A stretch of 64,000 bases of DNA from Sandaracinaceae bacterium (GCA_020633055.1 JACKEJ010000017.1:80760-144759), one strand, 5' to 3'. Counted from the stretch's first letter, positions 1-64,000 are shown. Translations and numbers: made by a program. Notes: generated by a model from the letters alone, not told the origin.

Positions 1-1
1 C

Positions 2-271
2 CCCGGCGCCTACCACCTCGAGGTGAGCTCCCCCGGGCTCGAGCGGCCGCTGGTCAAGCCGGCCGACTTCGAGCGCTTTGCCGGGCGTGAGGTGAGCGTC
101 CGCACGCTGGTGCCGCTCGAGGGCACCAAGCAACGTAAGTTCCAGGGCGATCTGAAGGGCTTCGCACGCTCCGAAGATGGCGCCGAGTTCGTCGAGCTGA
201 ACGTGAATGGATCGGAGCTACGTATCCCGTTCGATTCCATCACCCAAGCCCATCTGGTGTATCGGTTCTGA
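2..271 (+). CDS. rimP: Ribosome maturation factor RimP, C-terminal part (5' end outside the window)
   Basis: Frame open from the window edge. '[14 protein letters not shown]' is the typical RimP motif. Sits directly upstream of nusA as in the canonical operon. Confidence 0.8.
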
Positions 272-297
272 GCCGCACGACGGCAGCAGGGAATGTC

Positions 298-1998
<1,701 letters not shown>

Positions 1999-2028
1999 GG
2001 CGCGGCCCTCGGCGGGCACGCGACACGG

Positions 2029-2640
2029 ATGACCCAGAGCGAAGCGAACGAGACCACCCAGACGCACCCCGAGAGGCTGTGCGTGGGCTGCCGGCAGAAA
2101 GCCGAGCGGCAGGACCTCGTGCGCTTCGCGTTGGGCCCCACGCCGCCCTACGTCGCACCTGATCCAGGGCGACGGCTCGGGGGCAAGGGGGTGTCCGTGC
2201 ACCCGACGCGTGGCTGTCTGGAGCGCGCCATCACGCGGGGCGGCTTCGCCCGCGCGGCACGGCAGCCGGTGCGCCTCGACCTGGAGGCGATCGCGGGGGC
2301 GCTCGCGTCGTTCGAGGAGCGCCGCGCCAACAGCCTCCTGATGGCAGCGCAGCGCCGTCGCGTGCTCGCCCTTGGGACCGATGCGGTGCGCGAAGCGATG
2401 CGCGCGGGTGGCATCACGTTGCTGGTCGTGGCACACGACGCCGCAGGACGAAGGTTCGAGATTGAGAAAGCCGCGGAGCGACTGGGCACCGCGTGCGTGG
2501 TGTTCGGTGACAAAGCGGCGCTCGGCGCGCTGTTTCGCAAGGATGAGGTGGGTGTGCTCGCCCTCCTCGATGCGGGTGTTTCTGCTGAGTTTTCTCAGGC
2601 GGCGGCGAGAATACGGGCACTCAGAGAGGACGAAGGTTAA
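2029..2640 (+). CDS. YlxR (DUF448)-like RNA-binding domain fused to an L7Ae/YlxQ-like domain
   Basis: N-terminal 'CVGCRQKAERQDLVRF' is the YlxR signature. The C-terminal half ('LALGTDAVREAMRAGGITLLVVAHDAAGR...') resembles L7Ae/YlxQ. Located between nusA and infB. Confidence 0.8.
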   Translation: MTQSEANETTQTHPERLCVGCRQKAERQDLVRFALGPTPPYVAPDPGRRLGGKGVSVHPTRGCLERAITRGGFARAARQPVRLDLEAIAGALASFEERRANSLLMAAQRRRVLALGTDAVREAMRAGGITLLVVAHDAAGRRFEIEKAAERLGTACVVFGDKAALGALFRKDEVGVLALLDAGVSAEFSQAAARIRALREDEG

Positions 2641-5373
2641 GTGCGAGTCTACGAAGTGGCGCGAGAGCTCGGGATCGACAACAAGGAGCTGATGCGGCGG
2701 ATTGCGACGCTCGGCATCCCCGTGAGCAACCACATGAGCGTCCTCGAGCAGTTCCAGGTGGAGCAGATCAAGCGCGCCGTGGAGAAAGAGAACGCCGGGA
2801 ACGTGGTGGAGGAGCGCATCCGTCCGACCGTCGTGCGTCGCAAGCGCAAGAAAGACGACGACGACGCGCCCGCCCCGGTCGCCGCCGCACCAGAGCCCGC
2901 CCCGGCCCCGGCGGCCCGTGTCGTCGGGCGCGCGTCCGCCCCTCCCGCCGCGCCGGCCGAGCCTGCGCGCGCGACGCCAGAGCCCGTGCGCGCTGCGGCC
3001 GAGCCCGCGCCTGCCAAGCCCGCGCCGGAGCCCGTGACGGTGCCTGCCACGGAGCCCAAGGCCAGCGCTCCTGCGGAGGCTGCGCCTGCGGCTCGTGAGG
3101 CAGACGTCCAGCCCGAGCCGGCGTCGGAGCCTGCGCAGCCTTCGGAAGCTGCCGCGCCGAAGGCCGAGCCCGCTGCGCCCGAGCCCGCTCCTCGCCCCGT
3201 GCCGCTCTCCGAGCTGCGCGCCGAGAGCGAGACGGTGGCAGTCAAGGTCCCCGCGCCCACCGCCGAGCAGCTGCGTGAGATGCGCGAAGAGCGCCCGTCG
3301 GTCGCGCCGGCGGACCCCTCCGAGCGCTTCGCGCACACGCATCTCCCGCCGGGAGTCACGCGTCGCGGGAACACGACGGCGGACCGCACGCTCACCGTGT
3401 CCGAGGAAAAGCGCCGCAAGATCGTGGCGCAGCATCAACAGACGCAGACCCAGACGCGCCGCAAGATCGTCAATCGGTCCAGCATCGGCCCCGCGGGTCG
3501 TCCGCCGGCGCGCCCGCAGCGCCGCCCGAAGGGTGGCCCCGCCGGCACGATCAAGCGCATGCGTCCCCTCGAGGCGACGGTGCCTGGCGCCCAGAAGCGC
3601 ATCATCCGCATCGAGGACCAGGTCCAGCTCCAGACGCTCGCCCAGCGCATGAGCCTGAAGGCCACGGACGTGCTGATGGAGCTCATCCAGCAGGGCGTCA
3701 CCAACGTGCACATCAACAGCACGCTGGACGCGGACACCGCCACGCTGCTCGCCTCCGTGTTCAACTACGAGGTCGAGAACGTGGCGCGCACCGAAGACGA
3801 GATCGTCGGTGACGCCCGCGGCGACTTCGAGAACCTCGAAGAGGACCGCCTGCTGCGCGCTCCGGTCGTGACCGTCATGGGCCACGTCGACCACGGTAAG
3901 ACCTCGCTGCTGGACAAGATCCGCAACGCGTCGGTGGCTGCTGGCGAAGCGGGCGGCATCACGCAGCACATCGGGGCGTACCGCGTCGGCGTGCAGCTGG
4001 ACGGAGAGACCCGCACCATCGTCTTCCTGGACACGCCGGGTCACGAGGCGTTCACCGCCATGCGCGCCCGTGGCGCGGACGCCACGGACGTCGTCATCCT
4101 CGTGGTGGCCGCGGACGACGGAATCATGCCGCAGACGCGTGAGGCGATCACCCACGCGAAGTCCGCTCAGGTCCCGATCGTGGTGGCACTCAACAAGTGC
4201 GACCGTGAGGACGCGCAGCCCGAGCGTGTGAAGCACGAGCTGGCTTCGCTGGGCCTCCAGCCGGAGGAGTGGGGTGGCGACACCATCTACGTCGAGACCA
4301 GCGCGCACACCGGTCTCGGCATCGAGAAGCTGCTCGAGTCCGTGCTGCTCCAGGCAGAGATCCTCGACCTGCAGTCGAACCCGAACATCCCCGCCGAGGG
4401 CGTCGTGCTCGAGGCCAAGCTCGACCGCGGTCGCGGGCCGGTGGCCAACGTGCTGGTGCGCGACGGAACGCTGAAGCCCGGCGACTACGTCGTCGCAGGT
4501 CAGGCCTGGGGCCGCGTACGCGCCATGATGGACGAGCGCGGCAGCGTGGTGAAGGTCGCTGGGCCCGCCACGCCCGTCGAGATCCTCGGTCTGCAGGACC
4601 TTCCGTCGGCTGGTGACATGATCTACCAGGTCAAGAACCAGAAGAAGGCCGCCGAGGTCGCCGAGTCCTACAAGAAGGCTGGCGGCAAGCCCGTCCAGGG
4701 CCCGATGTCCGGCGCGCGTGGGCTCGAAGAGTTCCAGAAGATGATGAACAGCGGCGACGTCGAGGAGCTGCGCTTGGTCGTGAAGGCCGACGTGCAGGGC
4801 TCGCTCGAGGCGCTCAAGAAGTCCTTGGCCGCGCTCAGCACCGAGAAGGTCAAGGTCAACATCATCCTGAGCGGCGTCGGTGGCATCACCGAGAACGACA
4901 TCATGCTGGCGAGCGGCTCCAACGCGCTGGTGATCGGCTTCAATGTGCGCCCCCAGGGCAAGGGCACGGCCATCGCCAAGAAGGAGAACGTCGACGTCCG
5001 CAACTACTCGATCATCTACGAGGCGCTGGACGATGTGCGCGCGGCGATGCGCAAGCTTCTGGCCCCGACGTACATCGAGAAGGAGCTGGGCAAGGCGCAG
5101 GTGCGCATGGTCTTCAGCATCCCGAAGGCTGGCACCATCGCGGGCTCCATGGTCACCGACGGAAAGATCCTTCGCAGCGGCAAGGCGCGCCTGCTCCGCA
5201 ATGGGGAGGTGCTCTTCCGTGGCGACGTCGCCTCGCTGCGTCGTCACAAGGACGACGTGAAGGAAGTCGGCACGGGTTTCGAGTGCGGAATCGGGCTGGC
5301 CGGCTTCAACGACATGGCCGAGGGCGACATCATCGAGGCCTACGAGCTGATCCAGGTCGAGGCGACCCTCTGA
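2641..5373 (+). CDS. infB: Translation initiation factor IF-2 (910 aa; Ala/Pro-rich N-terminal low-complexity region)
   Basis: GTG start directly after the TAA at 2638-2640. G-domain motifs '[12 protein letters not shown]', 'DTPGHEAF', 'NKCD'. Full-length similarity to IF-2. Confidence 0.97.
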
Positions 5374-5435
5374 GCGTGCGCCGGCCCGAGGCTTTGCATC
5401 TCGGGCCGGAGCGCCACACCCTTTGAGACAAGGCG

Positions 5436-5888
5436 ATGCCACGAGTCGAGCAGAAACGCAGTGTACGCGTGGCCGAGCGCGTCCGCGCCGAGGTGATGGA
5501 CCTCCTGCTCCGTGGCGCCATCCGCGACCCGCGCGTGCGGGACGTGTTGGTCTCCGAGGTGCGCGTGACGGACGATCTCGGGCACGCCCGCGTGTACGTG
5601 CGCACGCTGCAGCCCGCGGACACGGCCCGGCGCGCCGCCGTCGTGAAGGGGCTGGAGCACGCTGCGGGCTACATCCGACGCGAGGTGGGGGCCAAGCTGG
5701 GGCTGCGGTACACGCCCGCGTTTCAGTTCTTCTGGGACGAGGTCGTCGACTCGGCGCTGCAGATAGAGACCGTGCTGGCGGAGATTCGCGCGGACGCCGA
5801 GCAGGATCAGGCACGGGCCGTCGCAGGCGGCGCGGACGCTGACGAGCACGATGCTCCGACCGACGACGACGGCGAGGGGGACGCGTGA
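5436..5888 (+). CDS. rbfA: Ribosome-binding factor A
   Basis: 'RVAERVRAEVMDLL...DPRV', about 150 aa. Follows infB as in the conserved operon. Confidence 0.9.
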   Translation: MPRVEQKRSVRVAERVRAEVMDLLLRGAIRDPRVRDVLVSEVRVTDDLGHARVYVRTLQPADTARRAAVVKGLEHAAGYIRREVGAKLGLRYTPAFQFFWDEVVDSALQIETVLAEIRADAEQDQARAVAGGADADEHDAPTDDDGEGDA

Positions 5889-6898
5889 AGGGCATCGACG
5901 AGGCGGTGCGGCAGGTCCGTGAGGGCCAGCGCTTCCTCGTGGCCTGCCATCGCCGCCCGGACGCGGACGCGTTCGGCAGCGCCGTGGGGTTCTCGGCCGT
6001 GCTGCAGCAGCTGGGCAAGGACGTGACCCTCTACGTCCCGGACGAGCTGTCCGTCACGCTGCACTACCTGGTGGGCCTCGTGCCGCACGTGCGGGAGCTG
6101 CCCGAGGGGGCCACGTTCGACGCTTGCTGGGTGATGGACACGGCTGCAAAGTCGCTCCTGCCGGACGGCCTGCCAGACCGCAGCGTGCGCGGCCCGCTGA
6201 TCGTGGTGGATCACCACGCGGCCCACGACGACGTGGGCGACCTCAAGCTGCGCGACACGGACGCGTGTTCCACGGGTGAGGTCATCGCCACGCTGGCGCG
6301 CAAGCTGGGCGTGTGGCCGCTGCCTCGCGCCGCCGCTTCTCCGCTCTACGCGGCCATCGTGGCGGACACCGGGGGCTTCCGCTACCCCGCGACGAAGCCG
6401 TGCACGCTGCGCCTCGGGGCAGAGCTGCTGGAGGCGGGAGCCGACCCCTGGGAGGCCGCGTACGAGCTCTTCGAGGGCTGGGAGGAGGCCCGCATGAAGC
6501 TGTTGGCCTCCATACTGGACACCCTCGAGCTGACCGAGTGCGGACGCGTGGCGGTGCTGCGTGTGACGCGCGCGATGCTGGCCGAGGTGGGCGCCAACGA
6601 CGACATGGTCGAGGGCATGGTGAACTACGGCCGCATGCTGCGCGGTGTGGAGGTGGCTGCGCTGCTCTGGGAGTGGCCCCGCACGCCTGGTGCCGACGGC
6701 GCGGTCGACGACGGGTACGACACGAAGATCAGCCTGCGCTCTCGCGGCAGCGCAGACATCAGCCTGATCGCCGTGGCCCTGGGCGGCGGCGGGCATCGCA
6801 ACGCGGCTGGGGCCCAGTGCAGCGAGGACCTCGAGACGGTGCGGGTTCGGGTGCTGCGCGAGGCCGTCGCGCTGCTCGGACCTTGTGCGCGTGGCTGA
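5885..6898 (+). CDS. DHH/DHHA1-family phosphoesterase (NrnA-like oligoribonuclease/pAp phosphatase)
   Basis: 'HRRPDADAFGS', 'VVDHH' and 'GGGGHRNAAG' (DHHA1 GGGH motif). GTGA overlap with the rbfA stop. Confidence 0.85.
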   Translation: MKGIDEAVRQVREGQRFLVACHRRPDADAFGSAVGFSAVLQQLGKDVTLYVPDELSVTLHYLVGLVPHVRELPEGATFDACWVMDTAAKSLLPDGLPDRSVRGPLIVVDHHAAHDDVGDLKLRDTDACSTGEVIATLARKLGVWPLPRAAASPLYAAIVADTGGFRYPATKPCTLRLGAELLEAGADPWEAAYELFEGWEEARMKLLASILDTLELTECGRVAVLRVTRAMLAEVGANDDMVEGMVNYGRMLRGVEVAALLWEWPRTPGADGAVDDGYDTKISLRSRGSADISLIAVALGGGGHRNAAGAQCSEDLETVRVRVLREAVALLGPCARG

Positions 6899-6904
6899 GC
6901 GGGC

Positions 6905-7915
6905 ATGAGCAAAAAGCCAAGGCCCCCCAAGACGTCCCCCGTGAACGGGCTCCTGGTGGTCGACAAGCCTGTGGGTCCCACGTCGCACGACGTGGTGCAG
7001 TGGGCGCGGCGCGTGCTCGGGACGTCCCAAGTGGGGCACACCGGCACGCTGGATCCCATGGCCACGGGCGTGCTGGTGCTCGGGGTGGGGCAGGGCACCA
7101 AGCTGATGGCGCACCTGGGCGCGGAGGACAAGCGCTACGAGGCCGTGCTGCGCTTGGGGCGCGGCACGTCCACGCTCGACGCCGAGGGCGAAGTGACCGC
7201 GCGTGCTCCCGTTCCCGCTGGTCTCGACCTCGCGCGCGTGCGGGAAGTGGCGGCAGGGTTCGTGGGCGAGCACTCCCAGCAAGCCCCCGCGGTGAGCGCG
7301 ATCAAGATCGGCGGTCGGGCCCTGCACGAGCGGGCGCGTGCCGGTGAGGTGGTGGACGCCCCGTTTCGCGACGTGGTGTGTCACGCGCTCGAGGTGCGGG
7401 ACGTCGCGCAGGTCGCGGACGACCCGGATGGCGCCGTGGACGTCTCGCTCGCGCTGCACACGGGCAAGGGCTACTACGTGCGCTCGCTGGGCCGTGACCT
7501 GGCGCGCGCGCTGGGCACGGAGGGGCACCTCGTGGCGCTGCGGCGCACCCGCAATGGTCACTTCGACGCCGACATGGCGCTCGACGGGCGCTTGCTGGCG
7601 GGCATGCACGACGACGCCTGCCGCGCAGCCACACGGGCGGCGCTGTTGCCCCTCCCGCGCGCCGTCGCGTCGCTGGGCACGCTGCAGGTCGACGAGCACG
7701 CCGTCTTGGAGTTGCGCTTCGGGCGCGCCCTGCCGCTCGACGCGCTCGCGCCCGTCCGGTCGTGGGACGAGGTCCCGGCTGGGCCCGTGTTCGCGCTGTT
7801 GGGCCCCGACGGCCAGTTGGTCGCCCTCGTCGAGCGACGGGACGAGCGGCTGCACGTCGTGCGAGGCTTCCCGCCGAGCCCCCCGGAGACCCCATGGAAC
7901 ACGTCGAGTACTTGA
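6905..7915 (+). CDS. truB: tRNA pseudouridine(55) synthase TruB
   Basis: '[17 protein letters not shown]' and '[18 protein letters not shown]' (catalytic Asp motif). Operon position after rbfA. Confidence 0.93.
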
Positions 7916-9156
7916 TCGTAGGCGCCGGTATGAGCGGTCTGGCCGTGGCCGACCGCTTGGGGCGCGAGCGCAGCTACCTGGTGCTCGAGGCCGACGGTGA
8001 GGTCGGGGGTTACTGCAAGACCGTCCGGCAGGATGGCTTCGTGTGGGACTACTCCGGCCACTTCTTCCACTTTCGTCACCCCGCCATCGAGGCCGAGCTG
8101 ACGGCCCGCATGCGCGAGCAGCGCATCCTCAAGGTGGTCAAGGACAGCCGCATCTACTACGCGGGCGAGATGGTGGACTTCCCGTTCCAGAAGAACATCC
8201 ACCAGCTCCCACGTGACGAGTTCCTCGAGTGCCTGCACGACCTGTACTTTCGCAAGGACGCGGCCCCCACCAACTTCCTCGAGATGCTCTACGCCAAGTT
8301 CGGGCGCGGCATCTCGGAGAAGTTCCTCATCCCCTACAACGAGAAGCTCTACGCGACCGACCTCGGGACCCTGGACGTCGACGCGATGGGGCGCTTCTTC
8401 CCGCACGCCTCGCTCGACGAGATCATCGCTGGCTTCTTGAAGCGCGACAACGACAGCTACAACGCGACCTTCACGTATCCCGAGGGTGGGGCCATCCAGT
8501 ACGTGCACGCGCTGATGAGCGGCGTCGACGAGGCGCGCGTGGCGTTGAACGAGCGGTTGATCTCCATCGATCTGGAGGAGCGTATCGCTACGACCAGCAA
8601 GCGCCGCATCCGCTTCGAGCAGCTGGTCAGCTCGGCGCCGTTCGATGTGCTGCTGCGCGCCGCCGCCGTGCCCTTCGATGCGAGCGTGTACTCGTGCAAC
8701 AAGGTGGAGGTGTGGAACCTGGGCTTCGACCGCAAGGGGCCCGAGGCGTACCACTGGGTGTACTTCCCACAGCGCGACGTGTCGTTCTACCGCGTGGGCT
8801 TCTACGACAACATCTTCGGGTCGGACCGCATGTCGCTCTACGTCGAGCGTGGGCGCAAGACGGACGAGGTCGTGGACGACGCCATAGCGGAGGAGAGCCT
8901 CGCGACGGTGCTGGCCGACCTCGCGCGCGTGGGGTTCGTGACCGATCACCAGCTGGTGTCGAAGCACCACGTCGTCATGAACCCCGCGTACGTACACATC
9001 ACGGTCGACTCGCTGCGCGACGTCGCCGAGAAGAAGGCGCTGCTACGCCAGCACGGGGTGCACAGCATCGGGCGCTACGGCTCGTGGACGTACTGCTCCA
9101 TCGAGGACAACATCGTGGAGGCGCGCGCGCTGGTGGACGAGCTGGTCGGCGGGTGA
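7894..9156 (+). CDS. FAD/NAD(P)-binding oxidoreductase (amine-oxidase / UDP-galactopyranose-mutase-like fold)
   Basis: Internal ATG at 7894 gives '[22 protein letters not shown]' (GxGxxG Rossmann fold), then 'GGYC...DYSGHFFHF'. The upstream part of ORF 7762.. overlaps truB and looks non-coding. Confidence 0.8.
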
Positions 9157-9389
9157 CACGCAGCCTGCCTTGGTGCGGCGCCCGAGCTCCACGTGTCGGC
9201 TGGCCCTGGCGCCTGCGCGGCTCTCCGGCGAGTCAGCGCGTGGGGGCGGAGTTGCACAGGCCGCGCGTGTCCCGCTACGTTGACCCCATGCGTCGCCTGA
9301 CCGAGCTCATCTGACGTCTTCCCAAGCGGGCGGGGCTCACCCTCGCTTCACTCCTGCTGTTCGTCGACCTCCTCGACGAGACGGCCGGG

Positions 9390-10547
9390 GTGACGTTCGT
9401 CGCCGTGCCCGAGCTGGAGCGCGACCTCGGGATGTCCACCAGCACGGCTCTGCTGCTGCTGTTCACGCTGCCTGGCGCAGTCGCGAGCCTCGCGGAGCCT
9501 CCGCTGCTCCTCTGGGCCGACCGCCACCCGCGCCTGCGAAGGCGGCTCGTGACGGGTGGGCTCGCGCTGATGGGCGCGGGGCTCGGGCTGGCCGCGATCG
9601 CTCCGACACCATGGGCGCTGGGGCTCGCGATGACGCTCATGTTCATCGGCAACGGGCTGGGCGTGAACCTGGCGCAGGCCACGCTCATGGACCTCTGGCC
9701 CGCGCGCCGGGAGCAGCTCATGACGCGCTGGGTGCTGATGGGCACGCTCGGGGACGTCTGCGCCCCGCTGCTGTTGGCGGTCATCGCGCTCTTGGGTGGC
9801 GGCTGGCGCGTTGCGCTCGGCTGCGTGGCAGGCATGTGCATGGTGCACGCGCTGTGGTTGGCCTCCCGGCCGTTCGAGGCGCCCACGGACGCGGTCGCTC
9901 ACCCGCGCGGTGAGCCCCTCGATGAAGCGCGCCACGGTGAGGGGGATGGGGGCCACGACGACGACCTGTCGATGATCGACGTGCTGCGCATGGGGCTCCG
10001 GAACCGCGCGTTGCTCCCTTGGCTGTGTGCGGTGGCGATGTGTGGTCTGCTCGACGAAGTCTTCGTCGCGGTGGCTTCGGTGTGGCTCGAGCAGGCCTAC
10101 CACGCGTCGCTGGCTCAGCGCGGCTTCGTGCTCGGGCTCGCCACGTTCGGCGGTGTGCTGGGCCTCGTGGTGCTCGACCGCGCGCTCGCGCGAGGCGTCG
10201 ATCCACGCCGTTGGCTGACGTTCACCGCCGCGGCGTCGGGCGTCGGGCTCGTCGTGTGGCTGGCCGCGCCGACGCTCGCTTGGAGTGCCGCGGGCCTGTT
10301 TCTCCTGGAGGCGCTGGTCGCGCAGCTGTACCCGCTGGTCCAGGCCCAGGCTTTCCGCGCGCACGACCGTGCTGTGGTGGTGGAGGCGCTGCAGGGGCTG
10401 TTCGCGCCGATCGACTTCCTGCTTCCGCTGGCCATCGGCTTCGTCGCGGACCGCGTGGGAGTGGTCTCCGCGCTGCTGCTGCTCGGACTGCAGACGGTGG
10501 GCATCGTCGTGATCGCTCGTCGGCGTGCACTGGCCCCCGGTCCGTAG
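9390..10547 (+). CDS. MFS transporter. The N-terminus appears incomplete from the first canonical start (see findings).
   Basis: Repeated hydrophobic helices and the MFS-like loop 'LWADRHPRLRRRLV'. TM1-like sequence continues in frame upstream of the GTG as far as an in-frame TGA at 9312-9314. Confidence 0.7.
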   Translation: MTFVAVPELERDLGMSTSTALLLLFTLPGAVASLAEPPLLLWADRHPRLRRRLVTGGLALMGAGLGLAAIAPTPWALGLAMTLMFIGNGLGVNLAQATLMDLWPARREQLMTRWVLMGTLGDVCAPLLLAVIALLGGGWRVALGCVAGMCMVHALWLASRPFEAPTDAVAHPRGEPLDEARHGEGDGGHDDDLSMIDVLRMGLRNRALLPWLCAVAMCGLLDEVFVAVASVWLEQAYHASLAQRGFVLGLATFGGVLGLVVLDRALARGVDPRRWLTFTAAASGVGLVVWLAAPTLAWSAAGLFLLEALVAQLYPLVQAQAFRAHDRAVVVEALQGLFAPIDFLLPLAIGFVADRVGVVSALLLLGLQTVGIVVIARRRALAPGP

Positions 10548-10580
10548 CCAGACCACGGCGTCGTTGGGGGCGCTCGTCGC

Positions 10581-10817
10581 CTATCGATTGTTGAACGTGT
10601 ACGACGAGGCGAATGCGTCGAGGGCGTTCGTGGGCACGCGCGGATAGCGTCGACGGAAGTCGGCGATCGCCAAGCGCCCCATCTCCTGGATCCCGTTCGC
10701 CACGAGGTTCGCGTCGACCACCATGTCTCCTACGGTTTGCAGCTGAGCGTCCGATAGTCGATCGATGGTGCACATCGCGGTCAGCCCTTTCTCGTTCGCT
10801 CCAGTGGCAGGCACCAC
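10581..10817 (-). CDS. Small hypothetical protein (64-78 aa)
   Basis: ORF only, with GC3-biased codons in a locally lower-GC stretch. No recognisable motif. Possible start at 'MCTIDRL' (10775). Confidence 0.35.
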   Translation of the reverse strand: MVPATGANEKGLTAMCTIDRLSDAQLQTVGDMVVDANLVANGIQEMGRLAIADFRRRYPRVPTNALDAFASSYTFNNR

Positions 10818-10856
10818 GAGTTTGCGTCGCGAAATGAAAACGCGCTACGTGTGTTG

Positions 10857-11615
10857 CTACTCGGCGAACGGGGCTTGCCGCACCTTCATCGCGAACCCGA
10901 GCCGCGCGTGCCCGCGAAAGTGGCAGCCCGGCTTGTGCGCCACCTCGGTCTCGAGGCGCTGCGCGAAGGCCTCCTTCATGGCGTGTCTCGGCCATGCTTC
11001 GACGATGGCGCGGCGCGTGGCCGCCGATACGTCTTCCGCGTGGAACCCGATCACGTCGAGGCCCGCGCCGAAGTGGACCAGCGCGACCTCGGGCTCGCGC
11101 TTGTCGGCGATGCCCACGGACGTGTGGAGCGCGATGGCCTCGTGCACGAGCGCGGCGCGCGTCTGGTCCATGCCTGCGTCGAGGGCGATGTCGTGCGCCT
11201 TGCGTGCACCCTCGAGCTCGAACGACTCTGGTCCGTCGTGGCCGGGGGCCAGCGCCAGGTCGTGCAGCACCGAGGCGACGTAGAGCACCTCGCGGTCCGC
11301 GCGCAGGCCGAGGTGCTCGCCGATGGCGAGGCCGAAGAGGTAGGTGCGCACCGAGTGGTTGAACATGTACGCGGGTTCGGCGGCGCGCGCGATCTCGGTG
11401 GCCTGCTGCGCGATGGCCGAGTCGGGCACGCCGAGCGCGGCCAGCTCGATGTCCTGCGGGCGCCGAAAGCCGAGGGCGCGCTGCGTGCGTCGACCGAGGG
11501 CGGCGAGCTCGGCGCGCGCGAACCGCGTGGCGAGGAGCGCGATGGGCGGGGGTGGGAGGTCATGCGTGAGCGTTTGGTCCCGGGCGGTGATGTTTTTGTA
11601 CTGCATCGCAAACAA
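10857..11615 (-). CDS. HD-domain metal-dependent phosphohydrolase-like protein
   Basis: 'HSVRTYLFG...' followed by 'VLHDLAL' (H...HD pattern). 252 aa, divergent from a TetR regulator. Confidence 0.7.
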   Translation of the reverse strand: MFAMQYKNITARDQTLTHDLPPPPIALLATRFARAELAALGRRTQRALGFRRPQDIELAALGVPDSAIAQQATEIARAAEPAYMFNHSVRTYLFGLAIGEHLGLRADREVLYVASVLHDLALAPGHDGPESFELEGARKAHDIALDAGMDQTRAALVHEAIALHTSVGIADKREPEVALVHFGAGLDVIGFHAEDVSAATRRAIVEAWPRHAMKEAFAQRLETEVAHKPGCHFRGHARLGFAMKVRQAPFAE

Positions 11616-11639
11616 TTAGCGCGGTGGCGGTTTGTTTGC
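11608..11639. promoter_or_regulatory. Inverted repeat GCAAACAA-N16-TTGTTTGC in the HD/TetR divergent region, a candidate TetR operator
   Basis: Perfect 8-bp arms read directly from the sequence (11608-11615 and 11632-11639). It overlaps the first codons of the HD gene and lies 15 bp upstream of the TetR ATG. Confidence 0.4.
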
Positions 11640-11653
11640 AAGTTGATACAATA

Positions 11654-12289
11654 ATGCCGATGACGACCCGCCCGCGAGGACGCCCCCGCAGCTACGATCC
11701 GGACGCCGCCCTCGACGCGGCGCTGAACCTCTTCTGGTCGCGGGGCTTCGCGGGCACCACGCTCGACGCCCTCAGCGACGTGACGGGCATGAAGCGCCCC
11801 AGCCTCTACGCCGCGTTTGGCGACAAGGGTGCCTTGTTCGAGACGGTCATCGCGCGCTTCACGGCCGAGATGGCGGAGCGGGCCGCGGCCGCGCTGGCGC
11901 TGTCTCGCGTCGACGATGCCCTCGAGGCGCTCGCGCTGTCGTTCGTGGACATGTACGCGCCGGCGAGCGGGCCGTCGCGCGGCTGCCTGGTGTTCTCGGT
12001 CGCGTCGCTCGAGGCCGCGGAGGACGAGCGCCTGCGGCAGGTGGTGGGGGACACGATCGAGCGGCTGGACGGCGCGCTGCGGGAGCGCCTGGACGCCGCG
12101 GTGAGCGCAGGCGAACTCCCGGCGGGCACGGACACGGACACGCTGGCGCGTTGCCTCTCGTCACAACTCCACAGCCTGTCGCTCCGCGGTCGGGCTGGCG
12201 GGACTCGGCGTGCGCTCCGCAAGCTGGCGCGCGGGGCCGTGACGCTGCTGCTGTGCGGCGCGCGCGCGTCCGGTGCCCGAGGGGCCTGA
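11654..12289 (+). CDS. TetR/AcrR-family transcriptional regulator
   Basis: ATG at 11654. 'ALDAALNLFWSRGFAGTTLDALSDVTGMKRPSLYAAFGDKGALF' is the classical TetR HTH. Confidence 0.9.
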   Translation: MPMTTRPRGRPRSYDPDAALDAALNLFWSRGFAGTTLDALSDVTGMKRPSLYAAFGDKGALFETVIARFTAEMAERAAAALALSRVDDALEALALSFVDMYAPASGPSRGCLVFSVASLEAAEDERLRQVVGDTIERLDGALRERLDAAVSAGELPAGTDTDTLARCLSSQLHSLSLRGRAGGTRRALRKLARGAVTLLLCGARASGARGA

Positions 12290-12325
12290 CGGGAGGCATC
12301 ATGCCCGCGAGCGAAGGCGTCCCCC

Positions 12326-12691
12326 TCAGACCAGCGAGCGGTCGCGCTGGCGGAGCGTGCCCGGGGCTTCGCCGAAGGTGTGCCTGAACGCGCGCCCGAA
12401 AGAGGCGGTGGACCCGTAGCCAGCGCGCGCCGCCACCTCGGCGACGGTCGCGGTCTCGTCTCGCAGCCAGACGCGCGCCAGGCGCATGCGCCAGTCGGTC
12501 ACGTAGGCCAGCGGCGGCTGGCCGACCAGCTCGGCGAAGCGCCACGCGAAGAGCGAACGCGACATGCCGGCTTCCTTCGCCAGCCGCTGGAGCGTCCACG
12601 GCTCGGCCGGCGCGGACTCGCCGTGTCGCCACGACCTCGCGTCCCGTCTCTTCGCGGACCTCCCGCACGACGGCGGCGTGTGGGCTCTCAC
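12326..12691 (-). CDS. AraC-family HTH domain only (no intact ligand-binding N-terminal domain)
   Basis: 'WTLQRLAKEAGMSRSLFAWRFAELVGQPPLAYVTDWRMRLARVWL...VAARAGYGSTASFGRAFRHTFGEAPGTLR' is the double-HTH AraC signature. The ORF holds only about 30 non-conserved residues ahead of it. Confidence 0.6.
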   Translation of the reverse strand: MRAHTPPSCGRSAKRRDARSWRHGESAPAEPWTLQRLAKEAGMSRSLFAWRFAELVGQPPLAYVTDWRMRLARVWLRDETATVAEVAARAGYGSTASFGRAFRHTFGEAPGTLRQRDRSLV

Positions 12692-12848
12692 CCGGGTCTA
12701 TCGCGCCGGCAGGGAAGTCCACCCACCTGTGGGCTTGGCTAGAGCTTCGCGCGGTATACGGGCTAACCGTGGACTGCGCCGACCTGGCGGCGCCATTCCG
12801 TGTTCCCGCTCCGGATGCCGTCGGTCCATCCATCGTGCGCGTGAACAT
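12620..12848 (-). pseudogene. Nudix hydrolase remnant (Nudix box only), in a different frame and directly upstream of the AraC HTH
   Basis: 'WVDFPAGAIDPGESPHAAVVREVREETG' matches GX5EX7REUXEEXG. The flanking sequence lacks normal Nudix beta-strand context, and the frame then runs on as a shadow ORF. Confidence 0.45.
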
Positions 12849-13027
12849 CTAGTGTCCACACGCCGTCGCCCACGTCATCCGGGCCGCGCTCGCGGACGGC
12901 TGGAGGCCGGACAGCACACGAAGTGTGCGGGGCATCGACGACGGCCTACCGTTGCTCCACGGGTACGTCGGGTAGCGGCACCCCACGGCGTGCGCTGGGT
13001 CCTACGGCACGGGCGCCAGTGTGCCGC

Positions 13028-16000
13028 TCAGGGCGCGGTTCTGGGCGCGGGCAGGACGGGGACGAGCAGGATGTGGTCGACCTCGATGCGCTCGCCCTCG
13101 GGCACATGGACCGTGGCGCGAGTGGCGCTCCCGGTGAGCGCGCTGCGAGGTAGCTCCATACGCAGCTCGCGCCAGCCCGACGCGGCCTCGCCGCTCAGCT
13201 CGGGCAGGGCGGGGGCGCCGCGTGGGGCCTCGAGCGTGACGGTGACGGGGAAGGGCGCGCCCTCGCCCACGCGTCGGAGCCGCACGATGAGGACGACCTG
13301 GGAGGCTTCACCGGGGGCGGCGGCGCCCTCAGCGGTCTCAGACGGCGCACGTACGCTCGGAGGTAGGGCCAAGCGCGCGCTCAGCTCGTTCGCGCGAGAG
13401 GAGCACGTGGTGCGGTCCAGGTAGTCCCAGTCGCGCAGCACAGCCTCCTCCCGGCACTCGGCCACCGTCCGGTTTCGGCGACCGGTGGTGCGGTTGAGGT
13501 CCACCCCGCCGATGAGCCCCGACGAGAGAGCGTTCAAGCGCACCAGCGACTCGGGCGCGGACGTGAGTTCCACCTCGTGCCCGGCCATCCGCAGCAAGAG
13601 CGGCAGCGCGCGCGGGTCACCCAGCTGACCCAGGCTGCGCGCCACGCCGTCACGTACGTTGGAGCGCGACTCCCACTCGAGCACGTCCACCAGGTGGTCA
13701 TAGGCACGGCGGTCGCCCAGCTGCCCGAGGGCCACGATGGACAGGTAGCGGAAGCGGAACTCGGTCAGCAGCTCGATCAGGGGCTCGAGGGCGATGGGGT
13801 TCTGCAGTCGCCCGAGCCACCGCACGGACTCTTCGCGCTCGTAGGTGTCCGTGGTGAGCCGCAAGGTGTCCAGCAGCCCTGGGACCGCGTCAGGGTCGCG
13901 CAGGCGGGCGAGCGACACGGCGGCGCGGCTGCGCAGGTCCGCGTCCTCGACGTGCACCAGACGACGCAGAGCGTCGCGCGCGCGTGGGTCGTAGAGGCGC
14001 CCGAGCGAGATGGCCGCCTCCGCCGCGACCAGCGGGTCCGGATCGGACAGCGCGTCCATCAGGGTGGGCTTGGACCGGTCGTCGGCCAGCCGGCCCAGCA
14101 TCTGCGCGGCCTCGCAGCGCTGCTCCTGCGGGGCATCCGCGTCCGCCAGCAGCTCGCCCAGCGGCTCTACGGCGCGGCGGTCGTTCATGCGCCCCCAGGC
14201 GAGCGCCTGCTCGTGTGCGGTGAGCGGCGCGGAGGTGGCCGACTGCTGCAGCGCGTCGATGAACGCGTAGATCTCGCCGCGCAGCTCCTCGATGCGCTCC
14301 GGCTCGGCGTTGGCGAGGTTGACGCGCTCCTCCGGGTCGGTCTCCAGGTTGTAGAGCGCGAACGTGTTGAAGCGCAGGTCGGCGACGAGCTTGTACGGCC
14401 AGTCCACCACCATGCGGCTGCGGGACACGGCGGCGAAGGCGGGCCCGACGTCGGCGACGTCGCCGCGCATGAGCGCGCGCAGGTCTTCGCCGTGCATGCT
14501 GGCGGCGGGGAGCACGTCGAGCAGCCCGAGGATGGTGGGGGCGACGTCGACGAGCTCCACCGGTGCGGCGACCCGTCCGGGCTCGTAGCCGGGCGCCATG
14601 ACCATCAGCGGGACCCGGATCTGCTCTTCGTACAGGGTGGACCCGTGGTAGACGCCGCCGTGGTCACGGAACTCCTCGCCGTGGTCGGCCGTGAGGATCA
14701 CGACCAGCGGCCGGGTCAGGCGCGCGCGTGCCTCGCGGAGCAAGCGCCCGATCTCCGTGTCCACATGCGCGATCTCGCCGTCGTAGCGGTCGACGTCGGA
14801 CGTACCGTACCGAGTGTCCTGGTAGGGCTCGTGGACGTCGAAGTAGTGGGTCCAGAGCAGCGTGGGCGGCTCGCCCTCGGACACCAACCGATCGATCTCC
14901 GTCAGCGCGAGATCGGTGCGGCGCTCGGCGTCGAGGTTGGCGTGCTCGTGGCGCGCGAACCCGAGGGAGTTGTGCTCGTACAGCCGCAGTGACTCGCCCT
15001 CGGTGTGGAAGATGCCGAGGGTGTAGATGCCGGTCGTGCTGTAGCCGGACTCCGCCAGCGTGGACGCCAGCGTGGCCTCGGGCAGCGGGATCTCGAGCCG
15101 CGTGGTCTGGTGCAGGTGCTCGCTGGTCATCAGCGAACACAGCGAGTAGCTGCTGTGCGGCGCGCTGGCGTAGGCCCGGTCGAACACCACGGACTGCGCG
15201 GCCAGCTGGTCCAGCTCCGGGCTGATGCCGCGCGTGTAGCCGTAAGCCCCCAGGTGGTCCGCGCGCAGGGCGTCCACCGTGATGAGCAGCACGTGCGCCT
15301 CGGCCATGGCCGGCGGGGGTGCGCCTCCGTCGGTCTGCTGCGCGCGGGCAGCCTCGCCGCGCGCTGCTCGCCGGGCGCGCGCGCTGGCGATGGCCTCGGC
15401 GCTGGCGTCGTGGCGCGTGAGCGCGAGCAACGGCTCGAGCCCCTGCATGACGCTGCGCGAGTTGGAGGCGCGCGCGTCGACCAACGCGACGCGTACGTTC
15501 TGGTTGACGTTGAGGGTGAACAGGGTCGCGCACAGCGCCGCCAGCAGCGCGACCGACGTGCCGAGCAGCACGCCCTTGGTGCGAGGCGGACGCAACCGTG
15601 TCGCGCGCGCCTGGGCGACCGGATACAGGAGCCATAGCCCGAGGCCGGCGAAGGCTGCTTGCACCGCCGTCAGGCAGCCGTGCAGGTAGTCGTACAGGTT
15701 CGGCAGGAAGGTCTGGTCGAGCTTCCCGAGGATCCCCACGACAACGAGACAGCCGACGCCGAGCGTCGCGCGCACACGCGACGACCACGGTGCCTGGGCA
15801 GCCCACAGGATGACGCGCAGGGCCACGTACACGCCGGCCGTCAGCAGCACGCCCAGCAGCGCCGCGAACACGCCGCGGTAGGGCATCATCGACATCTTGC
15901 CGCCCGTGAACAGCATGTGGCCGACCCCGAAGGCGGCGGGCGCCAGGAGCACGGTGCCGCTCACCGGGCGCAGGCGTGCCAGCGCGCGCTCCGGCCGCGC

Positions 16001-16375
16001 ACTGAGCGCCGCCCGCTGGCGAAGGACGGGCTCGAGGGCACCGGCCAGCGCGCCCGCGAACGCGCCGAGCAGCGCGCCGAGCGACACCTGGACCGCCATG
16101 AGCCGCGCCAGGAAGCCCACGCGGTCGCCCCACAGCTGCAGCCAGAGCCACATCGCGCCAAAGTCGCCGAGCGCCGTGACGGCTCCCACGCCGGCGCCGA
16201 GCAGCATGCCCGCGCCCGCTACGGACATCGGGGATGGGCTCGCCACGTCGTCGCCTGCCCCTCGGGACGACGACGCGCCCTCCGCGGCCGCCTCGGAAGG
16301 GACGTCCTGCCCTACAGCGTCTGGCCCCGGTGTCGGGCTGCGGAGCGGGTCGTTCTGGTCGAGCGTGGCGGACAT
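13028..16375 (-). CDS. Polytopic membrane protein with a sulfatase-like (alkaline-phosphatase superfamily) domain and C-terminal HEAT repeats (1115 aa)
   Basis: N-terminal ~330 aa is hydrophobic. 'LLITVDALRADHLGAYGY', 'TADHGEEFRDHGGVYHGSTLYEEQIRVPL'. HEAT/PBS-lyase-like repeats ('DPLVAAEAAISLGRL', 'DADLRSRAAVSLARLRDPDAVPGL'). Confidence 0.85.
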   Translation of the reverse strand: MSATLDQNDPLRSPTPGPDAVGQDVPSEAAAEGASSSRGAGDDVASPSPMSVAGAGMLLGAGVGAVTALGDFGAMWLWLQLWGDRVGFLARLMAVQVSLGALLGAFAGALAGALEPVLRQRAALSARPERALARLRPVSGTVLLAPAAFGVGHMLFTGGKMSMMPYRGVFAALLGVLLTAGVYVALRVILWAAQAPWSSRVRATLGVGCLVVVGILGKLDQTFLPNLYDYLHGCLTAVQAAFAGLGLWLLYPVAQARATRLRPPRTKGVLLGTSVALLAALCATLFTLNVNQNVRVALVDARASNSRSVMQGLEPLLALTRHDASAEAIASARARRAARGEAARAQQTDGGAPPPAMAEAHVLLITVDALRADHLGAYGYTRGISPELDQLAAQSVVFDRAYASAPHSSYSLCSLMTSEHLHQTTRLEIPLPEATLASTLAESGYSTTGIYTLGIFHTEGESLRLYEHNSLGFARHEHANLDAERRTDLALTEIDRLVSEGEPPTLLWTHYFDVHEPYQDTRYGTSDVDRYDGEIAHVDTEIGRLLREARARLTRPLVVILTADHGEEFRDHGGVYHGSTLYEEQIRVPLMVMAPGYEPGRVAAPVELVDVAPTILGLLDVLPAASMHGEDLRALMRGDVADVGPAFAAVSRSRMVVDWPYKLVADLRFNTFALYNLETDPEERVNLANAEPERIEELRGEIYAFIDALQQSATSAPLTAHEQALAWGRMNDRRAVEPLGELLADADAPQEQRCEAAQMLGRLADDRSKPTLMDALSDPDPLVAAEAAISLGRLYDPRARDALRRLVHVEDADLRSRAAVSLARLRDPDAVPGLLDTLRLTTDTYEREESVRWLGRLQNPIALEPLIELLTEFRFRYLSIVALGQLGDRRAYDHLVDVLEWESRSNVRDGVARSLGQLGDPRALPLLLRMAGHEVELTSAPESLVRLNALSSGLIGGVDLNRTTGRRNRTVAECREEAVLRDWDYLDRTTCSSRANELSARLALPPSVRAPSETAEGAAAPGEASQVVLIVRLRRVGEGAPFPVTVTLEAPRGAPALPELSGEAASGWRELRMELPRSALTGSATRATVHVPEGERIEVDHILLVPVLPAPRTAP

Positions 16376-16475
16376 CGGGGGGGAGGGGGAGGCCGCTGCG
16401 ATGCGGCAGCCGGCGGGTGGATCCTTAAGCCAAGACGCCCCAGGGATGTGGTCCTGGGGCGTCTCATGGCGGCGG

Positions 16476-16547
16476 AGGCGCCGACCGGATTCGAACCGGT
16501 GTGTGACGGTTTTGCAAACCGTTGCCTAACCACTTGGCTACGGCGCC
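16476..16547 (-). tRNA. tRNA-Cys (anticodon GCA)
   Basis: Hand-folded cloverleaf. Acceptor stem GGCGCCG/CGGCGCC, T-arm GGTTCGAATCC, anticodon stem ACGGT/ACCGT with loop TTGCAAA, discriminator U. CCA is not encoded. Confidence 0.9.
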
Positions 16548-16623
16548 GAAGGGATGGACGTTTAGCGCCAGCGTGGGCGCTTGTCCAACCCCGAGTGGGC
16601 GCCGGCGCGGCCAGCGGCCCCGC

Positions 16624-17058
16624 TCACTTGCGGCTGCGCTTGGCCTTCTTCTCGGGCGGCGCGTCGAGCGTGATGCCGATGATCTTCCACGCGTCTTCCG
16701 CGTAGCCGTAGGCGCTCTGCGTCGCGTGCACCACCTCCATGATCTCCGGAGAGGTGTCGAACTTGCGGGGCTTCACGCCCTGTCGCTTGAGGGAGGCGAG
16801 GCTCTCGCCCAGCCCGAGCAGCTCGTTGGTGTGACTGACCGCCTCCACGGGCTTCAGCGCTTCACCGCGCTTGCCCTCTTTGAGTTCCTGGATGAGACGC
16901 TTGCGGCGCTTCTCCGTCCGACCGTCGAGCTTCGGCCCTTCTTTGGTGCCACCCTCGAGCAGGGCGTTGAGCTGCCGCGCGGTGCGGCGCTTCGCGATGG
17001 CTTCCGGGCTACCTCGGCCACCGGCCTTCTTGGTCGTTGCGCGCTTACGAGCTGCCAT
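16624..17058 (-). CDS. Hypothetical Lys/Arg-rich protein (144 aa)
   Basis: Clean ORF with basic termini ('MAARKRATTKKAGGRG', 'PPEKKAKRSRK'). No domain recognised. Confidence 0.6.
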   Translation of the reverse strand: MAARKRATTKKAGGRGSPEAIAKRRTARQLNALLEGGTKEGPKLDGRTEKRRKRLIQELKEGKRGEALKPVEAVSHTNELLGLGESLASLKRQGVKPRKFDTSPEIMEVVHATQSAYGYAEDAWKIIGITLDAPPEKKAKRSRK

Positions 17059-17232
17059 GTTGCTTCTTCCTGTTCCCGAACGTTTGCCGATTGAGGCGTC
17101 CCGTTCATCGAGTTGTTTGGCCGTCTATATCATAAAACAATCCCATACCAACACGTTTCCAGGGTGTAATTTGCGATAGTCGGCGGGCATATCCCGGTAG
17201 AACGGTGTTCGCGGACGTGGTAGGCAACCCCA

Positions 17233-19911
<2,679 letters not shown>

Positions 19912-19950
19912 ACGCGGCGCGCGCACCGGAACACACCAGGGAGCCAACCC

Positions 19951-20220
19951 ATGAGCGATAGCACCCACCCCGAGCTCGAGGCGCAGATCAAGCAACTGAT
20001 CGTGGACGCGCTCATGCTGGACGACGTGACCCCCGAGGAGATCGTGACCGACGCGCCCCTCTTCAACGAGGGGCTCGGGCTCGACTCGATCGACGCGCTC
20101 GAGCTGGCCATCGCGCTCGACAAGGCGTTCGGCGTGAAGATCCGCGCGGAAGACGAGAACACGCGCTCGATCTTCCGCTCGGTGGCCACCCTGGCCGCCT
20201 TCGTCGCCGAGAACCGATGA
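19951..20220 (+). CDS. Acyl carrier protein
   Basis: 89 aa with 'GLDSIDALEL' (phosphopantetheine-attachment Ser). Confidence 0.85.
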   Translation: MSDSTHPELEAQIKQLIVDALMLDDVTPEEIVTDAPLFNEGLGLDSIDALELAIALDKAFGVKIRAEDENTRSIFRSVATLAAFVAENR

Positions 20221-20984
20221 GCGCGGGGTCGGACACCTTCCGCCCCTGCGTCATCATCCCCTCGTACAACAACCCCCAGACCATCGGGCGCGTGGTCAGC
20301 GCCGTGCGTGCCTACGTGCCGGATGTGATCGTGGTGGACGACGGGAGCGGGCTCGAGGGGCGCGCGGCCATCGCCGAGGTCGGTGCCTCTGGGCTGGCCA
20401 CGGTCCATCACCGTGCTGCCAACGGCGGCAAGGGCGCTGCCGTGAAGGACGCGCTGCGCCTCGCGCGCGACGCCGGGTTCACACATGCGCTGCAGGTGGA
20501 CGCGGACGGGCAGCACACCCTCGACGACATCCCCGCCATGCTCGAGGCCGCCCGTGAGACGCCCACCGCGCTGGTGCTGGGGCAGCCCGTCTTCGACGAC
20601 ACGGCGCCCAAGGCCCGCCTGGTGGGCCGTCGCATCACCATCTTCTGGACGCGCCTCGAGGTGGGCGGCGGGGCCATCGCCGACCCGATGTGCGGCTTCC
20701 GCGTCTACCCGCTGCCCATCAGCGCCGAGGTTCCCGTGTGGGGGGACCGGATGGACTTCGACCCGGAGATCGCCGTGCGCCTCGTGTGGGCCGGTGTTCC
20801 CACGCGCAACGTGCCGACGCGGGTACGCTACGTCTCGGCCGACGAGGGCGGCGTGTCGCACTTCCACGCGTTCAAGGACAACGTGCTCATCAGCCTGATG
20901 CACTCGCGGCTGATGACGATGCGCATCATGGGCTTTCTCTTCGGGTGGCTCTTTCGCGGCGCCCGCGGGAGGTTGCCGTCATGA
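20217..20984 (+). CDS. Family 2 glycosyltransferase
   Basis: 'CVIIPSYNNPQTIGRVV...VIVVDDGS' and 'QVDADGQH'. ATGA overlap with the ACP stop. Confidence 0.85.
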   Translation: MSAGSDTFRPCVIIPSYNNPQTIGRVVSAVRAYVPDVIVVDDGSGLEGRAAIAEVGASGLATVHHRAANGGKGAAVKDALRLARDAGFTHALQVDADGQHTLDDIPAMLEAARETPTALVLGQPVFDDTAPKARLVGRRITIFWTRLEVGGGAIADPMCGFRVYPLPISAEVPVWGDRMDFDPEIAVRLVWAGVPTRNVPTRVRYVSADEGGVSHFHAFKDNVLISLMHSRLMTMRIMGFLFGWLFRGARGRLPS

Positions 20985-21415
20985 GCGGGGACGGCAAGCG
21001 GCACGTGGTGTCGGTGGAGCTCGAGGTGCCCTTCCATGACGTGGACTCCCTGAACATCGTCTGGCACGGGCACTACTACAAGTACGTGGAGATCGCGCGC
21101 ACGGCGCTCATGCGCAGCGTGCAGCTCGACAACGACCAGCTGCGCGCCCTGGGGTGTGGGCTGGTGATGGGCGAGACGCAGTGCAAGCACACGGGCGTTC
21201 TGCGCTACGGGGACCGCTTCCGCGTGGACGCGTGGTTCAAGGATGTATCTCAGCGGCTGTGCATCGCCTACGAGGTGCGCAACCTGACGTCCGGCAAGCG
21301 CGCAGCTCGGGCGCGCACGGTGCTGGTCACCCTCAACGGGCGCGGGGAGCTCAACCTGGCCACGCCGCCCGAGGTGGTGGCGCGCATCGAGGCGGTTACA
21401 GGCCCCATCGGCTGA
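20981..21415 (+). CDS. 4HBT (YbgC/FadM-like) acyl-CoA/ACP thioesterase
   Basis: ATG at 20981 overlaps the GT2 stop (ATGA). 'VELEVPFHDVDSLNIVWHGHYYKYVEIAR' is a hotdog-fold thioesterase N-terminus. Confidence 0.8.
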   Translation: MSGDGKRHVVSVELEVPFHDVDSLNIVWHGHYYKYVEIARTALMRSVQLDNDQLRALGCGLVMGETQCKHTGVLRYGDRFRVDAWFKDVSQRLCIAYEVRNLTSGKRAARARTVLVTLNGRGELNLATPPEVVARIEAVTGPIG

Positions 21416-21560
21416 GGCGCGCCGGGCCGGCCGGCCGCAGGTGTCCGTGGTGGAGGTGGGCGCGCCACCCACCAGACTCGACGCTGGCTCGGGTGGAAAC
21501 CGAGCCGCTGCCCCGCAGCGATGCGAAGACACACGGGCACGGGCCGCGGCGCGGTAGGGT

Positions 21561-21917
21561 GTGGCCGTCATGAGCAAACGACGGCACGAGGTCCCCACAG
21601 GAGCCGCCGAGTACCCGAGCTACTACGACGTGGTGCGCCAGATCCCAAAGGGCAAGGTGCTGACCTATGGAGATGTGGCACGCCTCGCGGGTCGCCCAGG
21701 CAGCGCGCGGCGGGTGGGCTACGCGCTCGCGGCCCTCACCGACCCAACGGTCCCTTGGTGGCGGGTGGTCAACGCGCGCGGCGAGGTCAGCGAGCGCTCG
21801 GGGGACTTCCTGGGCGCAGCCCAGGTGGAGCAGCGGGTCTGCCTCGCCCGAGAGGGGATCGTGTTCGACGCACAGGGCCGCCTGGCGCTCGGCACCTATC
21901 GCGCCGGAGCCTGGTAG
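21561..21917 (+). CDS. MGMT-family DNA-binding domain protein (alkyltransferase-like, no PCHR Cys motif)
   Basis: 'IPKGKVLTYGDVARLAG...ARRVGYAL' and 'VPWWRVVNARG', where active alkyltransferases carry PCHRV. Confidence 0.75.
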   Translation: MAVMSKRRHEVPTGAAEYPSYYDVVRQIPKGKVLTYGDVARLAGRPGSARRVGYALAALTDPTVPWWRVVNARGEVSERSGDFLGAAQVEQRVCLAREGIVFDAQGRLALGTYRAGAW

Positions 21918-22140
21918 CGATCGCAGGAATTCGTCCGCGACGAGGGCGCGCCGTGGTACGAGTCAGGGAACACCCACCCAGAGGCGTTCAGGTCTGATGG
22001 ACTCTGAAGCGATTCGGCCAGCCGAGCGAGCCCATGATCCCGCGGGACCCCCCCAGCGCGGGGTCCCAGAACGAGCGGTCCAGCAGGAGCACCGCGGCAC
22101 GCGCCTGCGCCTACCACGCGTGTACGGCGCATTCGGCTCG

Positions 22141-23604
22141 ATGGTGCGGGTCGTCGCGCTCGTCTGTGTGGGAGCGCTCACCTACCTCCCGAGCGTCGCG
22201 CAAGCCCAGGCCGTGTCCGGCCGCACGGCGCTGACAGGCGCCCAGCGTCTCGTGCGCCTCGACGATCCGGCTGGGGTCGCCACCCTGGCGCTCGGCGGCC
22301 AGTACGGCTTCACCTCGTCCGTGTTGCGCGACGGGGACACCCACCATCGCCTGGCCGGTCAGCTCGCGCTCGCGGTCCACCCGCTGCGTGCGCTGTCGTT
22401 GGGCGTCAGCCTCGGCGGCTATCGCGACGTACACCGTGGGGGGGCGGGCCAGGATGACTCGGTGGTGGGGGAGCCGCGTGTCTTCGTGCTCGCGCGCTTG
22501 CTCCGCGCCAGTTCGTTTTCGCTGGGTCTCGGCGCGGAGCTCTGGGCGCCCGCCGGCGATGACCCAGGAGTCGTGTTGTCTGCGCTCTCGCCTTCCGTGA
22601 CGCTCTACGGCCAGGTGGACATCGGCGCAGCGTCGCTGTCGGTTCGCGCGGGGTACCTCTTGGACCGCAGCGCCCGCTCCATCCCGCGGGGCCGCGTGTA
22701 CACGGCGCACGATCAGGTCTCGTTGGGTGTCACCGACGCAGACGCAGTCGAGGTGGGCCTCGGCGTGTCGGGTACGGTCGGACTCGCGACGCTCTACGCG
22801 GAGGTGGCGCTCGACGCGCTCGTCCAGCGTGGCGACCTGCCGTTCTCAGCGAGTCGGGCCTCGGCGATGCTCGGCGCAGCGTTGACGCTCGCCGAGCGCG
22901 TTCACCTCGGCTTGGACGCGACGGCGCGCTTGGGGGGCTACCCTCGTGTGCGCGCGGATGCGCCATATCGCGTCGTCCCCCGCATCTCGCTCTCGCTCAC
23001 GCTCGCCGTAGACTTGGGACGCCTCTCCGCGCGCGCGCACCAGGCGGATGCCAGCGCGGAGAGCGAGGACGACGATGGCTCGTCCGCTGGCGAGCCCACC
23101 CCCGACGTCGCGCGCGCGCTGCGCGGCCGTGTGGTGGGCGACGACGGTAGCGCCGTGCCGCGGGCACGCGTGGTGGCGCTGTCCGACGGTCGCGTGGTGG
23201 CAGAGGGGGAGACGGACGCGGACGGTTGGTACACGCTCGCCGGACTCCCAGAGGGCGCGCTCACCCTGCGGGTGGAGGCCGAAGGTCACACGGTGTCACG
23301 CACCGAGCTCGGTCCCGACGCGGGCGGTGAGGTGGCGCCCCTGACGCTGCGACCCGGCCTGCCAGACGGTGAGATCCGCGGCAGCGTCCGTGGGCTCCGT
23401 GGCGCCGCGGTGACCGCCCGGATTCGCCTCGACGACGATCCGCGCAGCATCGACGCGGACGCGGAGGGGCGTTTCTCCATCGCCGTCACGCCGGGCAGTC
23501 ACGTGCTCCACGTCGACGCACCGGGTTATCGTGCCCAAGAGCGTCACGTCGACGTGGAAGAACGTGGCGTCGTCGTCATCGAAGTCCACCTCCGCCCCGA
23601 ATGA
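22141..23604 (+). CDS. Secreted beta-barrel-like protein with two C-terminal carboxypeptidase-regulatory/PEGA-like domains
   Basis: Signal peptide 'MVRVVALVCVGALTYLPSVAQAQA'. Alternating amphipathic strands over ~300 aa. 'RGRVVGDDGSAVPRARVV...ETDADGWYTLAGLPEGALTLRVEAEGH' and 'ADAEGRFSIAVTPGSHVLHVDAPGY'. Confidence 0.65.
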   Translation: MVRVVALVCVGALTYLPSVAQAQAVSGRTALTGAQRLVRLDDPAGVATLALGGQYGFTSSVLRDGDTHHRLAGQLALAVHPLRALSLGVSLGGYRDVHRGGAGQDDSVVGEPRVFVLARLLRASSFSLGLGAELWAPAGDDPGVVLSALSPSVTLYGQVDIGAASLSVRAGYLLDRSARSIPRGRVYTAHDQVSLGVTDADAVEVGLGVSGTVGLATLYAEVALDALVQRGDLPFSASRASAMLGAALTLAERVHLGLDATARLGGYPRVRADAPYRVVPRISLSLTLAVDLGRLSARAHQADASAESEDDDGSSAGEPTPDVARALRGRVVGDDGSAVPRARVVALSDGRVVAEGETDADGWYTLAGLPEGALTLRVEAEGHTVSRTELGPDAGGEVAPLTLRPGLPDGEIRGSVRGLRGAAVTARIRLDDDPRSIDADAEGRFSIAVTPGSHVLHVDAPGYRAQERHVDVEERGVVVIEVHLRPE

Positions 23605-25148
23605 CCCAAACGCATCACCGCCGCGCCCTCTCCGTCCGGACACGCTCCTGGCTGCTCTGTGCCTCGGCTGCCCTCGCGCTGCTCGGATGTGGGCGTGGCT
23701 GCGGGAGCGAGCCTGTCGCCGTGTTGGCCCAGGTCGCGGGTACGGTGGAGCGGGACGAGGTCGGTGCCATCGAGGCGTGGCGGACCGCAGCCGTCGACGC
23801 CGGCATCGCGCTCGGAGAAGCCGTGCGCACGGGACCGGACGGCAGCGCACAGCTGCAGCTCCAAGGGGGCGGAGGTCTGCGCATGGGAGCCAACGCGCTG
23901 GTGCGCTTCGGCGGCCAGCCGGACGAGACCCCCACGCTGGAGCTCGGGGGCGGCGAGATCGAGGTGGAGGCGGGTGAGGCCCTCGACATCGTGACCGAGT
24001 TCGGTCCCGTGCGCGTGGAGCGAGGCGGCCGGGTGCGCGCCATCCGTGGCGACGAAGGCACGCAGCTCGAGGTCTTGTTCGGTCTCGCGCAGTTGGAGGA
24101 CGGCGCTCGTCTGACAGCGGGTGAACACTACGCCGGGCCCACGGCGGCGCCCTCCGTCGCCACGGCCGCGGCGGCGCCAGCGGGGCGACCAGACACCGCG
24201 CGGCACGGTCCAGAGGGGGACTCCGCATCGGACCCGGACACGGCCGGGGACTCCACAGAGGCCGACGCGACCGGTGACGATCAAGACGCCGCCAGCACGG
24301 ACATGGACGATGCCCCCGGCGAGGGGACGTTGCGCGGAGACGGCCCACGCTTGCCGAGCGTGTCTCCGGTCGAGTTCAGCGTGGCCGCGGGAGCAGGTGG
24401 CGTGGTCCACCATCCAGCGCCTCCTGCGCTCGTGGGGATTCGCACCGGCTGCGCCGACGGCGAGGTTCGCGTGGCCTCTGGCGGCAGCACCGTCGTCTAC
24501 ACGGGCGGGGGGACGGTGGGTGTGCGGCTGGCCCGCGGGCGCAGTCGCTACGAGGTCTACTGCGGGGGGCAGCTCGGGGCGGGGGGGCAGCTCACGGTGA
24601 CGGGTGACGCCGGGCGGCAGCGCCTCAACACGGCTTCGCAGCGACATGGCGTGGACGCCGACGGGCGCCGCTACACGTTCCTGTACGAGGGCGCGCTCCC
24701 CACCCTCGCGCTGCGTTGGCCCAACGCCCCGAGCGCCGAGCAGTACAGCGTTCGACTGACGGGCACGCGGGGGCGCACGAGGCTCACCAGCTCGTCGCCC
24801 AGCGCCACGGTGCCGCGCTCCGCCCTGCGCGAGGGCGAGCTCACGTTCCAGTTCGAGGGAGGCGGCCGCACGTCGCCCGTGACGCGCGTCACGCTCCGCT
24901 ACGACACCGCCACGCCTACGGCCTATCTGGCGAGTCCACCAGACCGCGGCTTCGGGGCGGGGGCGAGCGTGAGCGTCGCGGGCACGGCTCAGCCAGGATC
25001 ACGCGTGGCCGTGGGCGGGCAAGAGCTCACGTTGGACCGCCGCGGATCCTTCTCGGCGACGGCTACCGCAGACGCGGGGGGGATCGCCGTGCGAATCACG
25101 ACGACGCGGGGGGTGCACTATTTCGTGCGCCGAGCCGCTGGAGGCTGA
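23601..25148 (+). CDS. Putative lipoprotein with an N-terminal FecR-like domain (515 aa)
   Basis: ATGA overlap with the upstream gene. 'LCASAALALLGCG' is lipobox-like. 'GTVERDE...WRTAAVDAGIALGEAVRTGPDGSAQLQLQGGGGLRMGANALVRF' follows the FecR pattern. Confidence 0.6.
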   Translation: MTQTHHRRALSVRTRSWLLCASAALALLGCGRGCGSEPVAVLAQVAGTVERDEVGAIEAWRTAAVDAGIALGEAVRTGPDGSAQLQLQGGGGLRMGANALVRFGGQPDETPTLELGGGEIEVEAGEALDIVTEFGPVRVERGGRVRAIRGDEGTQLEVLFGLAQLEDGARLTAGEHYAGPTAAPSVATAAAAPAGRPDTARHGPEGDSASDPDTAGDSTEADATGDDQDAASTDMDDAPGEGTLRGDGPRLPSVSPVEFSVAAGAGGVVHHPAPPALVGIRTGCADGEVRVASGGSTVVYTGGGTVGVRLARGRSRYEVYCGGQLGAGGQLTVTGDAGRQRLNTASQRHGVDADGRRYTFLYEGALPTLALRWPNAPSAEQYSVRLTGTRGRTRLTSSSPSATVPRSALREGELTFQFEGGGRTSPVTRVTLRYDTATPTAYLASPPDRGFGAGASVSVAGTAQPGSRVAVGGQELTLDRRGSFSATATADAGGIAVRITTTRGVHYFVRRAAGG

Positions 25149-25155
25149 CGGTGTG

Positions 25156-26883
25156 TCAGGGGGTCTCGTCGCCGCCGCGACGGACCGCCACGGGGATGCT
25201 GAAGCTCGCGGCGCGCGGGAGCGGGCCGAAGCGGGTGCCGCGGGCGACACCGAGCAAGCACGCCCCGAGTGGGGTGCCCGCCGTGCTGGCGGGGCTGAGG
25301 TCGACCCCGCGCACGTGTCCGGACTCGTCTACGTCGAAGCGGAAGGTGACCTGGACGCGCTCGATCTCCGAGTGCCGGTCGGCGCACTGTCGAATCGCGC
25401 CTCGCCGCTGCGAGAACGTGCGGGTGAGGGTCGCCGCGGTGACCTCGGCGCGGGGTTGTGGACGTTCCGCCGAGGCCGCGCTCGCGGGTGCCTCTCGAGG
25501 AGGCGCTGGATCCTCTGAGGGCGGCGCGTCCGACGGGAGGCCTTCGGGCGACGTGGGGCTCGCGGCGGTCGGTCCGGTCGCGGGGGCGCGTTCGTCGATG
25601 CCGGCGCCCACGGCGGACACGTCCCCACGGACCAGGATGAACTGGCTTGGCTCCTGCACCGCAGGCGTGCTCAGCCGCCACCAGACGCCGACCCCGATCA
25701 GCGCGAGTGCGAACCCCCCGAAGACCGCGACGAGCAAGCGCCTCGGGCCACCACCTTCAGCGCGCCCCGTCGCCGCCGCGGGCACTACGACCTCGGGGGC
25801 CTCGCTCGGCGGCACGTAGTCGCGCCACATCGCGTCCAGCTCCGCGAGCGAGATGGCCTTCCCGAAGGCGCCGAATGCGGCGCTGGTGAGGTCGCTCTGG
25901 ACGGTCGCCGCGAACCGCTGTGGGGTTCCCGGTGGAAGCGTGGCTCGCAGCCGCTCGGCTAGCTCGGCGGCGCTGGGGACGCGCGAAAGGGGATCCTTCT
26001 GGATGGCTTGCTCGACCACGTCGGCCAGCGCGCTGGGCACCTCGAGCGATGCTTCGTCCAAGCGCTGAGGGGTCTCGTAGATGGCCTTGAAGACGGTCGC
26101 TTCGAGCGTCTTGCCCGCCTGCGCGCGCGTGCCCGACACGAGCCAGTGGAGCACCATCCCCAGGGAGTAGATGTCGGCGGCGGGAGTGGGAGGCGTGCCC
26201 ACGAAGACCTCGGGCGCGACGAACGAGAAATTCCCGCGCACGACGTCGGACCCGTTGATCTGTTCCGTCTTGTCACCCTGACGGCGCGCGATGCCGAAGT
26301 CCGCGAGCTTCACGGTGCCCTCGACGTCGATCAGGATGTTCGCCGGCGTGACGTCACGGTGGATGATCCCGAGGGACGCGCCCTCTGCGTCGCGGCGGGT
26401 GTGGACGTAGTGGAGCGCGTCGGCCACCAACGCACACGCGTGCACGGCCAGGTCCCACGCGAACCCGCGGCGCTGGTCGTTCAGGAAGCGGGCCCAGCGC
26501 CCTATGTCCGCGCCCCGCACGTACTCGAGCACCATGACGTACTGACCGTCCACCTCGTCCAGGTCGATGATGTCGAGGATGTTGGGGTGATCCATCTCCG
26601 ACAGGAGCTTCGCTTCGCGCAAGAACAGGCGCGTGTTGTTCTCGTTCTCGAGGCCGTCCGGGAGGATGCGCTTGACGACCACCGGTCGCACGAAGCCGCC
26701 GACGCCCCCCTCTGCACGCGCGAGGTAGACGACGCCTTGGCCGCCTTGCGCCAGCACGTGCACGGGTCGATAGCGTCCCAACAGCAGCTTCCCGAGCCAG
26801 TCTTCAGCGCGCACGTCGCATTGCACCAGTTTTTCCTGCGGGTGTCCAGCGCGCACTGGCATGGTACGTGGTCGATCATGCAC
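25156..26883 (-). CDS. Ser/Thr protein kinase with one TM helix and an extracytoplasmic TonB-C/AgmX-like C-terminal domain
   Basis: 'VVVKRI', 'HRDVTPANILI', 'DFGIAR', 'APE'. TM 'LLVAVFGGFALALIGVGVWW'. Alternative start at 26862. Confidence 0.9.
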   Translation of the reverse strand: MHDRPRTMPVRAGHPQEKLVQCDVRAEDWLGKLLLGRYRPVHVLAQGGQGVVYLARAEGGVGGFVRPVVVKRILPDGLENENNTRLFLREAKLLSEMDHPNILDIIDLDEVDGQYVMVLEYVRGADIGRWARFLNDQRRGFAWDLAVHACALVADALHYVHTRRDAEGASLGIIHRDVTPANILIDVEGTVKLADFGIARRQGDKTEQINGSDVVRGNFSFVAPEVFVGTPPTPAADIYSLGMVLHWLVSGTRAQAGKTLEATVFKAIYETPQRLDEASLEVPSALADVVEQAIQKDPLSRVPSAAELAERLRATLPPGTPQRFAATVQSDLTSAAFGAFGKAISLAELDAMWRDYVPPSEAPEVVVPAAATGRAEGGGPRRLLVAVFGGFALALIGVGVWWRLSTPAVQEPSQFILVRGDVSAVGAGIDERAPATGPTAASPTSPEGLPSDAPPSEDPAPPREAPASAASAERPQPRAEVTAATLTRTFSQRRGAIRQCADRHSEIERVQVTFRFDVDESGHVRGVDLSPASTAGTPLGACLLGVARGTRFGPLPRAASFSIPVAVRRGGDETP

Positions 26884-27660
26884 TCTTGGCTGATGCCCGT
26901 CCGAGCCTCGCTGGTGAGCGCCTTGCTGGTCCTCTCGATCGGATGCGGACGCTTGGCCTTCCAGACGGTCGAGGGGCGTGACGCGGGCACGGATCAGGGG
27001 GACCCCGGATCGGATCTGGGGCCTGACGACGCGGGTGGTGAGCCCGACGCGGGTGTCACGGGCTTCGCGTTGGGCTGCAGCTTCCCCAGCATCACCGTCA
27101 TCTTGGACGGTGACGCCAACGACACACAGGCTGGCACGACCATGGCGTCTGCGGTCGCGTCGGGGTGCATGCAGTCTCCCGCGATCAGCATGGTGGACCA
27201 GACCCAGGCGGGGCTCCTCGATCCGACCACCTTCGCGCCGTTGTTCGGGGCGACCACCCTCGGGGTGCTCGGCGGAGACTCACTCGTCCAGAACGTGATG
27301 CAGTACCTGACGATGTCGTCCGCGCCCGTGCGCGCCACCTTCCCGGCGGGGCGCTACGTGGTGACGGAACGCGCAGGCGGGACGGTCGTGCTGGACGTGG
27401 CCATCGGCGACATCAGCACGTCGCACGACTATGGCGTCGTGCAGATCATCCGCGACACGCCGTCGAACAGCACCGTGGTGGCGGCCCATGGCTACATCGC
27501 TCAGGGCACGCTCGCCGCCGCGCACTACTTCGCCACGGTCATCGCGCCCAGCTTGCCGACCGAGACGCGCGCGTACTTCGTGCTGGAGTGGACCGACGGG
27601 AACGCGGACACGATCCCCAACACGGGTGACACGTTCACCCTCCTGGCCGACGGCGCTTGA
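26878..27660 (+). CDS. Putative lipoprotein (about 255 aa)
   Basis: 'MHSWLMPVRASLVSALLVLSIGCG' is a signal peptide with a lipobox. Alternative start at 26893. No known domain recognised. Confidence 0.55.
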   Translation: MHSWLMPVRASLVSALLVLSIGCGRLAFQTVEGRDAGTDQGDPGSDLGPDDAGGEPDAGVTGFALGCSFPSITVILDGDANDTQAGTTMASAVASGCMQSPAISMVDQTQAGLLDPTTFAPLFGATTLGVLGGDSLVQNVMQYLTMSSAPVRATFPAGRYVVTERAGGTVVLDVAIGDISTSHDYGVVQIIRDTPSNSTVVAAHGYIAQGTLAAAHYFATVIAPSLPTETRAYFVLEWTDGNADTIPNTGDTFTLLADGA

Positions 27661-27699
27661 GGCGTCGTCGCCATCGACGGCGCACGAGGCCCGTCGGCG

Positions 27700-28896
27700 T
27701 CAGATGCGCATGCGGCGGCGGTCCCCCAGCAGCATGCGTTGGAAGGGGTTGTCGTCGCGGTAGATGTCGCCTGCCAACACGCTGACCACGCCGCGTGTGA
27801 TGTGCGGGTCGGGCGAGTCGTAGAAGAAGACGCGATGCACCAGGTCGGCGTGATAGAAGCGCCCGCACAGCGCGCCGAAGACGTCGTAGGCGTGCTGCAT
27901 GAACGTGGCGAGCGGGGCAGCCAGCTCGGGGTCGGCCTCGGCTCCGCTGCGCAAGGCCGGGTCCAGCTGTTCCACGAGCTTCTCGGCCCCGAACATGGCG
28001 AACGTCACACCGGAGGAGAACACGGGGTCCAAGAAGCACGCCGAGTCGCCCACGCAGGCGTAGCGCGCGCCGTGGGGGGCCGTGTTCTTGTAGCTGTAGT
28101 TCCCGACGCGCACCCCGCCCACGCGGGCGGCTCCCGCGGTGAGCCGCTGCAGCGTGGGTGACCCGTCCAGCAGCTGCTGCAGCGTGTCCTCGCCGATGCC
28201 CTGCTTGGCCATGACGCGGCCGACGCTCAGGCGGTTGCCCGACAGCGGGATGCCCCAGCCCCAGCCGTCCTCGAGCATGAACACCAGCACGTTGCCGGTC
28301 TCGTAGAGCTCGGCGGCCGCAGCGTCCGACAGCCCCTGGAAGTGGCAGCCCACGGCCGCCAAGCCGAGCCCCTCGATGCGCTGGCGCGTGCGCAGCTGTC
28401 CAGCCATGAACGCGTTCTGTCCCGTGGCGTCGACCAGATAGCGCGCACGCAGAAGCTCACCGTTGGCCGTCACCCACACGCCGTCGTCGTCGATGGTCAC
28501 CGCCTCGGCGCGGGTCGCGTAGCGCAGCTCGGCCCCCAGCGCCACGGCCCGCTCGATGAGCATGGTGTCGAAGTCGGCGCGCTCGACCTGGTACGCGTGT
28601 GTCGGGGTGCCAGGGAGGCCGTCGGCGAAGGAGAACGCGACCTGCTCCCCCGTTCGCTCGTCCAGGAAGAGGGCTCCTCGTTTGAAGACGAAGCGCGACG
28701 GATCGGACAAGTCCACGCCCAGGCGCTCGAACAGCGCGAGGTCGGCGGGCAGCAACGACTCTCCGACGTGGAAGCGCGGGAAGGTCTCCTTCTCCAGCAC
28801 CAACACACGGTGGCCCGCGCGCGCCAGGAGGTTCGCAGTGGTGCTGCCAGCGGGCCCCGCACCGAGCACGATGATGTCATACGTTGAGTGGTTCAT
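27700..28896 (-). CDS. Flavin-dependent halogenase-like FAD oxidoreductase (398 aa)
   Basis: ATG at 28896 ('MNHSTYDIIVLGAGPAGSTTANLL', GxGxxG). 'GWGWGIP' matches the WxWxIP halogenase motif. 'FKRGALF' holds a candidate catalytic Lys. ATGA overlap with the upstream KS. Confidence 0.75.
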   Translation of the reverse strand: MNHSTYDIIVLGAGPAGSTTANLLARAGHRVLVLEKETFPRFHVGESLLPADLALFERLGVDLSDPSRFVFKRGALFLDERTGEQVAFSFADGLPGTPTHAYQVERADFDTMLIERAVALGAELRYATRAEAVTIDDDGVWVTANGELLRARYLVDATGQNAFMAGQLRTRQRIEGLGLAAVGCHFQGLSDAAAAELYETGNVLVFMLEDGWGWGIPLSGNRLSVGRVMAKQGIGEDTLQQLLDGSPTLQRLTAGAARVGGVRVGNYSYKNTAPHGARYACVGDSACFLDPVFSSGVTFAMFGAEKLVEQLDPALRSGAEADPELAAPLATFMQHAYDVFGALCGRFYHADLVHRVFFYDSPDPHITRGVVSVLAGDIYRDDNPFQRMLLGDRRRMRI

Positions 28897-30119
28897 GGCG
28901 TACGCAAGAGCAGGGAGGTGTTGATGCCGCCGAACGCAAAGTTGTTGTTCATCACCACCGCGGGGCGTGCGTCGCGTGGTGTGCGGATGTAGTCGAGGGG
29001 CGCGCAGGCCGTGTCGACCTGGTCGAGGTTGCGCGTCGCTGGCAGGAAGCCCTCGCGTATGGCCCCCACGCAAAAGACCGTCTCGATGGCCCCACAGGCC
29101 CCGAGGGTGTGCCCCGTGTGTCCCTTCGTGCTGCTGACCGGTACGCTGCCACCCAGCACCGCGTAGGTGGCCTGGCTCTCGACGACGTCGCCGAGCGTCG
29201 TCGCGGTCGCGTGTGCATTCACGTAGGACACGGCGCTCGGGGGCAAGGCCGCGCTCTCGAGGGCCAGGCGCATGGCGGCGGCCATGCCGTCCGCGGACGG
29301 GGCCGTCACGTGCGTTCCGTCGCAGCTCGAGCCATAGCCCACCACCTCCGCCAGGATGTCGGCGCCGCGCGCGACGGCGCGGTCCCAGCGCTCGAGCACC
29401 ACGCATCCGGCGCCCTCACCCACGACCAGCCCGTCGCGGCCGACGTCGAAGGGGCGCGAGGCGCGCTCCGGGTGCTCGTGGGCGAGCGATGCCGCGTACA
29501 TGCCATCGAAGACCGCGACGTGCGTTGGGTGCAGCTCCTCGGCGCCGCCTGCGAGCATCACGTCCTGCGCGCCCGCGCGGATGGCCTCGTAGGCCTGGCC
29601 AATGGCCATGCTGCCGCTGGCGCATGCCGCACAGGTGGGCAGGACGCGCCCCGTGATGCCGAAGTAGATGGCCAGGTTCGCCGCGCACGTGTGGGCCATG
29701 AACTGCAGGTAGATGCTGGAGCCCCCACCGCGCAGGTCGTTGTCGAGCAGCCAAGCGCGCGCCATGCGCTCCCACGCGTCGCTGCTCCCGTGCGTCGACC
29801 CGAACGCGATGCCGCAGCGACCGGAACGCAGCGTCTCCTCGTCGACGTTCGCCTGGGCGATCGCCTGCTCGCTCGCGTGCAGGGCGAGGCGCGCGACGCG
29901 GCCCATCGTGCGCACCCGCTTGCGGGGCCAGCGTTGCAGGTCGAGGTCGCGGACCTCTGCCACGAGCTGGGCGTCCAGCCCACCGTAGGCGGCGTAGCGG
30001 TCCGTGCGTGTCACGCCGTTCGCGTTGGCCCGGAGCGCGGCGATCGCCGACGTGACATCGCACCCGATGGGTGACGCGAGGCCGACACCCGTGATGGCCA
30101 CTCTCCCCGTGTTCGTCAC
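28893..30119 (-). CDS. Beta-ketoacyl-ACP synthase (KAS I/II-type)
   Basis: GTG at 30119. 'TCAACASGSMAIG' (Cys), 'YVNAHATAT' (His), 'KGHTGHTLGACG' (His), C-terminal 'NNFAFGGINTSLLL'. Confidence 0.9.
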   Translation of the reverse strand: MTNTGRVAITGVGLASPIGCDVTSAIAALRANANGVTRTDRYAAYGGLDAQLVAEVRDLDLQRWPRKRVRTMGRVARLALHASEQAIAQANVDEETLRSGRCGIAFGSTHGSSDAWERMARAWLLDNDLRGGGSSIYLQFMAHTCAANLAIYFGITGRVLPTCAACASGSMAIGQAYEAIRAGAQDVMLAGGAEELHPTHVAVFDGMYAASLAHEHPERASRPFDVGRDGLVVGEGAGCVVLERWDRAVARGADILAEVVGYGSSCDGTHVTAPSADGMAAAMRLALESAALPPSAVSYVNAHATATTLGDVVESQATYAVLGGSVPVSSTKGHTGHTLGACGAIETVFCVGAIREGFLPATRNLDQVDTACAPLDYIRTPRDARPAVVMNNNFAFGGINTSLLLRTP

Positions 30120-30889
30120 GCGGGCTCCACGCGCGTCATCCACGGTTCGCCGCCGTCCAGACTGAGCGGCACGTCCGCGGGCCCGCCGGCCTCGAGCGCG
30201 TCGATGACGTCCAACAAAGGCGCCACCGGGTTGCCCCTGAAGCGCTCGTCGCGTGCGTACCGACCCGCCTGGGACGACTGCCGCATCGGCGCCGACAGGG
30301 TCCCGCGGCAGGTACCGTCCGCCGCGGGGGCGCGGGCGAGCAACAGCGCCACGCCGAGGGCCTCGTGGTCCGAGAACCCCGTCAGCGGGGCCGGCAGCGC
30401 TTCGTCGGCCAGCGCCACCAGCGCCAGCTCGTAGCGGTCGTGGTGCAGGAGGAGCATGGCCTCCAGCAGCGAGAGGGCCACCGTGTCGTGCCCGGCGGCG
30501 ATGGCCGTGGCGTACCCGCGGTTCTCGGCCGCGATGGAGAACATCCCTGCGCCCGTGTTGTGCACGCTGTTCTTGAACCGCGCAGGCGAGAGCAGCCCCT
30601 TGTCCGCTTGGAACATCTCCATCTGGGCGACCGCGATCTCCATCTCGCCGTGGCAGCTCCCGAACACGAGCGCGGGCGTGGAGGCCGGCACACCCGCATC
30701 GGCGCATGCCTGGTGCGCCACCTCCGCCGCCGCCAACGTCAGCATGCTGCACCCGCGCTTGTTGCGGGACGGAACGAAGTCCACGGCTGGTCGGGACGTA
30801 CCGTCCACGGGTACGCCGTCGCGGTACGCGGCGAGGGTGGGGAAGCCCGGGGTGTAGAAGCCGTAGCCGAGGACGTACACCGCCTTCAT
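30116..30889 (-). CDS. KS-N-terminal-like chain-length-factor-type protein (no Cys-His-His triad)
   Basis: 257 aa sandwiched between two KS genes, with 4-nt overlaps on both sides. 'FKNSVHNTGAGMFSIA' is thiolase-fold-like, but no catalytic motifs are seen. Confidence 0.7.
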   Translation of the reverse strand: MKAVYVLGYGFYTPGFPTLAAYRDGVPVDGTSRPAVDFVPSRNKRGCSMLTLAAAEVAHQACADAGVPASTPALVFGSCHGEMEIAVAQMEMFQADKGLLSPARFKNSVHNTGAGMFSIAAENRGYATAIAAGHDTVALSLLEAMLLLHHDRYELALVALADEALPAPLTGFSDHEALGVALLLARAPAADGTCRGTLSAPMRQSSQAGRYARDERFRGNPVAPLLDVIDALEAGGPADVPLSLDGGEPWMTRVEPA

Positions 30890-32070
30890 TCAGGCCTCCC
30901 GAGCAGCACACTGCAGTTGTTTCCGCCGAACGCGAACGAGTTGCTGAGCACGAAGCGCGGACGCAGGTCCACGCGCTCGCTCGGGATGTTCAGCGGGATG
31001 CCCGGATCACGGGGCGTCGAGCCGACGCTCGCCGGGAGGAAGCCCTCCTCGATGGCGACGATGCCGAAGATGGCCTCGACGGCACCGCATGCGCCCAGCG
31101 TGTGCCCCGTGTAGCCTTTCGTGGAGACCACGGGCACCTCGCGCCCCAGCAGTGACTCGACCGCGCAGGACTCGGCGCTGTCGTTGTGCTTGGTGCCGGT
31201 CCCATGCGCGTTGACGTAGTCGACGTCCTCGGCGGTCACGCCGCCCTGCGCGAGCGCCTGTGCCATGGCGTCGCGCGCGCCGCGTCCCTCCGGGTGGGGC
31301 GACGACGGATGGTACGCATCGCTGCTCTCGCCCACACCGAGGAGCATGGCGCGCGGTGCACCGCGACGCTCGACCAGCGCGAACGCCGCCCCTTCGCCGA
31401 TGTTCATACCCGGCCTGTCCTCGCTGAACGGCATGCACGGGCCTTCCGCCATGACGCCCAGGCTGAAGAACCCGCGCACGGTGGTGTGACACAGCGCGTC
31501 CGCCCCGCCGACGAGCACGGCGTCTGCGAGGTTGGCGTCCAGCAAGCGGCGGGCCGACGCGAAGACCTTGCCGCTGGACGAGCAGGCGGTGCTGACGATG
31601 TACCGCGGCCCTTCGAACCCACCCAGCGCGCGGCAGATGTCCGTGGTGATGTGGAACGGGTGCTGGGCCGCGTAGTCGAAGCCGGCCGGGAGCGAACCTT
31701 CATGGTGGTGCGCGGCGTGCGCGACCTCCGTGGCCCAGATGCCGCCGGTGCTCGTGCCCATGACGCATGCGACGCGTGCGGGCCCCCAGGTCGAGACGGC
31801 CCGGACGACTTCGCTCGCGATCGACGCGAAGCCCAGCTGCGTCACGCGGGCAAGTCGGGAGTCGTGCCGGACGATGCGTGCGTCCAGCGTCGGGAGGTCG
31901 CCCGGGATGGTGCCCGTCACGGTCTCGAAGGGCACGGACAGCGGGACGGGGGTGAGCCCGCGCTCGCCGCGGCGGAGGCGCTCCAGCACGGTCGCGGTGT
32001 CACGGCCGAGACCGCACGCGAGCCCGTAGGCCGTGATGGGGTAGGGGGTGACGCGCATCGCCTCGCTCAT
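30886..32070 (-). CDS. Beta-ketoacyl-ACP synthase (KAS I/II-type)
   Basis: ATG at 32070. 'STACSSSGKVF' (Cys), 'YVNAHGTGT' (His), 'KGYTGHTLGACG' (His), 'NSFAFGGNNCSVLL'. Confidence 0.9.
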   Translation of the reverse strand: MSEAMRVTPYPITAYGLACGLGRDTATVLERLRRGERGLTPVPLSVPFETVTGTIPGDLPTLDARIVRHDSRLARVTQLGFASIASEVVRAVSTWGPARVACVMGTSTGGIWATEVAHAAHHHEGSLPAGFDYAAQHPFHITTDICRALGGFEGPRYIVSTACSSSGKVFASARRLLDANLADAVLVGGADALCHTTVRGFFSLGVMAEGPCMPFSEDRPGMNIGEGAAFALVERRGAPRAMLLGVGESSDAYHPSSPHPEGRGARDAMAQALAQGGVTAEDVDYVNAHGTGTKHNDSAESCAVESLLGREVPVVSTKGYTGHTLGACGAVEAIFGIVAIEEGFLPASVGSTPRDPGIPLNIPSERVDLRPRFVLSNSFAFGGNNCSVLLGRPE

Positions 32071-32139
32071 ATCATGGCGCCTCGGACACCGCACGGCGCC
32101 GAGCTTGCTTCCGCGCGAGGAAACGTCTACGACTTGCTC

Positions 32140-32616
32140 ATGGAACGGGTCCCCATGACACCCGAGGGCTTCGCGGCCCTCAAGAGCGAGTTGGCCGAGC
32201 TGAAGGCCGAGCGCCCCAAGATCTCGCAGATGATTGGGGAGGCTGCGGACCATGGCGACCTGAAGGAGAACGCCGAGTACCACGCGGCGCGCGAGAAGCA
32301 GGGCATGGTGGAGGCGCGCATCGCCGTCGTCGAGGACCAGATCTCTCGCGCAGAGGTCATCGATCCAGCCACTCTGGGCGGTGACAAGGTGAAGTTCGGG
32401 GCGTGGGTCGAGCTCGAAGAGGTCGAGTCCGGCGCGACCAAGGTCTACCGGCTGGTGGGCTCCGAGGAGTCCGACGTGGAGAAGGGCTTCATCTCGGTCA
32501 CGTCCCCGGTGGCGCGTGCGCTCATCAACCGTGAGGCGGGTGACGAAGTGACCGTCAAGACCCCGGGGGGCATGCGCACCTACGAGATCACGGCCGTCCG
32601 TTGGTCGCAGCCCTGA
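32140..32616 (+). CDS. greA: Transcription elongation factor GreA
   Basis: 'MTPEGFAALKSELAELK...RPKISQMIGEAADHGDLKENAEYHAAREKQ' and 'ISVTSPVARALINREAGDEVTV'. Confidence 0.93.
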   Translation: MERVPMTPEGFAALKSELAELKAERPKISQMIGEAADHGDLKENAEYHAAREKQGMVEARIAVVEDQISRAEVIDPATLGGDKVKFGAWVELEEVESGATKVYRLVGSEESDVEKGFISVTSPVARALINREAGDEVTVKTPGGMRTYEITAVRWSQP

Positions 32617-32651
32617 GCCCGGCGCCGAGGCACTAGGTCCAGGATAGGCAC

Positions 32652-34892
32652 GTGGGCGCGACGGACCCCTCCACGATCACGCCCCCCCACCTCGAGGTGG
32701 GCTCGACGTCCGCAGCGTCGCGCACAGCGCGCGAGGGAGCGCCCGACGAGGGCGCGATCGACGCCATCCTGGCGGCGCCGGTGGAGACGCTGCCGGGCAT
32801 CGGCAAGGTGTCGGGGAAGGCCCTGTCGGAGCGCGGCCTGTCGTCCGTCGGCGACCTCGTCTGGTTGCTCCCCCGCCGCTACGACGATCGACGTCTGGTG
32901 ACGCCCATCGGTCGGCTCACGCCGGGAGCACGCCTGCTGACGGAGGGCGTCGTGCGGACGGTCACGCAACCGCCTCCGCGAGGACGCAAACGGCTGAGCG
33001 AGGTGCGCCTCGTGCCACGGCCGTCCGACCCCAGTGGTCACTATGGGCAGCTGCGATTGGTCTGGTTCCACGGGCTTCCGGGCCTCGCGCAGCGCTTCCC
33101 GGTGGGGGCCACCGTGCGCGTCTTCGGCCGCGTGGACGAGCACCGCGGGGTGCTCACCATCGCCCACCCCGAGCTCCCGAACGAGGCGGGGGCCATCGTC
33201 CCGCGCTATCCCGCCATCCCGGGCGTCACGCCTGCGGCTCTGCGCAAGGCGCTCGCCGCGGCGCTCGAGCGCGTCGGCGCGTTCGTGCCTGACATCATCC
33301 CCGACGCGGTCCGCGACCGAGGGGCGTTGGGCCCGGTGGGGGTCGCGCTCGCCGCGCTGCACGCGCCTCCGGCCGACCTGGACCCAGACGCGCTGGTCAC
33401 GTGGAACGCCGGGGACACCGAGCACCACGGTCGCCTCGCGATCGAGGAGCTGTTCCTGCTCGAGCTCGCGCTCCAGCAGCGCAGGGCCGACGAGGCTGGG
33501 CTGCCCGCCCGCGCATGTGTCGCGCCAGCCGACGTTTGCCGTGCGGACGAGGGGAAGCTCCCCTTCTCGCTCACGGAGGATCAACGGCGCGTGCTGGGCG
33601 ACGTGCGCCGGGACCTGGCGGCCACGACTCCCATGCGCCGCATGCTCCAAGGTGAAGTGGGCAGCGGCAAGACCGCTGTCGCGCTGCTGGCCAGCGCGCA
33701 GGTCGCCCACGTCGGCGCTCAGATCGCCTGGCTCGTACCCACCGAGGTGCTCGCGGAGCAGCACTTTCGGGGCATCACACGCCTGGCGGAGCCGATGGGG
33801 CTGCGGCCCGTGCTGATGGCGGGCAAGCTCCGCGCGCGCGAGCGGCGTGAGCGGCTCGCCTCGATCGCCAGCGGTGAGGCGAACATCATCGTCGGCACGC
33901 ATGCCCTCTTGGGGGAGGCCGTCCAGTTCGACGACCTGGCCGCCGTGGTCGTCGACGAGCAGCACCGCTTCGGGGTCGCGCAGCGCTTGCAGCTGGTCGA
34001 CAAGGCTGGCGGACGCGCGCCGCACCTCCTGGTCATGACGGCGACGCCCATCCCGCGCAGCTTGGCGTTGGCGCTCTACGGCGACCTCGAGGTCAGCACC
34101 ATGCGCGGCCTGCCGCCGGGCCGGAAGCCCATCATCACGAAGCGCTACGCGTCGTCCGGGCGGGGGGAGGCATACCGCCAGCTCGAGCGTGCGCTGGCGT
34201 CTGGCGGGCGCGCGTTCGTCGTGTGCCCGACCATCGCCCCAGCGTCGGCGCGCGGGCGGGAAGACGACGACGAGGAGCAGGACCCATCCGGCCGCGGGGT
34301 CGTCGCGGTTCATCAGGAGCTGAGCGCCCGCTTGGACGTCCCTGTGGCCATGCTGCACGCCAAGCTCGACCGCGAAGCGCGCGCGGAGGCCCTGGGTGCG
34401 TTTGCGGACGGGCGCGTCACGGTGCTGGTCGCGACGACCATCGTCGAAGTGGGCGTGGACGTGCCCGAGGCGAACGTCATCGTCGTGGAAGATGCCGACC
34501 GCTTCGGCCTGGCGCAGCTCCACCAGCTGCGTGGGCGGGTGGGGCGCGGTGAGCGCCAGAGCGCATGCCTGCTGGTGCACGCGGACGCGCTCACCCCGGA
34601 CGCGGAGCTTCGTCTCGCGGCCATGTGCGCCACCACCGATGGCTTCGAGCTCGCGGAGCGGGACCTCGCCATCCGTGGCCCTGGGCAGCTCTTTGGGGTT
34701 CGCCAGGCGGGCGCCGCGGGGTTCCGCTTCGCCGATCTGTTTCGGGACCTCGAGCGCTTGGAGCTCGCGCGGTCCTTGGCGCGCGCGCTCCACGCGGACG
34801 ACCCGTCGCTGTCGGCGCCGCACCATGCGCGGGCGCGGCACGCCGTGCGCCGGGTGCTCGAGCAGGCCATCGTGGCGGAGGAGTCCGGATGA
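32652..34892 (+). CDS. recG: ATP-dependent DNA helicase RecG
   Basis: 'MRRMLQGEVGSGKTAVA' (Walker A), 'VVDEQHRFG' (DEQH), 'LVMTATPIPRS', 'QLHQLRGRVGRG'. N-terminal wedge-domain region. Confidence 0.93.
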   Translation: MGATDPSTITPPHLEVGSTSAASRTAREGAPDEGAIDAILAAPVETLPGIGKVSGKALSERGLSSVGDLVWLLPRRYDDRRLVTPIGRLTPGARLLTEGVVRTVTQPPPRGRKRLSEVRLVPRPSDPSGHYGQLRLVWFHGLPGLAQRFPVGATVRVFGRVDEHRGVLTIAHPELPNEAGAIVPRYPAIPGVTPAALRKALAAALERVGAFVPDIIPDAVRDRGALGPVGVALAALHAPPADLDPDALVTWNAGDTEHHGRLAIEELFLLELALQQRRADEAGLPARACVAPADVCRADEGKLPFSLTEDQRRVLGDVRRDLAATTPMRRMLQGEVGSGKTAVALLASAQVAHVGAQIAWLVPTEVLAEQHFRGITRLAEPMGLRPVLMAGKLRARERRERLASIASGEANIIVGTHALLGEAVQFDDLAAVVVDEQHRFGVAQRLQLVDKAGGRAPHLLVMTATPIPRSLALALYGDLEVSTMRGLPPGRKPIITKRYASSGRGEAYRQLERALASGGRAFVVCPTIAPASARGREDDDEEQDPSGRGVVAVHQELSARLDVPVAMLHAKLDREARAEALGAFADGRVTVLVATTIVEVGVDVPEANVIVVEDADRFGLAQLHQLRGRVGRGERQSACLLVHADALTPDAELRLAAMCATTDGFELAERDLAIRGPGQLFGVRQAGAAGFRFADLFRDLERLELARSLARALHADDPSLSAPHHARARHAVRRVLEQAIVAEESG

Positions 34893-37800
34893 CCGCGAGC
34901 GAGCCACCCCGCGGCCCGACCTGGGCGCCCCGCGTGTTGCTGGCGGGCGTGCTCGTCTCCGCGCTCGACATCGGCCTCGCCGTCGCGACGCCGACCTGGT
35001 CACTGTTCCTGGGACAGGCTGAGCGCCACACCTTCGTGGCACTGGCGCTCACGGCTGGTGTGGGAGGCGCGGCCGCTTGCTACGCGCTCGGACACGCGCT
35101 CGCCCGCGTCGCCCCAGACGCCGAGGGGCGCGCGCGGCTGCTGTGTGTGATCGTGTTCGCGCTCGCCACCGTGGTGCTCTACCTGCTGACCTCGGGGCGT
35201 CGGGTGCACGACTCCCCCCTGCGCGTCCCCCTGGTGTCCCTGGTAGCCGCCATCCCAGCCTTTACCGTGCTGAAGCTGGGCGCGCGCTTCGATGCCCGAG
35301 CGCGCGCGGGCGGGAGCGCGACGTTGGCGCTCGGGGTGCTCGCCCTCGCTCTGGCTGCGGGCGTGGCCGACGCGTTCCTGCTGCGGCGCCTGTACCCCGT
35401 GTTCCACGGCACGCTCGCCGCTCTCGTGCTGGTGTTCGTGTCGGTCGCGACGTGGCTCGCCCCCCTCCGCGACCGACGCTCCTCTCCGCGCCTGCTGGCA
35501 GTGCTCGTCGGCGTCGCGTTGCTTGGTCTGCCCATGGCGGTGTGGCGTGCCCTGAGCGCCCCCAACGTGGCGTTCGTCGTCGCGGAGTACACGGGGGTCA
35601 GCGGTCGGACGCTGCAGCTGGCCGAGCGGCTCCTGACCTTCGCGAACACACGGGGCGACGCGACGGACGACCTCACGGGCCCACGGCAGGGGGACGCTGC
35701 GTCCGAGATGGATGCGCCGGACCTGCGCACCGGGCTGCGCCTGACGTCCCGCAACGTGTTGCTGATCACGGTGGACGCGCTCCGCGCGGACCGCCTGCGC
35801 AGTCCCCGTCACGCGACACCGCAGCTGGACGCGCTTGCGGACGAGTCCGCGGTGTTCGAGCGCGCTTATACGCCCACGCCACACACCAGCTATGCGCTGT
35901 CCAGCCTGCTGACGGGGAAGTACCTGAGGCCCGTGCTGGACCTGCCGGGCGCGCCCTCCACGCACGTCGCGTTGCCCGAATTGCTGCGTCGCTATGGGAT
36001 GCGCACAGCCGCGTTCTACCCACCCGCCATCTTCTTCGTCGATGCCCATCGCTTCGAGGCGTTGCGCGAGGCGCGCTTCGGGTTCGAGTACCAGAAGGAG
36101 ATGTTCGCCCCCGCGCACCGGCGCGTCCGGCAGCTGCGCGAGTACCTGCAATCGCTGGAGCAGGAGGGGGGAGGCGAGCGCGACGTCTTCGCGTGGGTGC
36201 ATCTGTTCGAGCCGCACGAGCCCTACGATCCAGACCCGCGCTTCGCCCGCGGCGACTCCGCCGAGGAGCGCTACGACGCCGAAGTGGCCGCGGCGGACGA
36301 CGCCATCGGTGACCTCGTGCGCGTGTTCCGGCGCTACCGCCCCGGGGCGACGGTCATCGTGACGGCGGACCACGGCGAGGAGTTCGGCGACCACGGTGGG
36401 CTCTACCATGGGTCCACGCTGTACGAGGAGCAGGTCCGGGTGCCGCTCCTGTGGTCCACTCCCGAGCTCGTTCATCCGTTCGAGAGCCACGCGCCCGTCG
36501 AGCTGGTGGACATCGCCACCACGATCCTCGCGGCGCTGGGGATCCCGCGGGACGCACGCATGCGCGGGGACGACTTGGGCCCGCTGTTGGTCCATCAGGA
36601 GGGAGGACCGCGCTATGCATTTGCCGAGGTCGGCGACGCGCGCATGGTCACCGACGGATTGTACAAGGCCATCTGCGCGACCGAGTCCACCGCTTGTCAG
36701 CTCTATGATCTCACGCGCGACCCGGGCGAGCGGCGGAACGTCGCCCACTCGCACCCCGAGGTCCTCGCGCGGCTGCGTGGGGCGCTGAGCGGCTTCGTGG
36801 CGAGCATCCCCGATGTGGAGGCCATGGCGATGGCGGGTTCTCAGGCGTGGCCCGAGGCGTTGGCGCGCGCGGAGCTCGGAGACGCGTCGGTGGCGCCCGA
36901 GCTGATGCCGTTGTTGGGCGACACACGCGCGACCGTGCGGGCGGGGACCGCCCGTCTGCTGGGGCGCCTCCGCCACCTGCCAGCGCTGCACACGCTGATC
37001 CGCATCCGTGACCAGGACGATGACCAGGCCGTGCGAGACGAAGCCGCGCTCGCCTCCCTCGCGCTCGGCGACGAAGGCAGCTCTGGGCTCGTGCGCGCGC
37101 TGGTCTCCCGGCCCGACACCAGCCTGGAGCTGCGGCGTCGTGGCGCCCTCGTGCTGGCCGCACGTGGGGACCGCGCTGGCGCGTCAGTCCTCGACGCATG
37201 GGCCGCGGACGCGAGCGCAGAAGAGGGCGAGCGGCGTTCTGCTGTCCTGGCCCTCGGCGCGCTGCGCGCCGCCGCATCCCTCGATACGCTCGTCACCCTG
37301 CTCAGCGACGTGCGGCTGGGACCAGCGGCCGCGACGGCCCTCGGGATGCTCGGCGATCGGAGGGCAGTGGGCCCGCTGCGGCGCAAGCTGCGCGACGAGC
37401 GTTACCTCCCGGCGCGCGCGGCGGAGGCTCGGGCGCTGACCGAGCTCGGCGACCGGGCGGTGATTCCGCTGCTCTGGCGCTACCTCGGCATGGAGCAGCC
37501 GGTGCCGGGCGGCGTCGCGCTGCTCGGGCAGCTGGGCGTCCTGCGCCGCCCGAGCGGACGCGGGCTGGTGCTGGGCGACGCCCCCGGTGCGCGGGTCGGT
37601 GAGTGGGTCTGCGCGGAGGAGGGCTGCGAGCCTCGCACCGACGCGCGCGTCGTGCTGCCGTCCAGCGGGGCTCCCCGCGGTGCGGTGCGTGTGGTGTGCG
37701 CAGTACGCTCGGAGCGCGAGGCTGTGCTGACGCTGCTCGACGTACGACGTGAGGTTCAGGCGGGGTCTTCGCAGGTCACGGTAGACGCCACGGGGCCGCT

Positions 37801-37921
37801 GGAGGTGTTGTCGTTCGCCCCTGCCGTCGGCGTCACGGTGGACGCGTGCGTGGTCGCTCCTGCACAGCGGGAGCTGCCCGCCCCTCCGCCCGAGCCCACT
37901 CCTGCGACGCCTCGCCCATAG
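34889..37921 (+). CDS. Polytopic membrane protein with a sulfatase-like domain and HEAT repeats, paralogue of 13028-16375 (1010 aa)
   Basis: ATG at 34889 overlaps the recG TGA (ATGA). Hydrophobic N-terminus. 'LLITVDALRADRL', 'TADHGEEFGDHGGLYHGSTLYEEQVRVPL'. HEAT-like 'DTRATVRAGTARLLGRL', 'AAATALGMLGDRRAVGPL'. Confidence 0.85.
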   Translation: MTASEPPRGPTWAPRVLLAGVLVSALDIGLAVATPTWSLFLGQAERHTFVALALTAGVGGAAACYALGHALARVAPDAEGRARLLCVIVFALATVVLYLLTSGRRVHDSPLRVPLVSLVAAIPAFTVLKLGARFDARARAGGSATLALGVLALALAAGVADAFLLRRLYPVFHGTLAALVLVFVSVATWLAPLRDRRSSPRLLAVLVGVALLGLPMAVWRALSAPNVAFVVAEYTGVSGRTLQLAERLLTFANTRGDATDDLTGPRQGDAASEMDAPDLRTGLRLTSRNVLLITVDALRADRLRSPRHATPQLDALADESAVFERAYTPTPHTSYALSSLLTGKYLRPVLDLPGAPSTHVALPELLRRYGMRTAAFYPPAIFFVDAHRFEALREARFGFEYQKEMFAPAHRRVRQLREYLQSLEQEGGGERDVFAWVHLFEPHEPYDPDPRFARGDSAEERYDAEVAAADDAIGDLVRVFRRYRPGATVIVTADHGEEFGDHGGLYHGSTLYEEQVRVPLLWSTPELVHPFESHAPVELVDIATTILAALGIPRDARMRGDDLGPLLVHQEGGPRYAFAEVGDARMVTDGLYKAICATESTACQLYDLTRDPGERRNVAHSHPEVLARLRGALSGFVASIPDVEAMAMAGSQAWPEALARAELGDASVAPELMPLLGDTRATVRAGTARLLGRLRHLPALHTLIRIRDQDDDQAVRDEAALASLALGDEGSSGLVRALVSRPDTSLELRRRGALVLAARGDRAGASVLDAWAADASAEEGERRSAVLALGALRAAASLDTLVTLLSDVRLGPAAATALGMLGDRRAVGPLRRKLRDERYLPARAAEARALTELGDRAVIPLLWRYLGMEQPVPGGVALLGQLGVLRRPSGRGLVLGDAPGARVGEWVCAEEGCEPRTDARVVLPSSGAPRGAVRVVCAVRSEREAVLTLLDVRREVQAGSSQVTVDATGPLEVLSFAPAVGVTVDACVVAPAQRELPAPPPEPTPATPRP

Positions 37922-38083
37922 CCGGGTGTCGTCTCATGCGACGCGCGCGCCCTCGTCACCGCTACACCATGGCGTGGCAGCGTCTTGCAGGGCGTCGTGC
38001 GCTTCTGACCCCAATGCCCGCCCGCCCGCCTGCACCGACGCCTAGAGCTCAGCGCGTGGCCGCGGGAGGGCGGCGGGGCCCAG

Positions 38084-38899
38084 TCAGTCCACGAACGCCC
38101 CACGGTATCGGTCGATCTCGCCAGCGACCACCCCCGGCGCAGCGGCGAGGTCGTCCTCGGAGATGACCAGCGGGTCGGCTCCCGCTCGCTCGACGACCAA
38201 CGACGTCACGCGGTGAGCCCCCCGTAGTGTGTCCCAGCCAGCTCGCTCGGCGAGGGCGACCTCGCGGACATCCCGCCAGGCAGCGCTGCGCGCACCTCGC
38301 GCATCACGGACGATGAGCGCCTCGGGCGTGAGCACCAACGCCACCCCGCGCCGCGCCCGCCAGGTCGCACGGCCTCGCAGCCAGAAGAGCGCGAGGGGAG
38401 CGCACGCGAGCGCCGTCGCGCCGAGCGTCCAGGGGGCACGGAGCAGCGGGACCGCCAGCGCGTGGACGCCGAGCAAGACCCCGAACACGACCCCTGCGTA
38501 CGGAGCGCGCCACCACGCCCCCCGTCCGCTCGGAACGATGCGGCAGTCAGGGTGGCGCCCGGGGTCGTCCACGACGTCGTCGAAGCGCTGCGCGGGCGGG
38601 ACGCGCATGCGTGGCGCGTCGGGCGGGGCCCCCCGCTCCGCAGTCGTGCTCGGTGCGAGCTGGTCGACAGGGGTCGTCTCCCTCAGCGTCGTCGCCATGA
38701 GGCGCGCACGGCGCCGCACGGCCAGGGAGGCGCCAACCCGCACTAGCGCCAGGGAGGCCGCAAAGTGGAGGCCGAGGGACAGCGCGTCGACCGGCGCGCC
38801 CTGAGCGACACGCGCCACGGACGTGCCGGCGCAAAGCAGCAGCACCGCGAGCGCGCTCAGGGGAGGCGCTTGGTCACTGGGCGTCGGCACACTGGGCAT
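38084..38899 (-). CDS. Hypothetical membrane protein with a C-terminal bacterial PH-like region
   Basis: Several hydrophobic helices. C-terminal 'LVLTPEALIVRDARGARSAAWRDVREVAL'. Start uncertain (ORF extends to 39013). Confidence 0.5.
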   Translation of the reverse strand: MPSVPTPSDQAPPLSALAVLLLCAGTSVARVAQGAPVDALSLGLHFAASLALVRVGASLAVRRRARLMATTLRETTPVDQLAPSTTAERGAPPDAPRMRVPPAQRFDDVVDDPGRHPDCRIVPSGRGAWWRAPYAGVVFGVLLGVHALAVPLLRAPWTLGATALACAPLALFWLRGRATWRARRGVALVLTPEALIVRDARGARSAAWRDVREVALAERAGWDTLRGAHRVTSLVVERAGADPLVISEDDLAAAPGVVAGEIDRYRGAFVD

Positions 38900-39248
38900 G
38901 GACGGTGCCGGCGGCGGCAGCGCAGTGCTGCACGAGGCGGTCGAGGCGCGCTTCGAGGTCCGCGTCGCGCACTCCCTCCGCGTCGGCGCGGGCCTGGGCC
39001 ACCTCTGCGCCACATCGTTCAGCCGCTCCCTGCCGTTCCGAGCAGCCTAGCGTCCCATCCTGAGCGCGGGCGCCGAGCTCGCTGACGCGCGCCTCGTGCA
39101 CCTGGAGTGTGCGGAAGTCGGGGGCGGCGGCCGGTCGCTGCGACGCCCCGCAGGCGAGGGAGCACGCCATCGCGAGGGACATCGCGGTAGCGCGCAGAGG
39201 AGGGTCGCGACGGGGACGACGCTGAGACGGTGGGCGCATGGCGCTCAT
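38874..39248 (-). CDS. Possible small secreted/lipoprotein (103-124 aa)
   Basis: ORF with the signal-like N-terminus 'RRPRRDPPLRATAMSLAMACSLACGASQ'. Weak lipobox and no domain. Confidence 0.3.
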   Translation of the reverse strand: MSAMRPPSQRRPRRDPPLRATAMSLAMACSLACGASQRPAAAPDFRTLQVHEARVSELGARAQDGTLGCSERQGAAERCGAEVAQARADAEGVRDADLEARLDRLVQHCAAAAGTVHAQCADAQ

Positions 39249-39421
39249 GAGTCCCGTCGGTAGTCGACATGCGCTCCCGGATCAAGAGCGCACGCGAGGG
39301 TTCGGGTCCTCGGGGTCCGACAGGCGCCGCCGGAGCGGCGCCGCTGGCGCGGGCGTATTCGCCGCAATTGCGGTGCCGGGCGCGAGCTGCTACCCTCCGC
39401 GACCCAATCACTGGAGTATCC

Positions 39422-39664
39422 ATGGCCCGCGTCACCGTCGAAGATTGCCTCGAGCACGAAGAGAACCGTTTCGCCCTGGTGGTGCTGGCTGCCCGCCGCA
39501 CGCGTGAGCTCATGAAGGGCGCGCCCGCCCTCGTCGCCAGCAAGAACCGCCCCGCCGTCACGGCCCTGCGCGAAATCGCGAAGCAGCGCGTGTCGTTTGC
39601 GACCCCCGTGAAGGACGCGGTCGACGTCTACATCGCCGAAACGAAGGCCGCCGAGGGCGCCTGA
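39422..39664 (+). CDS. rpoZ: DNA-directed RNA polymerase subunit omega
   Basis: '[33 protein letters not shown]' is the canonical RpoZ N-terminus. Confidence 0.9.
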
Positions 39665-39734
39665 GCCCAGCCAGGGGCGGCGCGACCTGCGGAGCTTCGG
39701 CTCATCCTTTGGTCGAAGCCGAGAGCAGGAAGAG

Positions 39735-39758
39735 AGCGGCCCCCTGGGCCGCTTTTTT
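39735..39758 (+). terminator. Rho-independent terminator after rpoZ
   Basis: Stem AGCGGCCC / GGGCCGCT (8 bp, 3-nt loop) whose 3' end runs into a T6 tract, 70 nt after the rpoZ stop. Confidence 0.6.
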
Positions 39759-39903
39759 CGTGTGCGCGTGACGGACCGGAAGCAGCGCGGATGGCACGTC
39801 GCGTGGACTCACGCCGAGAAAACGAGCGCGTGGCGCTTGCAGCTTTACTTCCACCCGCCGCGGTCGTTACCATCGCGGCTCTCGCAGCTCGCTTTGCGCT
39901 TAC

Positions 39904-41670
<1,767 letters not shown>

Positions 41671-41860
41671 GCCGGGCGCGGCGTGGTGGCCAACGCGGGC
41701 CGCAGGGGCGCCGCCCGGAAGCCGCGTCACGTGGTGCTCTCCAGTGTGGCCACCAGAGGGGCTCGTGACACGGTGTGGCAGCTCGTCCGGGTCCGCGTAG
41801 TGAGCGACCTCGGCCTCTTCTCCGCTAGCCGCCGCCGCGTATCCAAGCTACCTCTACGGC

Positions 41861-42811
41861 GTGGCACACCTCGACTTCGAGAAACCGCTGGTGGAGTTGG
41901 AGCGGCGCATCCAGGAGCTGCGTGCGGCGGCAGGACCAGGCGATGACGTCTCCGCCGAGGTCAACGCGCTCCTGTCCCACGCACAGAGCCTTCAGCGCGA
42001 GCTGTACGCAGAGCTCAGCGAGTGGCAGAAGGTCCAGCTCAGCCGGCACCCCGAGCGGCCGTACTTCCTGGACTACTTGGGGGCCATCTTCGACGACTTC
42101 CTGGAGCTGCACGGGGACCGCGCGTTCTCGGACGACCCAGCCATCGTCAGCGGCTTCGCGCGCCTCGATGGGCGGGCCGTCGCCGTCATCGGCCACCAGA
42201 AGGGGCGCACCACGAAGGAGAAGGTGCGTCGCAACTTCGGTATGGCCCACCCCGAGGGGTACCGAAAGGCGGTGCGCATCATGGAGCTGGCGGGTCGCTT
42301 CGGCCGCCCCGTGTTCACGTTCATCGACACCCCCGGGGCCTATCCCGGGATCGGCGCCGAGGAGCGCGGGCAAGGCGAGGCGATCGGCCAAGCGCTGCTC
42401 AGCATGTCGAGGTTGCCCGTGCCCGTGGTGGCCACGGTCATCGGGGAGGGGGGGTCGGGTGGCGCGCTGGGTCTCGGCGTGGCCAACCGCGTCCTCATGC
42501 TCGAGTACGCCACCTACAGTGTCATCACGCCGGAGGGCTGCGCGTCCATCCTCTGGCGAGACGGGGCCGAGGCACCCAAGGCGGCCGAGCAATTGAAGCT
42601 GCTCGCTTCGCACGCGCTGAAGAACGGCATTGTCGACGAGCTCGTCCGAGAGCCGCCAGGCGGGGCCCATCGCGACCCCACACAAGCCGCCCAAGCGCTG
42701 GGCGAGGCGCTGCGCCAGCATCTCGCGGAGCTGGACGGGCTGCCGGGACCAGAGCTCGTCGCGCAGCGCTACGCACGCTTCCGTGGCATCGGTCCCGTCG
42801 TCGGCGCGTGA
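41861..42811 (+). CDS. accA: Acetyl-CoA carboxylase carboxyltransferase subunit alpha
   Basis: GTG start. 'LDFEKPLVELERRIQELR', 'RHPERPYFLDY', 'FIDTPGAYPGIGAEERGQGEAI', 'IGEGGSGGALG'. Confidence 0.95.
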   Translation: MAHLDFEKPLVELERRIQELRAAAGPGDDVSAEVNALLSHAQSLQRELYAELSEWQKVQLSRHPERPYFLDYLGAIFDDFLELHGDRAFSDDPAIVSGFARLDGRAVAVIGHQKGRTTKEKVRRNFGMAHPEGYRKAVRIMELAGRFGRPVFTFIDTPGAYPGIGAEERGQGEAIGQALLSMSRLPVPVVATVIGEGGSGGALGLGVANRVLMLEYATYSVITPEGCASILWRDGAEAPKAAEQLKLLASHALKNGIVDELVREPPGGAHRDPTQAAQALGEALRQHLAELDGLPGPELVAQRYARFRGIGPVVGA

Positions 42812-42879
42812 CGGGCGCGCAGCCTGCGGCCCGATGTGCCGCCGCGCTTTTTTGACGGGCCCGGCGCGCAGTCCTTACG

Positions 42880-43935
42880 ATGTCTCCCAGGTGGCCCGGC
42901 GGCTGCCTCGGGATCAACGTGACTCGACTTCTCGCACTTGCGCTCCTCCTCGCGCTCGGCACTGGCTGCGGCGCCACCTCTGCTCGGCGTGGTGGGACCG
43001 TGCCCGACGGTGCGGACGCGCAGATTGCCGAGCTGGAGGAGGCGCGGCGACAGCAGGACGAAGAGATTCGTGCCCTGCGTAGCGAGCTCGCGCTTGCCCG
43101 CAGCGAGGCCGAGTCTCTGCGGACGGCCCAGGCGACCCAGCGCGTAGCGACCATCAGCATCCGGGCGAATGGTGCCGCGGCCGATGACGGGGCTGTGCCC
43201 TCTCAGTTCTCCGGCAGCAGCGACACCGACGGCGGCGCAGCGTGGATCGAGCCCGACGCCGGCGAGGTGGTCGTCGACGAGACCCCTCGTGGGGATGGTC
43301 CGCGTCCAGTTCTGCGCGTGCGTGGCGTTCCGAGCGCCGACATCCCGACCACGGTCATCCCGGAGGGGGCGGCGCCACCAGGCTTCGCGCCGAGCGCCGA
43401 GCGCGCACCGCTGCCGACCACGCAGGGACCGGAGGTCCCCGTGCCGCCGATTCCCGTGAACCCGCCGAGCGCCCCCCCGCCGTCATTTGGCGCGCCGCTC
43501 CCGGCGACCGTCGCGGCGGGTGGAGCCCTCACCCCAGTCGCGCCCGAGCCGCGCGTGCAGGCTCCCGACGTCGCCGTCGTCTCGTACCGGGCGGCGCTCG
43601 GGATGCTCCGAGACCGCGAATACGCGCAGGCGGTCGAGGGCTTCGACTCCTTCCTGGCGACCCACGCCCAGCATCCTTACGCGGCCAATGCGCGCTACTG
43701 GCGCGCGGAGGCTCTCTACGCACAGCGACGATACCGCGACGCCCTCCACGCGTTCGAGGTGTTCGTGCAGCGTCACGGCGGCCACTCGAAGGTCGCGGAC
43801 GCGCTGCTCAAGATGGGTCTGTGCCACGCTCGCAGCGGCGACACAGGTCGCGCCAGGGCTCTGTTTCAGCGGGTGCAGCAGGAGTACCCGGACACCGTCG
43901 CGGCGCGCATCGCATCGCGGGAGGAAGCGTCATGA
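42880..43935 (+). CDS. YbgF/CpoB-like Tol-Pal-associated TPR lipoprotein (coiled-coil N-terminus, Pro-rich linker, C-terminal TPR)
   Basis: 'LLALALLLALGTGCG' lipobox. Coiled coil 'QIAELEEARRQQDEEIRALRSELA'. C-terminal 'YRAALGMLRDREYAQAVEGFDSFLATHAQHPYAANARYWRAEALYAQRRY...ALLKMGLC'. Confidence 0.75.
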   Translation: MSPRWPGGCLGINVTRLLALALLLALGTGCGATSARRGGTVPDGADAQIAELEEARRQQDEEIRALRSELALARSEAESLRTAQATQRVATISIRANGAAADDGAVPSQFSGSSDTDGGAAWIEPDAGEVVVDETPRGDGPRPVLRVRGVPSADIPTTVIPEGAAPPGFAPSAERAPLPTTQGPEVPVPPIPVNPPSAPPPSFGAPLPATVAAGGALTPVAPEPRVQAPDVAVVSYRAALGMLRDREYAQAVEGFDSFLATHAQHPYAANARYWRAEALYAQRRYRDALHAFEVFVQRHGGHSKVADALLKMGLCHARSGDTGRARALFQRVQQEYPDTVAARIASREEAS

Positions 43936-44993
43936 AGTCCTATCGCCGTATCGCGCTCGTCCTCGCGTTGCTTGGCGCCCCAGTGACATGGGTCTCGATC
44001 TCGACCGGCATCGTGCGGGCTCAGCGTCAGAGCGTACGCGTCGTCGGCGGCGGAGGCCCGGTCCCGGACGTCCACGTGGTTCGCACCGGGGATACGTTGT
44101 GGGACATCTCGGGCCGGTATCACGGCAACCCGTGGGAGTGGCCGCGCATCTGGTCCTACAACCCCGAGATCACGAACCCACACTGGATCTACCCGAGTGA
44201 CCACGTGCGGCTTCGGCCGGGCGGCGTGGTCGACGCGTCTTCGCCGACGATTCAGCGCCGGCCCCGCGTCGCCGGCGGGACCATCTGGCTGCGCGACCAG
44301 GGCTACTTGGACACCGAGGCGCGCGAGCGCTCCGGCGTGATCGTGGGATCACGCGAAGACCAGATGCTCCTCACCGAGTACGACGAGGTCTACGTCCGCT
44401 TCGGGGAGGGGGTGACGCCAACGCCGGGCCGCAGCTACACCGTCTACCGCAACATCCGCAATGGTGAGCGCTCGGACAACGACAGCGGCGTCCTCGTGCG
44501 CGTGCTCGGCACGGTGCGACTGACTGACTACGACGCCGACCGCCAGCTCGGGCGCGCGACCATCACGGAGTCTCTGGAGCCCATCGAGCGCGGCTTCCTG
44601 ATCGCCGAGATCGACAGGAACTTCTCCGTGGTGCCGCCCCGCGTGAACGCGACGGACGTCGACGCGACGATCGTCGCGCTCCTCCAGCCCACCGTGTTCC
44701 TTGCGGACCAGCAGCTCGGGTTTCTGGACAAGGGCAGCGCCGAAGGGGTCGAGCTGGGAAACCGTTTCTCCATCGTCCGCGCGGGCGACGAGTGGCGCGC
44801 GAGCCGCCCCGGGCACCGGACGGATCTCGGTGAGACCGTCCCCGACACGGAGCGCCCGGACGAGTACCCGGACGAGGTCGTGGCCGAGGCCCGCGTGGTG
44901 CAGGTGCGTGAACACACCTGCACCGTGATGATGACGACGTCGATCCGGGCGGTGGAGGTCGGTGATCGGGCGCAGATGCGCCGCGGCTTCTGA
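43932..44993 (+). CDS. LysM-domain peptidoglycan-binding protein
   Basis: ATGA overlap with the upstream gene. Signal peptide 'MKSYRRIALVLALLGAP'. LysM 'HVVRTGDTLWDISGRYHGNPWEWPRIWSYNPEITNPHWIYPSDHVRL'. Confidence 0.75.
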   Translation: MKSYRRIALVLALLGAPVTWVSISTGIVRAQRQSVRVVGGGGPVPDVHVVRTGDTLWDISGRYHGNPWEWPRIWSYNPEITNPHWIYPSDHVRLRPGGVVDASSPTIQRRPRVAGGTIWLRDQGYLDTEARERSGVIVGSREDQMLLTEYDEVYVRFGEGVTPTPGRSYTVYRNIRNGERSDNDSGVLVRVLGTVRLTDYDADRQLGRATITESLEPIERGFLIAEIDRNFSVVPPRVNATDVDATIVALLQPTVFLADQQLGFLDKGSAEGVELGNRFSIVRAGDEWRASRPGHRTDLGETVPDTERPDEYPDEVVAEARVVQVREHTCTVMMTTSIRAVEVGDRAQMRRGF

Positions 44994-45071
44994 AGCGCCC
45001 CCGTGCCCGGCGACCGCTCTGGTCGCCGTAGCGATTGATCGCAAGGGCCCAGCTGGGCCAGACTCGGGTTC

Positions 45072-46895
45072 GTGCCCGATGGTCTCGACGTAGACGCCCT
45101 GCGTGCGTCCGTGAAGCGTGAGCAGCGCAAGCTGAAGGCGCTCCAGGACGTCGGCGCTGCGTTGGGCTCCACCCTCGACCTGCAAGAGCTGCTGACGTTG
45201 GTGGTCGACCGCATCTCCGAGGCGATGGAGGCGGATCGGAGCACGCTGTACGTCCTCGACGAGGACACCAACGAACTCTGGTCCAAGGTGGCGCAGGGGG
45301 AGCGCTGGCTCGAGATCCGGCTGCGCGTGGGTGATGGCCTCGCAGGCACCGTCGCGCTGACCGGCAAGACCCTCAACATCAAGGACGCGTATCAGGACCC
45401 TCGGTTCGATGCGGAGTGGGACCGCCGCTCGGGCTACCGCACCCGCTCCACGGTGTGCGTCCCCATGAAGAACCACCACGGCCGCATCATCGGCGTCGTG
45501 CAGTGCCTCAACAAGTCGGGCGAGGGCTACTTCAGCGTCGAGGACGAGGCGCTGCTGGGCGCTCTCGCCAGCCAGGCCGCCGTCTCCATCGAGAACTCCA
45601 AGCTGTTCTTGTCGATGATCGGCAAGAACATCGAGCTGCTGGAGGCACAGGAGAAGCTCCAGCAGAAGGTCCGCGAGCTCGACGTCCTGTTCGAGATCGC
45701 GCAGGTGTCGGCGAGCGCGACGGAGCTCGACGAGCTCCTCGAGGGCGTGCTGGCGCGGACGATGCGCGCCGTGAACGCCGAGGCTGCGTCCATCTTGCTG
45801 GCCGACTCGGACACGGGAGATCTCCGCTTCCGCGCTGCCGTCGGAGGCGAGCCCGAGGCCATCAAGCGTCTGCGCATCAAGGCGGGGCAGGGGATCTGCG
45901 GGTGGGTCGCTCAGCACCAACAGCATCAGGTGGTCAACGACGTCGACGCGGACCAGCGCCACAGCCGCAACATCTCGGAGAAGGTGGGCTACCACCCGCG
46001 CTCGTTGCTGTGTGTGCCGCTACGCTGGGACGACGGCATCGGCGCGGTGGAGCTGCTCAACAAGGCTGCGGGGAGCGAGGCGTTCACGGAGGACGACGTG
46101 AAGCTGGCCACCGTCATCGCGGGCCACATCTCCACGGCCATCACGCAGGCGCGCGGCCGTGAACGCCGCGCTCGGGAGCAGCGCCTCAGCACCATCGGGC
46201 AGTTCCTCTCGAGCGTTCTCCATGACCTCAAGACCCCCCTCACGGTCATCCAAGGTTACGCGAAGCTGCTCAGCAAAGAGGGGGACGCCGACAGGCGCGC
46301 CGAGTACGCGCAGACCATCCAACGCCAGGTCGACCTCCTCAACGTGATGACCAAGGAGACCCTCGCGTTCGCCCGGGGGGAGCGCACCATCTGGATCCGC
46401 AAGGTCTACGTCTACAAGTTCTTCGAAGAGGCGGCCGAGCAGCTCCGTCGCGAGCTGGAGCCGCGTGGGATCGCCCTCGACCTGCGGCTCGAGGAGCGGG
46501 GCACGGCATACTTCGACGAGACGAAGGTCCTGCGCGCGCTGCACAACCTGGCGCGCAACGCTGCGGAGGCGATCTCTGCGACGCGCGGACTCGAGGGGCG
46601 CTGCGTCCTCACGGTCTCCCGCGGCTCGAACGGCGCGCTGTGCATCGCGTTCTCCGACAACGGGCCCGGTGTGCCCGAGGAGATCCGCTCCCGTCTGTTC
46701 GAGTCGTTCACGACCCACGGCAAGCAGGGGGGGACGGGTCTCGGTCTCGCCATCGTCCACAGCATCGTCAGTGATCACGGGGGGAGCATCGCCGTGGAGA
46801 GCCAGCCCGGACTCACCACCTTTCGCATCGAGCTCCCCCAAGACGAGGCACACGAGGCCTCCTCCTCCGGCACCACGCGCGCGTCCGTTCACTGA
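45072..46895 (+). CDS. Cytoplasmic GAF-GAF sensor histidine kinase
   Basis: Two GAF regions. H-box 'FLSSVLHDLKTPLTVIQGY', N-box 'LHNLARNAAEA', 'DNGPGVPEE', 'GGTGLGLAIVHSIV'. No TM segment seen. Confidence 0.9.
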   Translation: MPDGLDVDALRASVKREQRKLKALQDVGAALGSTLDLQELLTLVVDRISEAMEADRSTLYVLDEDTNELWSKVAQGERWLEIRLRVGDGLAGTVALTGKTLNIKDAYQDPRFDAEWDRRSGYRTRSTVCVPMKNHHGRIIGVVQCLNKSGEGYFSVEDEALLGALASQAAVSIENSKLFLSMIGKNIELLEAQEKLQQKVRELDVLFEIAQVSASATELDELLEGVLARTMRAVNAEAASILLADSDTGDLRFRAAVGGEPEAIKRLRIKAGQGICGWVAQHQQHQVVNDVDADQRHSRNISEKVGYHPRSLLCVPLRWDDGIGAVELLNKAAGSEAFTEDDVKLATVIAGHISTAITQARGRERRAREQRLSTIGQFLSSVLHDLKTPLTVIQGYAKLLSKEGDADRRAEYAQTIQRQVDLLNVMTKETLAFARGERTIWIRKVYVYKFFEEAAEQLRRELEPRGIALDLRLEERGTAYFDETKVLRALHNLARNAAEAISATRGLEGRCVLTVSRGSNGALCIAFSDNGPGVPEEIRSRLFESFTTHGKQGGTGLGLAIVHSIVSDHGGSIAVESQPGLTTFRIELPQDEAHEASSSGTTRASVH

Positions 46896-47105
46896 TCGCG
46901 GCGGAAGCGACGCGTCGCGCCACGGGCGCCGTGCCCCCCAGCGCCGCGGAACTCGGACGCTGTCGCTCGAGCCGCGCGCGCTGGGCCCCCAGGGTTGCCA
47001 GCGTACGCGCCGGTGCGCTCCCCGCAGGCCGCCCCCGCGACGTGTAGCGCGAACGCGCCCGGCCGACGGGGCGCTCCCATCGGCCGGCCACCGTTCGCGA
47101 GGGGC

Positions 47106-50100
47106 TCAGGTGCCGTTCCGCACCTGGAGCGTGTAGGGCGTGCAGGTTGGGGCCAACGACTGAGCGCGGTGCACGTGGATGAAGAACGTCCGGCTCGGCG
47201 CGCTGTTGCAGGCCGTCCCGTTGCTGCCCGCTGGCGCGCACTCCGTGGTGCGTTCGTTGGCGTTCAAGTCGTACTGCGTGATGTTGCGAGGCTGGCCACT
47301 CGTGCCCAAGCAGGAGGTGCCGGCGCGGCCCGTGTGCTGGGCGAGCGTCGAGCAGTCGTTCTGGTACACGTCGAACACCACGTCGCTGCTGACGGTTCCT
47401 GTGAACGTCACCTGCGGGCGGTAGCCCTCAGTCGCCGAGTTGTTCATGACCACCCGGTACCAGTCGCCATCGGCCATGAGATCGAGGTTGCCCGTGATGG
47501 TGCCGGACATCCCCTCGGTGAGGGTGTACTGGATGGCAGCCGACGTCGCCGCCGCGCAGCTGTTCACCGAGATGCTCTCGGGCAAGCACTCACAACCGTC
47601 GGAGGCCGTGGAGTTCGCGTCCAGGTAGCCGTTCGTGCACGAGGCGACCTGACACCCGCTCATGCCGCCGCACGACTCGTTCGCGTTGGGGAGGTTGCAC
47701 AGGGCCACCGCTCCGTCGTCCACCATGCCGTCACAGTCGTTGTCCAGACCGTCGCAGATGTCGTTCGGGTTGTAGCTCGGGTGCGAGCTGGGGATCGGGC
47801 AGTTCTGGGGTACGCCGCCCATACAGCGTGCGAGGCTCTGCGTGCAGACGCCCAGGTTGCATGTCTGGTTGGCCGGGCTCGGCGTGACCGAGTTACACAC
47901 GGGCGCGACCTGGTTCACGCACGTCGACGTGTTCTTGGCCTGACACAGGTTGTCACAGTCGAGGACCATCGTGCTGGGTGGCTGCGCGGGACAGACCTGC
48001 GGCGCCCCCTCACATCCGCCGGCACCGTTGCAGTCCACGGCCGTGGCCGGCGCGTTCTGTGCTGTGAAGCACTGGTCCGAGTTGGTTCCGCCCCAGCCCG
48101 AGAACCAGCCCGTGCAGGGCACCATCCCGCACTCGTTGATGGGGTCCTGGCCCGCAGGGATGGGGGAGCAGGTGCCCACGTTGCCGGCGACGTTGCAGGC
48201 CATGCACAGGCCGCCGCAGGAGTTGTTGCAGCACACGCCGTCTGCGCACGCGAGGCCGCCCGCGCAGTCCGACGTGATGGAGCACGTCTGACCCTGCGTG
48301 CGGAGGGGCTGACAGATGCCCATGCCACAGAACGCGCCCGCGTCGCACTGCGAGCTGTTGGTGCAGGAAGACGGGCACATCGGCGCCGTCTGCGAGACCG
48401 CCCCGTTGCACATCAGGTTGGTGTAGTTGCCGCACCCGTTGGCGAGGGTGCCGGACGTGCACGCGCTGTCGTCCGGGACGTTGGCGGTCGTGCTGCACTG
48501 CTTGGCGGCGGTGCAGACGGCGTCGTCGCGCGTGCCCTGGCAGGTCGACGGTGAGTCGCAGGCGGGGGCGCTGCCATAGCCGCCACAGTCGCTGGCGGTG
48601 GAGCAGCAGTCCCCGGTCGCGCAGCAGAAGCCGTTCTGGCAGTGGTTGCTCATGCACTGGCTGTTCGCGCTGCAGGCGTCGCCGTTGGCGCCGTCCGACA
48701 CGCACATGCCGCCCATGCAGTTCGCGCTGGTGTCGCACTGCGAGTCGTTCGTGCAGCTGGTGCCACACGCCGGCGCAGACTGTGTCGCCGACCCGTTGCA
48801 GAAGCGGTCGGCGTACGTTCCGCAGGCGTTCGCGAGGGTCCCCGCCGTACACGCGCTGTCGTCGTCGATCTCGGGCGACATGCTGCAGACGAAGCCGCTG
48901 CAGACCGCGTCGTTACGGTGACCGTCGCACGCGGCGGCGGTGTCGCAGACGGGGGCCACCGTGAACATGGCGGCCGGACACTCGGCGGCCGACGAACAGC
49001 AGACACCGCCCGAGCAGCAGCGGTTGTTGCTGCAGTGACCGGAGACGCAGTCCGAGGGCTCGTCGCACGTGCTGCCGTCCGCGAGGTCTGGTGTGCACAG
49101 GTTGGAGTCGCAGTGCGCGTTCGCGTCGCAGTCTCCATCGGCGGAGCACATGGCCGAGCAAGCCGGGGCCATCTGGTCCGCCGCGCCGTTGCAGAACACG
49201 GTCGGGTAGGGGCCGCACAGGTTCGCCACCGTCACCGCCGAGCAGGCCGTGTCGTCCGGCACGTTGGGCACCGTGGCGCAGGAGAAGGCCACGCAAGCGG
49301 CGTCGTCGCGCGTGCCCTGGCACATCGCGGCGTTGTCGCAGGCCGGGCTCCGGCGGAAGGATCCCGGACAGTCCGTCGCGGTGGAGCAGCAGGTGCCGCC
49401 CGAGCAACAGAAGCCGTTGTTGCAGATGCCGCTGGTGCACGCCGCGGCGCCCAGCCCGCTGCACGACCCACCGTCCGGTAGGTCGGGCACGCACAGGCCA
49501 CCGCTGCAGTGAGCGTCCACGTCGCAGTCGCCGTTGCCACTGCAGCTGCTGCCGCACACCGGGGCCACCTGCGACGCGAGGCCGTTGCAGAACCGGCTGG
49601 GGTAGGGACCACAGGAGCTCGCCAAGACGCCTGCGTTGCAGGCCGTGTCGTCGGGGACGTTGGTGGTGGTGCCGCAGATGTTGCCTGCGCACACCGCATC
49701 GGAGCGGGAGCCCTGACACGTCGCCGGATCACTACAGAGCGGCGCGGACCGGTAGCTCGCGGGGCAGTTGCTCGCGGTCGAGCAGCAGTCGCCGCTCGCG
49801 CAACAGCGGTCGTTCTGGCAGTGACCCGAGATGCAGTCGGACGCCTCGTCGCAGGAGTTGCCGTCCGTCAGGTCGGGGAGGCACAGGCCGCCGTCGCAGT
49901 GAGCGTTCGCGTCGCAGTCCGCGTCGGTCGTACACCCCGTGCTGCACGTGGGCGGCGCCTGCACCGGCTGCCCGTTGCACGTCACGCTCGGGAAGAAACC
50001 ACAGGTGTTCGCGACCACCAGGTTGTCGCAAGCGCTGTCGTCCTCGACGCCGGAGATGGTTCCGCACTGGTTCGACGCGCTGCAGGTCGCGTTCGAGCGC

Positions 50101-52514
50101 GTGCCCTGGCAGGTCGCGGCCGTGTTGCACACGGGCGCGGTGCTGTAGCTCGCCGGACAGTTGGCCGCGGTCGAGCAGCAGTCGCCTGTCGCGCAGCAGA
50201 ACCCGTTGGCGCAGTGACCCGCGATGCAGTCCGAGTCCTCGTCGCAGCTCGAGCCGTTGGGCAGGTCCGCGACGCACGTGGTGTCGCAGTGCGCCGACGC
50301 GATGCACTCGCTGTCCTGTGTGCACGCAGCCGCGCACACCGGGGGCACCTGGGTCTCGGTCCCGGTGCAGTACTGAGGTGGGTTCAGGTCGCAGTCGAGG
50401 GCCATGGAACCGGCCGTGCAGCCGCGGTCGTCGTCGATGGGTGCCGTCGTGCCACACTGGTTGTTGCTACACGTCGCGTCCGTGCGGGGGCCCTGACACG
50501 TCGACTGCGTGGTGCACGTCGCCGCCGAACGGTAGCTGGCGGGGCAGTTCGTGGGCGTCGCGCAGCAGTCGCCGGACGCGCAGCAGAAGCCGTTCATGCA
50601 GTGCGACGACGTGCAGTCCGAGTTCTCGTCACACACCTCGCCGTTGGCGACGTCCAAGAGACACTGGCCGTTGTCGCAGTGGGCGTTCGCGTCGCAGTCG
50701 CCGTCCACGGTGCAGGACGTGGCGCACACGGGCGCCGTCTGGTCGACCGCGCCGTTGCACGTGACGGACGGGTACGTGCCGCAGTTGCTCGACACGCTGG
50801 ACGTGTTGCAGCCGGAGTCGTCCGGGACACCCGCGACCGTGCCGCACTGCGACATGGTGCAGGTGGCGTCCGACCGGGTGCCCTGACACGTCGTGGTGTT
50901 GCCGCATGCGCTGGGCGACCGGAAGCTGGCCGGGCAGTTGGCCGCCGTCGAGCAGCACACGCCGGACGCACAGCAGTACCCGTTCTGACAGTGCCCTGCG
51001 ACACAGTCCGAGTCCTCGTCGCACACTCCACCGTCCGGAATGTTGGGGATGCACACGCTGTCGCAGTGGGAGCCCATGTCGCACTGGCTGTCCAGCGTGC
51101 AGGTCGAGCCGCAGGGGGGGCGAGTTTGGGTGGGCATGCCATTGCAGAACACCGAGGGGAAGGACGCGCAGGTGTCGGCGACGGTCATGGTCCCGCAGCC
51201 CGTGTCGTCCTGGATGCCCGCCATGGTGCCGCACACGTTCGCGACGCAGGTCGCGTCGGAGCGCGTGCCCTGACAGGTTGCCGCGTCCGTGCACACCGAC
51301 GCCGAGCTGTACGATGCGGGGCACTGAGAAGCCATCGCGCAGCAGTCGCCGCCGGAGCAGCAGAAGTTGTTCTGGCAGTGCGACGACGTGCAGTCCGAGT
51401 TCTCGTCGCACGCGTTGCCGTCCGGGAGGTCGAGCAGGCACAGGTTGTTGTCACAGTGGGCGTTGGCGTCGCAGTCTGCGTCGACATTGCACGACGTCGC
51501 GCAGGACGGCGCGGTCTGGTCGGTCGTGCCCGCACAGAACACGGACGGGTACGGACCGCAGTTGCTGGCCTCGATGCTGCTGGTGCAGCCCGAGTCGTTC
51601 GGCGCCCCGTTGAGCGCCACGCACTGGAAGTCCGCTCCGCAGCTCACGGAACCGATCGTTCCCTGGCACATGGGCCGGTCGCTGCAGATCACGCCGACGC
51701 CTGGGTAGCCAGGGCAGTTCGAGTCCTGCGCGCAGCACGTCCCGCCCGAGCAACAGAACCCGTTCTCGCAGTGGTTCGTTCGGCAGTCGCTGTCGACGGT
51801 GCATGCGCTGCCGTCGGGGAGGTCGTCCACACAGACGCCCGCGTCGCAGTGCGCGGACTCGATGCACAGGTCGTCGTTCTCGACGCCGTTCACCTCGCAG
51901 CTGCCGGCGCAGACGTCGCCGTTCTCCATGCCGCCGATGCACGTGTAGCGCCCACAGCTCGTCACCGTGACTTGCTCACACGTCCCGTTCGAGCAAGCCG
52001 CGCCAGGCGAGGACTCGTAGCGGGTCCCGTTGAAGCGACAGCCCTGCTGCACGCAGTCGATGGGCATGTTGTCGGCGAGCGTGTCGCAGTCGTCGTCGTC
52101 CCCGTTGCACAGCTCGTCCGCGTCCGGGTGCACCAGCTCGTCCGCGTCGTTGCAGTCCGGCCCGTCGCAGAACACGCCTTCGCCGTAGCCGTCGTCATCC
52201 TCGTCGATGCAGCAGCCCTCCGTCGGGAGGCAGTAGTAGCGGCCGGGGCGCGTGGCGAGCTCCGCGGCCTCGAACGTGCGCGGGCAGATCGCGAACTCGT
52301 TGGCCACGCGCTCGAGGCAGAGGGTCGCTTCCCCGAAGGGCACACACTCGGATCCCTCGGGGCACTGGTCGTCCGCCACGCACTCTTGACAGAGCCCCGT
52401 CTGAGGGCCGGAGTCCACCCCAGCGTCGGCGCCCATGTCGGTCCCCCCGCCCATGTCGGAACCCGCGTCTTCCTCCCCTCCCGCATCCGGGTCGGGGGGT
52501 GCCCCTTTGTGCAC
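47106..52514 (-). CDS. Giant Cys-rich repeat protein (1802 aa from the GTG at 52514) with no in-frame signal peptide
   Basis: Uninterrupted 5.4-kb ORF with about nine tandem ~130-aa modules of ~20 Cys each. MopE-like 'CDGxDxDCD' motifs near both ends ('CNGDDDDCD', 'DICDGLDNDCDGMVDDG'). C-terminal PPC-like domain ('GDWYRVV'). Confidence 0.85.
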   Translation of the reverse strand: MHKGAPPDPDAGGEEDAGSDMGGGTDMGADAGVDSGPQTGLCQECVADDQCPEGSECVPFGEATLCLERVANEFAICPRTFEAAELATRPGRYYCLPTEGCCIDEDDDGYGEGVFCDGPDCNDADELVHPDADELCNGDDDDCDTLADNMPIDCVQQGCRFNGTRYESSPGAACSNGTCEQVTVTSCGRYTCIGGMENGDVCAGSCEVNGVENDDLCIESAHCDAGVCVDDLPDGSACTVDSDCRTNHCENGFCCSGGTCCAQDSNCPGYPGVGVICSDRPMCQGTIGSVSCGADFQCVALNGAPNDSGCTSSIEASNCGPYPSVFCAGTTDQTAPSCATSCNVDADCDANAHCDNNLCLLDLPDGNACDENSDCTSSHCQNNFCCSGGDCCAMASQCPASYSSASVCTDAATCQGTRSDATCVANVCGTMAGIQDDTGCGTMTVADTCASFPSVFCNGMPTQTRPPCGSTCTLDSQCDMGSHCDSVCIPNIPDGGVCDEDSDCVAGHCQNGYCCASGVCCSTAANCPASFRSPSACGNTTTCQGTRSDATCTMSQCGTVAGVPDDSGCNTSSVSSNCGTYPSVTCNGAVDQTAPVCATSCTVDGDCDANAHCDNGQCLLDVANGEVCDENSDCTSSHCMNGFCCASGDCCATPTNCPASYRSAATCTTQSTCQGPRTDATCSNNQCGTTAPIDDDRGCTAGSMALDCDLNPPQYCTGTETQVPPVCAAACTQDSECIASAHCDTTCVADLPNGSSCDEDSDCIAGHCANGFCCATGDCCSTAANCPASYSTAPVCNTAATCQGTRSNATCSASNQCGTISGVEDDSACDNLVVANTCGFFPSVTCNGQPVQAPPTCSTGCTTDADCDANAHCDGGLCLPDLTDGNSCDEASDCISGHCQNDRCCASGDCCSTASNCPASYRSAPLCSDPATCQGSRSDAVCAGNICGTTTNVPDDTACNAGVLASSCGPYPSRFCNGLASQVAPVCGSSCSGNGDCDVDAHCSGGLCVPDLPDGGSCSGLGAAACTSGICNNGFCCSGGTCCSTATDCPGSFRRSPACDNAAMCQGTRDDAACVAFSCATVPNVPDDTACSAVTVANLCGPYPTVFCNGAADQMAPACSAMCSADGDCDANAHCDSNLCTPDLADGSTCDEPSDCVSGHCSNNRCCSGGVCCSSAAECPAAMFTVAPVCDTAAACDGHRNDAVCSGFVCSMSPEIDDDSACTAGTLANACGTYADRFCNGSATQSAPACGTSCTNDSQCDTSANCMGGMCVSDGANGDACSANSQCMSNHCQNGFCCATGDCCSTASDCGGYGSAPACDSPSTCQGTRDDAVCTAAKQCSTTANVPDDSACTSGTLANGCGNYTNLMCNGAVSQTAPMCPSSCTNSSQCDAGAFCGMGICQPLRTQGQTCSITSDCAGGLACADGVCCNNSCGGLCMACNVAGNVGTCSPIPAGQDPINECGMVPCTGWFSGWGGTNSDQCFTAQNAPATAVDCNGAGGCEGAPQVCPAQPPSTMVLDCDNLCQAKNTSTCVNQVAPVCNSVTPSPANQTCNLGVCTQSLARCMGGVPQNCPIPSSHPSYNPNDICDGLDNDCDGMVDDGAVALCNLPNANESCGGMSGCQVASCTNGYLDANSTASDGCECLPESISVNSCAAATSAAIQYTLTEGMSGTITGNLDLMADGDWYRVVMNNSATEGYRPQVTFTGTVSSDVVFDVYQNDCSTLAQHTGRAGTSCLGTSGQPRNITQYDLNANERTTECAPAGSNGTACNSAPSRTFFIHVHRAQSLAPTCTPYTLQVRNGT
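48360..51908 (-). repeat. Intragenic tandem array of about nine copies of a ~390-nt (~130-aa) Cys-rich module, plus a degenerate tenth
   Basis: The anchor motif 'AHCD' (variants SHCD, AHCS, ANCM) recurs at residues 221, 352, 482, 611, 741, 871, 1001, 1133 and 1264. Shared pattern: SC..D.DCD.NAHCD..C..DL.DG..CDE.SDC.SGHC.NGFCC..GDCC....NCPASY....C....TCQGTR.DA.C....CGT.....DD..C.......CG.YPS..CNG...Q..P.C. Confidence 0.8.
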
Positions 52515-52587
52515 ATGCGGAGAACAGCGTCGCGAATAAAGCGAGGGTGAGGAGGGTTTGGAAGAGCGGTGTGCTTGGCTTACGCAT
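52513..52587 (-). other. Lipoprotein signal peptide ('MRKPSTPLFQTLLTLALFATLFSAC') in a different frame from the giant ORF it abuts
   Basis: ATG at 52587 preceded by GAGAGG. The n/h-regions plus lipobox LFSAC end exactly where the giant ORF's first possible start (52514) lies. After the Cys codon this frame decays into Arg/Gly-rich shadow sequence until 52195. Confidence 0.6.
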
Positions 52588-52672
52588 AGGTGCGCCTCTC
52601 AAAAAGCGAACGACCCCGCCACTGTACCAGTGTTGCGCTGGTTTGTAACGATCCCCTTTCCAATGCGACGCG

Positions 52673-52693
52673 TTTTGGCACCGGGTGCCAAAA
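52673..52693. repeat. Perfect palindrome TTTTGGCAC-CGG-GTGCCAAAA between the NTF2-like gene and the giant lipoprotein gene
   Basis: Read directly from the sequence. 9-bp arms and a 3-nt loop, 21 nt after the stop at 52714 and about 85 nt upstream of the ATG at 52587 (both genes on the - strand). Confidence 0.5.
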
Positions 52694-52713
52694 TTGGCGC
52701 TGGCGGCACCTGA

Positions 52714-53472
52714 TCAGCGTTCGTGTCGGTTGCCCCGGCCCCAGAAGGCCCGCATGGAGCTGAAAAGTCCGTCGTCATCGAACCGCATCACGTCGATGAC
52801 CTCCAGCGCCAGCGATCGTCCCCCGAGATCGAGCTCGACGCGGAACGGCACGGCCGCCACCCCCGGCGACACGACTGGGGGGCCGAGCAGCTGCGTCCCG
52901 GTGATAGCGGCCAGACCGCTCTCGTAGAATTTCTCCACGGCGGCGCGGCCGGCGTGGATCGGGGTGCCGACGGGGTCCTCCACATCGCACGCCGATCCGA
53001 AGAGCTGGAGCACGGCCTGTGCGTCGCCTCTCCCCACGTGCTCCACGTAGCGCTGGAGCGCGTCCGCCTCCGAGCCGCTCTGAGGCGCAGCGGCGCCCAC
53101 ACCGCCTACCGTGAGCCACGTCCCGACACGGCCTGTCGCGTCCACGTCGATGACGTCGATGCGCGCCGCGCGGGATCCATCACTGGTCTCAGCCGCATCG
53201 GCGAGCCCCTCTTGGCAGACGTACGCGACCTCCGTGCCGCGCGTCACGCGGAGCGGCCCTTCCTGCGTGAGACGAGTCGCCCTCTTGCCCAGCGACGCGA
53301 GGATGGCTTCACGGCCCTTGGCCTCGCTCCCATCAGGCTGACGCCAGACCGCGTCCGCTCGGAGCGCGTCGGCGACCCTGGCGAGGTCGTGAGAGTCGAG
53401 GGCGGCCACGAAGCGGGCGGCGACGAGCGCGCGATCGACCGCCTGGGCGCTCCCCGAGCCCGGCGAGCTCAC
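52714..53472 (-). CDS. Tandem NTF2/SnoaL-like (ketosteroid-isomerase-fold) domain protein
   Basis: GTG at 53472 overlaps the dksA-family stop (GTGA). Two ~115-aa halves, each with the SnoaL-like layout ('ALVAARFVAALDSHDLARVADALRADAVW', 'LQRYVEHVGRGDAQAVLQLFGSACDVEDPVG'). Confidence 0.6.
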   Translation of the reverse strand: MSSPGSGSAQAVDRALVAARFVAALDSHDLARVADALRADAVWRQPDGSEAKGREAILASLGKRATRLTQEGPLRVTRGTEVAYVCQEGLADAAETSDGSRAARIDVIDVDATGRVGTWLTVGGVGAAAPQSGSEADALQRYVEHVGRGDAQAVLQLFGSACDVEDPVGTPIHAGRAAVEKFYESGLAAITGTQLLGPPVVSPGVAAVPFRVELDLGGRSLALEVIDVMRFDDDGLFSSMRAFWGRGNRHER

Positions 53473-53831
53473 GTGAAGTCTCGCTCTTGACGCTCCTGGT
53501 CTTCCTTGCAGCGGATACACAGCTCGGTCTCGGGGCGGGCCTCGAGGCGCTTGACCGAGATCGGTTCTTCGCACTCGACGCACATGCCGTACTCGTCCGT
53601 GTCCATCTTCTTCAGCGCGACGTCGATCTTCTGGAGCAGGACGCGCTCACGGCCGCGCAGACGGAGCGTGAACGACTGCATGTACTCGCTGCTGGCCAGA
53701 TCCATCTCGTCGGGGAGCTCGTTCACGTCGAGCGCCATGTCGTTCTCCATGGTCTCCCGGGCGCGACGGATGACGCTCTCGCGCTTCTCTTCGAGGATCT
53801 TGCGCAGGCGGTTGATTTCGCTCTTCTTCAT
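53469..53831 (-). CDS. DksA/TraR-family C4 zinc-finger regulator
   Basis: ATG at 53831. 'YGMCVECEEPISVKRLEARPETELCIRC' is the C4 finger, preceded by a coiled-coil region with acidic-tip-like 'DEMDLASS'. Confidence 0.88.
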   Translation of the reverse strand: MKKSEINRLRKILEEKRESVIRRARETMENDMALDVNELPDEMDLASSEYMQSFTLRLRGRERVLLQKIDVALKKMDTDEYGMCVECEEPISVKRLEARPETELCIRCKEDQERQERDFT

Positions 53832-53925
53832 CGTGATCGGCTCCGAGGAGTGGGGCGGTTGCGGGCCCCACCCTCTATGGGCCGGGCCAGCGGGACCAGC
53901 GATGGTAACCATGGCGAAACGCGAG

Positions 53926-56691
53926 TCAAGCGCGGCGGAAGTCTCGATCGAAGAGGCGAACGCGCCGCAGCAACAAGTCTAGCAAGAAGAGCGCGAGCGC
54001 GGCGAACAGCAGCTTGGGCCACAGCTCTTCGTGCGACCGAATCGTTTCGTCGCCAGCGTCGAAGAGCGCCTCGATCGTGTCGAGAGCACCACCGCCCGTG
54101 ACGCCCGTCGCGCGGTCGAGCAGGGCGCGGTTGGGCTCGAAGCTGAGGTACTCGCGCGGGTAGGGGTTGGCCAGCTGCGCGGTGCTCTCCGCCACGGGTC
54201 GGCCCTGCCGCTCGTGCTGCGCGGTGAGCATGAACGAGCCGTAGCGCTCGAGCGGGAAGCGCGCCTCGTAGAGACCGGGCGCGGTCTGCCGCAGGGCGTG
54301 GGTTTCGCGCACGCGCGCTTGAGGGTCGTCCACGCCAGCGCGCGCTGCAGGGGCCCCCATCGGGCCCTCGACGGTGAGCACGGAGTCGAGGTCGTTCATG
54401 AAGCGATCCGCCGTGTCGATGGCATCGACGGTCACGCGCACCTCGCCGTCCAGCACCTCGGCGGTCATGTCGAGGGTCTCGCGGCGGCGTTGGCGCATGT
54501 GCTCACGGACGAGCTGGGTCCAGAAGCGCGAATACTGAGGCCAACGCAGCCACTCCACGGCCCAGCGGTTCTTCACGTCGCTGGTCCAGGCCATCGACCA
54601 CCCGAGGCCCACGCGCCAGCGCGCCAGGATGGGCTCGCCGAGATCGCTCTGCAGGATGACCTGCGCCGGCGTGGGCTTGCGGCGTGTGGCGACGTAGCCG
54701 TGCAGGAAGGGCGCCGTGCGGATGTCGATGCCGCGCAGGAAGTCCGCGTTCTGCACCACCATGGGCTGGAAGTACTCTTCGACGGCGGCCGAGCGCGCCA
54801 CGGTCGTGGTCTCGCGCATGAAGATGCGCGGCACGTTGTGGGGGTCGTTGGTGAAGTAGCTGCGGCCCCCGCCGAGCGAGGCCACGCTCTCGAGCAGCAC
54901 GCGGTTCACGTCCGAGCCGAGGCCGACGGTGGTGACCGTGATGCCCTCGGCGCGCATCACCTGGGTGAGCTCCGCGATGCCGCTCTCGGGAGCCTGTCCG
55001 TCGGTCAGCAGGATGACGTGCTTCACGCGCGCACGGGTGACGGCCAGATCCTGGTAGGCCATGTCGAGCGCCGGGAAGATCTGGGTCCCGCCGCGCGCCG
55101 TCATGCGGCTGATGTCGCGCACGATGCGCAGCCGGTTGCGCGCGCTCTGCATGCGCACGATGCGCTCGGGCGTCGAGTCGAAGCCCACGACGGCGATGTA
55201 GTCGTCGGCGCCCAGCATCTCGGCGGTGGCGCGCGCGGCCTCCTTGGCCAGCTCCATCTTCTGGCCGCTCATCGAGCCGCTCCGGTCGATGACCAACGCC
55301 AACGCGAGCGAGGGCTGGTTGCGCCGTCGCTCGGCGTCCATGCGCACAGGCAACATGCGCTCCATGCGCGACCCCTGCCAGCCGCCGAGGCCGAAGCCGC
55401 TCTCGCCGCCAGCCATGATGAAGCCGCCGCCCTGGTCGCGCACGTAGCGCTCGATGGCGTCCATCTGGCTCATGGACACCTCGTCGGCAGACACGTCCGA
55501 CAGCACGAAGAAGTCGAAGCGCTCCAGCTCTTGCGGGCTGGTGGGGATGGAGCGCGGGGAGCGCACGTCCACGTCGAAGTCACCCGCGGCGAGCGCCCGG
55601 CTGAGGTAGTTGGCACGCCCCGCCGCGCCCTCCACGTACAGCACGGTGGGCTTGCCGGGGACCACCGCGGTGGTCTCGAAGCGGTTGTTGGCCGGGAAGC
55701 GGTCGTCGCCCCGTGGTTGGAGCTCGAAGCGGTATGTGACCGGGCCCGCGACGCGCACCACCGACTGGAACTCGATTTCGTTGTCCCCCGGGGTGAGCGT
55801 GACATCCCGCACGGAGTCGAGCCCGTTGAGCGTCTCGCCCTGGTACAGGCGCACACGTGCCTCGGCTTCGTAGTTCGAGAACACCCGCGCGCGCACCGGG
55901 AACGGGTCGCCCACGCGTAGCTGGTCCGGCACGCTCACCTCGCGTACGGCGACCTCGTGGGGGGCGCCCTGGGTGTACACGTGGTGGTAGAGGCGCACGT
56001 CGAAGTCGTGCGCGCGGCTGGCCTCGGCCAGCAGGTCGCCCTCGGTCTGCCCGCCATCCGTCAGCAGGACGGCGCGGCGCAGGTGCCCAGGCGGGAAGAG
56101 GCCGTAGGCCAGCTGCAGCGCGGCGGCGAGGTTCGAGCCCGCCCCCGCGTCTTGGTGCGTCGCGTCGGTGTGGCGCTCGAGGGTCTCGGGCAGCTCCGTC
56201 GCCTCACGCGCCAACGGCACGACCCGCGCGTGCTGCGCGAACGTGATCAGCTGGACGTCGTTCTCGCCACGCGCGGACAAGGCGGCCTGCGCCTTTTCGC
56301 GCGCTTCGGCGATGGCCTCGTCTGTGACGGAGTCCGACACGTCCACCAGGAACACCGTGCTGATGCGCGCGCTGTCGGTGGTGCGCGAGAGGCGCGCCAG
56401 GGCCAGCACCAAGGTGGCCATCAGCGCCGCGCGCAAGAGCACACCCAGCCACTTCTGCAGCGGCGGCAGGTCCGCGAGGGAGCGCGTGGCCACCCACCCC
56501 AGCAGGGGGATCAGGCTGAGGGCCACCAGCGCGCGCGACGCAAGAAACTCGTAGCGCTCGCCGCGCATCTCCCACGTCAGGTCGTGGTGCCACACCTGCT
56601 GGGCGATGTACGCGGCGGCCAGGCCGACGAGCACGAGCGCGAAAGCCAGCACGCCCCAGTTCATGGAACTGCTGCTGCGAGGCCGGCTCAT
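53926..56691 (-). CDS. Membrane-anchored double-VWA-domain protein (921 aa, BatB-like, with a long C-terminal extension and a C-terminal TM)
   Basis: ATG at 56691 overlaps the upstream stop (ATGA). MIDAS motifs 'VFLVDVSDSV' and 'LVIDRSGSMSG'. N-terminal TM helices. C-terminal 'LLFAALALFLLDLLLRR'. Confidence 0.85.
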   Translation of the reverse strand: MSRPRSSSSMNWGVLAFALVLVGLAAAYIAQQVWHHDLTWEMRGERYEFLASRALVALSLIPLLGWVATRSLADLPPLQKWLGVLLRAALMATLVLALARLSRTTDSARISTVFLVDVSDSVTDEAIAEAREKAQAALSARGENDVQLITFAQHARVVPLAREATELPETLERHTDATHQDAGAGSNLAAALQLAYGLFPPGHLRRAVLLTDGGQTEGDLLAEASRAHDFDVRLYHHVYTQGAPHEVAVREVSVPDQLRVGDPFPVRARVFSNYEAEARVRLYQGETLNGLDSVRDVTLTPGDNEIEFQSVVRVAGPVTYRFELQPRGDDRFPANNRFETTAVVPGKPTVLYVEGAAGRANYLSRALAAGDFDVDVRSPRSIPTSPQELERFDFFVLSDVSADEVSMSQMDAIERYVRDQGGGFIMAGGESGFGLGGWQGSRMERMLPVRMDAERRRNQPSLALALVIDRSGSMSGQKMELAKEAARATAEMLGADDYIAVVGFDSTPERIVRMQSARNRLRIVRDISRMTARGGTQIFPALDMAYQDLAVTRARVKHVILLTDGQAPESGIAELTQVMRAEGITVTTVGLGSDVNRVLLESVASLGGGRSYFTNDPHNVPRIFMRETTTVARSAAVEEYFQPMVVQNADFLRGIDIRTAPFLHGYVATRRKPTPAQVILQSDLGEPILARWRVGLGWSMAWTSDVKNRWAVEWLRWPQYSRFWTQLVREHMRQRRRETLDMTAEVLDGEVRVTVDAIDTADRFMNDLDSVLTVEGPMGAPAARAGVDDPQARVRETHALRQTAPGLYEARFPLERYGSFMLTAQHERQGRPVAESTAQLANPYPREYLSFEPNRALLDRATGVTGGGALDTIEALFDAGDETIRSHEELWPKLLFAALALFLLDLLLRRVRLFDRDFRRA

Positions 56692-58595
56692 ACCGTGTAC
56701 CTCCGGTGGTACGAGAACCACTCGAGGCCCAGCACGACGAGCACCGCGGCCAGCAGGTAGAGCCACAGCTCACGCCGCACGCCCGCGGCGCCCGCGCTGA
56801 CCTCACCGGCGGTGGTGGGCCCGACGGACAGCGCCTCGGCGGGGGCAATCTCGCTCTCGTCGCCGGGCCCCACGTTCACGGCGAACGCGTCCTCCGTCAC
56901 GGCGCCCTCCGCCCCCGCGGTGCGGATGGTGTAGATGCCCGCGCGCGACCCGGCGAACAGGGCGCGTCCCTCCACGATGGGCACCACGAACTCCCGTTCG
57001 TCCGGCGCGACGATGGTGGCCTGCGTGGCCCCCGCTGGGACGGGGATGTGCCACGTGTCGCCCGTGTAGTAGCTGGAGACGTAGCGGGCGTCCTCTTGCA
57101 CGAACCAGTCGATGGTGTTGAGCAGGAACAGCGGCCACGCGACGCGCAGCACCAGGTCGCTCTGGCGAGGGTCGAAGTTGAGCGCCACGAAGCGCTGGCC
57201 AGCGCGGCGCCCCTCGACCATCAGGGGCAGCGAGTCCGTGCCAGCCACCACGCGGTCACCGCGCTCGGTGCGCACGCGCAGGGCTGACGCGATGTTCACG
57301 TCGGTCAGCGCCGTCCAGCGCACGAGGGGGTGACGCCGCTCCACGCGCTCGATGGTCGGCGCGGCCACCTCCTCCACGATCTCGAACGGCCCCGTCACGC
57401 CCTCGTCGGGCTTGGGGTAGAGGTAGAGCGCGGCCGTCTCGGGCGGGGAGGGCGGCACCCACGCGTCGAACAGGACGACGTCGAAGCGGCCCTCCGGTGG
57501 ATACATGTCCGGGGTGACCTCGACCACGTCGAGGTACTCGTCCAGCACGAGCGCGGCCTGCAGGTAGAGGTTGCCTCGCGAGACGAGCAACACGCGCGCG
57601 CGGCGCCGCTCGGGCAGGCGGGCGTAGGCGTGGTCGTCCGCGGCCAGGTGGTCGAGCCCCTCGCGCGTGACCAGGCGGGCCTCCAATGTGCGGTCGACGC
57701 CCGACACGTTGCGGAAGGTGCGCCGCAAGCGCTCGGTGGGACCCAGCGAGAGCGTCTGCACGTCGACGGGCTCTCCGTCGCCGATGAGCTGCAGCTCCAC
57801 CTGACGGGCCTCGTCGGTGGGGTTCCACAGCTCCACCAGCACCTCGCTCTGGCTCTTGTCGAGCGGATAGCGGCGCACCGCGAAGGCCGAGAGCCCCACG
57901 TTGTCGTCCGTGCGACCCACGCGCACCCAGCTCAGCCGGATGTCCGCCTCGCGCAGCTCTTCGGCCATGGTGGCGGAGGCCGACAACCCGCCGTCCGTGA
58001 TGACCACCACCTCGGCCCGGGGTTGGCCGCGCAGCACGTCCAGCGCCAGGTGCAGCCCGGGGCGCAGCTGGGCGCCCAAGTGCGTGGTGCTCAGGGAGTC
58101 GATGGCGTCGCGCAGCACGCGCGCGTCGGTGGTGAGCGGCGAGAGGGGCGTCGCGGTCTGGTCCAGCTGCGCGATCTGCAAACGGTCGGCGGGCCCGAGC
58201 CCGTCGATCAAGCGTCGCAGCTCGGCCTCGGCGGCCTCGAAGCGCGAGGGCTCGACATCGGTGGCGGACATGGACGCGCTCGCGTCCACCAACACCAAGA
58301 GCGAGCGCCCCTGGGCCGTGGCACCGGCGTAGCGGGGGTCGCCCAGCGCGAACGCCAACAGCGCGATGATGCACAGGGCCAGCAGCAGCGAGAGCCAGCG
58401 CTTGAGCTGCGAGAACAGGCGCGTGGTCTGCTTCTCGGCGAGGATGTCCTCCCACAGCCGGACGAACGGCACCTCGACGCGCCGGCGCCGCAGCTTGAGC
58501 AGGTAGAGGATGACCGCGCCCAGGCCGAAGCCCCCCAGCACCATGAGCACCTGGGAGAGGGTGAGCCCCGTGAGTGTGAGCCCCGTGCCGCCCAT
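56688..58595 (-). CDS. BatA-type protein: aerotolerance-regulator N-terminal domain plus VWA domain (635 aa)
   Basis: 'VLMVLGGFGLGAVILYLLKLRRRRVEVPFVRLW' is the BatA_N pattern. MIDAS 'LVLVDASASMS'. C-terminal TM. Confidence 0.85.
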   Translation of the reverse strand: MGGTGLTLTGLTLSQVLMVLGGFGLGAVILYLLKLRRRRVEVPFVRLWEDILAEKQTTRLFSQLKRWLSLLLALCIIALLAFALGDPRYAGATAQGRSLLVLVDASASMSATDVEPSRFEAAEAELRRLIDGLGPADRLQIAQLDQTATPLSPLTTDARVLRDAIDSLSTTHLGAQLRPGLHLALDVLRGQPRAEVVVITDGGLSASATMAEELREADIRLSWVRVGRTDDNVGLSAFAVRRYPLDKSQSEVLVELWNPTDEARQVELQLIGDGEPVDVQTLSLGPTERLRRTFRNVSGVDRTLEARLVTREGLDHLAADDHAYARLPERRRARVLLVSRGNLYLQAALVLDEYLDVVEVTPDMYPPEGRFDVVLFDAWVPPSPPETAALYLYPKPDEGVTGPFEIVEEVAAPTIERVERRHPLVRWTALTDVNIASALRVRTERGDRVVAGTDSLPLMVEGRRAGQRFVALNFDPRQSDLVLRVAWPLFLLNTIDWFVQEDARYVSSYYTGDTWHIPVPAGATQATIVAPDEREFVVPIVEGRALFAGSRAGIYTIRTAGAEGAVTEDAFAVNVGPGDESEIAPAEALSVGPTTAGEVSAGAAGVRRELWLYLLAAVLVVLGLEWFSYHRRYTV

Positions 58596-59575
58596 CAGCC
58601 CAGCAAGCCTCCGCGGCGGAGCACGCCCAGCACCGCCTCGTCGAAGGGGGTGCTGGTCTCGATGGCCTGGTAGGCCACGTGCTTCTGGGTGCAGAAGTCC
58701 TCGATGCGTTTGCGGTAGGCCGCGTGCGCCTCGGCGTACTTCTCGAGCAGGCGCGGCGTGATGGTCACCTCGCGGTGCTCGCCCGTCTCGCGGTCCACCA
58801 GGCGCACGTCGCCGTTGAGCTCGGGGCGCACCTCGGCCGGGTCGAAGACCTGCAGCACGAAGGGCTCGAACTTGGCGAAGCGCAGCTGGTTGATGCCCGC
58901 CTCGAAGCCCGCCGGGTCGTACAGGTCGCTGATCAGGATGGCGACCCCGCGGCGCTTGTTCTGTGCCGCGAAGGTGCGCAGCGCGTCGCCCATGTGGGTC
59001 TCGCCCTTCGCCTGCACGTCGCGCAGGAAGTCGAAGACCTTGAAGATGCGGTTCTTGCCGCGCGTGGGCGCGAGTCGGGCGCTCATGCCCGCGTCGAACG
59101 TGAGCACGGACACGCGGTCCAGGTTGGCCAGCGCCACGTAGGCGAAGGCCGCTGCGAGCTGCTTGGCGTAGGTGAGCTTCGGTGGGTCGCCCATGCCCAT
59201 GGAGCGTGAGGCGTCCACCAGCACGTACACCGAGAGGTCTTCCTCTTCCTCGAACAGGCGCAGCAGCAGGCGCCCGGTGCGCTGGTAGACGTTCCAGTCC
59301 AGGTAGCGGAAGTCGTCACCCGGCACGTACTCGCGGTGGTCCGCGAACTCGATGCCCGCGCCAGTCTTCTTGGAGCGGCGCTCGGCGCGCATGCGCCCGT
59401 TGTAGATGCGGCGTGACACGATCGCGAGGTACTCCAAGCGGCGCTGGAACTCCTCGTCGAAGAGCTCCGCGTCGCCGCTCGGGGCCTTGCGCGCGCGGGC
59501 CTTCGCGCCCGTCTTGGACGCGGACACCGCGCTCGCGCCGCCGCCGGACACTCGCTGTCGGAACCAGCTCAGCAC
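58595..59575 (-). CDS. DUF58-family protein (MoxR-associated)
   Basis: 'GAGIEFADHREYVPGDDFRYLDWN' is the DUF58 signature. Start assigned to the GTG at 59575, just after the MoxR stop. The longer ORF (to 59656) overlaps MoxR. Confidence 0.8.
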   Translation of the reverse strand: MLSWFRQRVSGGGASAVSASKTGAKARARKAPSGDAELFDEEFQRRLEYLAIVSRRIYNGRMRAERRSKKTGAGIEFADHREYVPGDDFRYLDWNVYQRTGRLLLRLFEEEEDLSVYVLVDASRSMGMGDPPKLTYAKQLAAAFAYVALANLDRVSVLTFDAGMSARLAPTRGKNRIFKVFDFLRDVQAKGETHMGDALRTFAAQNKRRGVAILISDLYDPAGFEAGINQLRFAKFEPFVLQVFDPAEVRPELNGDVRLVDRETGEHREVTITPRLLEKYAEAHAAYRKRIEDFCTQKHVAYQAIETSTPFDEAVLGVLRRGGLLG

Positions 59576-59582
59576 GCTGGGG

Positions 59583-60577
<995 letters not shown>

Positions 60578-60581
<4 letters not shown>

Positions 60582-62788
60582 GGGGTCGTCTCCTGCGCGC
60601 CTGCTGCGCCAGCGCTGGGGGCGTCCGCCGCGTCGCGCGGCCGGATCAGTTGGAAGTAGCGTCGCACGTAGAAGCGGTAGCCGGGCGGGACTTCGTCGCG
60701 CTCGAGCACCTCTTCGGCGTGGTTGGAGTAGTCGGTGTGAACGGAGCGGTAGCCGCGCCCCACGAAGCCGCGCTCGGCCGCGCCCAGGATGACCTCGCTG
60801 CGCGAGGGGCCGTCGCCGTGCTGCCCCTCGACGCGCGAGTCGCGCGTGTTCCCGTTGAGCCGCGTGGGGTCGTCGCTGAGCATCTCGCCGCCGCTCTCGG
60901 ACCCCGCGCCAGGGCCCATGCCACCGCCTTGGCCCTGGCCCTCGCTCTCCCCTTGGCCCTGGCCCTCGCCCATCCCGGGGAGCTCGAGCGTGGCGTTGCC
61001 GCCGCCCTGGCCGGACGGGTCGAGCGTGAGCTCCATGTCGCCCTGACCCTGGCCCTGGCCTTGACCTTGGCCCGAGCCGCCCGGCTGACCGCCCTGACCT
61101 TGGCCCTGGCCCTGACCTTGGCCCTGACCTTGGCCCTGACCTTGGCCCTGGCCCTGACCCTGCTGGCCCTGGCCCTGACCAGGCCCTTGACCCCCTTGGC
61201 CCTGGCCCTGGCCCTGCTGGCCTTGGCCCTGACCCTGGCCCTGGCCCTGCTGACCCTGACCCTGCTGCCCATCGCCGGGCATGCGGATGCGCACCTGCTG
61301 CCCGCCTTCGCCAGCCGCGCCCAGCCGGAAGCGCTGCATCATCCCCTCGCGCCCCTGGCCCTGACCTTGTTGGCCCTGCTGACCTTGCTGGCCCTGCTGG
61401 CCCTGGTCGCCGTTCTGCTGCTGTTGCTCACGCGCCCGGCGGATCATCTCGCGCAGCTGCTCCATCTGGCGCTGCAGCTCGCGGCGCTGCTCTTCGCTCA
61501 TCTGCTCGCGCGCCATGCGGTTGAGGTCCTCGGCCATCTGCTGCATGCGCTGCGCCGCCTCGTCGCGGGCGTTGCGGTTGAGGTCCTGCGCGGCCTGGTC
61601 CATCTCGCGCCGCAGCCGGTCCAGCTGACGGCGACGCTCCTCCATGGCCGCCTGGTCGCGCTGCAAGGTCTCCAGCTCGCGCTGGCGCCGACGGAGCAGG
61701 CTCTCCTCTTGTTCGTCCAGCCCCTGCTCGCGCTGGCGCTGCAGCAGGCTCTCCATCTCTTCACGCTGCTCGTCGAGGCGGCGCTCCAGCTCCTCGCGGT
61801 CGCGCTGGCTGTTGTCGCGGGCCGCACGCTCCATGGCCTGGCGCAGGCGCTCCAGCTCGCTGCGGGAGATGCTCTCGGTGCTCACGCGTTCGGCCAGCTG
61901 CTGCATGGCGTCTGCCGCGGCCTCCGCGTTGGCTTCGCGCATGGCCTCCGAGGCAGCCTCCGTAAGCCCCTGGCGTGGCAGCTCGTTGCCGAGCTCCCGC
62001 AGCGCGTCGTCCAGCGCTTCGGCCTCCATGGGCCGCGCCTCCGCCAACCTGGTCTCCAGCTCGCGCAGCTCGCGTAGGGCCTCGGTGCGGTCCAGGTCAC
62101 GGTCGGCGAGGCGCTCCAACACGTCGTTGAAGTCGCGCGCCGCGTCGCGCAGCGCTTCGTCGGTGTCGGGGTCGTCCAACATGGGACGCAGCGCGCTCTC
62201 GAAGGCGTCCAAGTCGTCCGGGTGGACCAGCATCGCGTTCTGTTGCGTGATGGGCGGAGCGGGCGCGCGTCCGAGCACCTCGAGCTGCGCGACGACCAGC
62301 ACGACCATGGCGAGAGCCAGGCCCACGGGCCAGTCCTGCGGGACGCGCAGCGGCATGGCGCGGGCGGGCTCCAGAGTTTGTCCACGCTGGGAGGCGTCCG
62401 CGATGGCGGCGTCCATGAACGCGCTGCGCTCCGCGTCGGGGAGGGCCGAGAACTCGAGGGCGCTCGCGACCCGGCTGTCGAGCGCGTGGGCGCGATCCAA
62501 GAGCTGCGCCGCATGCAGGGGGGGGACCGGCCGGAGGGCGCCCAAGAGCGCACCCAGCACGGGGAGCACCGCGCACCCCAGCAGCCAAGGCAGCGCGTCT
62601 GCGTGCGTCATCGCGTGCGTCTTCACACCCGCGATGACCAGCGCCGCTCCCGCGAGCCCCACCACCACGAAGAGCGTCATGGTTTCCATGGCACGCCGGG
62701 TGCGGACACGGCGTCGCACGGCCGCCACCGCCCGGGCCAGTTCGGCCGGGAGTGTGGCGCTCATCGCACGTCCCTCGCGCGCGTCCAT
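60578..62788 (-). CDS. Membrane protein with a long Arg/Glu/Gln-rich coiled coil, a (GQ)n low-complexity tract and a conserved-looking C-terminus (736 aa)
   Basis: N-terminal TM helices ('MTLFVVVGLAGAALVIAGV', 'LPWLLGCAVLPVLGALLGAL'). Coiled coil over roughly aa 225-455. GQ tract roughly aa 455-625. C-terminal 'VPPGYRFYVRRYFQLI'. ATGA overlap with the MoxR start. Confidence 0.75.
61040..61275. repeat. Hexanucleotide (GGYCAG/CTGRCC-type) microsatellite encoding the (Gly-Gln)n core
   Basis: The + strand reads '...ggccctggccctgaccttggccctgaccttggccctgacc...' for more than 200 nt. Weaker copies extend over about 60914-61426. Confidence 0.8.
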
Positions 62789-63083
62789 GGGGCCGACGAG
62801 ACCTCGGGGCCGGGGGCTGGACTGGGAGGCGGCGCGAACGGGCGTGGCATGCTGAGTGGACCGTGCCGGGCGGGGAAAGTTCCCTGGGGGCGGAGCGGAA
62901 GGGCACTATAGCCCACCGCGCACCGCTTGATCCGATGAACGCGCGGGCGCGCGAGATCTTCCCCATGGACGCTCGGGGTCGACAGGCGCGCGCAGGTGCG
63001 CATCCCCTCGAGCGGGGAGGAACGCATGCGGTGCGGTATGGAGGAGGCCAGCAGGGCGAGCGCGCGCCGACGAGCGCGTCGGC

Positions 63084-64000
63084 TCAGCCCATCGCAAGAG
63101 GGAAGGGCGTGCGCGCCACGCCTGGCACGTCGAACAGCGGCAGGCATTGCACGAGCGCCCCCGCCGGGACGGTTTCCTCTCCGGCGGGGATGCGGGCCAG
63201 CACGTCCACCCCCGCGAGCGCGGGCAAGGCCCCCGAGCCTCGCCGCGCCACGGGGACACAGCCCAGCCCGCTCGGGGACGTGGCGTCTTCCGTCAGCCGC
63301 GCTCGCAGCAGCTCGTCGCGTCCACGGGTGGCCTTGACCGCACTCGCGAGCTTGGCCGCGAGGTGTCGACGGTGGGGGCGGGGGTCTCCGGCGAGCACGC
63401 GCAGCAGGGGGCGCACCAGGACCTCGAAGGTGACGAACGCGCTGACGGGGTTCCCTGGCAGGCCGGCGACCGCGCTGCCGTGTGGAGCGCGTCCGAACGC
63501 GAAGGGCTTGCCTGGTTTGATGGCGACCTTCCAGAAGTCCATGGAGACACCCGCAGCGCCGAGCGCGTCACGCATCAGGTCGTGGTCTCCGACGGACACG
63601 CCGCCGGTGGAGATCACCAGGTCGGACGTCGCGCACGCTTCGCGCACGCTCGCCGTCAGCGTCGGGAGGGTGTCCGAGACGATCGGGCGCACGTCTGGAG
63701 TACCCCCTGCGTCCAGCACCAGCGCCTCCAGCATGTACGCGTTCGAGTTGACGATGCTCCCCGGGCGCTCGGGCTCGTCGAGGCGACGGAGCTCGTCCCC
63801 CGTGGAGAGGATGGCGACGCGTGGACGCCGGTAGACCTCCACCTCCCCGATGCCCTGGCTGGCCAACAGCCCGATGTCTCCCGCGCGGAGCCGCGCGCCA
63901 CGGGGGAGCAGGATGCCGCCGACCGCGACGTCTTCGCCGCGCTGACGCACGTTCTGCCCCTGGCGTGCCGGATCGCGAAACACCGCCACGTGTCCTTCAT
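63084..64000 (-). CDS. moeA: Molybdopterin molybdenumtransferase MoeA, C-terminal ~300 aa (5' end outside the window)
   Basis: 'RVAILSTGDEL', 'IVNSNAYML', 'DLVISTGGVSVGDHDLM', 'VAIKPGKPFAFG', 'GLPGNPVSAFVTFEVLVRP'. Confidence 0.9.
   Translation of the reverse strand, partial: EGHVAVFRDPARQGQNVRQRGEDVAVGGILLPRGARLRAGDIGLLASQGIGEVEVYRRPRVAILSTGDELRRLDEPERPGSIVNSNAYMLEALVLDAGGTPDVRPIVSDTLPTLTASVREACATSDLVISTGGVSVGDHDLMRDALGAAGVSMDFWKVAIKPGKPFAFGRAPHGSAVAGLPGNPVSAFVTFEVLVRPLLRVLAGDPRPHRRHLAAKLASAVKATRGRDELLRARLTEDATSPSGLGCVPVARRGSGALPALAGVDVLARIPAGEETVPAGALVQCLPLFDVPGVARTPFPLAMG

Follow-up and report, generated by a model that had tools for sequence, protein, structure and literature searches.

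A one-base insertion separates a giant Cys-rich lipoprotein of a Sandaracinaceae bacterium from its signal peptide and has probably inactivated the gene

A giant Cys-rich surface lipoprotein gene of a Sandaracinaceae bacterium, an uncultured myxobacterium from wastewater, carries one extra A two codons past its lipobox Cys, and the body of the gene (47106-52514) runs +1 relative to the frame of its leader. We consider this a real, young and lineage-specific 1-nt insertion that uncouples export from the body, and most likely a loss-of-function allele, that is, a nascent pseudogene. Coordinates refer to the window, the whole 64,000-nt stretch that was analyzed (GCA_020633055.1, JACKEJ010000017.1:80760-144759), and the features are collected in Table 1. 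The locus is best explained as one gene for a lipoprotein of ∼1826 aa, comprising a Sec/SPII signal, an acidic Gly/Asp/Pro tether, and about ten Cys-rich repeats of 130 aa.

Table 1. Features at the 5′ end of the giant lipoprotein gene and their positions in the window
Feature	Coordinates	Strand	Basis or remark
Conserved upstream block CGTTACAAA..GCGCAAC.CTGGTACA.TGG..GGTCGT.CG	52606..52650	-	Near-invariant in the window, L001, L004, L005, and L089
TGA closing the giant frame upstream	52599..52601	-	87 nt 5′; direct reading
GAGAGG, Shine-Dalgarno-like	52595..52600	-	7 nt 5′ of the leader ATG; direct reading
Lipoprotein signal peptide, 25 codons, MRKPSTPLFQTLLTLALFATLFSAC	52513..52587	-	Translation, PS51257-type pattern, and orthologous leaders
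AAA run holding one extra A (AA to AAA)	52506..52508	-	Pairwise and five-species DNA alignments
CAA-AGG-G, insertion-made leader-frame context, candidate +1 slip site 1	52503..52509	-	Direct reading
C6 run (52499-52494), leader frame ACC-CCC-CGA, candidate +1 slip site 2	52492..52499	-	Direct reading
Leader-ORF tail, out of frame, 105 aa, Arg/Gly-rich	52195..52512	-	Translation; stop at 52197-52195
Giant Cys-rich repeat protein body, 1802 codons from GTG 52514	47106..52514	-	ORF translation
Internal ATG, Met21 of the ORF, start used by public annotations	52452..52454	-	1782-aa “hypothetical protein”

Leader and giant reading frame

The leader starts at ATG 52587-52585 on the minus strand, and the GAGAGG in front of it is invariant in five of five species in a DNA alignment. 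SPII signals were called from a positive n-region, a hydrophobic h-region, and a lipobox Cys at residues 15-35 (PS51257-type). The predicted leader has two K/R among its first seven residues (MRK…), a Kyte-Doolittle(11) maximum of 2.44, and a lipobox, LALFATLFSAC, that matches the PROSITE PS51257-type pattern and ends in Cys25 (TGT, 52515-52513). The same pattern test finds these features in orthologues, whose leaders share the consensus MRLAST..LFGGL[VLM]SAC. In L001, L004, L005, L088, and L089 the mature protein follows the lipobox Cys in frame, whereas in the window it lies +1 to the leader. The block upstream of the Shine-Dalgarno sequence, within which TTACAA-N16-TACAGT can be read by eye, appears promoter- or 5′-UTR-like and may act as the promoter; a scan of 52400-52800 for consensus sigma-70 promoters and terminators gave no match and did not call it.

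The giant ORF can start no earlier than GTG 52514, which overlaps the lipobox Cys codon. From there it reads VHKGAPPDPDAGGEEDAGSD, with no hydrophobic segment (maximum KD 0.15), and because the TGA at 52601-52599 closes this frame upstream, it has no alternative leader. Cys makes up 241 of its 1802 residues (13.4%), with a 130-aa periodicity and ∼17 Cys per repeat, and the ORF is otherwise uninterrupted, though it holds a G7 run at 51114. Past the lipobox Cys, the leader frame runs into a tail of 105 residues, 28 of them R or K and 22 G, that has no match in Pfam or NCBIfam and a GC3 of ∼0.5, against 0.8-1.0 in the giant frame from ∼52485 onward. An earlier note on this DNA had described a signal-less 1802-aa ORF first startable at GTG 52514, a lipoprotein leader at ATG 52587 whose Cys codon overlaps that GTG, Arg/Gly-rich junk after the Cys, and a giant-frame TGA about 90 nt upstream (here 87 nt). 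All of these are borne out by direct reading and by the measurements above; the Cys-richness also holds, and its figure of about 20 Cys per 130 aa comes down to ∼17.

Pfam, NCBIfam, and PDB sequence searches with the giant protein found no curated family, and the 130-aa repeat likewise has none in Pfam or NCBIfam. A Pfam-type search returned only sub-threshold DUF7107 and MopE-motif matches, the score for PF11617 (Cu-binding_MopE) being 21.1 bits, below the 27-bit cut-off; the homologues P0002, P0004, P0007, and P0009 carry precomputed PF11617. The protein resembles the MopE-like, “putative metal-binding motif-containing” Cys-rich lipoproteins of Myxococcota, in that its homologues are so named and bear PF11617 and that it combines CxDxDxDGYGxGxxCxGxDCxD at the N- and C-terminal ends with a lipoprotein leader, but it differs from them in scoring under the Pfam threshold and in a repeat without a curated family.

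Orthologous loci

Leader and body are joined in a single frame (…SAC-AQ-GAP…) at five of five orthologous loci, all from sister Sandaracinaceae species (L001, L004, L005, L088, and L089), and the DksA-SnoaL-giant gene order was confirmed for L001, L004, and L005. L004 has an intact ORF of 1770 aa (…LLSACAQGAPDD) and L005 one of 1766 aa (…LMSACAEGSPED), and the giant body is 73% identical to the former over 1718 aa (single frame) and 72% identical to the latter; the syntenic Sandaracinaceae MAG L001 reads …LVSACAQGAPEDID. Among 80 more distant homologous loci, a strict heuristic found an in-frame lipobox leader in 63, and most of the others have one when judged by eye. The juxtaposition of leader and body in the window is not due to chance, since the same leader is kept in the orthologues of other species, and the earlier suggestion that a 1-nt change severed the giant protein from a leader of its own stands. 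Its counterpart, a two-frame layout shared by related genomes, was seen at none of the five loci from other species (0/5).

A DNA alignment of five species (the window with L001, L004, L005, and L089) requires just one gap, of 1 nt, at CA[A]AGG, where the window has CAAAGGGGCACC and the orthologues have C-AAGGCGCACC and C-AGGGCGCACC. Because the alignment places its single gap there, the window carries one extra A, and the shift, previously located only to within about 10 nt past the Cys, is pinned to the AAA run. With one A removed, the junction reads CAQGAPPDPD, comparable to CAQGAPEDID and CAQGAPDDEPD in orthologues, the ancestral mature body starts at GGG 52505-52503, and the rebuilt fused precursor is 1826 aa long. 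The mutation is derived, because the orthologues are in frame, and it is young, because nothing has yet damaged the leader, the Shine-Dalgarno sequence, the upstream block, or any part of the 5.4-kb body. No second disabling mutation is found in the 1802 codons.

Independent assemblies

All assemblies of this species that were examined (n = 4) carry the insertion: the string CAAAGGGGCACCCCCC recurs in GCA_041389585.1, in GCA_020430805.1, and, from a different sample, in an ENA scaffold. The contigs of GCA_041389585.1 (L084/L086) are identical to the window at the insertion site and differ from it over 17.3 kb by 60 substitutions and by indels that are only 9- or 27-nt repeat units. The contig of GCA_020430805.1 (L087) begins at window position 52529 and reads gcacaaaggggcacccccc, and the ENA scaffold (L123), which runs across SnoaL, the leader, and the junction, has the same string. 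SNPs distinguish each of the three NCBI assemblies from the others, and a single one of these SNPs (Pro to Thr) separates strains within the giant ORF. In GCA_020430805.1 the contigs break at 52719/52529, 21-23 nt from the A run; this distance does not fit the usual k-mer sizes, and we do not take the break as a sign of allele heterogeneity. SAMN08389256 presumably belongs to PRJNA432264, the Hong Kong activated-sludge time series.

These comparisons bear on the reading that the insertion is a sequencing or assembly artefact and that the true genome has AA and an intact gene. The window is part of a MAG with H6726_ locus tags, which we take to belong to a series of long-read/short-read hybrid assemblies, and L001, a related long-read MAG, contains many frameshifts within this same gene. 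Against an artefact, the A run is merely 3 nt long, the 5.4-kb ORF is otherwise unbroken despite its G7 run, and the same base appears in four assemblies in at least three NCBI/ENA records, including short contigs typical of short reads; no 1-nt indel occurs between assemblies of the species over the 7.5-17 kb compared. Because four independent assemblies with differing SNPs carry the insertion and show no 1-nt indels, we reject an assembly error, an option the earlier note had listed, as having next to no probability.

The same data make it very unlikely that the gene undergoes reversible phase variation, with slipped-strand mispairing in A3, G4, or C6 toggling export of a surface protein ON and OFF. 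The break does sit where the signal peptide meets the mature part of a large surface protein, and losing one nearby G or C would restore the frame at the cost of at most three residue changes. Yet tracts that serve as functional contingency loci are much longer (usually at least 7), the inserted base lies in a run that went from 2 to 3 nt, tract lengths are identical in all four assemblies (the window, L084, L087, and L123), and the DNA alignment shows no homopolymer at this site in the orthologues. A search of metagenomes with a DNA pattern that left tract length at the junction free gave no match, and a protein-guided metagenome scan matched other species only. In Neisseria, phase-variation repeats lie in signal-peptide coding regions, namely (CTCTT)n in opa and poly-G in pilC. 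The switch there acts on the frame link between leader and mature surface protein, as it would here, but the present locus has no long repeat tract and no length variation among four assemblies.

Annotation of the locus

Public annotations start this gene at an internal ATG, and we conclude that the intact 1782-aa protein they list is wrong, the gene being a frameshifted lipoprotein gene. The entry P0029 (MCB9662323.1, H6726_32085) is 100% identical to the translation of window positions 47106-52454, and the same start was called in L084, L086, and L087, in keeping with a genuine break. Our first protein search, which was not exhaustive for so repetitive a query, missed this identical entry. 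Picking ORFs by codon usage across the window gave an ordinary gene map; this picker replaced a six-frame GC3 segmentation that was uninformative, GC3 being unable to separate strands.

On another reading the locus has two separate functional products: the leader ORF would give a small lipopeptide that is exported, and a giant protein without a signal would be initiated at GTG 52514, ATG 52454, or ATG 52436. Gene callers do accept ATG 52454, but this reading is extremely improbable: the tail of the leader frame has a non-coding GC3 (∼0.5) and no homologues, orthologues show one single gene, neither GTG 52514 nor ATG 52454 has a Shine-Dalgarno sequence at the proper distance, and cytoplasmic folding is not expected for a protein that is 13% Cys.

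Frameshifting at the junction

Two positions could in principle return ribosomes to the giant frame. At the first, the AGG codon of the leader frame is a product of the insertion itself, and its rarity, which the earlier note had expected, is real: among 17,850 codons of window genes, AGG occurs at 1.06 per 1000 and is the ninth rarest sense codon. By rarity, AGG and CGA (3.25 per 1000) both qualify as slow A-site codons. Re-pairing of CAA on AAA would keep two of three positions, while CCC on CCC in the C6 run, two codons on, would be perfect. No other window gene contains an in-frame CAA-AGG pair.

Programmed +1 frameshifting of the prfB/Ty1 type is not supported, the two-frame layout being absent from five of five orthologues. 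The junction shares with prfB (CUU-UGA-C) and Ty1 (CUU-AGG-C) a slow A-site codon, AGG, where the +1 shift is needed, but unlike them it is not conserved in orthologues, lacks both regulatory logic and an SD-like stimulator upstream, and at the AGG site has a P-site codon, CAA, that would re-pair in the +1 frame at only two of three positions. In prfB, the stimulator is an SD-like sequence ∼3 nt upstream; the corresponding sequence here, CTGTTCTCCGCATGTGCA, contains none. The RNA around the site folds more weakly than shuffled sequences (z = +1.33), and an Rfam scan of the window found a tRNA elsewhere only and no match at the site. Programmed recoding of the Ty1 type, as entertained by the earlier note, is thus not supported, given the lack of conservation, the incomplete re-pairing of CAA on AAA, and the missing stimulator.

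Adventitious (“savior”) +1 frameshifting that partly rescues the gene, with ribosomes pausing and slipping at AGG with CAA in the P site or at CGA after CCC, is a different proposal, which we regard as unlikely though not negligible. The insertion itself makes the rare-codon context CAA-AGG-G, and the CCC-C/CGA site follows two codons later. In E. coli rpoB, a +1-nt insertion that brings CCC-AGG-C into frame was suppressed intrinsically, at 5% and without any further signal (Huseby et al. 2020, PMC7022156); CC[C/U]-[C/U] is prone to +1 shifts, with CCC-C errors of up to 1% in E. coli (PMC4519876), and unprogrammed suppression by −1 slippage in E. coli was measured at 1-10% in aggregate (PMC10861913). 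The frameshifted allele is common to four of four assemblies, with ORF and expression signals intact. Weighing against such rescue, the two-frame arrangement is not conserved and all orthologues are in frame, tRNA-Gln on AAA keeps just two of three pairs, no SD-like element lies 5′ of the CAA-AGG-G site, the local RNA fold is weaker than its shuffles, and the cited slippage rates were obtained with reporters in E. coli, in part at codon 2.

The closest parallel is the rpoB insertion (PMC7022156), where a rare AGG was likewise placed right after the shift point and a +1 slip would bring back the native frame while changing few residues or none. Here, however, the P-site codon is CAA, which is not slippery, instead of CCC; CCC-C comes two codons on and is followed by CGA rather than AGG; and the case is known from sequence alone, with no known selection for an essential function. 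Should the unlikely slip occur at CAA-A, it would give a lipoprotein identical to the ancestral one; a slip at CCC-C, which we hold to be similarly doubtful, would give CAQRGTPDPD…, with GAPP changed to RGTP and the remainder ancestral. It is also improbable, though conceivable, that slippage matters to the cell: it might run at 0.01-5%, which could suffice for function and let the allele persist.

Discussion

A young frameshift that inactivates the gene is the reading we favor, and it agrees with the recent inactivating frameshift among the options of the earlier note; the “phase-variation-like” character attached to it there is not upheld, given short A3, G4, and C6 tracts without length variation in four assemblies. 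Ribosomes starting at the conserved Shine-Dalgarno sequence and ATG 52587 would make the signal peptide followed by 105 out-of-frame Arg/Gly-rich residues, the 1802-codon body would be left without an export signal, and unprogrammed +1 slippage could yield no more than a little full-length lipoprotein.

The frame is broken relative to intact orthologues, one of the marks of a frameshift pseudogene. As in young frameshift pseudogenes of large bacterial surface and lipoprotein genes, a one-base indel separates the locus from intact orthologues, ORF and promoter are otherwise intact, and the gene caller restarts at an internal Met. Unlike them, the break falls exactly between signal peptide and mature protein, the whole 1800-aa body is open and annotated as intact, and the sampled population appears fixed for the allele. 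Being apparently fixed in four assemblies, the allele appears at least not to be strongly counter-selected, and the intact body together with the kept leader, Shine-Dalgarno sequence, and upstream block fits a very recent event and continued use equally well. It is quite improbable, in our judgment, that the whole population uses the frameshifted allele as its working form of the gene, in which case a savior +1 slip would supply the costly 1826-aa lipoprotein at a low, controlled level.

If that were true, the locus would be a natural instance of the initial step from an indel to programmed +1 frameshifting, as proposed from the rpoB experiment. Expression by +1 slippage, which is not demonstrated here, would make it a rare natural case of unprogrammed suppression sustaining a gene and would bear on the origin of programmed +1 sites. 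The practical value is more immediate: three public records list an intact, signal-less 1782-aa protein, whereas the real start and leader lie 130 nt upstream of the ATG annotated there. A break at the junction of leader and mature protein can conceal a pseudogene from annotation pipelines, and comparing several MAGs can tell real indels from assembly errors.

Leader and giant reading frame

The earlier note described a giant Cys-rich ORF lying one nucleotide out of frame with a lipoprotein leader, and all of its sequence statements were confirmed on a minus-strand reading of 52300-52800 (table). The ORF starting at ATG 52587 translates as MRKPSTPLFQTLLTLALFATLFSAC and satisfies a PROSITE-type lipobox rule (LALFATLFSAC, Cys25), with two K/R among residues 1-7 and a hydropathy maximum of 2.44. 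Past the Cys, the leader frame runs for 105 residues, 28 of them Arg/Lys and 22 Gly, to a stop at 52197-52195. GC3 in this tail is ∼0.5 in a genome of 70.4% GC, indicating that it is non-coding; a strongly basic tail directly after a signal peptide is also unfavourable for export.

In the giant frame, GC3 rises to 0.8-1.0 from ∼52485 on. A hydrophobic segment is lacking at the N-terminus (VHKGAPPDPDAGGEEDAGSD), and the protein contains 241 Cys (13.4%) in ∼130-aa units; a protein that is 13% Cys and lacks any signal for export is not expected to fold in the cytoplasm. No curated family was matched in Pfam, NCBIfam, or PDB sequences (zero matches in the latter two), and all similarities were sub-threshold, namely to DUF7107, Dickkopf_N-like Cys-rich modules, and the MopE-type “putative metal-binding motif”.

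Coordinates of features at the leader/giant-ORF junction and of the RNA gene in the window
Feature	Position	Strand	Remarks
TGA closing the giant frame	52601-52599	minus	87 nt upstream of the giant ORF
Shine-Dalgarno-like GAGAGG	52600-52595	minus	7 nt 5' of ATG 52587; direct reading of 52300-52800
Lipobox Cys codon	52515-52513	minus	leader ORF translation
Giant ORF, 1802 codons	47106..52514	minus	+1 relative to the leader; earliest possible start GTG 52514
tRNA-Cys(GCA)	16474-16547	minus	sole RNA gene detected in the window

Orthologous loci and the ancestral arrangement

A protein search with the hypothetical fused N-terminus (leader plus body) matched “putative metal-binding motif-containing protein” homologues in Sandaracinaceae, Nannocystaceae, and other Myxococcota, several of which carry lipoprotein leaders. 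Lipoproteins of this family, ∼800-1800 aa long, are widespread in Polyangia and Bradymonadia.

The contig of the closest match (L001, Sandaracinaceae MAG GCA_016714965.1) is syntenic with the window, in the order MoxR, DUF58, BatA, VWA, DksA/TraR, SnoaL-like, giant gene, and GAF histidine kinase, and its leader ATG (L001:9737) is in frame with the body (…LVSAC-AQ-GAPEDID…). Farther downstream, this orthologue contains an in-frame TAG (L001:9995-9997, GAG in the window) and many frameshifts, which split it into at least five called fragments (L001:10300-15200). These features point to a poor-quality assembly and are probably long-read assembly errors, and this MAG alone could not settle the frameshift question. 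A scan of the genome collection yielded two better orthologues with intact ORFs, of 1770 aa in HK-STAS-MYXO-29 (L004; junction MRLASTTTIRTLITLTLFGGLLSACAQGAPDD) and 1766 aa in another Sandaracinaceae MAG (L005; junction LMSACAEGSPED). For both, synteny was confirmed, and the proteins align in a single frame over ∼1700 aa at 72-73% identity.

Leader and body also share one frame in two metagenome contigs (L088 and L089), and a strict heuristic detects a lipobox leader in frame at 63 of 80 more distant homologous loci, while inspection by eye shows one at most of the remainder. One gene in one frame is thus the ancestral and general state. The earlier note's pairing of leader with giant body, which it proposed to check by aligning orthologues, is borne out: the two are fused in L001, L004, L005, L088, and L089, and both pairwise and five-species DNA alignments require exactly one 1-nt gap against every orthologue.

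That gap falls at CA[A]AGGGGCACC in the window, against C-AAGGCGCACC (L001), C-AGGGCGCACC (L004), and G-AGGGCTCCCC (L005/L089). Removing one A from the window gives C-A-Q-G-A-P-P-D-P-D, matching the orthologues' C-A-Q-G-A-P, whereas removing a G or C gives the poorer matches CAQRAPP… or CAQRGTP…. Together with the alignment gap, this places an inserted A in the window at 52508-52506 (AA to AAA), and the AGG codon after CAA is itself a product of that insertion. In the five-species alignment, the block upstream (52650-52606), the Shine-Dalgarno sequence, and the leader retain conservation.

The break in independent assemblies

Translation from ATG 52454 gives a 1782-aa protein that matches MCB9662323.1 (H6726_32085) at 100% identity. 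The junction is also present in three further assemblies of this species. GCA_041389585.1 (L084/L086) differs from the window by 60 substitutions over 17.3 kb, with indels only as repeat-copy differences of 9, 9, and 27 nt, and is identical at the site; in GCA_020430805.1, a contig beginning at window 52529 (L087) reads gcacaaaggggcaccccccgac; and an ENA scaffold from a different sample (L123), covering the SnoaL gene, intergenic region, leader, and junction, has the same string. Pairwise, the three NCBI assemblies differ by 2-30 SNPs and no single-base indels per 7.5-11 kb compared. The assembly indel considered in the earlier note is therefore rejected. Random sequencing error at AAA is excluded by the same base occurring in independent assemblies with distinct SNPs, and it is very unlikely that different assemblies would share a systematic error in a run of only 3 nt. 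Gene callers' starts are all internal (ATG 52454, or GTG in L123), as expected with a real break.

The public records MCB9662323.1, MEZ4328756.1, and MCA9575975.1 show an intact 1782-aa hypothetical protein with the internal ATG start (window 47106-52454); none of the three flags a frameshift or upstream leader. GCA_020430805.1 has a contig break between window 52529 and 52719 (L085 ends at 52719), so that most of the leader is missing along with the intergenic region. L123:1-2663 aligns to window 54982-52319 with 100% identity from ∼53800 to 52319 and ∼87% over 54982-53800, so that it either is a chimeric metagenome scaffold or records a recombination breakpoint close to where the DksA gene starts.

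Recoding, slippage, and phase variation

The Ty1-like programmed +1 shift that the earlier note also considered is not supported. A conserved two-frame layout is the defining property of programmed recoding, and all orthologues are instead in one frame. Other signals are mostly lacking: direct reading of the sequence finds no Shine-Dalgarno-like stimulator 5' of the site, shuffled controls fold more stably than the 131-nt RNA that surrounds it (z = +1.33), Rfam gives no match there, and tRNA-Gln moving from CAA to AAA would retain only two of three pairs.

Unprogrammed +1 slippage, at CAA-A or CCC-C, could still give leaky rescue, and two features would favour it. AGG is indeed rare, as the earlier note expected (1.06 per 1000 among 17,850 codons; ninth rarest sense codon), and no other in-frame CAA-AGG pair occurs in the window genes. 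A slip at CAA-A would restore the ancestral protein exactly. Two codons on, the leader frame reads ACC-CCC-CGA within a C6 run, placing a CCC-C quadruplet before rare CGA (3.25 per 1000); a slip there would yield CAQRGTPDPD…. In E. coli, CC[C/U]-[C/U] sites are +1-prone, with errors up to 1% (PMC4519876), and a +1-nt insertion in rpoB exposing CCC-AGG-C shows 5% intrinsic suppression (PMC7022156). The insertion here likewise exposes AGG, but the P-site codon is CAA rather than CCC. These products and precedents make leaky rescue mechanistically possible; we nevertheless consider it unlikely, and maintenance of the allele through such rescue more doubtful still.

Phase variation through the A3, G4, and C6 tracts is not supported by these sequences: all three are short, the inserted base sits in a run of two, the orthologues have no homopolymers at the site, and all four assemblies are identical there.

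Neighbourhood

The DksA/TraR zinc-finger protein (120 aa, window 53469-53831, minus) is 98-99% identical to its L001, L004, and L005 orthologues, compared with 52-55% for the adjacent SnoaL-like protein and 72-73% for the giant protein at the same loci, an unusually strong conservation for its neighbourhood.

Upstream of the leader ATG, and downstream of the SnoaL-like stop (52714), lies a perfect inverted repeat (TTTTGGCACC/CGGTGCCAAAA; 52673-52693, minus), within a 17-nt stretch missing from the four orthologous intergenic regions. A hairpin of terminator type and a small insertion are both candidate readings of it; a terminator scan did not call it.

The window and L084 have unequal copy numbers (+9, -9, and +27 nt) of a 9-nt-period CAGGGCCAA/GGT (Gln-Gly) repeat at 61100-61410 (ORF 60578-62689, minus). 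SNPs between these two are clustered, with 55 in 58754-63665 against one in 54300-46688, which suggests a recombined patch. A rough codon-usage gene map leaves gaps of 650-950 nt without a confidently scored ORF at 37921-38874, 42811-43555, 21415-22120, and 1998-2656, which may hold low-scoring genes, ORFs with wrongly chosen starts, or additional broken genes.

Interpretation

The recent frameshift that the earlier note listed among its options proved right: orthologues are in frame and the insertion is present in all four assemblies. The comparison indicates that the frameshift is most likely young and lineage-specific, and it leaves the giant Cys-rich repeat protein out of frame with its conserved SPII signal peptide. 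Among the assemblies, the 5.4-kb giant ORF carries one SNP (Pro676Thr), too few for a selection test, and the absence of further decay fits the very low diversity of the locus.

A frameshifted gene is an event of an ordinary kind, here neatly positioned at the leader/mature boundary, and its consequence for annotation is small. There is a modest chance that the giant gene represents a natural case of frameshift suppression.
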